Origin: Obrimoposthia wandeli
Taxonomy: Eukaryota
Direction: 5' to 3'
NCBI GenBank assembly: GCA_977020255.1
Contig: CDROCS010002597.1
Location: 496,001 to 560,000 of the forward strand
Length of the DNA: 64,000 nucleotides
In this document: one piece after another, positions 1 through 64,000 of the stretch
Layout: each line of letters starts with the position of its first letter
How positions within the stretch are numbered: the first letter of the stretch is position 1
The notes under the pieces: model-generated
Seen by the model: the letters and a program-made list of their open reading frames with translations, nothing else
The model's database searches: none
Told to the model about the DNA's origin: nothing
Program-made: the position numbers and the translations under genes

Positions 1-330
1 AAATTAGTTTATTTTGCTTAATGCAAAACTGAAAACTGAAAACTAACAATGAACAATCAGATTCGAGCTTTACGAAACATGAAAACTGTCTAAAAACACT
101 TGCAGAAGAATTTCATGAAAGATTCAGAGATTTTGCATCGCATGAAGGTAATTGTGCCTTATTTGTGGCATCATTTTCTTAAGATGCTGCAAAATCCAGA
201 CTAAATATGGATGGAACTGTTAGAGATGCAGTCAGATTGAGCACTTAAAGCAAAACTTAATGAAGTACGATCTCCCAAGATATTGGCGTACTTGCGACAG
301 AAATTTTCGTAAATATTCAAAAACTTGTTA
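1..330 (+). pseudogene. hAT (GTF2IRD2/SPIN-like) transposase C-terminal remnant
   Basis: Broken frames read LKTLAEEFHERFRDF and MELLEMQSD*ALKAKLNEV, matching the hAT C-terminal pattern; stops and frameshifts present. Confidence 0.6.
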
Positions 331-1849
331 CAATTCTCTAATTATTACTGAAAATCATTCTAATCCAAATCGGAATAAAAGGTTGAAATTGTATTATTAG
401 CATACATTTCAAATCTACTCATAGATATGTCAAATATACCTAAAACACTCTTGGTGTGTGTTGTCGTCTAGAGAAATCACCAACAAACAAAATACAGTAC
501 TGTAGTGATTTCTTTGTTGCAGGAATAATCAGTCTGGAGAGGCAACAATTATAGTTTAAGGTGAAGAAAAAATCTGACATCCGGGAGGAGGAATTTTTGC
601 TTTGATTGATTTTCTTATTGACTGCTCTGGGGTTTTCTTTACACATCTAAATTTGCTTCATCTTGATGACTTTTTGCATGATTTCAACTAACATTTTCGA
701 AATTTCGTGTTTTAATTTGATATAACACAATAGATTCAGGAAAAGGCTAATATTCATAATTTGTCTAATCAATTGTATTAATCACATGTATTTTTCAATG
801 TATATAAAATCAATATATGACAATAAGAAACTGATTGAAATCTATTAAGCTTTAAACACAATATATAATCTATATACAATCTTTATAAAGATACTTATTC
901 ACTTTCACTCGAGAATCACGCAAATTTGAAAACAAGTTTGAAAAGAAAATAAACCTTATACACGTAAAAACAAGCTTACATTTAATTGATTTCTAACTGA
1001 AAGATGAATTTCTTTTGAAATTTCGCGTTAAAAAACTGAATTACTGTACTAAAATGTAGAATGAATATCATTCAAAATTTCAAAAAAACGGTCAGGTGAA
1101 TTATTAAAATCTGTTGAGTTGTTATGTTCTCGGGTTAATTAAAAATACTATACTATGTTAATCACATGCAATTACTTGGACTTATTTATATCATCCTATA
1201 TCTAACTTTCACTTTAATTTTATAAAACTTTTATTTAAATGTTTATATTTGAATCAAAATATAAATTGTCTCGATGTTAGCTCTTTTAATAGTTGAATGA
1301 TATTTTTACAACGTTAGGTTTGCTATTATAATATAAATTTAACCAAATAAAAAATACTTGTATTTCAAAACCTCTTAAAAATCATATGAAATAGTGGGAA
1401 TTCTGTATAAGTATCCATGTCAGACGTGGTCACACTACGGCTCCTTGATTCACTTAGGAACCTCTTTTAGCTTCATTGCGGTTAAACAAAGTGCATGTGG
1501 AAAACAAACAGCTTATTGCTACTGACTCAATCATAAACTTAGAAAGGGTCAACAAATTAGTGTAGTAACTTTATTTCAAGTCCCCATATTCTTGACTAAA
1601 TATTAGTCAGCATAAAAGACAATATTTGGAAACATCTGCATTTTATTTATTGAATACAACAGTAATTGAAATTGATTTTCTCACAATTGTCTTAATATAC
1701 CGGATAGTGAATATCTACAGTAATTGTCCAAATCTCTGTGAAAGCTCAACAAATTAGTGAGAAACTTAAGGCTTATGACTGTTAGTTTTGCATACTTGTA
1801 AAAAGTTTCGATATTGAAATGTTGACAATTTTCCACTTAAAGAAAGATA

Positions 1850-2950
1850 TTGAGGGTGCCCTTAAGTAACTGATCCGTTTAAAAACCGTTTAAATTTTTT
1901 TTTTAAAATTAAGAAACTTCATATTTTATTTAAACAATACAAATAAGTAATACTAGGAATTAAAAATTTCCAAAATAACTGCCAGTAGTCTCAACATAAT
2001 CTCCAAATCTTCTAACAACACTCCGGGATACTGCGTCATGCTCAAAACTTTATTTCAGTTCTTCAAAAGATTGTGCATTAGAAGCATACACATCATCTTC
2101 GAGCTCCCACAAGAAGAAATCAGACAGGCTAAGATTTGGTTATCTGGCTGGTCATTCGATTATCCCAAGGCGTTCAGGGAATGTCTCATCAAGCCATTGT
2201 AGAATATATTTGGTGTAGCTAGGAGTTGCATCATCTTGTTTTTAACTAAGTACACCAAAATTCGGGTACTCAGAAGCAAAAGGAAGAAGTTGATATTTCA
2301 GGATATCTATATAACGAGCATCATTAACAGTACACAAAAAGAAAAATGGGCCAATTAGGTGTGCGGCATTATCCTCCCCAGAATGTGACCCCTAAGAGAT
2401 TGGCTTCTAGTTCAATAATGTGGCGTGGGTTCTCAGATCCCCCAATAGATACAACTATGTCTATTCACGTATCCATTTAGTTCGAAGTAAGTTTCATCAC
2501 TCCATAACATACAACCTGGGAAATCAGATGGATCGCAATGAATCATAGAATAATCTTACAGAATTGTAATTATTTATTGAGGCCATCCACGTTGAGAGCA
2601 TGGAGAAGATGAGATTGAATGGTTTAAAGGCAATGTCGTCGAGAAAACTTCAGCTCTATCGATGCTTGGCTTATGGATATTTCAGGCCTAAGAACAAACG
2701 CAGCTGCTGCTAAATCATTTTTCTCAAGTGAAATAACAGTCTTTAGATGACCTGCCTTAGGGGAATTTGCCATTTCCAGCTTGGTCACCTTTTCATATGA
2801 GCAGAAGTATCCTCGATTTAGTAATTGCTAGATGATCTAAAGTGTTTATCCCAACAATATTAAACACATTTTTAGATGTTTCTAATACTTTTTAATAACA
2901 GAAATGCGTTTTTTCTTATCTAAATTTCTTCGCTGCATCCTAACAGTATA
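1850..2950 (-). mobile_element. Tc1/mariner-family transposase remnant
   Basis: Minus strand reads QQDDATPSYTKYILQWLDETFPERLGIIEWPAR*PNLSLSDFFLWELEDDVY, the QQDGAPxH...WPxRSPDL..LDFFLW catalytic region; many stops; outer limits approximate. Confidence 0.8.
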
Positions 2951-4299
2951 CATCGCTTAAAAAAACTTAATAAAAACACCAAAAAATTAGGAGATCGATG
3001 ACATTTGGTTCATTTTATGTAACGAAAGAATCCAAAGTAAATATATAAATCTCAATTAAAATAAAACGGCATGGATTTGACATTTAATGAAACATCTTAA
3101 TGTATCTATCTCAGGATATCTATTATTTCGTACCTATGAGCAGGGCGTTCTCTGCAATGCATGCACGTACATAAAGAGAATGTGCTGGAAACCGCTCATA
3201 CGCAAGCAGTGTACTCCAAAAGATAGCATCGAGTCATACACGGATGTTATCAGTAGTGGGATGTGTGTCTTTCGAAACAAAGACATTTACCCCAGAGGAA
3301 AAAATCCGCTGCCATGGCAACCAAGACATATTCGGTTAATATGCGTGTTGCCACGGCAACCAATTTTCCCGAGTACGTCAATGTCATTCCAAGGTCATTT
3401 TAAGGTCATTTCAAGGTCATTCCAAGGTCATTCTTTAGTTTAAACGTATCAATATTTATACAACTAATTTTTATCTGTCAGATTTTTGGAGATTAACTTT
3501 TTTGTTAATTCCAGAAAATTCTTTGAAAAAAAATAACGAATGAATTTTATTTTGTCTAATCACGTTATATTTTTCAACTCATATTCACATTCAAAACAAA
3601 ATTTACCAACTAATTAGTAGATTAGAAAAATATGTAATATCATAATTATTTATGGCAAAGCAGGCCTATCTAACTGTTATAAAATAAAAGTGAAATAATA
3701 ATTTCTTTACGTGTCCTCTACCAAGAAATTTACATAAAATCACGTTCATTAAAATATTTTTAATAGCAAATAAATTAAACTCTATAATACTATTCACACA
3801 CTGTAGTTATGGTAAAAGCACATCTACAGTTTGACTTTCCAAAGATGGCAAGGTAAAGGGTGAGATTGGATATTTTTGCAATGTCAGCTGCATTTTAGAA
3901 TTAAAATAAATAAAGAAAACTGCGGAGGTACATTTTGTAAAAATGTATTACCATACTTCCGCAGGGTCAGTTTAAGAGTAAACAAAAATATTAATATGGT
4001 ATAAATAAGATTTTAAATGTGCATTAGTCACAATGTCAAGTTTCAAATATCGATTATGTATAACGAAAATAAAGATATTCAATCTAATTCAGTCTTCAAT
4101 TTTAATATGATGTCAATGTTCGAGTTATTAATGATGGAAAGAAGAATACAAACAGATATTGATATTTTATTAATGTATCTGATTTGGAATTTTTCATAAA
4201 TTTCTTAATTGGGCATGCTTTGAAATTATATTGTATTTCTATTTCAAATATTTTGAATTTTATTTATTAACAGTAGAATAGCCTAATTTTTTCATAAAT

Positions 4300-4580
4300 G
4301 GAGACGATCCCACCATTCAGATGTCCGATATACTGACAGCTGACACTCTTGCGAAAAATTTTCTGCAACTTCTTTCTCCTGGGATTTCACGTAAAGCTCC
4401 AAGACATCTTAATGGGATGTGGTGTTTGTGCCGTTATTTACACTGTATAAATCATTTGACATATTTTAAGTAGATAAGAATGACACAGTTGAGCATGACT
4501 GAAATAAATACCGGTTTTTCCAGCACTCTTTCCTCTCATTAGATTCTATAACTCTGAATAGTACTGCATATACAAGTGTT
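4300..4580. repeat. ~280-bp direct repeat, copy 1 (copy 2 at ~5741-6021)
   Basis: Both copies begin GGAGACGATCCCACCA and align throughout with scattered substitutions and small indels. Confidence 0.85.
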
Positions 4581-5273
4581 ACATTTTTCTGTTGTACTTA
4601 ATAGTTGGGTAAAGGTTGTTTTATTTGAATGTGTCTCTAAATGTGAATATGGACTGGAAAATATGACATGTTTAATCTCTTTCTCAACACCCATAATCTT
4701 AAAAGAGGTGTACAATAAAATTTAACACTCTTTGATATAGCTGTCAGTTTCAGTTTTTCTTTCATTTCTGATAAACTAATGATCCATAGAAGCAAATCCG
4801 TGATTGAATTCAAAATTAAAATTAAATTAACCTGAAAATTGAAAACTCACAACATCTATTAGAGAAAGATTTAAATTATAACCATAAAATATAATATTCG
4901 AAGTTTTCTGTACAAAGTTACACAACAAATTGCCTATGTAAGAAAAGTCAAGAATATAAATACCTTTGAATGAATATGAAAATTTTCCTAGTTAAGAAGC
5001 ATTGTGAAGAGTTCCTGTGACATCTAATTCAAACTACAATAAATAAATACAGATTTATAATGCTTAGATGCACCTTTGAATAATTTCTGGTCAATACATT
5101 CCAGTGCTATATAAATGTATGTTATGTTATTGTTTCAGTTTCTTTAGAATGTAATCAAATAAACTGATTGGATGTCTAACTAAATTTGTTATTTTATATT
5201 AACTTACCGAACTATAGACTAAACGTTGTCATACATCCAAAATGCCTGGCGCGGTGAAGTGGATGGTCACTCA

Positions 5274-5629
5274 CCGCGTGTGATGAGCTTGCCCAGTCTG
5301 AAGACGACTGCTCGCTGATATTGGGTGACGACTTTGAGGGAGAGGATAAGTGAGAAGGGGAATAGCAAAATGACGAGAATGATCGAGACAATTTGTAGAG
5401 TCATCTCACATCCAAGTAAGATTTGATCATTGCAGATATTGGACTTGGGCTTAGACTCGAGTCTCTCTGGCACCAGGGAAAAACTGCGCTTGAGGAGAGC
5501 GCGATTCCCAGATCTTGGAGGTCTTGTGGGCTGCTGGGCTGCTGCTACTCCGCCTCCAGCACCGGGCTGATTAGAGTCGTCACTGCTGACGTTGCTGTTC
5601 TTGTTCAGCAGATCGAAGTGGACTGACAT
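5274..5629 (-). CDS. Stomatin/band-7 (SPFH) family protein, first coding exon (host gene)
   Basis: Translates ...IVSIILVILLFPFSLILSLKVVTQYQRAVVFRLGKL, the stomatin hairpin plus SPFH start; followed by a GTGAGT donor; downstream exons not located. Confidence 0.85.
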
Positions 5630-5740
5630 TTCTGGCTCCGTGGGCTTACTGTGGATGCTTTATATATATGGGGAAGTCAGACCGGCCAATTAGACAGACC
5701 GGGTGGTGGGCGGTTACTGTGATTGGTTCTGGTCTTCTTC

Positions 5741-6021
5741 GGAGACGATCCCACCACTCAGATGTCCGATAATCTGACAGCTGACACTATTGCAAGCATT
5801 TTTCTGCAACTTCCTTCTCCTGGGATTTCACGTAGAGCTCCAATAAGACATCTTAATGGAATGTCATGTTTGTGCCGTTATTTACACTGTATAAATCATT
5901 TGACACATTTTAGATAGATAAGAATGACACAGTCGAGCAAGACTGAAATATATACCGGTTTGTCCAGCACCCTTTCCTCTCATCAGACTCTATAAATCTG
6001 AATAGTACGGCATATACAAGT
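5741..6021. repeat. ~280-bp direct repeat, copy 2
   Basis: Aligns to 4300-4580. Confidence 0.85.
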
Positions 6022-6100
6022 ATGTCTTTATTACATTACTTTATATTATCTGTTTAATGTCAGTTTAATTAATGCGTCGCTTATAGATAGATTTGATGTT

Positions 6101-6230
6101 AGTAGGTGGATGTGTCCGGTCTAATCCACACCCCCTCCCCCCTCTGTCCTTTAAAACCGTGCATGTGTGTGAAGTGAAATTTCGTGCATGTGTGTGGAGT
6201 GAAATTTCATGCATGAGTGTGGAGTGAAAT
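6101..6230 (+). repeat. Polinton terminal sequence (TIR-like) with ~25-bp internal subrepeats
   Basis: Reverse complement of ~40965-41077 aligns with substitutions and indels; GTGCATGTGTGTG(A/G)AGTGAAATTT repeated about 3 times. Confidence 0.75.
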
Positions 6231-6568
6231 TTTCTACCCCCCCCACCCAACACTCAAAAAACTAATTAACCCCATATAACACCCTTTAAAATTGAAAATC
6301 TCATAATGCTCCCAAAAAAGTGAGGAAGGTCCTGGGACGCCGTTTAGTGGGCCAAAGCGTGCCCTCCGCGGTGGTTTAACGAGCAACACATATACAGGGT
6401 CGCGAAAAAATTTTCCTCATAAGAATTTATATCCATACATATAAAGATAGGGTCGCGAAAAATTGTACGCGAGAAATTTTTTTTTCGCATCCTACGGACG
6501 CGAAAAATATTTTTAAATTATCAACTACATAAATTGGAAATGATATCAACATTTTCATTTTATTCGGA

Positions 6569-6710
6569 TGAGTTATCGTTGAGTCATAGGATGAGTCATC
6601 GATGAGTCATAGAATGAGTCATGATGACCTTAAATGACCTTGACCTCATGATGACCTTAATTGACCTTGACCTCATGAGGTCATGACCTTAACTTGACCT
6701 TAAATGACCA
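6569..6710. promoter_or_regulatory. Subterminal array of TGAGTCA (AP-1-type) and TGACCT/AGGTCA (nuclear-receptor half-site) motifs
   Basis: TGAGTCA at 6580, 6592, 6603, 6615; eight TGACCT, including DR0 pairs and the palindrome AGGTCATGACCT; function inferred. Confidence 0.45.
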
Positions 6711-7079
6711 CTGAAAAAAATTCTACCCTTCAAACATGTACGGTCAAGAAAATATTACTATTTTAAATCAAAAGATATATATGTATTCAAACATCAACAA
6801 AAATTAAGAAAATACTATAAATTATTTGAATAATACGTTCTCATTGGACGTTGAACTTAAGCAACAAAAACTTAAGAAGATAATACTATTTTCAAATAAA
6901 ATATTATTTTTTTTCAATGACATACTCGCATTCAATCGTAGTTAAAAAATTGATAAAAGCCTATGGATTTTTTAAATAAATTATTTGAATAACCCGCTTT
7001 CATTGGACGATAAAAGAGGGTTAGTCTGTTGTTTTTGTATATAAGGAAACCTCTTTTCATTATTTTTCATTAATAAAGA

Positions 7080-9210
7080 ATGGCAAATTTCAACAACGTC
7101 CATTTGGATGAAGAGATGGAGGTACATCTATATGGGGATTTCTCTCCAGTACAACAGCGAACGCCACCACCGGCACAGTACATTGACTTACTTAGTCAAG
7201 ACACGTCGGTGGTGAGCGAAGGAGACGAAGGAGAAGCAGCATCAAGAGCCGAGCTGTTGCTAGAAGAACCGCCATTGGCCAGCTCAACTCCGAGAGAAGA
7301 ACCAATGAGCGTGAGAGGTGGGATACAGAGATCCCAATATATCGACCTGACTAGTCAGGATTCGATTGAGAATTGGGAAGACTGTACTCCCAGGCAAAAC
7401 ACAAAACCCAATCGTCCGGCAACTTCAGCAGTAGCAGCAGGGAGATCCAATCTCTTCCAGAATTTTGAGGCGGCAATCAAATGCCCCTGGAAATTGATCC
7501 CGCTGTCTCAGCCGAAGATAGTACTCGCACCAGACTCAGACGAGGAGCTATTCACCGATGACGTTCCGTCGGATGGTGAGGAGGACTTGACTCCATTCAT
7601 CAACGAATAGATACAGCCAAGTATCGGAGCCCCAGGAGCCAACGATTCGATGGTGGCAGAATTGGACGAGGACGAGTGGCGCCTGTTCATCGACGATTGG
7701 GATGGTGTCACTCTCTTTACAACTCCAACTCCGATAGCCGACAATACGGTGCCTGATTCATTCAAAAGACTGCAATCTCCGATACGTCCTGTTAGGAGAA
7801 TAAAGGCGACGAATGAGGTTAGTCTATTAATTTATTTAAAATGTTTTTTAATTTCATTTTTAGAAACTTCAACTGGATTTGGCACCGTCAGTGACCACGG
7901 TGGAGAGGCGGATTGAACCGCAGTACTTGGCGAGTCAATGAAGCCAGGATGATCCCAGGAGTGATCAGCGATACCTACCGACTCCGGCTAAATTTGAGAT
8001 ATATTATTATAAATTAGTTAATTATTTTAATTATTCACATATGAAGCCGAATTGGTGGAGGAAATTTGGGAGGAGGCAACTCTCAGACTACTCATTGATA
8101 GGAAACAAGCGGCGGTTAAGAAACCTCGACGCCATCGGGTCAAAACCCACAAGGTCCATCGGAAGAAGGCCAAGTTGGCGAAACAGGCTAACCTGCCCGT
8201 CATCGAGGTAAATTATTTATATTTTTTAATTTTATTGATGTTTATTGTTGCAGGAACCAATACAATTAACTGAGGAGACATGGGGCAAAATTTCTCCTTT
8301 CCCGCAGAAGCGAACGAGGCAGGCTGCTGTACGGAAGACACGGCGTCTTAGAAAGGCGAAATCCTGTCTGCTCAATTCGAGTGAAGTAACGATTGAGCGG
8401 CAGGAAAAACTTCCGTATAAGATTATTGAGGTAATTTTTTGGTATTTTAAATATTTTTTTAATTAAATAAAATTTATTTGAAATTTTATTTTTGTTTTCA
8501 ATTGCAGGAACCTGTCCGGATAATTGAAGAGACTTGGGGAGAAGTTACCTTCTTTACCTAAGAAAAGGACAAAGCGGGCAGAGGTGAAAAAGACGAAGCG
8601 CTCGAGAAAAATTCGCACCTCAATTGGCCATTATTCTGAGGCGGTGATTGGCCAGCAGGAGATTCTCCCTCCTCCAGTGGACGACGGGCCTATCCTATAT
8701 GAGAGGATCCCAGTCTCGCTGATCGAAATAAGTCCGCCCTCGAGTCAACAACGCCTGCAGGAGACTGCTTCTCCTCGTCCAACAACCAGCCAAAACTTGA
8801 AGAGGGCCTGGGATGACCCAGGTTTGCACGAATTCCTGGCGAAACTGGATTCACCGGCAATGCTTCCAGATTCGCGTGGGCAACAGGATGCCGTCTCACG
8901 CCAGCTTCAGCGTGAGAAGGAGGAGAAACAGATGAAAGCTCCGTGGAAGAGGAAGGCTACTGCTTCTATGTCGGGGCCATCAACATCGGCTGCACCTCCT
9001 CCCAAAAAGTTGCGGCAACTATTGCCAAAACCTGAGGGAAGGACAATTGCTGTACAGCAACCGGTGAAGCCGAAAAAGAAACCGGGCCGGCCAAAGAAGA
9101 AGGAACCAGTACCGCTTTCTCCTATAAAACTAAGTCGGAGGGAATACGACCCGGATGATCCCAATGAAGACTTCGTAAAGATTTTCAAAAATATAATTTA
9201 CAAAAATTAG
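7080..9210 (+). pseudogene. Spliced 5-exon viral accessory gene: acidic N-terminus with two SIM-like motifs, three basic repeats, AT-hook
   Basis: Exons 7080-7817, 7864-7998, 8043-8207, 8254-8430, 8508-9210; all introns phase 0; in-frame stops at 7608 and in exon 2; frameshift ~8545; intron 2 ends are mutated. Confidence 0.7.
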
Positions 9211-9567
9211 TTTCTTGTGTTGTCTTTTTATTATTATTTATTTTAGAATTTAGTAAAATTAAAATATACTACTTAAGTTTATTAAAATAACAAGATTAAA
9301 AATAAAGTTTAGAATTTAGTAATATTAAAATATCCTCCTTAAGTTTTTTAAAATAACAAGATTAAAAATAAAGGTAACTTATTCGAATGTGATTGGATTG
9401 TTAAGGAATAAATAAATTTTTTTAGGATTAAATATAAATGCAATGATTAGTTATATATCATTTAAACTTTCATTTGATAAATATATTTTAATTGCTTGTG
9501 ATTGGATTAAAAATATCTTAAATTTATATATAGGTTCAAATTTATTAACATCTTCATAATTAAAAAA

Positions 9568-9897
9568 ATGGAATTTATTAAATTGCAAAGTTTGGTGACG
9601 AAGATCGAGGCAAAAATAAGAATAAATGAGAAGAAAGGAGACTTACGAAAGAGGATCCTCAACCAGAATTTATATACTGCTGTCGCGACCGAGTGGAATC
9701 GTCGGGTGGAGATTCAGGACAGGCGGCTAGCGGAACGACGTCGGGTTGTGGAGTGGAACAAGAAAATCGAAATGGAAAAAAAGAAGGTGGAGGAAAAAAG
9801 AAGAGAAGAGACGGAGGATGTTCGGCGAGCAGCAAGAAAGCGAATCCTCCAGATTAAACCAGAAGAGGGTCCTTCCACAAAAAGAAATTTTTATTGA
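9568..9897 (+). CDS. Small charged coiled-coil protein (weakly SERTA-like N-terminus); homolog at ~27489-27720
   Basis: Open 109-aa ORF; NLYTAVATEWN matches SLYAAIRTEWN in E2. Confidence 0.6.
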   Translation: MEFIKLQSLVTKIEAKIRINEKKGDLRKRILNQNLYTAVATEWNRRVEIQDRRLAERRRVVEWNKKIEMEKKKVEEKRREETEDVRRAARKRILQIKPEEGPSTKRNFY

Positions 9898-10034
9898 TTA
9901 CTTTATATTTATTCATTATGTTATAAAATTGTCTAAATATAAAATTGTCTAAAAACTACCTCGTCATTTTAATAAATTTTTGATTAATAGTTTTTCGTTA
10001 TAAACAACGGGATTTGCTGCAAATTTAGATAATT

Positions 10035-10523
10035 ATGCAGGAATATATCATAGATTTTGAGGCTTTCATTAACAAAAATGGTGATTATATTATAAAATAA
10101 TTATGTATTATGGATGTATGCGACGTTTTTCATCCTTTGCATTTCATATTTCAAATTGATATCCCATTTAAAAGTTTAGATTATAAGAAAAAATTTACTA
10201 ATTTATATCTAAATTATTACTTTCATTTATTAAAATGGAAAGAAGGACATAAGGCTTTTTGTGAAATATGTATTTTCGATTCAAAAACATCTAATTTTGA
10301 TATAGAAAATGGAATTTTTTATGTTTTAGATGAAATGGATGGCAAAAAATATAAGACTTCAAAAAAATATTTTCCCAAATTGAGGTTGAATACTTTAAGT
10401 ATTTCACGTGATCATCTATTAAAAATTCCACGGAATATTTACTGTCCATATCGTAATCATGGTGACCATTGCGCATATAAAAAATGTTTAAGTCTTTCTT
10501 ATTATTACTTGACATGTAGATAA
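10035..10523 (+). pseudogene. Polinton-associated protein with DxE (DEDD-like) N-terminal motif and C-terminal Cys/His cluster
   Basis: MQEYIIDFEAFINKNGDYIIK*LCIMD...CPYRNHGDHCAYKKC; a single TAA sits where E of KEL is expected. Confidence 0.55.
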
Positions 10524-10723
10524 ACAATTCTTCTAATTCATAATTTTCATATTATTACAATTAAATCTTTTGATTGGAGGAATAAAAAAATATTTTTTTC
10601 GACCCTTTAACAGATAAACAAACCTTCTCAATTTTTTAATCCAATAGGAAAAGAGCATGTGTGCATAAATTTTAGTATATAAGCAAACACTTTCTTCATT
10701 TAAATCCCCGACAATTTGAAATA

Positions 10724-11777
10724 ATGCCTATGGTAAGAATTTATTTTTATTATTTCCTTATTAATATTTATTATTTCAGATTACTTGTAACCTATTCCCT
10801 GCGTATTGTGGTGCTTCGGCTCCACATGGAGGAGAGACCTGCATGGAGACAATGTCTGCATACTACCGGACAAAGTCTCAAGGTGTTCACTTCTTCGTCT
10901 GCCCCTTCTGCAGAACAATGGAGGAGAAGGAGTTTCGAGACTTCTTCAGTGAACATTGAGCTCATCTATCGTGTTTCACGGCCAACAACAAGAAGAGGGA
11001 TATCATGCAATTGGTGCGCGATTCGCAGGTCGCTCCACCTCCAATTCCAGTTGCAGTCGATCAACCCTTTTACGGTCCTGCGATTGGTCTCCCGGCTCCT
11101 GGTTCTGACCCATCCACTCAAATGTCTAACAATGAGTGGATGAATGACATATCCCAGTCAGATTTCGAGATAGAGCAGTGGAGCGATAACTCATGGTTGG
11201 AGACCATCGAGGAATCCGATTTCGTCGAGATGTCGGACGACAGCTCGATGGATTTCGTCAATGAAGAGGACTTCATTCCAGCTCAACTTGGATTGCCTTC
11301 ATTAGGTATTTTTTATTATTATTTTTAAATTATATATTTTATTTTTTAATATATATATTTTATTTTTATTTTTTATTCAGGAAATACCGTTCTACAATCG
11401 TCATCTGCTACAACAGATATGCCTCCACCATCGCGAGTGCCTACATCGATGTTAGCACGCCTTAGAGGTAATAATTTATAAAAATATATTTATTTTTTAA
11501 TATATTTATTTCAGCAGCACTAACCTCTACAACAGCCGCTTCTTCATCAGCAAGGTCAGCGGTCCCTTCAACATCAGCTACAGTGGCCTCAACATCGGCA
11601 GCATCACCAATAGCAGCATCTTCAACCTCAGCTGCCTTTGTGTCAACTGCTAATATAGATAGTTGTCTTCCCGTTCAATTAGGGGGAGGTTTGTCAGCGA
11701 CAAACGGAAGAAAGAAGCGAGGCCAATTTCTTAATAAGGTCCTACCAAAAAAAGTAGAGAAAATGGTGCTACTATAG
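10724..11777 (+). pseudogene. Spliced Zn-finger/acidic/Ser-Ala-rich segment, probably the N-terminal extension of pPolB
   Basis: GT-AG introns 10733-10779, 11306-11380, 11468-11514 all keep frame; one in-frame TGA at 10957; QLGGG motif near the end; -1 shift at the A7 run 11747-11753 enters the PolB frame. Confidence 0.7.
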
Positions 11778-14549
11778 AGTACCACCTAAATAATAAATAT
11801 GTTATAGTTAAGGTGCCATTAGGAAATGAAATTTTATTAAACGTAGGTGTAGATTCAAATATTGAAAATCTTTTAAAATCAGAAGTGACTAAATTAGGAC
11901 AGGCTAAGGTTCAATTTTGCGCAACAGTGCAGTTTAAAAATGTCAATGAGGAAACTAAAACTTGGGTAATTTCACATAAAGCAACTGTTTTCTATGATAA
12001 TTTTGTAACTGAAATTGGAAGAAACCTGGATGAAAAAATTGCTAATTATAGCGAGTTAAGTAGTGGATGGACTCTAGTTAGAATTCACGATGTTAGCTTT
12101 GTTCTAACAAAGTTCACTGACATGATATATCTTTCGGGGAGTTCATACATTCCTTCACCTAGATCTCTTCAACTTTCACGTTCCATTGTTAACGTACAAA
12201 ACAGTGATAATCTTTGCTTTCTGTATAGCGTGTTGGCCATCCTCAAAAGGGATATAATTACTGAACATAGAGAGCGTGTCAGTAAATATACCCCTTTTTT
12301 AAATGAATTGCAGTATCATGGAATAGATTTTCCAGTTAAATTAACTGCGATATCAAAATTTGAACATCTTAATAACTTGAGTATTAATGTATTCAAATAT
12401 AATACTGATATCCCAGTTAATGTAACAGATGAAGAAATATTTAAAAATCCTTTTGTAGATGTAATTTATAAGAGCAAAAATGAGGGGACTCATGTCAACT
12501 TAATTTTGCTCAAACAGAATAATAAATTCCATTATGCTGCAATTCCCAGTTTAGATCGTCTTCTAAATTTAGATAATGGAGCCTTACCGGTTAGGATAAG
12601 GTGTAAGTGGTGTCATAGATGTTTGCATGGATTCCGATCCGAATTATCTTACAGCAAACATCTGACATTATGTTCACTGAATCCTGATGACAATACGCTA
12701 TATAGCATGCCTAAGGATAAGGATTTAAAATTCAGGGATTGGGCAAAATGCATACCCGTGGAATTCAGGGTGTATGCAGATTTTGAGTCAATTTTAGCAT
12801 TGCACGACCAGTATGAGAGTATTCACCTACCGGCTTCGGCAGGACTACTATTCTTAGGCCCCAATATTACCCAGTATCATAAATTTTCCGGTCCAAATTG
12901 TATTTTAGATTTTATGCTAAAATTATAGAGGAATTAGGAACAACAATTGTCAAACCGTGGTATGATCTCAATGCTCATCAAGCAATGATCATGACAGGCA
13001 TAGACTGGGTTAATTTTAATTCTTGTAGATTATGTTATTTGTGTGGAACCCATTCTAAGTTAGTCAGAGATCACGATCATGTTACGGGGCGATACTTGGG
13101 AGTGGCGTGCAACCTTTGTAACCTTGGCCGTCGTCTCGCTAAAAAACCACGCATTCCCATCGTGTTTCATAACCTTAAAGGATATGATTTGCATCATATA
13201 CTTAAATACGCGTTGGGTACATTAAGCTCTTGGGAAATTTCATGTATACCTCAAACTTCAGAGAAATATTTATCTTTAACTGCATATACTGAATCATCAT
13301 GTTGTCAAAAATCAATCCACGGAGATTCTGTACATCGATATTAATAATTTGTATGGGTGGGCGCTTACTCAACCTCTACCTCATGCCAACTTTAAGTGGG
13401 TTTATGATGTGGATCAGTTGAATAAGTTGATGACAGATTTGGCTACTGTTGATACAGTTTCATCCGACATCGGCTATTTGGTTGAGGTGGACATAAAAAT
13501 CCCTCCAAATGTGCATGATAAATTAGATGATCTTCCAGTAGCGCCTGTTCATCAATGCCTACCTAATTCAAAGGTTAAGAAATTATTGTTAACCCATGAA
13601 GACAAGTTGAATTATGTTGTGCATTGGCGGCTTCTTCAATTCTACTTAAAGTTGGGAGCGAAAGTTACTCGAATTCATCGTGCTATAAGCTTCAGTCAAA
13701 ACTTTGTGTTTAAAGACTATATTGAGAAGAATTCAAGAAAACGTAATTTGGCCACTAGCAAATTCTATCGAGATTTTTACAAGTAATAGTCTCTTTGGAA
13801 AAACTGTAGAGGACTTGCGGAAACGTATTTGTCTATGGTTTTGCAATGATGAGCGTAAACTAATAACATATACTAGCAAGTACAACTTCAAGCGTAGTTT
13901 TACAATTGCAGATGACTTGGTAGCAGTGTTATTAGGAAAACAGAGTATTTGTCTCGATCGACCGAGTTATATAGGTCAAACGGTTTTAGACATTTCTAAA
14001 CTCAGAATGTATGAGCTTCAATACATAGAATTGGAGAAATACCGACAAGAATTTAATTGTGAGATTAAAATCACAGCTGGGGACACTGACTCTTTCTTTT
14101 TAGAATGTAGGAATGTTAGTTTAAATAATCAATTATTACCAGCAATGTTTAGGGACAACTTACTAGATACCCATAAATATCCCGCTAACCATCCTCTACA
14201 CTCTATGAGTTTAAAGGACATTATCGGGAAATTTAAGGATGAAAGCGAGGGACAGGTTTCGTATGATGATTGTATTTTCCTACGCCCTAAATACTACAGT
14301 TTACATGCATCTAATAATACATGTTCAATGAGAGCAAAGGGTGTGGGAAGAAACAATCTTACACATGAGGCTTACCGGAAAGTTTATGATACTGGGTGTA
14401 TTGAAAGCGTTGAGCAAACTAGAATTATTTCAAGAGCCCATCAACTGTATTCCCATAAATCAACCAAAATCGCTTTGAGTAGTAATGACGACAAGTGCTT
14501 TTGGGTAGAAAAGAACGCTAGCCTGGTTTATGGACACTTCAGAATTTAA
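11753..14549 (+). pseudogene. polB: Protein-primed DNA polymerase B (pPolB) with inserted endonuclease VII-like domain; frameshifted and internally deleted
   Basis: SGW...GSSYIP...NVQNSDNLCF; VYADFES (ExoI); RDHDHVTGRYLGVACNLCN; YIDINNLYG; NSLFGKT; AGDTDS; frameshifts ~12910 and ~13785; segment between ExoII and motif A missing near 13290 relative to E4. Confidence 0.95.
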
Positions 14550-14824
14550 ACGGTTTTCATTTTTTGATTTTTTTAGTTTAGTTTTTTAAAATCTTAGATC
14601 CCTATGGCACCTAGACTCTAACTTATTTGTTATTTCAATGCTTTTTTAGGATGGACCTTATTTATTATGCCTTATCTTTGCTGACATATCTCATTGTGAT
14701 GTTGTGATTAAAAAATGTATTAAAAAAAATTGTCTTATGTCTTTTATTATTTTACCCTTATATTTTTAGAGATTTAAAAAATAATTCAAAATAAAACACT
14801 TAAAATTTTTATTTTTATAACACA

Positions 14825-15205
14825 CTAATTTTTTTGCAACGATAACCATAAAATACATAAATGTCCACAGTTTCTCGTCGCAGGATCCTGATATTGTATC
14901 TTGTTGTAAAATACTCTTCTTCGGCCTTTTTGAATAGTTGAAACAAGTTTGTGTGGATAATACATTGCAAGTGGATCAAATACATGTATTGTCCACTCTC
15001 TAACATAAATAGCTATCCAATGTTCTCCTGGTAAATTCGAAGTATGAGTATTGATAATGTAACCTCCAGATTGAAAAAATGGAATCATATCGATAGGATA
15101 AACTCCATTGAATTCATCACCCAGGACATTCTCTGCTGATTCTTTTACTTGTTTTGAACTAAATAAAAATTAATAAATATAAATTTAAAATATGTCTTAC
15201 TCCAT
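14825..15205 (-). CDS. Adenain-type (C5) maturation protease, two exons, apparently intact (112 aa)
   Basis: Exon 15201-15205 (ATGGA), 42-nt GT-AG intron 15159-15200, exon 14825-15158; gives MDSKQV...GEHW...FDPL...QDPATRNCG with catalytic H, D, Q, C. Confidence 0.9.
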
Positions 15206-15206
15206 T

Positions 15207-16436
15207 CTATAATATGACAGTTCTGTTTTTATTGATTTGTATTTCCGAATCAAATACTCCGTAAATAAGCACCGTAGTAGGATGTGTTAAAGCTGCATTG
15301 AACTTAATTTCTAGTCGTAAATTTCCATCTTTTGGTAGTTGGCATTGGTTTATATCAAAGTCTTGTGCCAAAACAAATGTGAAGAACAGGCAGCTACTTT
15401 TAAACTCAGTGAAAGAAATACCATTGTTTATATTTTTATCTAGTTGACCCAAATTCCGAATAATAGATTGGGTATAAGCCAAAGCATAAGCGTTACCTTC
15501 GAAATCTGTTTTATATGTTTCACGATAATCAGTATTTCTTGAAAGTGTCACTGAACCAACATTAAGATTGTCAAATTGAGTTGCATCTGTCGTATAATTT
15601 CCTAGAAACTTTGCAATTTTTTGAAAAGAAATTAAAATGAATTTCGGTAATCTTACATCACCAAAAATGTAATCCTTATTAAAAGCTTGTGTACCCGTAC
15701 CTAAAGAATAGGATATAAGTTTAGTTTCTCTAATAGGATAACAAGCATTGTTTTTTTCCATTCCAATATTATGTGCCATTAAAACTGATTGCTCAGTTTT
15801 AACTCTTCGGACATACAATTTTGCATCCAAAATATCAAGTCTAGGTTTTAGAACGTCTGTGCTTATCAAAGAAAATTTTCATTTATTACGTTTCAAACGA
15901 AGATGTACATTAACACCGGGAATTAAATATTTCGGTTGTTCAAAGAAATTCAATCTCCAAGACCCACACATTTTGTAAGCTTTAGAACCCGAAATCCATT
16001 CTTTGCGAGTTGCGACCGTTTTATCATAACCAATGGTTGCCAAATTAGTATTTTGAGTATCAGTGCTATAATGCAATAGACTTCCAATCAAAACTTTATG
16101 AGCATAGGAAGAATTTCCACCTTCAATTTTGACATTATTAAGAGTAACAATCGCATCACTAAATAAAAAATTAAAAAGATACTTTACAGGTGTTACATCG
16201 GCATTTTCCTCTAAATTAGTACCATCTCGATTTAATACTTTTATTTGAAAATAAAGCAAAGTATCATTCAAATCTAAATACTGGCTATTGGAAACATTAA
16301 TATTAAATTCTAAATCAGTTAAAGTGATTCCTGAAACTGAGTTAACTAGAAATATTTCCTCAAAGGAAGCATTATCTACAACTACTTGTGGAAGTGGTTT
16401 ATCAAAAATACACAATTCAGTTTTGGTGCAACTCAT
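15207..16436 (-). pseudogene. Double-jelly-roll major capsid protein (Polinton PY/hexon-like)
   Basis: MSCTKTELCIFDKP...LIPGVNVHLRLKRNK*KFSL...LYVRRVK...LPKFILISF...GNLRLEIKF; the two listed ORFs are in frame across one TGA at 15879-15881. Confidence 0.9.
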
Positions 16437-16810
16437 TTTGAAAATATTGTTCCTTCAACTGTCTTACGTTTGTTTATATAAATTTTTTACTTCTTTTTAC
16501 GTTTAAATCCACAACCTTCTTGTCTTTCATTTGATATACCTTTTCTAATCGATTTAGCAACTTCAGGTAAAACATTATCAAGTTCATTAAATGCATGCTT
16601 CTTAAAAGTTGGAATTAGATTATTGTCCATAGATGAAGGGTAGTCCTTTCTTAATTTTGATATAAATCGCCCGAGTCTCTTTAAAAGAGGAAAGGTAAAT
16701 CTACCTAATGTTCTAAGCCAGCCAGATCCTTATTGTTTACCAACAAAATATGGTAATTCTCCACCTTGTTGGCTTTGACTATAAGCTTCAATTATTGCTG
16801 GATTCACCAT
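16437..16810 (-). pseudogene. PZ-like core/membrane-active protein with QxGG/QxGxG adenain-type sites
   Basis: MVNPAIIEAYSQSQQGGELPYFVGKQ*GSGWLRTLGRFTFPLLKRLG; homolog in E4. Confidence 0.7.
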
Positions 16811-17851
16811 TTTGTTTTCTTAAATGTATTGTTAAACTTGTCTTGGCCCCGTACGTGAAATCTATTAGTTTTCCGGAATCATCTCTAATATTTACTTCAA
16901 TATTGTTTATAGAAAAGAGAGAAACTGGAAGATACAATGGTTGATCTATACACATACCGACAGCGTCCCCATCTCTAGTTTCATTTTTAGATATCCATAT
17001 TGTTCTCAAAAGTGGAACTCGCTGTCCTCCTACAAGCGTTGGTTCTATTAAATTAGTATAAATATATAAATGATTAACAGCATTTAAAAGTTTTGCCTTA
17101 TTTTTAACTTTTATGGTTTTTATTGTATGGGTTTCAAAGGTATTTCTAATTAAACCAAGGTTTTTAGCGAGTTTATCATCAAATAAAACTCGTATTATAT
17201 TGCTCTTTACTGAAAACGTTATTTTACCATTTTTTAATGTTACACATTTATCGAAATATTCGCTACATTCCTTCTGTATTAATTTACAGAAATTCACTTC
17301 ACTATCTAATTTATAATCTTTTGAAAAAATTTTCAGTTCCACTACATACTTTGGTCTCGTTTCAACTAAAAACACTCTGTTACTCTATCAGGAACATTTT
17401 AAACCGATTTAGATGAGGCTATATCAGATCTCTTCATACCTACTACATGTCCACTGTCAAACCCGAATTGAAGAGCTTCTTTTTCAGATGCGAATATAAT
17501 TTGAATAGGTTTTGAAAACTGTTTTAGTCGATTTTTAAATCTGACTTTATTTTTTTCATATATTACTTTCACTTCTTTATCTATACAATTGTAATAGAAT
17601 TTTCCATTACTATCAAACCCAATCACAACTTCAATTGATTTTTCATGATCAACTTCTTTTGTAAACGAAATATGTGAGTTTTTTCTGATAGTAATTGGAG
17701 AATAATAAAAGGAAAATTCTGTTAATGCCGCTTCCCATTCTCCTTGGAGATTTATAGGATTTTCCCAATCGATAATAAAGCTACTAGCGTAATTATCTGG
17801 TTGAGTCTTCTGACATCCGTTACTAGGTAAAACCATATACATAGACTTCAT
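16788..17851 (-). pseudogene. Minor capsid protein (penton, Polinton PX)
   Basis: N-terminal YMVLPSN...F...L.GEWEAALTEF and C-terminal HLYIYTNLIEPTLVGGQRVPLLR...NNIEVNIRDDSG; frameshift ~17380. Confidence 0.85.
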
Positions 17852-18265
17852 ATTATATTAGATGCTGATATCCAAGTTGGATCTGAATAACCATGCCATT
17901 TAATGCCTTTTAATATTTCTTTAATGGCTTCAAGCATATCTATTGAAGACTTTGCTTTAACTGGAATTGCACGAGCAAACCAGCTAAATACATCAATACA
18001 TGTTAAAATATATCGATATCCCTTATTAATGGAAGAATATGGGATCATCTCCATCAAATCCATTTGCCATAAATTATTAGGACCGCTGGTTTAGTAAGCT
18101 CTAGTTGGAAACCTTCTTCTCATCGGCTTGTTCAGACTGTAGGCTAACTGGTTGCTCAGCCATTTCTGCGTTTTCTTGTATTTTTGTTTTGTTCTTTTTG
18201 CTAATTTTGAAACTCCAGTGTAGCCAATTGGATCTTTTGGGTTGAACCATATCTTCTCCATTACA
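17840..18265 (-). pseudogene. Retroviral-type (rve) integrase, copy 1, central core deleted
   Basis: WFNPKDPIGYTG...AYSLNKPMRRRFP...WQMDLMEM...YILTCIDVFS joined directly to the chromodomain end IKWHGYSDPTW. Confidence 0.85.
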
Positions 18266-18347
18266 ACAATTTGAATAGAAAGATAATTTAAATTTAGGTA
18301 AAGAAGGGTTAGCACCCATATCTTTAACTGATTTTAGAAATAATTGT

Positions 18348-18686
18348 TTATGAACGTGTCGCAGCTATAATACTACTGATAATTGAAGCAACAACTGGAA
18401 TAACAGCCCCTATGAAACCACCATTCTGTTTAAGAATAATATTTCGTTTCCTTTTTTTACCTTTTACATTAGCAATATCTAGAAGAGTTTTTCTATATTT
18501 CTTTAATATATTTTTCCGATTTCCAACTTTTACTCGACCCAAAACTATATTATACAAAACTTCCAATAAATCATCTACAACAAAAGATGAAAATGCTTTA
18601 AGAATAATCATTCTCTTATGAGGCTTTGATTATAAGGCTTTGACTAAAGCTTTAAAATAGGGTATGCTTCTTTGTATTTTCTTCAT
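18348..18686 (-). pseudogene. PW-like Polinton core protein
   Basis: Basic protein ending KRNIILKQNGGFIGAVIPVVASII; one upstream in-frame stop. Confidence 0.65.
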
Positions 18687-18875
18687 TTTAATAAAAAAAA
18701 GGTTCAATTTAAATATTGTTTATAATCGAAGCCATTTAAGGTTTCTTTTATTTCTAACTACAGATATGATTAATTTATTCACTTCTTTTTTTTCTTAATG
18801 ATTATTTTTTTTGATTTCTTAGACTTTACTTTACGTTTACGTTTCACTATCAACTTCTTAAAAGGCATTGCAAAT

Positions 18876-19495
18876 TTATTTTTTATAATTGTTCTCTATT
18901 TGTTTAAAATCAGTTACTCCCTTAGAATAAAATATGTCTGTTAAAACACGTAAATCATCTGGGCAAGCTTGTATAAAGTCAATAAATATATACCCATGTG
19001 CTTGTTTAGCAGCATCATGGAATGAATCAACTAGAAAGTTATTATTTTGGGGGAATGCTTGTCTGGCTACAAAATCTACAACTGTAAGATTTCTTGTTCT
19101 ATGGTGACCTCCTTGGTGAAAAAAAATTTGAGTGATAAATATAACTGTTACTTCACGATGTCTTGCAATCTTTGTAAATAAATTATTAAAGTCCGATTCC
19201 TTGTTAGCTTCCTGATACAAATCATCAATTATAACATCTTATTTTTTCAATCTTTTACACCAATTTGCATCAAATCTTTCAATAAATTTTATTCCCTTCA
19301 ACTTGCAAACTTCTGTTTTGGTTAATCCGCTTACCACTCCTCAACCATGATGCCAATAAATATTTTTGAAACTAGAATTGTAAAGAGAATCATTTTGCAA
19401 AAATTTACATACGAAATGTGTCTTTCCACTTCCACTGGGACCAACTAATTGAAATACAGCATTATTATTTAGCTCCATTACATATATTCTTTCAT
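18876..19495 (-). pseudogene. A32/FtsK-like packaging ATPase, copy 1
   Basis: Walker A GPSGSGKT (~19410-19445), IIDDLY, RHREVTVIFITQ, HGYIFIDF; frameshifted. Confidence 0.9.
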
Positions 19496-19795
19496 TTTAA
19501 TATTGTTTATATTATCATAGAAGTTTCCTTATTGAAATGTACAATGTTAGAGCTATTGTAGATGAAATACAAAAATTAATTAATGAATATTTGGCTATAA
19601 TTTTATTTATTTGTGTTCGATTTCTAAATTCTCGAATAACGTGTGATCTAACCAATATTATCTCTTGTTATGTCATTATATTTTAATTCTTATAAAATTT
19701 GTTTACCCTTAATTTTTTTTTCATCGATATTTCATCGACAAGACGATCCACTTCATTGTTTGTATTTATAGTATTATTCATTGGAAACAATAGGT

Positions 19796-20310
19796 TTAAA
19801 CGGGTTTGTTTATAGAAAAAGATAACAATATGTAATAAGATATATTTTCAAAAATCAAATCAACAATGTCTGGATAATCAAAGTTTTCCAATCCCAATAT
19901 CATAACTTTACCACTGGAAAATATATTTACACAAAGCGGTTTAAACTTCAAATAACTGATAGCAAAAAAAAATTCTGGTTCAAACATGCATTCTTCTTTC
20001 ATTTTCTCTGCAATTTTATATAGATTTATTTGTTTCCCGAGATTAGTCGAAATTGTGATTGATTGTATTGCAGTGATTCGAATTCCAAATGTAAATTGAT
20101 CTCAAGCAAAGGTATTTTGCATCTCATAACACGACAACTTCCTAAAAGAATTCAATATGAAAATAAAATAAAAAACTAACCTGTGAGAAAAATAACAACT
20201 GTGAAATTGTCAAACCTTTTCACATATTGTCTCGGCTTCCATTCATTGAATGGTAAGTACGAAACATCATTTTCTATTCTACCTTTATAATTAATATTTA
20301 CGAGTTTCAT
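19796..20310 (-). pseudogene. TATA-binding-protein-like gene, copy 1 (two exons)
   Basis: 39-nt intron 20142-20180 gives VVIFLTG|SCRVM; second repeat IQSITISTNLGKQINL...FEPEFFFAISY...PLCVNIFSSGKVMILG; one frameshift ~20090. Confidence 0.75.
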
Positions 20311-20560
20311 TTTACTAAAATTGTATTCTGTAAATTCTTCTTTATATATTTCTGAACCTGCTTTTGTACTGCACATTTCTTGTAATTATCTCGCAAACCT
20401 ATTATAATTTGATGATATATTTCTTCCAATCAATTTTGAATTTTAATATGGATTTAGCCTAATCAAATTCAATGCTTTAGTTATATTAACCAATGAGATT
20501 CATGTCTTTGTTAGAAATTAGTATAAAAGAATGCGTTATTGGAGGACAAATCACAATAAA

Positions 20561-21040
20561 TGCATTCATATCAAAGACAATTATCAATGATGGACGATAG
20601 CCAACGGATATTAAGCGGTGACGAAGATTTAGAAATGTTTGAATAATCGGATAGGGATATGTATGAATAAGTGAAACAATATTTCAAATACAAAGTCAGA
20701 TGCTTGAAGAAGACTCAACTGATTGCTTTAATAAATCCTGTGAAAATTGAAAGAAAAAAGTTCAACTATTATCTATCAAATATTCAAAAACCAGATTTTC
20801 AATATCTTAAACAGAAAGTTGAAAATACAGTTCTAAATATCACTTTCAATAAGAACGAATTTTTTATCCGAGGAGCCGATGCAGCATTTCTAGATGACTA
20901 TTGAAGAGAAATAGATGTTGATGCGTTTCCGAAAAAGAAGCAATGGACTGTAACAATTCGACTTTATGGTTACAAAAAAGATGAAATGGGAACAAAGTTG
21001 CCTATGTGGAAAATTGAACGTGCTCATATTCCTATGTTTT
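20561..21040 (+). pseudogene. Unknown Polinton accessory protein; homolog at ~26280-26700
   Basis: FFIRGADAAF...TIRLYGYKK...LPMWKI; several in-frame stops. Confidence 0.55.
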
Positions 21041-21171
21041 AACTTTTTTCTTTCATTTTGTATGTAATAAATTGTAAACGGTATTATTCATTTTTACTAT
21101 GTTTCTTTCATTTGGCAATTAATAATCAGTTTTATTTTTTTCATAATATTTGTATCTTATATGTATTTTTT

Positions 21172-22070
21172 TTATAAACATTGTTTTATATTCAGTTTCC
21201 TTATTTTAAAATGGATCTTCTTCTGAGATATGTATGAAATTTTTATTATCCACTTAACTCGATATTGTTTATACTTTCCTCGCTTTTTTGTCTCTAAGAT
21301 TTCCAGAATTCTATATACATTCGGTTTCTCAGATAACATTTGTAATTCCTCATGATAAAATTTACCTGTGATTTCATTATTGGTTTCATCTTCAATGCAA
21401 TACATTACTGAACCATGTTTAGTATCAATTTTAGCTATACAAAATACTTCATCACTCCAATTCTCTTTTAAATTCTTTGTAAAAGAAGTTGCACTAATTT
21501 GAGAAATACGCACATAATCCCCAATTTTATACTTGGGTTTCTTTACAACTTTACTTTGATTAGGACGTTGCAACTAAGGCGATTTTTTATTGAGAAAACA
21601 CTGAATAATGATTAATGTCATGTTTTTTCAATAAAGTACTGACATGTTTATTATAAAACTTCTTTCCACTATCTGTTTGGAAATTAAATGGTTTAATTTC
21701 TTTGATCATTTGCTTCATTTCCTCTAAAACATCAGTACCGGATTTAGATTTTAGAGGAATAACTCACGCATATCTACTAAAGACATCAACACAAGTTAAA
21801 ATATATCTATATCCATCGTTAATACTTGCATACGTTGCAATGGTCATCCATCAAATCTGCTTACCATAAATCATTCGGGTCGCTTGTTTTGTATGATCTT
21901 GTTAGGAAGCGACGTCTCATAGGTTTGTTTAAGCTGTAAGCTAATTGATTTCTCAACCACGTCTGAGTTTCCTTTTCCTCTTTCTTTGCCTCTATTTTGT
22001 CAATTTTTAAAGAAACTCCTGTATAACCAAAGGGATGACTTGGATCGAACCATATTTTCTCAATTACAAT
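21172..22070 (-). pseudogene. rve integrase with C-terminal chromodomain, copy 2
   Basis: YILTCVDVFSRY, FQTDSGKEF, YKIGDYVRIS...NWSDEVF...GKFYHEELQ...YRVKW; frameshifts and stops. Confidence 0.85.
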
Positions 22071-22149
22071 AAGACGATTTTATTCTTTTATTTAATTTAG
22101 GAATAGTTGGAAGTGATTTCATAAAAAAGTCATATTTTTGATTCACATT

Positions 22150-22330
22150 AATGTTTATAATCATCGTTTGATTAGTCTGCTAGCAAGTGTACTAACTATC
22201 GAACTAACAATTGGTACTAGAAATCCTAAAAATCCTCCACTTTGCTTGTTTAGTGACTTACGTTTACCGACTCGTGTCTTAAAAAGCAAGTAGAGGCTTC
22301 TTATGTTGATTCATTTTAATCTTAATATAT
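22150..22330 (-). pseudogene. PW-like core protein fragment, copy 2
   Basis: LNKQSGGFLGFLVPIVSSIVS. Confidence 0.55.
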
Positions 22331-22619
22331 ACTTTACCAGAAACTATTTTCTGTACCATATTAAGTAAATCATTTATTACAAAAGTAGGGAATGATTTAA
22401 GAATATTTGGACGATGAATAGTAGGTGCACGCATAAGAGAAGTGAAATATGCGATACTTTTAGACTTTTTATTACGACCAACTGTTTTTCTTTCTTATTT
22501 GATTTTTGAGCAACCTTTTTCCTTGCACTTAAAACCAATTTAATCAATTTCTAGACTTCAGGTGTAATTTTTTTTTATACCTTTTTAAAAGTCATCTTCG
22601 AGAAACCGTTTTTTTGATT

Positions 22620-23230
22620 GATCATAGTTGGTAATACCAGATGGATTGAATATATTGAATTTAACTCTTAGGTCATCAGAACAATCTTGGATAAAATCAA
22701 TAAACATTTAGCCTTGAGGAACAGTAGTTGCATCTTGAAATGCATAAATTAGGTAATTTCTATTATTCGGGAAAGCTTGCCTTGCAACAAAATCAATAGC
22801 AATCAGCTCACATGGATTCTTGAAGAGAACAAGGTAAGGTACATTTAAATTATGAGTTCTGTGATTCCCACCCTGCTGAAATAGATTTTGTGTGATGAAA
22901 ATAACAGTTATTTCACGATGTCTTACTATTTTAGTGAATAAATTATTGAAATCACTATCTTTATTTGCTTTTTGATACAAGTCAGCAATAACAATAACAT
23001 CATGTCGCTGTAATCGCTTGGATCAATTATTGTCAAATCTATTAATGACTTATATATTTTTGATTTTCTTAAACTCTTTACTAGTCAAACCTGCTTCTCC
23101 ACCTTCTCCCTGATGCCAATCTATCTTATTAAACTTAAATCTAAAGTATTTATTATTTTGTAGCAACTTGCAAATAAAAAGAGTTTTCCAGCTACCACTA
23201 GGCACTAGAATTTGAAAATCCTGAATTATC
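22620..23230 (-). pseudogene. A32-like packaging ATPase, copy 2
   Basis: LYQKANKDSDFNNLFTKIVRHREITVIFITQNLF...YLVLFKNP; closely similar to copy 1. Confidence 0.85.
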
Positions 23231-24307
23231 TTTTAATTCCATATTAAAAATATTAGTGTTGGAATAATGTTTATAAGACAAAGTTATTTTAAATATTTTA
23301 TTACTATATATCCAAAAACAAACAATAAAAGGCTCTTCTGGAACATGCTCTCTTCTTTCTTCTTATTGTAGCCCATAATGAGGCGATCGACAGCCTTGTT
23401 GTAGATCATTCTTCTTAAATGCTCTTCTAGAGGCAGATCCGTTGCTTCGATGAGTCTCAAGACATCTTCTTCTATAAGATATTTTTATATAACTAATTCA
23501 ACTGTTTAGATACTATACAACTAAAATCTGATTGGATGCTGAAAGACTCATAAAGAATACAATTTATATATTATAATGATTAAAAATACGTATTTGAATA
23601 AACATAGTTTCATTAGGTGCAGCAATACTACTTTTAGCATTAACAAGGTTGGAAGCAGTGCTAACAGCCATTGAAAGAGATAAAAATGCAATAACAATAC
23701 AAACAGCATGTAAACTTACATAATGACCACATACTAAAACTTTCCAGCCATTTTTGATAGTTTCTTTAATTATATTTTTAGTCTATTTATAACATTGGAA
23801 TATTGTTTCTCCTAATTTCGTATTTACAAAGATAGACGTATACTTTAATTTCTTATAAGATATCTTATCTACCATATATGTAATAATGACGTGGGTGAAT
23901 TTTGATTTCAGAAGCTCAGTTTCATCAATCCCATATCAATAATTTCCAATTTATAATTGATTTACTAAAATCTCATTCATTGGAGTTCTGTTTAATCTTT
24001 CCGCACTAAGTTGACTATATATATAGCTCTAAACAAACTATCAAAAAGGTGAGTCATATGATTATTTTATATTCTGAAAGCAGGAGCTATTATTGATTCC
24101 ATAAAAGCCAAAGCATTTAAGAAATCTGATCGTTTGTTTTTTTCTTCAATAAGTGTTTTCACTTCTTCAATAGTTTCTTCTCTTCTCATTATTGCTTCAT
24201 GTTTCATTTTTCATCGCTGCTGGTTCATTAAGTTTATCCATTGATTGATAAATTTAAAGCTATAAGATTATTGTTTATTAATCAGAAAAGAAAAAGAAAT
24301 CTATTTT

Positions 24308-24817
24308 TAGTAACATTGCAACTTTTTGCAAGGGATGTCTTTGTTTAGGAAATAAATAACACAAATGTGAATATGTATATTAAATAAAATACATACAATA
24401 AGATATTCAAAATCTAGTGACTTAACACCAAGTATCATAACCTTCCCGCTCACAGAAATGTTCACGCATAGAGGATTGTATTTGGCATATCAAAGTCCCG
24501 GGAAAATGTCTGGCTCCTAAACTGCATCCAATCCCATACTCTTGCTCATCTTGCTTAGGTTTATCGATTTTTCCAAATTAGTACTGACGCTGATTGATTG
24601 GATTCTTTCGATTTTAATATTGAAAGGAAGAGTGCTTTCATCTAGCATCGCTTTACAGCCCATTATTCTGCATATTCCTAAATTATATTAAAACCTAAAT
24701 GAAATAAATTACTATATTTGAAAATTATAATAATCTTCACACTTAAGTCGGTCGAAGTCCGAAATCGTAAATATCCCATTAATTAATATTCACCAATTTG
24801 ATATTGTGAAGTAACAT
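24308..24817 (-). pseudogene. TATA-binding-protein-like gene, copy 2
   Basis: KLVNIN; 35-nt intron 24678-24712; ICRIMG...IQSISVSTNL...*EPDIFPGL*YAKYNPLCVNISVSGKVMILG. Confidence 0.75.
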
Positions 24818-25544
24818 TTCTCATTGTTATTATAAAAGGATTTTTATATATAATTTGAAAATATATTTTGACTGCATGTCAACTCTTTGTTAAATTGTTT
24901 ATTCCGTGAAATATAATATTTCTTACTCGTCTAATGATAATTGTCTTGCAATATGGGCTAGGAAATTAACCGGTCTGAACATTTTATACATGTATTTAAG
25001 TGTCCGCATGGTAAAAATACTACTGAAATCATATCCGGCAAGCAAACAATACATTCAGGATCTGGTAAAAGGTATTCAAGATAATTTACAACATGACTTA
25101 GTTCAGGTTTTATTTATAAAGAACTTAAATCCGTTAGAAACTCAGTTATAGAATCATATTATTTTACCAAATGTTTTCAAACTAAAACGGCTTTGATTCT
25201 GTCATGAGTATAATCACGTTTCAACAAAACTATTTGATAAGTTTTCATTTGAGCATCAATATCATTATTACTAATATGATATTCAACAATACATCCCTTC
25301 TTGATACCCATACAGAAGCTTTACACTCTTGTGTATAAAAAATTCTCTCTGGTATAGTATGAATAAACTCAAGTCGGAGTACTGCTTTCTGATAGAAACA
25401 ACATCAATATGAATAATTCCAAATATCGACATGTGAGAAAATCAATAATGTATGTATTTAAAAATCAATAAAATCATTATTTCGTACAATAACTACTTCA
25501 TCCATAGGACTTGTATCAAATACATTTGCTTGTTACCTGTTTCA

Positions 25545-25800
25545 AATATTGGTACGTTTATTACATTTATTTTCAAAACAAACGGACATGTCGGGAAATA
25601 TATCATATTCTGCTTAATTAGTTAAAGATATCACTCCCATTCGGATAATGCACCTTTACAGTAAACACATTTACAATTCTCTCTTGAATCATCATGTTTA
25701 TAAAACCCGGCTTTACCTAATTCTCTCTTATCAGTAAACTGTCTTCGTAATGATTCTAATCAAGCCCGTTCATTTCTTCTTGAAATCTTATCAAAACGAA
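25545..25800 (-). pseudogene. BIR-domain (IAP-like) remnant
   Basis: ELGKAGFY...CKCVYCKGALSEWE*...FPTCPFV...NVPI; the expected His ligand is not visible. Confidence 0.7.
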
Positions 25801-26279
25801 GTCGTCCAATTCTAACTTCCCCATTTCGTGAAACACAATGTGTAACAAATTTAGTAGTCATAACGAAACAGAATGAGAAAACTTTCAGCTTAAATACTAT
25901 TTGAAAATCTATTTTTAGATCACATTCCAACTTTTTGCAACTTACCTGCAAGTGATGTCACATGATGTCTTTGTCTCCGAGAACAAAGCAGTATAAGCAA
26001 TATTTTGATAATGATTTTATTGAAAATTAATAATCAAAATAATCAAAATAAAGCAAGTACCTATATAGGTTCTGGTAGTAATTTATATGCTAATATGAAT
26101 TATAATAGAAACAATCATATAGAAAATATTAATCCATCAAGTCAAACAATAACAAGTCAAACAATAACAGGTCAAACAACTGATTTAGTTACTTTTTTAC
26201 TTATTTTCATATTAAATATTATTAAATTACTACTATTGTTTATATAAAAAATAATAAAAATAAAGATACAAAAATTTAT

Positions 26280-26700
26280 TAATCAACTCTAACTGCCTCA
26301 ATTATTTTCCATATCGGTGTTTCCAATCCAGAGGGCCGGATCTTGTATCCTTGGATTCTGATTGAGAGAAAGCATTCTTATTTAGGAGGAAGTCCATCGA
26401 ATATTGATCCATTCTCCTGCTTAAAAGTGGCCTTTTGTCCTTTGATTATGAATTTGTTTTCTTGAATTTCATATTTGATCCCGTAATTTTTGAAGAGAAT
26501 ATTAATTCTCTCTTTATCCACTGAAGTCAAATTTGATACTTGAAAATAAAATTTAAGCGACTCTTTGTTGACAGGAAAAATAAATTATAGTTGTGAGTTT
26601 TCTTCAAAAAATGCATCTGCTACCAATATGATATTTATTCATAAATTGATATATCTTTTCAAAATTCAGATTCTTGAAATTCATATTTACAATTATAAGT
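26280..26700 (-). pseudogene. Homolog of the 20561-21040 accessory gene
   Basis: FIIKGQKATF...LSIRIQGYKIRPSGLETPIWKI. Confidence 0.55.
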
Positions 26701-27488
26701 TAAAATATTCAATTGTTTATCCTCTAAATGCCAATTCTAATTGATTAATTGTCTCCTCTGTCCAAAAGGTGGAGACGATCTCTGTAGCATACATTTACAC
26801 AAGTCTGTCCTACATCCCCTAGAGGTGATGTGTGCTGCTGCTACTATATTTCTAGAGTACAGGTGATTGGTTTTAAATAATTTATTTTCTTGTCTATATA
26901 ATTGTAGAAGAGAATGTGTAGTCGACACTATTGATTTAAAAAATACAATTTTTAGTTTAACAATTTTATTTGTTTTGGATTTGGAATTCTATTTTTGTTG
27001 GTCGATTAATAATTCATTTTAAGTCCCGGAAAGAGTTATTGAAAATTTGGAATTGGACAAATTATTTTTGGATAAACTATACCATTTTCATATTTCAATC
27101 AATTATCAATTCATTTTTGAAGGATACTGTTGCAACAAATTCTTAATATTTCCCGGAAAGAGTTGCTGACCACTTAGAATTGGATTAAATAACAGTAGTG
27201 ATGTAATAATAGACCAACATAATTACATTAACACGTCACAGATGGTAATTACATAATATTGTTACTAACCTAATCTCACATACACTAGTTATGTAATAAT
27301 ATACATACATAATTACACAGATCCTAATTACATAACTTTTTAACATATATTTAGAAATGATTAAACTACTTACGAGAGATAGTAATAAAAAATTTACTAA
27401 TTAAATTAACCTAGTAATAATTATACAATTATGATAGTTAAAAAACAAAAGACAATTAAGAATGTAGTTTCCGTTTCTGCGCCTCTTG

Positions 27489-27720
27489 CTACCTACCCTG
27501 CTTCGTCAACTCCATCTTTTTCGCTCTGCATTTTTCTTCCATCTTCACCTTCCTTCTTTTTGCCATATCCTTCTTTCTTTTCCAGTCCAGGATTCTTCTT
27601 GTTTCAGCTTGACGTCTATTTTGTACCGCTTCAAGCTTCTCATTCCACTCTGTTCTGATCGCAGCATATAAACTAAAAATTGTTCCGTAAGACACATGGT
27701 ATTTGCAATATCTACAAAAA
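27489..27720 (-). pseudogene. Homolog of the 9568-9897 coiled-coil gene
   Basis: SLYAAIRTEWNEKLEAVQNRRQAETRRILDWKRKK. Confidence 0.6.
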
Positions 27721-28566
27721 TATACAACAATCATAAAATTCGATAAAATTCGACAATAATCGACCAAAATTGACTGAAAGAAAAAATTTCTGGCGCTGGT
27801 TCTAAGGGGGGTCAAACGTCTTTGTTCAAAAAGACACTCACCCCCTACTAATAATGTAAAACATGTTGTGACTTTGAGTATAAATTAGATATTCATTAGA
27901 TATTTTAGCTATATTAAATATATTATTGTTAAGTTATTGTTAAATTAATAAAAGCAAAAAATAAAAACTTATAAATATTAAAATTTAACTACATATTATA
28001 ATATTATTTGTTCAATTTGAAATCCCAAACATTTAAAATAAATAATATTTTTATTAGTAAAGTTTATTTTCTCTAATTAAACGTAATAGTTATTTATAAC
28101 CATTCATTTAAATGGAAAAGAAAGAAAACCAATTTCAGAATTCACATGGACCATGCCACAATCCGGGAGTCTACGTATCGAAGTTCGAAATCAATATATT
28201 ACGATAATGATGTATAGCAACGATTTATGTATTATTCGAGAGATCATTAAATTATAATTTTATTTAAAGATCATGTTTCCTGCTTTTTAGAAACTTTAAA
28301 ACATAATAGATAATGCTTCCTTTTGAATTAAATATTTTTTATCTATAAAACCGATATCAAGGGATTCATCACTATATAAATCACGTTTTGAGCTGAACTT
28401 TAAGTATTAAATTAGACATTTTATACTCATTAATACTTGCAGTTAATGGTAATGGTTTCACAAACAGCCCAATCTCTGCAAATGTCGTGCCATAGTTCAA
28501 CTGTGTACAGATTAGAGGTCATATATAAGACAGCTAAGCTGTCAATCTAAAAGTGTCTATCGACAA

Positions 28567-30721
28567 ATGTGGCTTATAATATGTACTTGTACAATCATAT
28601 CTGTGTGTATATATGTCTTATCGAAATCAGGCACTAGAAAGTCCCTACCAAGAAACGTAGAACCACTGCCGATAGAGAGAGGATGGCCAATTGTTGGAGT
28701 TATACCATCTATAAACACGTCTTTGTACGATTATTTCTGGCGATTGTCAAAAAAGCTCGGTCCAATCTTCGAAGTGAAATTCGGTTTGAAGTCATTGGTT
28801 GTGCTGAATAATTACGATTGGTTCAAGAAGTGCCTGAAAGACGATGCCGACAACTTCAGTGGACGGTATATGAATAATCTGGTGCATTCGATTTCACACA
28901 ACAGCGGAATTTTGTTTCAAGAAGGAGCAAAGTGGCAAAAGTCACGATCGTTTACGATGAGAGTGTTAAAGGATTTCGGACTGGGAAGATCTAAGTCCGA
29001 GGAGATCGTTCAAGCCGAATTGGACTTATTATTGGAGAGGCTTGTATCTGCGAATGGCAATTCAGTGGACTTTGGCAAGTTGATCTCGATGTGCACTCTG
29101 AACATAATATCCAAGTTTCTGATGAACAAACGGTTCGAGGAAGACAACGAAAAGATTAATTTCCTTAAATACGTCATTGAAGAAACGTTAGTTCTTCGAG
29201 ATCCTTGCCAGATGATGCTAATAATGTTCCCGGCTCTGAATCGGTCGCGGTTGTTCTGTGCACTTACCAAGTACATGTTCAAGCACACAAAGAGCTTTGT
29301 GAAGGTGCACCAGATCTTCCTTGATGAGATCGAGGAGCACAGACGTCACATTGACGTCATATCCGAGGGAGAGGACTTGATCGATCGATTCCTACTGGAG
29401 CAGAAACTGCAGCAGTCAAGTGACCATGACGGTGCATTCTCGGAATGGCAGCTGGTCAGAGTGCTGTTTGAGCTATTCGTGGCGGGCTACGAGACGACCT
29501 CGACGACATTGGTGTGGTCGATGCTGCTGCTGGCGCGTCATCCCGGCGTACAGGAGGAGATGTGCGAGGAGATCGATCGTCGACTTGGTGGTGAGACGCG
29601 CGTGAAGTTGGCCCATAAGCGAGATCTGCCATTCTGTGCCGCTGTGATGGATGAGATCGCCAGAATGGCGGCTGTAGCCCCGGTGGCCCTGTTCCATCGA
29701 ACTCTGAATTCCAACTCGACGGTCGGTGGCCGCTACTACATTCCTGCAGACACCATGGTCGTACCTAACATATTCGCCTGTCTCCGCGACCCCCTGGTCT
29801 GGGAGCGCCCGCACGACTTCTTCCCCGGCCATGTTCTCAAGAAGCCGCATACGTACGTCCTCTCTTATGTCCTTTTAATACCAACCATATTGAGTAAAAT
29901 CGAGAGCCATTCATTATTTGTGTTTTAGTTTTACATTCTGGCTGATTTACGTTACAGTATCAATTTGATTCCATTTTTAATTTTTGTCTAATATTTTTTT
30001 CTTTTTAATTTTTACATTCTTTTGGACTAGTGCATTGAAGTGTCATACATTTTATGTCTAATGACGTTCATTTTCCCTTGATGAGAGTGTGTTTATTTGT
30101 AATTGCGTCATAGGTCTGAAACAAATCCAAACGAGACACCCAGAAAAATGAAAGTGTGGGTAAGTTTCAACTTCAAAATGATAAAATATTACGTTGTTCC
30201 TTATTTAACAAGGACAAGATATTTCACATATTTCAATAATAAATCGCTTACATTTTTCTATAATCTATTACCAGTAGACTTTGGCTTCTATTTACACTTA
30301 AGCATCAACTTGTCTTGAAGATATTCATAACGAATTACTTGAAACATTTTCATTCATTTTAATAGTTTTAGTTCTATGAATTACCTTTTTTTAATTCCGG
30401 TTGAATCCCGGCTAAAAACATGACATTATCTTCCGTAATATTATATTTTTGAGATAAGTCTGTTCATCACACAGGCTCGCGTCGGAAGCCGAGTACTATC
30501 CCCGAGAGGAGCTTGTCGTATTTGGTATGGGTCGACGTCAATGCCTCGGTGAATCGCTAGCAAGACTGGAGTTCTTTGTATTCCTGGTTGGCATTCTGCA
30601 GCGGTTCCGTGTCGAGTTTGCTCGGGACATTTCGGACTCTGAATACGACAAGGTCATACGAGGTCCTGACGCTGTGATTCGATCCTGCGGAATAACAGAT
30701 TTTAAATTCACCATTCGCTGA
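28567..30721 (+). CDS. Cytochrome P450, clan 2-like, intact host gene (510 aa, two exons)
   Basis: Exon 28567-29852, GT-AG intron 29853-30474, exon 30475-30721; N-terminal anchor, PIVG, AGYETT, EIAR and FGMGRRQCLGE heme motif. Confidence 0.95.
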
Positions 30722-31189
30722 CATCTACTGATATAAAGGCTGAACTTGTAACTATGTGTGGGTGAAGGTTCTTTGGTTGGCTTTTTTTACAATAAAGTAT
30801 TGTAATTCACTTAACTCATTAGGTCATATTGTTATATTTGTAGGACAGCAACTTTATTTGCATAGTGATATTTACCTGATTAAAATAATAATTTTTTTTA
30901 ACAAACATTTATTAAATCAAAGCCAACATAATTTATTTAAAATGTTTTATGATAAAAAACTAATTGTTTTAAATACTAGATTTTTTTGGAAAGTTACTTT
31001 TTCAAATTGAAAATATAAAATTTTGAATTAAAGGTGCTTTTCCATTATATTATTTTTCTTTTTTAGAGTTTTATATGTTTTATGTTTGGTGTTTAATAAT
31101 TATTTCATTAATAAAACATAAAAATACACCATTTGAAATACACCAGTTATGTAATAATACACACTAGGCTATGTGAAAACAATTTTTTT

Positions 31190-34035
31190 AAAAAATTAAA
31201 AAGTCTGGATAAAAATAAAAATTCTTGTAATTTCAAAAATAATAATACTTTTTAATTTAAATTTGTGCCAAATAAATTTGCTAGTTTTTGTTAAAGTTAA
31301 ACAAATTTTAATTTAACGAGATTTTTAAACTAAAATATTAAAGTATCATTATTTAAAATAAATATTAAACAAAAAAAATTTAATATACTTAAAATACTTT
31401 ACTAATATTTCTTTTTAAATAAATATTTTAATTTACGCAAAATGTTTATTAATTTTATAAATGTAAATTAACAATTTTGTTTAATAAAATTAAGGGATCA
31501 TCTGAAAAAAAAATTGTAATTTCAAAAAAAAAAAATTATATATATTTTATTTAAATTTGTGCCAAATTATTTTACTAGTTTTTGTTAAAGTTAAACAAAT
31601 TTTAATTTAACGGGGTTTTGTAATAAAATATTAAAGTACCATTATTTAAAATAAATATTAAATAAAAAATGTTTGATAAACTCAAAATACTTAACTAACA
31701 TTTATTTTAATAAATATTTAAATTTACGGAATAATTTTATTAATTTTTATTAATCCATTTTTTTTAATAAATTGAAAGGTCATTATAAAAATAAAAATAC
31801 TTGTAATTTCAACCCTATGTCAATTTTTTATTATTATATGCAGTCGGCGTGACAAAATTTATTAAGTTACTAAGTTACTAAGTTTATAATTCAAATATTT
31901 TTTATAGTTTAAAGATAAAATCACCTGATGAAAAACCACAATAATGTGGCCAAGAAAAGTATTAACATATTAAATGAGTATTCATATTTATTAATAAGAA
32001 ATTGTCAAAATTATCAAATAATTTTTTTAAAATTATTTTGTGAGGATTATTATTATTTTCATTAACGTCATCAGTTACACTTTCAGTCATACTCTCTAAC
32101 TTAGTTCATTTACATATACATTCAATATTACAAACTTTTTTAAAACTTACTCTTGTTATCACTTAGCATCATTTTCATCTATACTCACTAACTCATGTAT
32201 TTACATTGTGATTTACATTTATATTCATTCATACCTTTCTACCAACTTGCTTGTCTATAGTTTTACTTACTTTTAGTATTATTTTCATTCATACCATCTA
32301 ACATAGTGTTGTTTTCTATTAATTTCGCTGTAACTTAGTCTTTTTAACTTTTAAAATAACTCAGTATTACTGCTTCTTACAGTTGCTTACTTGTTATTAA
32401 TCTAACTGTAACTTAACATAACTTTTATTCATACGAAAACTCAATTTTAATTTAGTCTAAATTACACTCGCATTTAATCATACTCTCGACTCTTTTATTT
32501 TTCAATTACTTACACAGTCACTCATTCACACTTGAAGTTTTACATTCACTGGATAAGACTCTTATTTGTATTTGCATTCACTTGCATTCATACTTGCATT
32601 CATTTACATTCATTCTAACTCTCATTTATTCAAACTAGTACTCAAATTCATTAATATTTTACTCATTTTCATTCACACTTGACATTCGTACTTACAATCG
32701 TATTCATTCTTACTTTTATTTATATTTATACTGTATTAATTCATACAATCGATAATTAATTTTATTTGTTCTCACAAGAGATTTTTAATATTTTAGAAAG
32801 TCAAATAATAAATAGAAATACTAAGTTGATAATCGAATATGTACATAATTTGATTTATTTACATATAAAACAATATAATTAAAGATTTGGTATTCTAATT
32901 TATAAACAGAACTTTCAGTAACTTTGAATAACATTTGTTTGCAAATTAATTTTCAATATTTGATACAAATAGAATACATGTATAAAATTAATTTTTGCAG
33001 TTTTAAAAATAATATGTTCTAAAGATATTTTCAAATATATGAAGTGGAAATTGGATAATATTAATACTCAAATTATAAAAATATTTCTTTAGCCAATTCA
33101 AATTTATCAGATTAAAAAAAATCTATTAAGAAATGTTATCAAATGATATAAAGAATTTTTAATGATTTATGTGTATATGTGAATGAATTTTTGATCTTTG
33201 TATCATATTAAAATAACAATATGTGAAAATAAAAATAAAAAGTAAAAATTCACATCTTAATTATTATAATTTTATTAGATTGTTACATCATCTTCATTGA
33301 TTGATAGTATTCATTTAATAATTAGTTAAATAGTAGAATATTTTAGATTTTTTTAAAAAATTGTTTTAAAATTTAAAATAATAATATTTTCGTCATTGAT
33401 TTAAGTTATAAATTACTAGTATAAAAGTGTGTCATTTAAAAATTAATAAATATTTAACATGTGTAACTAAGAGTTTAATAAATATGTTTGTGTTAAAATA
33501 TAAATTAGTTGAAATACACCAATGGTGACAATTAAAACTTGGCGTAAATTTAAATATTTATCATAAATAGTAAATATTTTGAGTTTATTAAATTTTTTTG
33601 ATTAATATTTATTTTAAATAATGATATTTTAATATTTTATTTTAAAAATCCTTTAAATTTAAATTTGTTTAATTTTAACAAAAACTAACAAATTAAATTA
33701 GCACAAATTTAAATATTAAAGAAATTATTATTTTGAAACATTAAAAGTATTTTTATTTTTATAATAATCTTTCATTTATAAAAATTAATAATAATTTTCC
33801 GTAAATTTAAATATTTATTTTAAAAAATGTTAGTAAAGTATTTTAAATTTTATTAAACATTTTTTGTTTAATAATAATTTTAAATAATGGAACTTTAATA
33901 TTTTATTTTTTAAAAAAAACGTTAAATTGAAATTTGTTTAACTTTAACAAAAACTAGCAATTTAATTTGGCACAAATTTAAATTAAATATATATATATAA
34001 ATATATTTTTTTAAATAATTTTTTTTTTGAAAATA
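31190..34035. repeat. Foldback-like structure: AT-rich ~300-bp subrepeats, two direct (31190-31815) and two inverted (33540-34035)
   Basis: TTTAAATTTGTGCCAAA...CTAGTTTTTGTTAAAGTTAAACAAAT occurs twice on + and twice, diverged, as reverse complement. Confidence 0.7.
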
Positions 34036-35144
34036 AGAGTATGGTTGAACTTAATTTTGATAGACAAATACAATCATGTAATAAAATTATCATGTTTGTT
34101 CTAAATCTGACCCTTAACTTGTAGACGACCATAACATTTTTCATGATTAAACGCACAATATTTTGACAATTACAACCATGTACTTTGACACTTTGAAATT
34201 TAACTTTTTTTTAAAATCATACTTCTAATAATAAAAATGTGGATCGACTGACACAAGTCTTGAGAACTAACTTCACAGGCTCACTACAGATTTCGAAGTA
34301 TAACGGGGACGAGATTAATGGAGACTTCCGCGCGGAGTATTCGAGTAGGGAATGAAAGAGAAATATGTGTTAATGTGTACTTGACAGGATGGGCACTTAA
34401 AGAATATAAGCATATGGAAGATGCGAAATGAGAAAAAAAATTGAAAACAAAGTAATTTTTTGATCATGATCCATAGAGATTATTTTCGTCAAATGGTTTA
34501 AACCCAGTATCGTCAACAAAATGACAGGATACACTGAAATCTTGTGTTCATTGAAGTTGGCAATATAAATATTTCATTCTAACAATGATGGATTATAGCA
34601 ATCAGATTTTGCATTCAGTCCATTCTAGTCATATTAGATGGTATCATTCGGCCAATGTGAACACTGAACAGTCTCGGTATTGATGGTTATCAGTGGTGGT
34701 TCATGTGATGCCGATTTGACAGATTACATGAACTGGATTCAGTAAATGTCAGGAACTGTATTATTTGTTATATCACCTGTTAACGCAATCCTACGAGAAA
34801 TCTGTGTTTTGTAATTGAAGAAATGCATAAGTGAACTTACACTACCAGGTTGGAAGAGAAACAAAAACGAAATTAAATGCTTTTTTGATTTCATTCAAGA
34901 TCTATTTGGTTTGCATTGAATCTGTCAAACAGAAATATTTCATGACTTGCATTTCTATCGTTTTTAATGACTACAGTCAATGGCGGACACTACGGTAGAG
35001 ATTATTGAGCAGTCAATTTAATTTAGAGATTTTTCCTTACATTTTAGTCAAGTTATCCTTGAAGGCTCACCATTAGATCCTTTGGGAGAACCCTATTCGA
35101 ATAACCATATTAAAGAATCAACTCTAAGAACCAACTTGAAGAAG

Positions 35145-35295
35145 CAGCAATAATAACTTCCTTAAAAGAAGCTACTCAAAGAACTTTCTTAAAAGAAGCA
35201 ACTCAAAGAACTTCCTTAAAAGAAGCTACTCAAAGAATTAACTCAAAGAACTTCCTTCAAAGAAGCAACTCAAATAATTAGCTTTAAAAGAACCT
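35145..35295. repeat. Minisatellite, ~27-bp unit AAGAAGC(T/A)ACTCAAAGAACTTCCTTA, about 5 degenerate copies
   Basis: Direct inspection. Confidence 0.8.
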
Positions 35296-35814
35296 TCGAG
35301 AGTGAGTGAGTAACCATGTGCTCATAGTTGTTGTCCTGAAATACTCATGTTCTCAGGAAGTGAAAGGAAAAATACACAAAGAACATCACGTACACGTTAT
35401 GTTGCAAATAGTTGCAAATATTTGTAAATCACACACTCACACAGTCACGTGACATTTTAATCATGTCTGTGTGAGCGTGGGAATTGTCTTCCTTGCTGCA
35501 CGCACACACATTCCAATACAAGGCAGATATTTTCTCTGCCTTGTATTGGAGTGTGTGTGCGGCTTATGGCAGGAGTTGATGTAATAATCATATCAATCTG
35601 CCGATGGATTTATGCAGCTGCAGTATTTAGGTAAGTTTTTATTTTTATTTTATTTAATTTCTAATATATGTTTGAAAGACATGATAGTAGTAAAATATCT
35701 ATTGATTGTTGTCCTTCTATTGAGTTTTTCAAACATTACTGGAATAAACTTCAAACCTGTTTCGACCAATAAACCTTTTAAACGATGTAAAGTGATTGGA
35801 TGTCTGTCTTTCAG

Positions 35815-36065
35815 GCCATGAGCTCATATTCGGCACATGCGCTCATGAGCTAGACATTGACCTTGAGCTCATGGTGGGCACATGCGCTCATGAGCTAGAC
35901 ATTGACCTTAAGCTCATGGTGGGCACATAAGCTCGTAATAATCTTGAGCTCATAGTAAGCATATGAGTTCATGAGATGAGAGCACAAAGGACATGAGTCA
36001 TGACCTTGAAATATCATGCGTACTCGGGAGAAATGTGACCTATTTTTGACATTGACCTTAGAAAA
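35815..36065. repeat. ~45-bp tandem repeats rich in CATGAGCT and TGACCTT
   Basis: CACATGCGCTCATGAGCTAGACATTGACCTT(G/A)AGCTCATGGTGGG twice, then degenerate copies. Confidence 0.75.
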
Positions 36066-36169
36066 ATGACTTTTTATAGTACGTTTCTGAAATTGGCGCA
36101 ATTTTTTCTTTAATTTTTGCTAGGGGTGGCCACTAGTGCTCACTTCCATTTACTCAGTAGTTATAAAGT

Positions 36170-36690
36170 TGACATAGCGGGGAACCACCAAAACCTTTAG
36201 GAAATACACTAATTAATGCACCATCAAACAGTACATCACCTAATCTATCATCAAAGTTGAATGATGTACCTAACCGATTTAATATAATTTTTAGTTCCAT
36301 ATATAGAGTAAATTTTCTCAGCTAAATCTTTTATCAGGGCAATTTGAAAAATTTTAATAACTTTAAAACAATTATGTAAATTTATATTAATAGTCATAAA
36401 ACGATCATTAAAACTAGAATTAACAACAAACATTTTAGGAAAAACGGTGACAAGTGATCCATTATATAAGACATCGCTAACCTTGTCACAAAAATTAAAT
36501 GATTTTCCTTTTTGCTTTAAATATAATTTGCGTGAACCAAACGCAGTATAAATTTTCTCAGCCAGGTCTCTAATTACTTTATTAGGTTCAATTTGTATTT
36601 GCTTAACTGAATGTAATAAATCAGCATGAATTGTTAGCTGTTCTAATTCCCTTTTAGTTTCTTTTTTTAAAGCGTCGTTTCAACTTATCC
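36170..36690 (-). pseudogene. Tandem ubiquitin-like domain protein
   Basis: Two ~75-aa repeats: IRDLAEKIYTAFG...GKSFNF.DKVSDVLYNGSLVTVFPK and IKDLAEKIYSIYG...SFNFDDRLGDVLFDGALISVFPKGFGG; frameshift ~36270. Confidence 0.6.
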
Positions 36691-36759
36691 TTAAGGCGCT
36701 TACCTAACACTTTAACTTTAGTTATTGTTTCAACATTTATATTATCTCGCGCATCGCGG

Positions 36760-38660
36760 TGATAGTTTTTGTATGACGTTTGTTTGTCATTCGTTTTGCG
36801 GTGGGTGGCTTATGTGGTTGGTCTCAGTGTGGACTCTGTTATGGTGGAAATTGTCAGCTATTTCAGCTATTTTTTGAATATCGGTGATTTTAACGGCGGT
36901 GATGATATCTCTTGTGTTTAGTGGAAGGGTTTTGAGAAAGCATTCTTTCAGAATGTTGGAGTAGTTGTGTGCTTGTTGTGGGTTGATATTAGAAAGTTGT
37001 TTTTTTATAATGTTTGAGGGTTTGTGATGGTGTGGTTTTCTCCTTTTTGGACGGGTTGTTATATATAATCATGATCTATATCATCCACTTTCAGCTCTTC
37101 TTGTTGATCCTTGTTTGGTCGCCCGAAATCATAGTAATCGTAGTTGTTCTGTAATAATAATATAGTTTAAATATTTAGTTTAAAAAATTATTTAAATAAA
37201 AAAAAATGACCAGTTCGAATTTTATAAATTAATTTACAAAGTTCTCATATGAGGATTCCTCACTACTCTCCATGAATGTTTTCTGCTTTGTGGATATAGA
37301 GATTCTTCACCTAACTCACGTAAAAGATCATTATATAATATAATAGAGATGTCTTCTTCAGCCTCTGAGGCATTTTTGACTCTATGATTCCAATCAAGGC
37401 ATTCTTCAATCCGTTTGTATTCTTCGACCCTTTCTTCTAAATCTATGAAGTTATATTTAGATAATTTATCAATAATGCTTTCTTAGGTATGCTGCATTCA
37501 TTATAAAGTTGCTTGAAAAGAGATCTTTCGAATTTATTCACAGGTATAATTTCTTCTTCATCATCTGAAAATATAATTGTTTCCATACTGGAGATTTGTG
37601 GACCATATATGATTTCTCGTGCCTCTTCATCTTGACAAACGATATCATACATTCGACATGTTTCTTCATCTGTAGGTTCTTTCTCTTCTTGATTTTTTCT
37701 TTTCTTCTTGACAAGTTCTTTTTTACATTCAAAAAGCTTGAAGTTCTTCTTATCGAGGAGTTGTTGTGCCATTGTGATTATGAAATTTTCTAAAATTGAT
37801 TATGTTTAAATAGTTGAATAGTGATATTATGTAATAATGTAAATATGAGTAAACGTAGAAACTCATCAGGGGGGTTCATTGATGATATATAAAATGATGT
37901 CATCATACGTATTGTTAATATATCAATAGCATTGATATATGTAACAATGATATTGATATAATGACATTGATTTATGTGTGAGTCATCGGAGGAGGGGTAT
38001 TGGCTCGGAACCCTCATAACCACCTACTTGTGTGTTAACCACAAGATTATATTTTAGCATATCATTGAGGGAGAGATTTATTAATCAATTTACAAACACA
38101 TATCACGACAAATGGCTAAATAAAAGTCGGGGACGGTGAACACAAGGTCCATGAGACACCTTTTCCCCGTCTGTACAGTGATTACAAGCCCAAAGATCTC
38201 AAAATATGAATGTAGTAAATATTTGCTCTTCACTAGGTCAAGTTGATTATCGCCTCCCTGGATTGGCGGTGCCGACATGCGAAGTTGAGCGGGACGTCAT
38301 CGTTAGCAAGACACCAAGTACCGAGACTGCCGGTGAAGAAGTTGTTCTAAATCGTTTTTAACTATGTTTCCTCGCGTTTTGTTCATTTTATCTATTAGCT
38401 CTTTTGTTGGGTTTTTGTGGCTCAATATGTCGTTAATCTCATCCGCTATAGTTTTAATTGCGGTGGCGGGCAACTTGTTGATGATGTGCATTGTTATTTC
38501 TATTTCTGTGTGTTTGTTGCTGGTTGTCAGAATGTTGTGTGTTAGGTTTATCCAGTCTGTAGGGTTGTCGTTTTCATCTACAAAATATTGTGGGGATTTT
38601 ATGTATGTAAAGGTGGGTGTTTGTTCGTGTCTAGGCACTTCCGATCGGAAACAGTTAATT
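36760..38660 (-). mobile_element. Ty3/gypsy-type gag remnant, split by a 1.28-kb insertion (37062-38339)
   Basis: KSPQYF...NPTDW...IINKLP...LEQLL joined to NNPSKKEKTTPSQTLKH(fs)...FLKTLPLNTRDII...IAEIADNF; matches the KLPxFW/PSQxLR/LAExAD gag pattern. Confidence 0.65.
37062..38339. repeat. 1278-bp near-identical duplicate of 54510-55787
   Basis: Same ORFs in both copies (37443-37772 = 54891-55220); only scattered substitutions. Confidence 0.95.
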
Positions 38661-39489
38661 GTGTTGTTTAATTGTATAAACAATTTTTATAATAAAATTA
38701 AGCTAAAAATGATGATGATCATATAGATAGTGTGAAGATAATGTGTAAAAGTGTGTAATAAAGTGTAGATAATGTGTAATGATGTGGTAGGCGTAGTGAA
38801 ATGATAGTGGTGTTGAGAAAATAAGAACCGAATAAAACTGGTACAGTAAAAAAAAATTACGGTAGTAGTCAATAAATATTTGTGAGGAGATTGAAAATAT
38901 GAGTAGTACGGCGATGAATAGCTGGCGTGGAAATTTAATAGGCCAAACAGTCGTCGTATTTCTGGCAAAGGTCGCGATGATGACGATGATGATTATGATT
39001 GTGATGACTGGGTTGTAGAGAAGAATAACGGATTGTTAAATTATAGAATTGTAAAATTGTTGGATTGAGAGTTTAGTTTTTTTTGTTCGGTTAATTTGTT
39101 AAATTTGAGAATTGTTGGATTGATTTAGTTGATTGAGTTGAATAATTGTTCGGATGGTCAATTTGTTCGGTTGAATTCTTGAGTTCTGTTGAATTCTTGA
39201 GCTTTTTTCCGGAATGTTCGGGCGCCAATTTGTTAAGTTGTTGGGTTTTGTTGGTTTGGGAGCTTCAACGAGTTTTAAGAAAATCCAAGTCAATTGCTAT
39301 TGATTTATTTCAAATTTTTTATTATTTAATCACTAACAATTACCATTCAATGTTTTGTAGCGAGGCTACTAATTGGATTATCATAATCAATCATCATAAT
39401 ACATAATTAAAATCACAACTTGTACACACATAAACAAATGACAACACAAAAGAGAAAGAGAGTGTGTAGTGAAAACATATCATAATAAT

Positions 39490-41077
39490 ATAATAAATGC
39501 AAAAAAGTTGAAGGAACAATATTTGCAAGATGAGTTGCATCAAAACTGAATAGTGTATTTTTGATAATACCTGTTAATTACTTCTTTAATTATTTATTTA
39601 ATTATGCTATTGGTACTCTTAATAATGTGAAAATTGAAGGTGAAAATTCTTCCTATGCTCATAAAGCTTTGATTGAAAGTCTATTGAATTATAGTACTGA
39701 TACTCAAAATACTAATTTGGCAATAATTAGTTTTGATAAAACGGTTGCAACTCGCAAAGAATGAATTGCAGTCTAAAGCGTACGAAATATGTGAGTCTAT
39801 GAGACTAAAAGTCTTTGAACAACCTAAATATTTAATTCCCGATGTAAATGTACATTTTCATTTGAAACGCAATAAATGGCTGATACGACGGGATCATCTT
39901 CCATGGGTGTTTGATGCCTGCCTCGATATTTTCGAAGATATTGGTTCTCATCGGTCTCATGAAATGGTGAGAGAATTGTTCATCAGCTCTTGACTTACTC
40001 CTTGGCTCACCACAGTCGAGTCTTGACTAAGAAAGTCAATGTACTGCGACAGTGGTGGTGTTTGCTGTTGTACTGGATAGAGATCTCCATACATATTCAC
40101 CTTCATATCTTCGTCTATGTCAACGTTGTTGTAAAATAGCATTTTTAATTTATGAAAAATAATGAAAAGAGATCTCCTTATATACAGACTAATTCTCTTC
40201 CATCATCCAATGAGAGCGTGTTATTCAAATAATTTATTTGAAAATCCATATTTTTTGCCTGTCTATGTTCAATTAATTTATTCAAAAAATTGAGTGCGTG
40301 TTGAGATAAATAAACATTTATACAATTCTTAAAGTCATATATAGGGTTTTAGTGGCAGACAAATTGGGGGATTTCAGAAGCTAAATGGTAAGCCAAGCAT
40401 CGTAGGGACCTGCTAAAATCACTGTTATTGGAATTCAAATTCCATATGCGCTTAATCTTTGAATTTCAGTTCGCCACCTTTACCACTGTACCATTAACCA
40501 TAAGTAAACTGCTCTTGTACAGTTGAAAAGTATATGTATGTCTCAGGACATGTATAGATTTTTATATACATGTGTAGTTTGAGTAGTACAGGGAGGTAAT
40601 TGTGAGTGTAGAGGAATATAATTTTAAAAAATACTATCGCACCAGAAGGGCACAATTTTTTATGGGGAAGTTGAGAAAAATGTATAGTATGTATAGTATA
40701 CATGTGTAGTTTAAGTAGTGAGAGAAGGTATGGGTAGACGGATATATTTAATGAAGTTACGTTCGCACCTGAAGGGTGTGATTTTTTTGTTATTGTTACT
40801 TTCGCTTCTGGAGGGTGCGATTTTAGTAGTTTCGTTCGCCCGGAGATGCGCTATGGGTGAGCCAAACCCACCTCCCTTGTGGGGGTTGGGAGCGATCAGG
40901 GTGCCCCACAATTATTTTAGGTGGGGAACCTCCCACCACCCCCACTGACGCGGGGTAATTAGACAGGACACACGTGCGCGAAATTTTACTCATCACACAT
41001 GTACGGTTTTAAATGACAGTGGTATCCCCGTGGGGAAGGGGGGAGGGAATGGATTAGACTGGACATATCCACCTACT
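39490..41077 (-). mobile_element. Internally deleted sibling of E1 in inverted orientation (E3)
   Basis: Terminus CCACCTACT at 41077; first-ORF N-terminus homolog at 39975-40142; MCP N-terminal fragment on + at 39509-39880. Confidence 0.85.
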
Positions 41078-43879
41078 TCTATTCAATTATATACGTGTCA
41101 GTTGATATTTCTGTTTTCTGATTTGTATAATAATCTCAACAGAGCAACTCTTGAATATTAAAATAATCAATTTTAAAAATAAGAAATATTTTAATAATAT
41201 TATTTTTATCATTTATAACTGTTAAATACTTGAAAAACTGTTTGATATTATTCTTTTGTAACATATTTTTATCAATAACCTCAATGAAAATAAAATATAA
41301 CATTTATCTGTTGTTACCTGAAAATAAGTTATCTTGCAGTTTTTGTTATTTAGAAATATGTAAAAAAAAATCTTACATTTTCCCTTTTATCCGTTCTATT
41401 CGAAGCTATTTCAGCTCTATTCACAGAAATAACTTAAAATAGATATAAGTACTTTCTGAAGCCATTGAAGAATCAGAGAAGTCTGACAAAATTTATATTG
41501 TCGAGTTTTTTTGGTTTTCCACGATGGTATTGATTTTGATTTATAGTATTAAGTTATAATTTCGACTTTGTACATTAAAATCATATACTAAAAAGTAGTA
41601 AATGTTTTGCAAAAATCCAGTAGAATATCTTTAAATTTGTAGTACACATGTTTAAACATGAGTTTAACAATGAGGCTCAGCTGGGACACAATATAAATCA
41701 ATAAATTGCCTACAAACCCCAAAATAAATCCCAGATTAAACCTGCTTAATATTTGACACGGTTAAAAACTGAGTCGCCGGTGGGAGTTTGGTATCAAACC
41801 TGGGTTTTCTTCATGGTAAAAGTAATAATGTCTAGTTATTCCTCAGTGTCAGAGCCCAGTAATTTCCCATGCTCGGTATCAGCTGAATTTTATACATTAT
41901 ACAATCTTCCGACTTCCTGTTGAGCCCATGACACGGTGAGACGGTCTTAAATTTGACAGTCGCGATCTAATGCTACCTTACTATTTAGGATAATTTTGGT
42001 CCAATTAATTTTATTTACAAACCGAACGTAGCTATAATGAAATCAGATTCTCGGTCGAAAGAGCTTCATAGTATGGAAGAGTCCTGTTATACTCATCGTA
42101 GATGACGGTTTACTAATTAAGTCATACTTGAATTTATTGAGATGCAAGAACGATTTTTAGAGGAAAATGGAATTAAATAAATCAGAGACTAGTGAGTGAC
42201 GAAATATTGAAGGTTGGCATTTGAAAAGGTTGACCCTTCCTAGTTTTAATGGAAACAATTATGAATTTGAGAGTTTTAGAGCCACATTTAACGCTTTACC
42301 GGGTTTCATCGGGCATCACACAGTACCAGCCACCAGTGATCCTTGGCCATTCACAATTGCAGGTACATGGCAGCGTGCCGCTGCTCCGCTTCACTGGTAG
42401 TTTATCTTCTCTGTCAGCATTGACTGCAGTATATTTGAAGTCTAGGTCAACCTCCTGGCAATCACAGCGTATACCTTGCAGCTTTTTGTCAGGACTCAGC
42501 TGAAACCAATTCTTCTAACCTTTCAGGGTCCGTTTATAGACGCTCTAGCCACTTTGTACGCCTCAATTTTATCTACCATCGCTATTTATCTATTCAGCAC
42601 TTAACTTCATCGCTCCCATCTGTCAGAGTATAACCAGGCTTCTGCTACCAATTGATGTGCATAAATTCTTATCTTCTTTATTCTTATCACAGATTTCACA
42701 ACCTCAGTCTGCACATCAGTATCTTTAAAATTCAATTCACAAAAACAAACTGATTCAATTCACAAAAACAACACAAAATATCTAGCTATTAGCTATAGCC
42801 AGGCACATATACCGGCCAAGAACTCATTAACAAGCACTTTGAAGTGCAGAAAATGTAAATAAAGCGTTAATTGGTCAATCCCTAAATCACAACAAATTGA
42901 CTCAGCAAGAATGAGTCATTTTATGAAATGTACGGAAATTACATTTCATAATTTGATCTTCAAACTGATACAATAGATAATTAAAAGTGCATATACCTAT
43001 AAAATCATTTAGGTTTTATATCATGTTATAACAAAGTTATTTGTATTTTTATCATTCTATGTTGATTTAAATTTGATAAGTCCATGATTTACATACTTGA
43101 GACCATAACATGAGTAATGGGAAAATGGATAGACAGATCACGACCCTAAACGTCGTTATCACTTCTTTATTGGGTAGTGCTATTTTCTATCCATTCTTTC
43201 ATTACCGACATATTTACAATATTTTACAATTTTTTCTTTTATTAATCTTGAAATTTAAAATTAAAGTGTGGAAAAACAGTCAAAAAGATTTTTTAAATCC
43301 TTGGGTCTACAAACATTTTTCAATTTTTAAAAATCTATAAACTGGCACAAGTTACACACTTGACAATCTGTCGAAAGAAATTAACACTATTTATTTCTTA
43401 CTATCATAAGGTTTTAAAAATATTCATAATCCATGCTTAGCTTCTTTAATTTTACAAATACATATTTTCTTTAAACTCTTACAAACATTACTTTTATACT
43501 TTTTCATTATCAACAATATTCTTAAGACACTCATTAATCTTTCTACCATCATAAGAATTTAAATATATTGCATTTCCCCTTTTTGAGATTTCATAAGATC
43601 AATCTCAGTTTTTAACTTTTCTCTATGCATAATTTTTTTAGACTATTTTTCCTTATGAATTACAGTAGCAATCCCACAAGCAGCACCTGCAGTTCCTACA
43701 ACAATTGACACTATTATAAGTATTAAAGCTGCCAAGTGTAAAGTACCTTCTTCTTTAGCTTCTTTAACTTTTACGGTTTTATAGTGTTTTTACCGATCCA
43801 AACTTTTTTACCATCTATTTCTATACTTTTCGGTTTTCCCAAATTTATTATATTCCTTAATTTTTCTTCCATTTTTTAT

Positions 43880-44720
43880 CCATAAAAATCTAGATAACAC
43901 GCTCTTAACTGTATGGAAAACTATGGAATTATTCTTATGTCATCGAAAGGACAGAAAACTTTTTTTATTTTGTTTTGTTAGAAACATTTTATAATGATCA
44001 ATTGATAATCTATAATTATTTAAGTATTTTCTTTCTTGATTAAATAATTTATCTTTATAATCTTCATATCTGAAAGTGTTTTTATTAGCTTTTGTTATAT
44101 ATTACACTTTTTAGTTTCCCTATCTTTTTTTATTTATAACATAATACTAACATTATCATATTTATATTCTATGTATTTATATGCATAACCTTTACCTTTA
44201 ATACATATTAATTATTTTAAATATTTTACGTTGTACTTTCGTTAAATTGTGATAAATCTGTAAGATATTTCAATTATTTAAATTTTTCAATTTCATCTTT
44301 TATTGAAGAGTCAAAGGTTATTTTAAGTTCTAGGAATAATCTGTATCACCATAATGTATTTTACAATGTTGTATTATTTTATCTATACAATCATATATAA
44401 ATCTATACATGATTAGTTTTGATAATTCTAAAATTGTAAATTCTATTTTTTGTTTAACTTTATTTCTTGACATATTTACAGCTACTAATTCCATGTCAAA
44501 GATTTTAACTCTTTTAAAAGTTGGTTTAGCTGTTAACCATTTAAATCCTTCTTCATTATAAACGATTTCTATATCTTGAAGATTTTTAACATTTTCTAAT
44601 GTTTTACCATAGAAAGCATTATTGAATAATTTTAAAAATGTTAGATTGAATTTATAATTTGTTGATTTAGCTTCTGATTGTTTACTAATATAAAAATTTA
44701 TATATTTTTTAATCCATTTA
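43880..44720 (-). pseudogene. Third, divergent pPolB C-terminal fragment
   Basis: FLKLFNNAFYGKTLENV...KPTFKR...ILELSKLIMY and C-terminal KKVFCPFDDIR. Confidence 0.75.
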
Positions 44721-46010
44721 GATATTTTTTAATCCATTTAGATATTAAATATTTTAATTTTCTATGTATCTTAGTTAAGATCATGCCATGATCAAGATAC
44801 CAATCTAACATGCTAACCTCTATAATATAATGCATAATGTAGCATGATGAGTTGGCAGTTTTACCTCATAAACTTTCTCAATGGTTCAACAGATTAAATA
44901 AACAAACTCTACTTTGAGAAATACTCTGCAATATATTTAGATGTCGAAAGACAAAGATATTTCAAAGAAAATTAAGTTTGTTTGTTTTTAAGACAGTGTA
45001 AATACCGCGAACGATTATATATTGTCTTTATCTTTTGCCAACTCGGTGTCTCGTTACGTCTATTGCTGAACTTTTCCAATCATTTTCCCGGTTTAACAGT
45101 TTTTTTCTCCTATCAACCACTTTAATTTGAACTGACATTGCGTGAGATTTAATATGTGGTCATAATTAGTTACCGACAACTTTTGTAACTTTTTCATTGC
45201 GATGAGAAATGTTATTCAACACGACATCTTGGAAAATTAAAAGCAAGTTTCGTAAATTAACATTTATTTAAAAGTCGGTTCAAATTAAATGAAAATGCAA
45301 CAATGAATAAATGGAAAGTCATTAATTAAATTCTCAAATATTTTTGTACCAATCGAAAGTTTTGCCTACAAGGGAATAATCCCAGCTGGCACCTCTAAAT
45401 TTTAAAGTAACAGATTTTAAAGAGTTTATAAATACAACTGAAGTAAATAATATTGACGCATAAATTATTTTTTTAACATTTTTTATTGACAAATATTATA
45501 AGTTTTAAGATAGTTTATTTAATATTCAAATTAAAAATTATATTTATTCTATTTAAAATAAACTCTTTTAAATAACTTTAAAAAGCTCAAGACATATTAC
45601 AAACTTTAAATAAGATTTTTTTAAAAAAATTTATTACTTTTTTTTAATAGGTTTACTAGTAGATTTTTAATTTTTTTTTAAATTCATTTTCAAAATGTCT
45701 ATTTTATTTTATTAATTATAATTTTAAATATTTGATATGGAATTGAATCGAAAAAACAAAAGATAAATTATTGATTACTGTTACATGAGAAGAATTAATG
45801 GCGTAGAAATTAAAAGGAAAATAAATGAAGCCTGAAATCATGGTACTGTGAATCTAATAACATGACAAAGATAAAACAATTAATATAGAATATTTTCAAT
45901 AAAATGAAAAACAGAAACGGGTTATCAAGCCAGAATATTGATGATGGCACAAATGATTATTTAATAAGCTTTTCTTCAGCAACCAGTAGAAAAATCGCAA
46001 TCCAAATATA

Positions 46011-46185
46011 TGTTGGGTAATTAAAAATTAATTAATTTAAGTCAATTTAAATTGACATTTAATATTTATCTAAAATGCCCACAATTAGGGAGGAATTCAA
46101 ATTCAGCCTCCGACGGGGTGGTCCCGTTTCGCCTTCCCAGGCTCGTCAGGAAGGCGGCTAGATAAGTGGGTTTGAACACCAAAGT
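46011..46185. repeat. 175-bp direct repeat, copy 1 (identical to 47662-47836)
   Basis: TGTTGGGTAATT...GAACACCAAAGT; no differences seen between the copies. Confidence 0.97.
46106..46155 (-). ncRNA. Type I hammerhead ribozyme, copy 1
   Basis: GCCUUC-CUGACGA-GCCU(GGGA)AGGC-GAA-ACGGG(ACCAC)CCCGU-C/GGAGGC; complete core and three stems; GUC cleavage between 46112 and 46111. Confidence 0.93.
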
Positions 46186-46331
46186 AAAAGACTAAAATGA
46201 TTTACAGACTTTTGATTAACAAAAAGAGACAAATAAACTGACAGGAACATTTCATTTGATAGACAGTTGACAATTTTTATATTTGCATGTAAAAATCAAC
46301 ATTTTTTTAACTATATCTGTATACCCTACAG

Positions 46332-47459
46332 ATGGAACCCACAAGCACGAATCCTCATTTGAACTGGCAGGTGGTGCCGCAGGGTAAGAGAGAGAAGTCA
46401 GTCCAATTAGCAGAACAACGTCAAGAAATGGCAAAAATGGCTAAGTTCCTTTATGGAAAAATAAGGCAGTTTGGAACAAGGTATTTCCATAACCATTACG
46501 GAATAAAGCTTTTTGACAATCAGACCCAGCTTCCAAATAGCATCAAGTTAAGAGACACCCCAAGACAAAGCATAATTCTCAACATAAATAGTAAAAAGCC
46601 AACAGAACAAAGACTGTTTGAGTTGATGAAATTCTTACCTACATGCACGGACATTGAGATTCACGTAGCAAAAGGCCGTGGATTTTTAAAACACAAGAAA
46701 AGCAAACATTTCTCTGTCCTTCTCCTGCAAAACCACTCTTACCGGTTGATGAGACATCAAATAACTCCCAATTTGATGATTCGTTTTTCGGGTGGAAATA
46801 ACATAATTTTCATGGAGCAAAATGTGCGACCTAATCCCGTTCAAGTCTGCCATTTGAATATCATTCCCAACAATCCTCAAATAATTTTTGTCGATTGTGA
46901 AATGGTAGTAAAGATGAACAAACAACCCACCCTAGCCAGCATTACAATAATGAATAGAAGCGGACAGATCGTTTTGGATACGAAATGCAATAGCAGAGAC
47001 AGAATCAGGAATTATGTGACAAGAATAACGGGCCTTAATGAACGGAAGTTAAGAAACCAACCTGATTCTGTCGAAGTGTTAGAACGTGTCCAATCCTTGC
47101 TAAGAGACAATATTTTCGTAGGGACGGGAATAACCAACGATCTCAAAGTTTTAGGACTACAGAAAAACGATTTTTCGCACACGGTCGATCTAGGGGCAAC
47201 ACAGACTATTCAATTGGAAATGAACCGTAGAGAACAAGCTGGACTTGCTCGAATGGTTTCGTGGTATTTCAATAAAGAAATACAAAAGAATACCCACTCT
47301 AGCCTCATAGACACACAATGGAACCGAAAAATTTTCCTCCATAAAGAGCAAGAGCTAATAGAAGAATGTGGACTGACAGTCTCTCTCCCCTGCATTGCCA
47401 GTAATGACCTATCTGAAGTTGTAAACATTTGCTCCTTTGATTCTGAGGACAACATTTAA
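46332..47459 (+). CDS. DEDDh 3'-5' exonuclease (REXO4/ISG20-like C-terminal domain) with an unknown ~185-aa N-terminal region
   Basis: Intact intronless 375-aa ORF; FVDCEM (D,E), ITNDLKVL (D), THSSLID (H,D). Confidence 0.9.
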   Translation: MEPTSTNPHLNWQVVPQGKREKSVQLAEQRQEMAKMAKFLYGKIRQFGTRYFHNHYGIKLFDNQTQLPNSIKLRDTPRQSIILNINSKKPTEQRLFELMKFLPTCTDIEIHVAKGRGFLKHKKSKHFSVLLLQNHSYRLMRHQITPNLMIRFSGGNNIIFMEQNVRPNPVQVCHLNIIPNNPQIIFVDCEMVVKMNKQPTLASITIMNRSGQIVLDTKCNSRDRIRNYVTRITGLNERKLRNQPDSVEVLERVQSLLRDNIFVGTGITNDLKVLGLQKNDFSHTVDLGATQTIQLEMNRREQAGLARMVSWYFNKEIQKNTHSSLIDTQWNRKIFLHKEQELIEECGLTVSLPCIASNDLSEVVNICSFDSEDNI

Positions 47460-47661
47460 ATTAGTAAGATATTTTTGCTATGCTACATTCACTAAATGTA
47501 TTATTGCTTGTGAATGAAAAATGTAAAATCAATGTTTTATTTTTATCGTTAAAGTAACAGACTCGAGTAATTTTTGTGAAAGTCACGTTAGACAGCTATG
47601 TACTAAACGGGACATTCTTTGGAAAACGTCAGAGGTCTGACTTTGTTTACCCCCATAGGAT

Positions 47662-47836
47662 TGTTGGGTAATTAAAAATTAATTAATTTAAGTCAATTTA
47701 AATTGACATTTAATATTTATCTAAAATGCCCACAATTAGGGAGGAATTCAAATTCAGCCTCCGACGGGGTGGTCCCGTTTCGCCTTCCCAGGCTCGTCAG
47801 GAAGGCGGCTAGATAAGTGGGTTTGAACACCAAAGT
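47662..47836. repeat. 175-bp direct repeat, copy 2
   Basis: Identical to 46011-46185, period 1651 bp. Confidence 0.97.
47757..47806 (-). ncRNA. Type I hammerhead ribozyme, copy 2
   Basis: Same sequence as copy 1; cleavage between 47763 and 47762. Confidence 0.93.
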
Positions 47837-48464
47837 TTTTCCGCCCAGCTACTACCACCTCTCCAGTCAGCAGCAACAACATTGGCTGCACTATCTCTGA
47901 CGCAAATGTCACTCCCTCGCTCATCTCTGTCATCCATGAGGACAACCTTTAAGTACAGCGGCCTCTCTCTCTCTCTCGGGCGGCGGCACTGACCGGATGA
48001 TACTGGACTTATCCTGGTAGTGCTACTCTTGCAGCATCAATCCATCATCTTCCCGGCTACCCACTCTCTCGGACAATTCGCAGTAACTGGCGGCAGTCTG
48101 ACATGACCCTTTTCCAGAATCTCTGATCTGTTTGTGTGTGCAGAGTTTGGTTCTGTTTGTGTAGGTGTGTCTCCCTCGCTCTGTCGCATCATCAGACTGA
48201 CTGCGGTAGCCCCTGGTAACGCCGTCCCTGCTGCCATCGGCGTTCTATTTGACAGATACATTCTGCTGATGTACTGTCTTATCTCCTTTTCTGTGTGTGT
48301 ACGCAACAGTCAGTAGCAGACGGGAAATTCTCTGCAATTGTGCGTCTTCCCAATGCCAAATCAGACATCCAGCGATTCTCTTCCTCATGGTCACTACCTG
48401 TCTTCCGCTGTCGGCTATCGATCTCCCTGTCCTTGACTTTCTCGTGGATTTGACATTTTCCCAT
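47837..48464 (-). pseudogene. Unidentified frameshifted coding-like segment on the ribozyme strand
   Basis: GC-richer, purine-rich minus strand; overlapping ORF fragments broken at microsatellites; no family recognised. Confidence 0.35.
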
Positions 48465-49514
48465 TTATATAAAACTGCAGATTAGCAGCAAATGTACACA
48501 ACAAAATTAACAAAATTTATGGAAAACATTTTGATATTGTAAAAAGAAAACAGAATCGTGAATTTTACTTATTTTTCCCAAATAGACAATTTATAACATA
48601 TATGTTTCCCAGTTAACGAGATGAGAACATATTGCAACAAATCAACCTGTCATGTATTTCCTATCCTTCTTATTTACCTAGCCGTACACCCAACGACTAA
48701 TATTTCTTTTTATTTCTAAAATCGCATTTCTTGAGATTTGATATCTTAAATCGAGTTGTTATCATTGTTTTCCTCAATAAATGGCTATATAGCAAATCAG
48801 AAGTTTTTTCATCGAAGGAGTCAATATCCAGCCAGACAGATGGTTGAAATGTGTAAAAATCTGATGGTGATTATTTTTAACCATTTGTTTTTTAAAGTTT
48901 TCTTTAGCATTGGATGATTTTATTGTTATTCATGCACATAAAAACTACAAAACTTTCTGATAAGCCCTATTTTCAGCAAATATATATTACATAGGTTCGT
49001 CCTCAATTTAATATTATTAACCTAGAAAATTAAAAAGATTAAGAAATGAAGGATTTACCTTGGAATTTTTCCCTTGTTAGGGGTTGAGTTTGCCAGTTAA
49101 TTCTCTGAAATATAAGTTATTATCTTAATCTTCAAATGGCTCTGTCGATTTAGTTCAGTCCCAACACTAAAATGGCTTAAAAAATCTGTATACTGTCATT
49201 TTTTCGACAAAATGTCGTTAAAATGTCTAAATTTTAGACAAAATGTCGTTAAAAATTGTTTAAATTGGCTTAAAATGACTCAAAAAATAAAAATCTACAA
49301 CTCATGTCTGGTGTTGTATGCAGGATTTTGAAACTTGACAAATCACGCAATGGTAATAGGTCCCACCCTTGGGGGGTACCTTTTACTGCAAAACCATATT
49401 GGTGTTGTATGCAGGATTTCGAGACTTGACCTACATTTGGTCTGAAAATCACGCAAACTAAGCCAATGGTAATAGGTCCCCACCCCGATCTTAAATTTAC
49501 TGTTTCAATATAAT

Positions 49515-49602
49515 CTGAGATTTCTTCAAACGCACCACCTTCTACAACTATATGATGTAAAGCCCTATCAAAAATAAATAATTCTGATTTTCCACAAGCC
49601 AT
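49515..49602 (-). pseudogene. MCP N-terminal fragment
   Basis: MACGKSELFIFDRALHHIVVEGGAFEEI versus E1 MSCTKTELCIFDKPLPQVVVDNASFEEI. Confidence 0.75.
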
Positions 49603-49604
49603 AT

Positions 49605-50035
49605 TTAGTCAAATATTGTTCTTTTGAAACGTTTGTTTATAGTATTATGCCGACGTCGTTTACGTTTATCATTAACAGTTTCCTTCTTTTCTTCAATCTG
49701 TTTTATTTTGAGTTGATCTTTAACCATTTGCAAACCATCTGAAGCATGCTGTATAAATCCCAGGAGCATTGCTTGCGCCTCTGTAATTACATTTTCTTTC
49801 AATGTTAGTGAAAAAATATATTCGGATCTGCTATTGCAGCACCAGCTAGACCAGCCACTGATTTTAATGCACCATTGGCGGCACTTTTAGCAGTTTTCAT
49901 AAAAAGTTTTTTAACAACTGAAAAGCAACTTTTTTAATCACTTGAAGACATCCACCACCATATTGATTACCAATAAAATAAGGAAGCTCATCACCCTGTT
50001 GATTTTACTAAAGGTTTCAACAATATATAAGTCCA
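49605..50035 (-). pseudogene. PZ-like core protein
   Basis: NQQGDELPYFIGNQYGGG after a frameshift. Confidence 0.7.
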
Positions 50036-50520
50036 TTGTTTAAAATGTATGGTTAGACTTGTTTTAGAACCGTATACAAATCTAACTAGTTTACCACTAT
50101 CATCTCTAATATTAACTTCTATATTGTTTATAGATGACGAAGAAACAGGCAAGTACATTGGATGATCAATTGGAACATGTATAATATCTCCATATTTATA
50201 TTTTCTTGTTGTACTCAAATGGACTTAAGCAAAAGCACACGAATACCACCAACAATTATAGGTTCTATTAAACTAGTGTACATGTAAATTTCATTGCATG
50301 CATTTGATAACTTAGGAGTATTAGATGCCTTAAACACTTGTTTTTTTATTTTCAAAAACATTTTTCGCAAACCCAATAACTGTGGCTAATGATTTATCTA
50401 TGATAATTTTAACAATATTTGGTCTCAATTTGAATTGAATCAATTAATTAACTACTTTAAAGTTTTCAAATACATTTGGTAACATTGTTTTAAAAGCTTA
50501 CACATGCTTTCACTATCTGG
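50025..50520 (-). pseudogene. Penton C-terminal part
   Basis: PMYLPVSSSSINNIEVNIRDDSGKLVRFVYGSKTSLTIHF. Confidence 0.8.
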
Positions 50521-50636
50521 AAAAGGAAATAATTGGGTATTGTATATATTTTTCGCTCACATGTAATGAATTTGTTATAGATTAAAAATAGAGTGTAATC
50601 ATTATCTTATATGTATATATTCAGATAGATAAACTA

Positions 50637-53600
50637 ATGAAACAACAATCTACATCATCACAGTTACCATTACAACATTCATCAGAACAGTCGGGTCCTT
50701 GTGTTTTATGTAAACTATATCCATTTTATTGTTTAAATGTAGCTCATAACAATTGTCATATTATCATGGAACCATATTATAGACTTAATGGTACTAATTA
50801 CTATGTATGTCCTAATTGTAATATATGTTCGATTGATAATTAGGAAAGTTTTTATGAGCTACATAAGAATCATTTATGTGATTTTAAAAGAAAAAAATAT
50901 ATTCATATGCTCCTATTGATAAGCCGTCACTTAAACGTGAAAATAAATCTAACACTGATATGCCTACTAAATACGTACGTCAGGTTGGTTTTGGAGTAAG
51001 GAGTGATTTAAATAATAGTCATATCATAATCACACATGATTTTATTGATGCTGATGTGAATAAATTATTTGTTCCTAATAGTATTAAACAGGAAATTGAG
51101 AATGTTGTTGATAGGATGCGTAAAGCTAAGTTACAATATGGAGCGCTTGTTTTATTAAAAAGGATGATGGCAAAATGAAATAATGGTATCTTTTGCATAA
51201 AGCTATTGAGTATAATGCTGATAGTTTGACTGATATATCTCAAACGTTAGACGAGAAAATTGCCAACTATAGTGAATTGAGTAGTGGATGGCGAATGCTG
51301 CGTATATTACAAATACATTTTACCTTAACAAAATATTCTAATGTAATGTATCTGAGTGGTAGTAGTTATATATCTATTCATGTTGCACTATCTCAAACAA
51401 AAGCAGTTGTAAATGTACAAAACTATGATTCAATATGATTTTTGTATGCGATTCTCACAGTTCAAAAAAAGTAATGAAATAATTGAGCATCGTTATCGTG
51501 TTTCAAATTATATTCCATATGAAGATGCCAATGAAACATATAGGTTTGCCTAGATTCGAAAAGCAAAACTAACTTTCGATAAATGTTTTAGTTAAGATAT
51601 TGACGATGATTTTCAATATAATGATGAAAATATTTTTAAACATCCCTTTGTATATATTATATATAAAACTAATAATCCATCTGATGAAACCACCAATTTG
51701 TTACTGATAGAAAATGATAGTACATTTCATTATTTAGGATTGGTAAACTTAGATCGTTTATTAAATATTGATTGTGATAGCATTCCAATAAGAATTCAGA
51801 GTAAGTGGTGCTCTAAATGTTTGCATGGTTTTAGGATGCAGAATGCATATGATAAACATATTCAATTATGTTCATTAAGCAAACAAGGAGAATCACTTTA
51901 CAAAATACCTAAAAAACGTTTTGCAAAGTTTGATGATTTATCAAAAACTTTAGATGCAAAGTTTTTAGTATATGCAGATTTTGAATCATTGTTAGCACCG
52001 CATCATTTACATAAGCAAATTCATTTACCATCCGCAGCAGGTATTTTGTTTAAAACACCAACTATTGATAATTATTATCAGTTTGTAGGTAAAATATGTA
52101 TTCAAGATTGTCTGCAGAAATTGCAAGATCTGCTAGAGAATAACGTAAAACCTTGGTTTGATGCTAATGCTCATAGAAATATACAAATGACTAATGCCGA
52201 TTGGCGTGCATATAATACCTCGAAAACGTGTTATTTATATAAAAAGGTTAATGAAAAACTTCTTCGTGATCATTAACATATAACTGGTAGATATTTAGGA
52301 TCTGCATATAACAAATGTAATATCTCTCGTAGAATGAGCAAAATTCCAATTTTATCAGTATTATTCCATAATTTGAAGGGGTATGATATACATCATATTA
52401 TGAAACATGCCATATCTAAATTTAGCTCATGGAATATATTATGTATACCACTATCAACAGAGAAGTTTATGGCTCTTATAGTAAGAACGAACTTTGTTAT
52501 TTTACGATTTATTGATTCATATCAATTTATGAGTGATAGCTTGGCTCGTTTAGTTAATCTAATTTACATTTAACGAGTCAAGAATTTCCAAATAGTTAAA
52601 TAAAATCTAAAGGGATATTTCCATATAACTATGCTACATCAGAAAACATTTTGAATGGTATTTTACCTCCTGTAACGGATTTAGATACTGAAATGTTTGA
52701 TGTGTTAAATTGTAAAACTTTGAGTGATTACATGCTAGTATATTTAAAGTTTGATGTATATTTGCTTGCCGATGTTTTTGAAGCATTTAGACAAAAGAAA
52801 TAAGAAGAAGATGGTTTAGATTCAGCTCATTTCTTTTCTACCTCTGGTTTATCATGGGCTAGTGCTTTTAAAAACATTGGAGTATGATGTAGAATTGCTG
52901 AAAGATCCTGAAATGTATAGATTTTTTGAGAATGGTATTCGTGGTGGTATAACGTTTGTAAATAAGCATCATGTGGAGTCTTCTGAAAATGCAGATTTAT
53001 TGTACATAGATGTAAATGACTTATATGGATGGGCTCTTTCACAACCACTATCATATAGTAACTTCAAATGGATTGATGATGAACATGATCTTATGTGCTT
53101 GTTATTTGAGATCGATGAGGATGATGATGTGAATGATGAATATGGTTATGTATTGAAAGTAGATATGAATATACCGGCAGATATTCATGATAAGTTGAAT
53201 AATTTATCTATAGCTCCAGTTAAACAGCGTCCACCAAATAGTAAAGTAGAAAAGTTACTCCTTACTTCATGAGTAAAGAGGAATTATATTATTAATTTGC
53301 GTCTCCTTCGATTTTATGCTTCTCTTGAAGTAAAAGTCGTTTGTGTACATCGGGCTATTTAGTTTAAACAAGCTAGAGTTTTTAAGAAATATATAGACTA
53401 TAATAAGGAAAAACGATCAGAGGCTGTTAAGTCAAAAAATTATTTTGAGAAGAAATTTTATAAACTTAAAAATTGTAGTTTGTTTGGAAAAACAATAGAA
53501 AATTTGAGGAAGCGGTTAAATGTAAGGATTTGTAACTACTCAAAGAAATTAGCATGTTTAAGCTCCAAACCTACATTCAAGAGATCTTGAGTTGTAGTTG

Positions 53601-54240
53601 ATGATTTGGTTGTTGTTTTAAGGAATAAAGAAATGGTTTCTCTTGATAGACCAATCTATATAGGGTAGGCAATTCTAGATTTATCTAAATTACGAATGTA
53701 TCAGCTACAATATGAAGAGCTGGAGAGATTTCGAAGAATGTTTAATTGTAGCATTAAAATAGTAACTTGTGATACTGACTCATTTTTTTCTAGAATGTGT
53801 TGGTGTTAACTTAGATAATCAATTGCTACCTAAAATGATCTCTGATGGTTTGTTGAACACATCAAATTATCCAGATAGTCATCCTTTATATAATAATTTG
53901 TTGAATAGTATAGTTGGTAAATTTAAGGATGTAAGTGAAGGTTGTAAATATAAAGAATGGGTGTTTTTGAGACCGAAATTATACTGCTTGAAATTTAATG
54001 ATGGTATAGAAAATCATAAAACGAAAGGAATATCGAAAAATACAAAATTCCTCATTCTGCCTATGTAAATACTTTTAATAGTGGGGAAATAATAAAAGTA
54101 GAACAAGAAAACTTTAAAAGCATAAATAATCAGATTTTCACTATTGTAAATAACAAAGTAGCCTTAAGTTCAAGTGGTGATAAGTGGAAATTGATAAGTT
54201 TAAATTAATCAAAAGCATATTGTCATTATTCTCTTTTATG
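50637..54240 (+). pseudogene. polB: Zn-finger plus pPolB of E4, many stops and frameshifts
   Basis: DEKIANYSELSSGW; VYADFES; FHNLKGYD; FIDSYQFM; GIRGG; YIDVNDLYG; CSLFGKT; TCDTDS. Confidence 0.93.
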
Positions 54241-54509
54241 ATTAAATTTATTGTTGTTGTTGTATTGTACATGAGATTTATAATGTGATTTATATAATAA
54301 ATAATTGTATTTAGATGTCTTATTATTATTTTTTATATATTAGAGCGAACTTTAGATTTTAATAAATTATACGTAAAATTACAATTTTATAATGAAACAA
54401 TTTTAATTTACATTGTCTTATAAGTTTATTTCATAAGTTTTTAAAAAAAAAGAACTCGTAACCATGAAAAAATAATAATATTTTATACACAATTAAGCAT
54501 GATAGTTTC

Positions 54510-55787
54510 TATATAATCATGATCTATATCATCCACTTTCAGCTCTTCTTGTTGATCCTTGTTTGGTCGCCCGAAATCATAGTAATCGTAGTTGTTCTGT
54601 AATAATAATATAGTTTAAATATTTAGTTTAAAAAATTATTTAAATAAAAAAATATGACCAGTTCGAATTTTATAAATTAATTGACAAAGTTCTCATATGA
54701 GGATTCCTCACTTCTCTCCATGAATGTTTTCTGCTTTGTGGATATAGAGATTCTTCACCTAACTCACGTAAAAGACCATTATATAATATAATAGAGATGT
54801 CTTCTTCAGCCTCTGAGGCATTTTTGACTCTATGATTCCAATCAAGGCATTCTTCAATCCGTTTGTATTCTTCGACCCTTTCTTCTAAATCTATGAAGTT
54901 ATATTTAGATAATTTATCAATAATGCTTTCTTAGGTATGCTGCATTCATTATAAAGTTGCTTGAAAAGAGATCTTTCGAATTTATTCACAGGTATAATTT
55001 CTTCTTCATCATCTGAAAATATAATTGTTTCCATACTGGAGATTTGTGGACCATATATGATTTCTCGTGCCTCTTCATCTTGACAAACGATATCATACAT
55101 TCGACATGTTTCTTCATCTGTAGGTTCTTTCTCTTCTTGATTTTTTCTTTTCTTCTTGACAAGTTCTTTTTTACATTCAAAAAGCTTGAAGTTCTTCTTA
55201 TCGAGGAGTTGTTGTGCCATTGTGATTATGAAATTTTCTAAAATTGATTATGTTTAAATAGTTGAATAGTGATATTATGTAATAATGTAAATATGAGTAA
55301 ACGTAGAAACTCATCAGGGGGGTTCATTGATGATATATAAAATGATGTCATCATACGTATTGTTAATATATCAATAGCATTGATATATGTAACAATGATA
55401 TTGATATAATGACATTGATTTATGTGTGAGTCATCGGAGGAGGGGTATTGGCTCGGAACCCTCATATCCACCTACTTGTGTGTTAACCACAAGATTATAT
55501 TTTAGCATATCATTGAGGGAGAGATTTATTAATCAATTTACAAACACATATCACGACAAATGGCTAAATAAGAGTCGGGGACGGTGAACACAAGGTCCAT
55601 GAGACACATTTTCCCCGTATGTACAGTGATTACAAGCCCGAAGATCTCAAAATATGAATTTAGTAAATCTTTGCTCTTCACTAGGTAAAGTTGATTATCG
55701 CCTCCCTGGATTGGCGGTGCCGACATGCGAAGTTGAGGGGCACGTCATCGTTAGCAAGACACCAAGTACCGAGACTGCCGGTGAAGA
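54510..55787. repeat. Probable source copy of the 1278-bp duplication (accessory ORFs on -)
   Basis: Here a minus-strand reading frame runs across the 55787 junction (..VFVKTLFTGSLGTWCL..). Confidence 0.9.
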
Positions 55788-56721
55788 GGGTTTTCACAAA
55801 CACCATTCAATCTGGAATACGAGACTACACTCCCTTTGCTATGGGTGTGTAGTTAGTTTCGTTGTGACCTCACGCCATCGTCAAATTGTCGAAGAGGCTT
55901 TTGATACCAAGGATAATGAAATCACAAGATTGGTCATCAAGGTTACTTACGTTTCATTCTTTGTTTCTTATTGTCTACAAATATCATTGATTTTATATTA
56001 TATCTCATTGATATTAAAGTTTCAAATATCCCCCATTTCTGACAATAACAGCGACATATGAACAAACCGAACCCGATTTCAATCGATCTTCCTCTTTGAT
56101 CGGAAGTTGGATTCTTTTCCGCTGATATGCTCATTGTTTTTGTTTCATTATAGCCTTCACTGAAACAATGCTCAGAAAAATATTGTTTAATCGACACAGA
56201 AATCAAGTCGTGAAACTCCACTGAATATGTTAAATGCAATCAGGTACCGATTTTAATGAATTTTAATGAAATAATTAATTTTCAAATACATTTAAGTGAA
56301 ACTTTCATTTTTTCACAACATTACATAATTACAAAAAAATCTTAAAATACATTTTCTAGATTCAAAATCTTATTAATGAAGTATTTACATGAATGAAATC
56401 AAGAAAATAAAGGGGAAAAAAATTAAATTACATTATGTGGGTCTAAAAATAATATCAACTTTTTAATAAGAAAAAGAATAAGTTTTTTACATCTCAGTGG
56501 AATATTATCCATTTAAAAAATAACAAATAAAGAACATTGGTTACGTCCTCCATGAAAACCTTACAATGAATTGTCAAACTAATAAATATGGTGATAATAA
56601 CATTCAACAGTCATATCAAAAATATTTATTTAATTAGTAAATACTTTTTTAATAAGATAACTAAACTTCCAATGCATACGAATATTACATCGAGATTTGA
56701 TTTTCAATTTTTTTTTCCTGT

Positions 56722-56933
56722 TTAACCCATTAACGTCTTACGTACTGATATGGGTACACCTTAATATTGATAATTATAAGTCACATTTTTTTCCAATTCT
56801 ACTGCAATTGGTAGGTCTTAGAGAATGAAATAAAAATAAATAGTTACTGAAAGTATTTGTGTTTGTTTTCAACCTTTAAATACCATAATAATATCAATTC
56901 AAGACGAAGATAATTTGTGTACTAAGGGGTTAA
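56722..56933. mobile_element. Possible piggyBac-type MITE
   Basis: TTAA-CCC ... GGG-TTAA ends; weak TIR beyond that. Confidence 0.4.
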
Positions 56934-59036
56934 TATTCCAGCTGATCAATTAAATAATTTTTTTTTAAATTAAACAAAGCCGTCAGAATTGTATTCAAAT
57001 AAAAGAAAAGTGCTAGTACAAGCGACCATTTAATTGACTACCGATAAATGCCAGAATTGAATTCAAGATCCTACATAATATCAAAAAATATATTCTTTCA
57101 TAAAAGCCGAATATTCATATGATCTTCTCGAGCCAGGTGCAGTGAGCATGTACATGCATTTTAGGAGCAACGACGACGATTGCAGATTAACCAAATTGTT
57201 GAGATTAGGAATATTAAAAAAATGAATAAATATATAATTATTTATAATAAAAATGTAACATTAAAATCTTGAAGGTTAAGGAATTGAATCAAATAACATT
57301 AATTGTATAAAATTTTAAAAAGTCTCGAAATAAATTGAAGTTTAAATAAGAACCTTTTCGAGGTCATAAAATATGTATATAGATTAGACAAAAGTTGGGG
57401 GAAATGCCGAAGAAGAAAAACTGTTAACAAGAAAATAGAGACATAAGAGAAAATCCTGACAAGTACAAATTATATAAATAGAATCGTACACAAACAGTAT
57501 CGTCGCGGCATTCCGCAGAAATTTCGCATATTTTTTGCGAACCATAGCTGCATTCAGGCGAACAACTACAGCATCCGGCCTGCCTGGAGGTTAGCTAGTA
57601 CATAAGCAACTTGTTTATTTATCTTAACGACAGAATCAGAAGTTACTGTCCGATCAAGGTCGACTCTCTTGTAAATTGAATTCAGAGCAAACAGAATCAG
57701 AGAATACATCAACATTTAAGGAACTGCGAAGTAGACAGGCTCGATAGCTCAATATTTTGGAATCCGTGAGTGAGTGAATTAAGAAGTAAACATCATATAT
57801 TTAAAAGTAAAATCCCTTTTCAAGTAAATTTAAGTAATCGCCTCTGATTACGTCAATGGAGTGAAGAGAACCAAACGTATCGATCTGATTGTAGACTTAA
57901 TATAAAAGATCATTTAAGACGGTCCCCTTAAATAATACCGTTAAAGGATTAACATATAACGCATAAGGAATTGTGCGAGTGAAGGTAGAAAGTGTCGCCC
58001 TACTTCGTGTGAAGTGTTAGCGTATAGCTCAGTTACGAATACTAGTATAAATTTTGTAGTTAATATTAATATAGAATTTTGTGTGAGCACTAGTAAAGAA
58101 TTTGTTGTGGATATATCCTACGTGTTTGTAAAATACTCTTGGAATTCCTATCCTCGAGTAATATTCGAAACACATAAATATATAGGCTAGCCGCGAGTTA
58201 AATCACGTAGCGGTGTTCCAAGCTCTGTTGAATTCAGAGGAGCATCGTTAGCGTCGTTTAGCTTCGGCTCTGTTCATATATTTAGGCCTTGGTTTTACCA
58301 GACTCTTTTCCGAAATAAACTCTAAACAAACGACTAACTGCCAATAGCCTACATCACACAACACTAGTTTTACGGTCCCTTCTAGTTATACTAAAACATA
58401 ACTCATTGAACACACCACAAGACAATAGACATAGAACCTTCAGACTTGAGACACGAACATAGATAATAAGAAAAGCTAGGCCACATCCATATGTAAGCCC
58501 TATCGCTACAGATCTCACGACCGGGGGCCTCCATACGAGGATCTAAGAGTTTCAATTAGTAACCCCAACAAAATTATTCTCAAATAACAGTGATGCAATA
58601 TTTGAATTTTATGCTCTGAGTCTTTACAACATTCTACCGATGAATATAAAACACTTTGTAACAATGTTTAAAAATTCAATCAGTGAAAACTTTACTATTC
58701 AGAAAATATTACGAAGAATAATAGACAGGAAGCACGTTTGAGTAATAAATTTAGATATAACATTATATTAAATTTATTACTGTTAATTCATTCTATTTAT
58801 TTATTAATGGTAATGAATATTTTTTTAATCCTATCTAAGGATTTAATTGTATGTTAATATTCCTCAGCAATAATTAATAGCGAAATTCTCATGTACCGAT
58901 TCTAAATTCAATATATAATAAAAATTGTAACAGTCTACTTTAAAATAAAAGTAATGTATGTTATCAACGTTTGATAATTCAAGAAAAAATTAAAGTTTCA
59001 TAATTTAAAAAAATAAATTGTTTAAAAATAGGAAAA

Positions 59037-60456
59037 TACCGTATTTGCCGGACTATAAACCGCACCGGATTATAAGCCGCACCTTGGCAGTTTTCGAGAG
59101 AAAAAAACATTAACGTATAAGCCGCACCGGACTATAAGCCGCAATTTTAAAACACTAAATGTAAGGAGTTTGGCCCATTTTGAATAAATCGGTTCAGAAG
59201 AAATATACTGGTAACACTAAATAATATATTCACCAAATTATTTTATTAGTTCTCTAAGAATTCATCACAATTTTCATCATACTCAGAATTCATATCAGTT
59301 ACTTCATCTGAATCCACAACTTGATTTTCTGCGTCTACTTCACCTTGTACACCAGAATCATTAATGATGCCTGCTTTAATAAAGCCGTTAATGATTGTTG
59401 ATGTTGGGATGGTGTTCCAAGCTTCAAGAATCCATTCAATTATTGTCACATAATCAACCCTTCGCTGTCTACCCGTTCTAGTAAAAGTATGATCCCCTGA
59501 GATCATCCACTCTTCCCAAGTTTTTCTTAATTTGGCTTTTAGTGATCTATTGACTGAGATATCAAGAGGTTGAAGAATCTTAGTCAATCCACCTGGTATA
59601 ACCGTTAAAACGGTATTGGCTCGTCTCACTAATGACTTTACAGCTTTGGTAAGATGGGCACGCATTGAATCACAGACAAGCATTGAGGTTGATGTGTGGA
59701 AGAACCCACCTGGTCTCTTATAAAAACTTCACTGCACCATGCCCTCATTAATTTCTCGTCCATCCATCCTTTTTCATTCGCCTTCACCACAACTCCATCA
59801 AAATTTGCCTTTGGGTAATGTTTAAAAATTACCATTGGTGGCAACTTGAATCCACTTGAAGAACAGGCCAAAACAACAGTACAGGATGTTTTCGTTTCCA
59901 GTTGTCACAATTGGAACTGAATTAGCTCCAATCTGTTCAATGGTGCGATTAGCTGGCATATCAAAGGGATAGGTACTTCGTCCATATTAAAGATGCAGTC
60001 CTGATGTATATTCTTTTCTGCGATTTTCGTATGACAAAATTCACGGAATATGCCGGCCTTTTCTTCAAAACCAGCAGGAAGTCGTTGGGCTAAAGTGGTT
60101 TTGCTTCGAATCGAAAAATTATTTCTTTTCATGAATCTGGTGCACCAAGATTGTGCTCCTGAGAAATTCCTAATTCTTTAGCTAATGTCTTGGCTTTGAG
60201 CCGTATAGAGACCGTTGAAACACTTCTACCAACTGATCGCATTTCTAAAACCGAATGCTTAAGAGCATCTTCAAGCTCTGGCCATCTTGGAGTGTTTCTT
60301 TTTTTTAGCTTGTCTCAGCTCATCTTCTTGCTTCCTCCATCTTCTGATCATTGACTCATCGACGTTGAGTTCTGTCCCAGCTTTCCGATTTCCATTTGCT
60401 TTGGCTAGTTCAATCGCTCTTAATTTCCACTTTGTGGTATATGAAGATCGTTTCAT
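59037..60456 (-). mobile_element. pogo/Tigger (POGK-like) DDE transposon remnant
   Basis: TA + CCGTATTTGCCGGACTATAA terminus; Brinker-like N-terminus (YTTKWKLRAIELA); NMDEVP, LVCDSMRAH, LQPLDISVN; frameshifts. Confidence 0.9.
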
Positions 60457-60478
60457 GGCTAAAAATTGAAATAATTTA

Positions 60479-60921
60479 TTATAATTCGAAATTTTAAATT
60501 ATGAGAAACTATTAAATTATTATTATTTTAGATTATTTAAACGCACATGCCACGTAATAATGAGTTAAATTATTAGACTACGATTGCATTGTAAATAACG
60601 TTTTTTAATTATTGGAGTTAGGAAATTTTGAAGATTTTATTATAATTCGAAATTTTAAATTATGAGAAACTATTAAATTATTATTATTTTAGATTATTTA
60701 AACGCACATGCCACGTAATAATGAGTTAAATTATTAGACTACGATTGCATTGTAAATAACGTTTTTTAATTATTGAGTTAGAAATTTTGAAGATTTTCTT
60801 ATAATTCCAAAATTTAAATTATGATAAACTATTAAATTATTATTATTTTAGATTATTTAAACGCACATGCCACGTAATAATGAGTTAAATTATTAGACTA
60901 CGATTGCATTGTAAATAACGT
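60479..60921. repeat. Tandem repeat, ~160-bp unit, about 2.75 copies
   Basis: ATAATTC(G/C)AAA...AAACGCACATGCCACGTAATAATGAG at ~60481, 60642 and 60801. Confidence 0.95.
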
Positions 60922-61276
60922 CAATTTTAGGGATCAAAAATCATTGTTGTCCTTAAAATTTTATTCTGAAAAGAAAAACCAAATACTTAACACATTTAAT
61001 TTGGTAATCGGTTAAAAATATTTTGTACAGTAACATTATTCAATCAGTCATTATTTTTAATTACAATAATAAAAATTATGAAAAACAATTATTCGATAAA
61101 AATTTTAGTAATAATCTACTTTTTATTAACTAATCAACTTAAAAATTTAATTGTACGTCGTACGAAATTACTAATAACTTTTTTGATACTACTATTCCTA
61201 AAGAATAAACCTTAAATTCAGTCTATAATACACACTCGTGTATAATTCGCGCCTTAAGAATTTCATTACATTGGAA

Positions 61277-61962
61277 CAGTGCTTTTCAACCTTTTTTGCT
61301 GGAGTGGAACCCCATGGAAACATTACAATGGCTGGAGGAACCCCTGTGCAACAATTTAATTGTCTTATGCAAAAAACAGCATTTAATTAATAAAATGAAA
61401 TGAAAGTACTCATGTTCAGAGTATTTATTTACAATAAAAACACAAACTGTTAAAAAAATTGTACATGTTTGAATATATTACATTTATTCTCATCAAAAAC
61501 TCAATGAGAAACTTGAGCCTGGTGTTTCTTGCACAACTCTTTAAGATTGGGTCGTGTTTTTGACAGACACACACGAATTTCGTCTTCCACATACAGCAAT
61601 TGTGCTCGCTTCTTGTGCTTGATGGTTGTCAGAACTGAAAATCCAAATTCACACAAGTAGGAGGTTGAAAATTGCACAAGAATTGTTAGCGCTTTCTGGG
61701 CAATTGGAGGATATTCCTTTTCAACCAGGAACCAAAATGCATTCAGGTTAAGCTTAGAATGCTTCAACTTTAATGTCCTGTCATTTAGAACACTGGCAAG
61801 TTCTTCTTCTTCTGTTAATGTGAACTGTTCTTCAGATGGCTCAAATTCCACTTAATTAAAATGTCGTTTATTTGTTCGTTGTTCTAATTTAGAAATTGCG
61901 GAACCCCTGGACTGTACTGGCGGAACCCTAAGGTTCCGCGGAACTCTGGTTGAAAACCACTG
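61277..61962 (-). mobile_element. Non-autonomous hAT (Charlie/Buster-like) deletion derivative
   Basis: TIRs CAGTGCTTTTCAACC / GGTTGAAAACCACTG; 8-bp flanks CATTGGAA / CATTATAA; ORF 61501-61851 with FSTSYLCEFGFS dimerisation motif. Confidence 0.9.
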
Positions 61963-62778
61963 CATTATAATACCTAATTAGCACTAATACGTCACAATTA
62001 AATAAAAGTTCATACGAGTTATTGGGTTCTATTTCAGGGTTAAATAATGCATGAGATATTAACATAATAATATATTTAGTCCTTTTTTGTTAATTTTGAT
62101 TTTAAGTGCGTAATTACAGTTAATATTAGATCCCGGTGAGCTTTCACGATTACTACTTTTCTTGTTTCTTCGATTATCGGTATTTACATTATTTTTTAGC
62201 TAGTACGATTGTGAACTTGACTTATAACTATTTTTGTCTTTCGTTCGTCATGAGGGTGAACCGCTACTAAAATAAAAATAATGTATGTGTGTTGTGTTGC
62301 CCCTCCAACCACGACAGTTTCAAATTATGATGCATTTTCCCACAATGATCAGATTGAGTTTGACAAAGTGTATATATTACGCTTCACTCGTATTCGAATT
62401 TTACTTTCCCATTTTCTCGGTTTCAAAGCTACTTTTATTGAAAATTTCATGTTTTAGAAGTTTTTGGCAGTGAAATATGTAAATCTTAAAAATCTCATTT
62501 ACTTATTTAACCACACTTATATCATTTAGACTAAAGCCTTTCCTGTGAAAACTCAAACCCTGATGTAAGTAAACTACACGTCATTTAAAGGGTTGATTGG
62601 TGTAGGTTCCCGAATCAAAAGACAGCAACAAAATGTATTGAAAATGTTGAGAAACTGCAATCTCCTACTTCATCTCGTCAGACACTGGCAGTAAATTGCC
62701 ACTTATTAATGCAATAAAAAGGTTGTCGACTAACAATAAAATTGTCTTACTGTCTCTCAATTTGGCCGATCCAGTCAG

Positions 62779-63236
62779 CTAGACAATGGGTCGATTAAAG
62801 CCACGAGCAACGTCGGAGTCCTGGATGTTCTGGACCTCGATTCGGGAGTTTGTCTTCATGACCTGAATGATCTCGTCGATCGTGAGCATCATGCCGATCC
62901 CGGACACACTGAGTGCAGAGACTACCAGAAGCAACAGGCAGATGCAGGACACAAAGATGAGCAAGGCGTGCTGACACTCGTACAGCTGGAGGTCCCTCTG
63001 GATGTAAATTATGTTATGCAGCCGGCGCAAATGGATCGACTGCAGAATGACCTGGAGCAGCATCACCAGGATGATGGACACGTACGAGAAGAGACGACAC
63101 ACTACAATGATCAGGGTGAAAGCGCCCACTGTGATGAAGTTCATGAAGCCGGCAACCATTAGAATCACGCTACCCAAGAAGCCTCCGAACTGGTTTGGTG
63201 ACGAAATACAGTCCAGCACCTGTACTCGTCCGTAAG
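62779..63236 (-). CDS. Terminal exon of a host multi-pass membrane protein (family not recognised)
   Basis: AG acceptor near 63237; GC3-rich codons; about three hydrophobic segments; stop at 62779. Confidence 0.6.
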
Positions 63237-64000
63237 CTATTGGTTTCAGGTACTGCTTTTGCGTTATTTTATTTATTGTATGATAACATATCTTGTGAGG
63301 TTGAAAACTGTCCAGAAATGTTACTCCTTAGTTGTTATTGTTGTTGTTCATTTTATAATTGAACCCTACTCCCTCTTATCAGATAAATATCAAACTTTTA
63401 AGAGAACTATGGCCCTTCTGAAAACATTGCAGAGAATGGTTTCAACAATTTAGAAACTATGATTTTGATCTAAAAAACTAAAAAAGAACATTGATGCAGA
63501 AAAAATGTTTGAAAACCAGAAATTAGAAGTAGTACTTAACGAAGATTCATGTAATAAACTGAAACAATTATTTTTCCTCATATCGAAAAAACGTAAAAGA
63601 ATTTTTAAATAAGATATTTTCGAAAAGTAGCGTTATGAGTCATCATTTTGAGTTTTCGGTGCCACCTCGCTCCTCAGATCTCAATCAAATGCAATGTTTT
63701 CATTTGGAGTTACTTGAAATATAAAGTTTACCAGAAATCAATAAATACTTTAAATTAAGAAAAATAAACAATAAAATGATGTGTTGAAAATATTTATCAA
63801 GACTTACTTTGAAAATTAGTAAATTCAGTACCAACAAGACTTGAAGTTATTATTACCCATAGAGGGGGTTCATATGGAAAAGTGAAAGTAAATAATAAAA
63901 ATTCCAATATTATAATAACATTTTTGAATAAATTAAAATTTATCATTATTTTTTTAATTTTTATAGAACGCACTTATTATCTTATTATTATTCATTTTGA

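Follow-up and report, generated by a model that had tools for sequence, protein, structure and literature searches.

A conserved family of short TBP-like proteins in Polintons and its candidate cognate promoter box

Results

A TBP-like gene within a decayed Polinton

The stretch of Obrimoposthia wandeli DNA analysed here, 64,000 nucleotides in length and referred to below as the window, contains a TBP-like gene within a decayed Polinton.

20310-19796, minus strand: whole TBP-like gene, ATG at 20310 and stop at 19796
20181..20310, minus strand: exon 1, 130 nt; remodelled first lobe with an N-x-N strand, a P-x-Q stirrup and the F116 equivalent
20142..20180, minus strand: predicted intron, 39 nt, GT..AG, phase 1, with in-frame stops
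19796..20141, minus strand: exon 2, 346 nt; end of lobe 1 and the whole of lobe 2

The coordinates, intron, frameshift and quoted peptides given in a preliminary description of this gene were all recovered from the sequence, including an exon 1 translation that ends in IFLTG; the second peptide, FEPEFFFAISY, is present but is a decayed form of a stirrup that reads EPEIFPALSY in most sister copies. A one-base break interrupts the frame of exon 2 near 20090-20105, and this exon is 346 nt long in the window copy versus 347 nt in 21 of 45 copies; the window copy is a pseudogene, its frameshift reflecting the decay of this one copy. The last 101 codons, an open frame at 19799-20101, match the TBP profile PF00352 (41.8 bits against a cut-off of 22.9; E = 9.6e-11). 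Exon 1 by itself had no Pfam TBP match; over 43 aa it shares 58% identity with the beginning of an intronless relative, P0002.

The surrounding genes are as follows.

18876..19478, minus strand: packaging ATPase (broken), direct neighbour of the TBP gene; ATG at 19478
14825..18629, minus strand: PZ-like gene, integrase with an internal deletion, putative minor and major capsid genes and protease; the box-carrying cluster
11738..14549, plus strand: protein-primed PolB (frameshifted), PolB motifs read directly; no Pfam match
20671..21040, plus strand: T7 gp2.5-type SSB-like gene (broken), divergent neighbour, by alignment
24334..24800, minus strand: second TBP-like gene, more decayed, of another Polinton family; intron at the same site

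Membership of the Polintons is indicated by pPolB (from its motifs), RVE integrase, packaging ATPase, adenain protease and capsid genes, all of which are present. Pfam matches in the 14825..18629 cluster were to rve (E = 3.4e-6) and Peptidase_C5 (E = 0.033), and an intact relative of the ATPase (L049) matches Pox_A32 above the cut-off; the putative capsid genes had no Pfam match and are presumed to be such from gene order. A relative of the SSB-like gene (L036) gave a model with a pLDDT of 95.9, whose best match was 1je5 (Z 7.9, rmsd 3.0, 107 aligned). SSB-like relatives adjoin the TBP gene in many elements, with two candidates in L078.

The window Polinton is interrupted at ~21252 by another element, and no clear terminus was found in this interrupted copy. 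Region 21250-24950 holds an older, second Polinton family nested against this one, with its own ATPase, integrase and TBP-like remnant. Elsewhere in the window are PolB and capsid remnants of a third Polinton family (49519-54229), a Polinton fragment with an inverted capsid piece and end-like sequence (39492-40250), an AT-rich foldback of long nested inverted repeats (31150-34020) and, between mobile elements, a host gene that is cytochrome P450-like by inspection (28516-30721, plus strand).

Several smaller reading frames accompany the Polinton genes. A minus-strand ORF running down from 19781, between the TBP and ATPase genes, encodes in sister copies a product of ~90 aa whose C-terminus is hydrophobic, and is truncated in the window. 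Another minus-strand ORF, at 18091-18319 just upstream of the integrase, starts with MGANP, contains cysteines and is preceded by a CATAAAC box; we would guess at a myristoylated virion protein. On the plus strand, ORF 10101-10523 is conserved beside the protease or the TBP gene in many elements and has a Cys/His cluster; considered as a TFIIB-like partner, it had no Pfam or Atlas match, and its relatives carry, by inspection, what we take to be a DEDD-exonuclease-like motif. No TFIIB Pfam match was found among 53 of the 117 neighbour ORFs (at least one per cluster), a search made on incomplete contigs and one that a remote homologue could escape. The TBP-bearing elements L036, L049, L066, L067 and L078 also carry cargo, comprising a dual-specificity phosphatase, an E2 ubiquitin-conjugating enzyme, an LRR protein, a RING finger, KilA-N, a phospholipase A2-like domain and C2H2 zinc fingers.

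A survey of other Polintons, suggested in the preliminary description, found the same gene beside the packaging ATPase. In other genomic regions the structural cluster follows the TBP gene in 10/10 cases and the ATPase is adjacent in 9/10, and loci picked by ATPase alone have a TBP gene within 1.5 kb in 9/10, showing that the TBP gene is a near-fixed part of these Polintons. Its neighbours vary; in some other elements it follows an exonuclease-like ORF instead.

Sister copies and a predicted 39-nt intron

The Maverick/Polinton carrying the window TBP gene is very abundant in the host genome, where at least 150 scored matches of 87-91% identity came from 30,354 first-look candidates, neither figure being a copy number. 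Of 49 loci tried in a survey of the intron, we kept the 45 that span the gene and dropped four partial ones. The borders are GT in 43/45 and AG in 43/45 copies, the length ranges from 34 to 40 nt and is not a multiple of three in 19/45, reading through the intron meets a stop in 41/41 copies, and exon 1 is 130 nt in 40/45. Intronless relatives such as P0002 are continuous across the site, and an intronless family is also present within the same genome (L034, L115). Three other lineages also carry an intron at this position, namely the remnant at ~24334-24800, L116 and the metagenome contig L067. Splicing of the predicted 39-nt intron is well supported by the statistics of the 45 copies together with the intronless relatives and the same-site introns. 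Four RNA runs from one sample are neutral either way, with no intron joint among the joints listed and 110 joints outside that listing.

An undisrupted TBP gene is present in 11 of the 45 copies. Within the window subfamily pN/pS is 1.01 (325 pairs, of dead copies); it is 0.37 in a second copy set, which was chosen by protein score and is hence biased low, and the net value between the two sets is 0.50.

A widespread family apart from host TBPs

Metagenomes yielded 63 matching loci, to which one viral contig was added; other Polinton genes are shown on 24 of these 64, and the rest are mostly short contigs, with several of L083-L099 being ordinary TBPs. A profile search recovered 56 representatives (50% clustering) at E < 1e-30; at 1e-10 there were 431, ordinary TBPs among them, and a longer-form member used as query brought in 81 more proteins. 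Family members are mostly 145-180 aa long.

In a quick tree of 76 rows, among which are no named sequences from NCLDVs or herpesviruses, a branch with SH-aLRT 95 sets apart the 21 canonical and host rows, and another with support 99 the 39 short forms; five rows labelled as having Polinton context (L036, L046, L058, L071 and L079) come from contigs on which no core gene is shown. When the window family, represented by exon 2 of L008, was forced to group with host TBP1/2, the AU test rejected the arrangement (p-AU 0.00875), and the intron site of the Polinton gene differs from the exon ends of the host TBP gene. Clustering with host TBP, which had been raised earlier as the outcome that would count against a separate viral gene, was thus seen in neither the tree nor the AU test, and the Polinton-linked family appears both wide and apart from host TBPs. 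Signals of its origin conflict, the top phmmer and Atlas matches being archaeal and the top Foldseek matches eukaryotic.

In the host, two TBP genes of canonical type lie next to each other with opposite orientations (among L021, L022, L023/L026, L024 and L025), and there are also divergent TBP paralogues, some of them intronless with substitutions at F99. The host TFIIB gene is split over exons.

A TBP fold with a remodelled DNA face

The TBP fold proposed for the gene was found both by the Pfam profile and by structure search. Intronless relatives have two PF00352 stretches, and a model of relative P0001, which lies outside the window's family, forms a two-lobe beta-saddle (pLDDT 89.5) that matches TBP from end to end (Foldseek E 6e-9; Z 12.3, rmsd 2.8, 150 aligned) and viral TBPs in BFVD with E values to 1e-7. 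In its first lobe H1 is short and H2 is absent, there being no helix between the strands at 45-51 and 66-78.

We aligned 153 family rows (proteins of 135-230 aa and locus ORFs, with a few fused or duplicated ones removed) with 21 canonical rows, using yeast numbering set by an offset fitted to the residues in Table 1 of PMC12529657. The G125-Q158 span has 19 residues in the Polinton family versus 32-33 in 20 of the 21 canonical rows, with on average 1.8 K/R versus 5.7, and the lobe-1 linker is short in 91 rows and longer in 60. Retained residues include F116 (146/153), F190 (152), P191 (128) and F207 (152), and the EPE(L/I)FP stirrup is kept along with the TFIIB-docking glutamates E186 (137/153) and E188 (151/153), both positions being E/D in 143/151 rows. 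A Phe occurs in the first stirrup in only 4/151 rows, so that F99 is lost and three of the four intercalating Phe remain; of the central Asn pair, N69 is kept in 129/153 and N159 replaced by S/T in 152/153. Further changes are V71N (109/153), V122R (147), T124M (151), V161T/S (151) and L205N (152). The DNA face of the family is, by this alignment, rewired and polar, and loss of F99, N159 and, as aligned, R196 could weaken binding to double-stranded DNA.

A YATAAAC(R) box before structural genes

When 74 upstream regions were screened for k-mers without bias, the top words were ATAAAC (34 versus 6.5 expected) and TATAAAC (24 versus 3.5). Within 14800-20000 of the window TATAAAC occurs 7 times in sense and 0 in antisense (1.1 in shuffles), and YATAAAC stands 33, 33, 33 and 42 nt before four ATGs of the Polinton; the signal is local, with no enrichment over the whole window (28 versus 23) and TATAAAC on neither strand of PolB (11738..14549).

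20340..20348, minus strand: TATA box of canonical type, TATATAAAG, 38 nt upstream of the TBP ATG; shared by copies L003, L008 and L136
19808..19814, minus strand: TATAAAC box within the 3' end of the TBP gene, 33 nt upstream of the small ORF at 19781
19505..19511, minus strand: TATAAAC box, 33 nt upstream of the ATG (19478) of the packaging ATPase
18718..18724, minus strand: TATAAAC box before the PZ/core-like ORF
18346..18352, minus strand: CATAAAC box, 33 nt before the MGANP small ORF (18319)
16905..16911, minus strand: TATAAAC box, ~100 nt before a small basic ORF
16472..16478, minus strand: TATAAAC box, 42 nt upstream of the ATG (16436) of the putative major capsid gene

Across 11 elements (52,069 bases) TATAAAC occurs 58 times in sense versus once in antisense (shuffles 9.9, maximum 17) and CATAAAC 25 times versus 0 (shuffles 7.5), and canonical TATAWAWR is unenriched (48 sense, 44 antisense, shuffles 42.6). 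The box lies upstream of 34/44 structural or packaging genes versus 1/28 TBP genes (Fisher p 1.7e-10, a value that, like the others for the box, overstates the case because the elements share ancestry and served both to discover the motif and to count it); by gene, it precedes the ATPase in 10/10 and the integrase in only 2/6. Its spacing is also constrained, with 31/83 sites falling 25-45 nt before an ATG versus 3.0 at random, and the box before the small ORF that starts at 19781 in the window lies at exactly 33 nt in 8/8 copies. No initiator-like signal was evident downstream.

Other readings of the motif fared poorly. A poly(A) signal is not indicated, AATAAA being unenriched and 51/83 sites lying within ORFs, many of them at least 40 nt before the stop; nor is a constraint on protein sequence, two reading frames being used equally (25 and 26 sites). 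The forkhead-type site GTAAACA occurs 12 times versus 7.3 (maximum 14), no clear enrichment, which disfavours a forkhead reading.

The TBP genes themselves have a canonical TATA within 90 nt in 11/28 cases versus 8/44 for structural genes (p 0.06). We infer that TATATAAAG at 20340..20348 is an early promoter read by the host, a step that is weak because canonical TATA precedes only 11 of the 28 TBP genes. Several TBP genes among L059, L062, L067-L070, L072 and L074 carry TTGTTTTA(C), not TATA, ~45-55 nt upstream; an initiator-like word, TCAT/TCAC, lies closer to the ATG.

A TBP-less Polinton was sought for comparison. A capsid query found none in viral contigs, an ATPase query gave three distant contigs (23-29% identity) unsuitable as a control, and an ATPase search of the same genome returned TBP-bearing families; the link between gene and box is thus one of co-occurrence.

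Discussion

The family has the two-lobe saddle of cellular TBP and TRF/TBPL proteins (PF00352; 1cdw, 1ytb, 1mp9) and shares N69, F116, F190, P191, F207, E186 and E188 with them, but its protein has only ~145-160 aa, is ~20% identical to eukaryotic TBP in a structure alignment, lacks H2 and has a short H1 in lobe 1, has F99 and N159 replaced and V71, V122, V161 and L205 polar, and forms a separate branch. Taken together, the Polinton mini-TBP family is real and conserved, and the box is its candidate cognate promoter.

NCLDVs mostly encode their own RNA polymerase. Their TBPs, with which we group poxvirus VITF-3 (PMC12917281), likewise have a TBP fold and have lost the N-lobe regulatory signature, but according to the available text of PMC7221094 they mostly lose the glutamates and bring a cognate TFIIB, none of which was detected among the Polinton neighbour ORFs; the first glutamate is ~40% conserved in viral TBPs as given there, versus 137/153 (and 151/153 for the second) in the Polinton family. 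The beta/gamma-herpesvirus vTBPs (KSHV ORF24, EBV BcRF1, HCMV UL87) are TBP mimics acting on host Pol II at a non-canonical late box, and KSHV ORF24 has polar residues at V122, T124, V161 and L205 as well (PMC12529657, Table 1). In the parts of that paper available, however, ORF24, at 752 aa, retains all four Phe and has an N-terminal domain of its own that binds Pol II; it depends on viral partners and is described as incompatible with TFIIB binding, whereas the Polinton protein keeps the TFIIB glutamates and is a bare core, without a Pol II-binding N-terminal or an extra C-terminal DNA-binding domain.

The vertebrate Mavericks share the core gene set and two-module layout but are described in the available text of PMC8097293 with eight intronless ORFs, to which the Obrimoposthia wandeli Polinton adds a TBP-fold gene with a spliceosomal-type intron, and some polintoviruses carry the late transcription factor VLTF3 (PMC11131425, available text). 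MELD viruses with an adintovirus-like PolB (Starrett et al., PMC8502044; bioRxiv 10.1101/697771) bear a 'TBP' label, which in the parts available is a figure-legend abbreviation in a section on non-animal datasets, with no family, residue or promoter analysis, and one supplement has 0 matches to TBP. The available portions of PMC8097293, PMC10748475, PMC11131425 and 10.64898/2026.06.19.733378 do not mention TBP or TATA. That figure-legend label is what we found in print for related viruses, and no description of a Polinton TBP family or box was found in the literature searched, a scope outside which Repbase and most subscription papers fall.

We consider it probable, though well short of certain, that the Polinton TBP is made early and reads YATAAACR to direct late genes through host TFIIB and Pol II while evading the regulators of TBP. 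The host TBP would read the ordinary TATA of the Polinton TBP gene early, and the host spliceosome would remove the intron from its transcript. Lobe 1 of TBP, to which the second Phe pair (step 7/8) belongs, faces positions 7/8. The viral TBP would contact the minor groove of YATAAACR, and its remodelled lobe 1 would accommodate the C at position 7, which falls outside the YWTAWADN consensus given in the available text of PMC1935006, where the second Phe pair of TBP inserts at step 7/8. The intact stirrup of the second lobe would then dock host TFIIB and so bring in Pol II, and loss of the basic H2 surface would let the protein escape control by TFIIA, TAF1 and Mot1/BTAF1; as far as PMC7221094 was available, it describes the two lobe-2 glutamates as the TFIIB/Brf docking site and the N-lobe basic patch as the contact for TFIIA, TAF1, Brf and BTAF1. 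The outcome would be a one-gene early-to-late switch.

The preliminary description had proposed a stand-alone factor redirecting host Pol II to AT-rich viral promoters, or else a TBP decoy. Redirection fits the box before structural genes, although the target would be a specific box and not mere AT-richness, and the factor is probably not stand-alone because it would need host TFIIB. Between promoter factor and decoy, the conserved DNA face, the missing regulator surface and the box favour the former, a function deduced from sequence. A protein that silences host transcription by sequestering host TFIIB/Brf or by sitting on host TATA boxes would keep the docking glutamates (143/151 rows with both E/D) and could lose several canonical DNA contacts, as this family has; yet the replaced residues of the DNA face are near-invariant (R122 in 147, M124 in 151 and N205 in 152 of 153 rows) among lineages ~50% apart, which counts against a decoy because a pure protein decoy needs no such conservation. 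With the H2 surface gripped by most host regulators gone as well and the box left unexplained, we give a decoy or dominant-negative role little credence.

A host reader of the box deserves more weight, if still an unlikely explanation in our view: host TBP/TFIID or another host factor would recognize it, and the viral TBP would serve general coactivation or repression of early promoters. TATAAAC is one base off canonical TATA, and host TBP may read it because there is a crystal structure of wild-type plant TBP bound to a C(-25) TATA variant (PDB 1qn3, from the entry information available); the host moreover has several divergent TBP paralogues (L021-L029), and the tie between gene and box is one of co-occurrence. 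Against this, it is the C7 form that is enriched and nearly absent from the antisense strand while canonical TATAWAWR is unenriched, GTAAACA is not clearly enriched (12 versus 7.3, maximum 14), and the TBP genes themselves avoid the box. It is also improbable, to much the same degree as a decoy, that the protein is a non-transcriptional binder or bender of DNA, possibly single-stranded, acting in replication or packaging with the neighbouring SSB. The gene does often adjoin the T7 gp2.5-type SSB-like and packaging ATPase genes, and Giardia TBP, without three Phe, prefers ssDNA (PMC12209930), but the Polinton family retains three of the four Phe and the EPE(L/I)FP stirrup, the box tracks gene starts, and the neighbours vary between elements. 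Least credible, and already largely refuted, is a fragment of host TBP captured recently, or a passenger pseudogene, that does nothing for the element: the neutral decay of the window subfamily (pN/pS 1.01 over 325 pairs) would suit it, but the 56 representatives (50% clustering) at E < 1e-30, the family-specific invariant residues, the AU test against grouping with host TBP1/2 and an intron site unlike host exon ends do not.

The fuller proposal is that a single minimal TBP of 150 aa, respecified for YATAAACR, coupled to host TFIIB and invisible to regulators, runs the early-to-late cascade in a broad group of Polintons; this we hold tentatively, as something falling slightly short of an even call. 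The window copy is dead and ordinary, and the interest lies in the family. If the proposal is true, no viral late-transcription system known would be smaller, the TBP and its promoter would form an orthogonal pair on host Pol II, and there would be sequence evidence for Mavericks driving virion genes without a helper virus. By showing that TBP can drop helix H2 and one Phe and switch its target, it would inform the evolution of TBP, and it would offer a compact orthogonal promoter factor. For Mavericks/Polintons themselves, it bears on the timing of capsid-gene expression and on an autonomous viral cycle.
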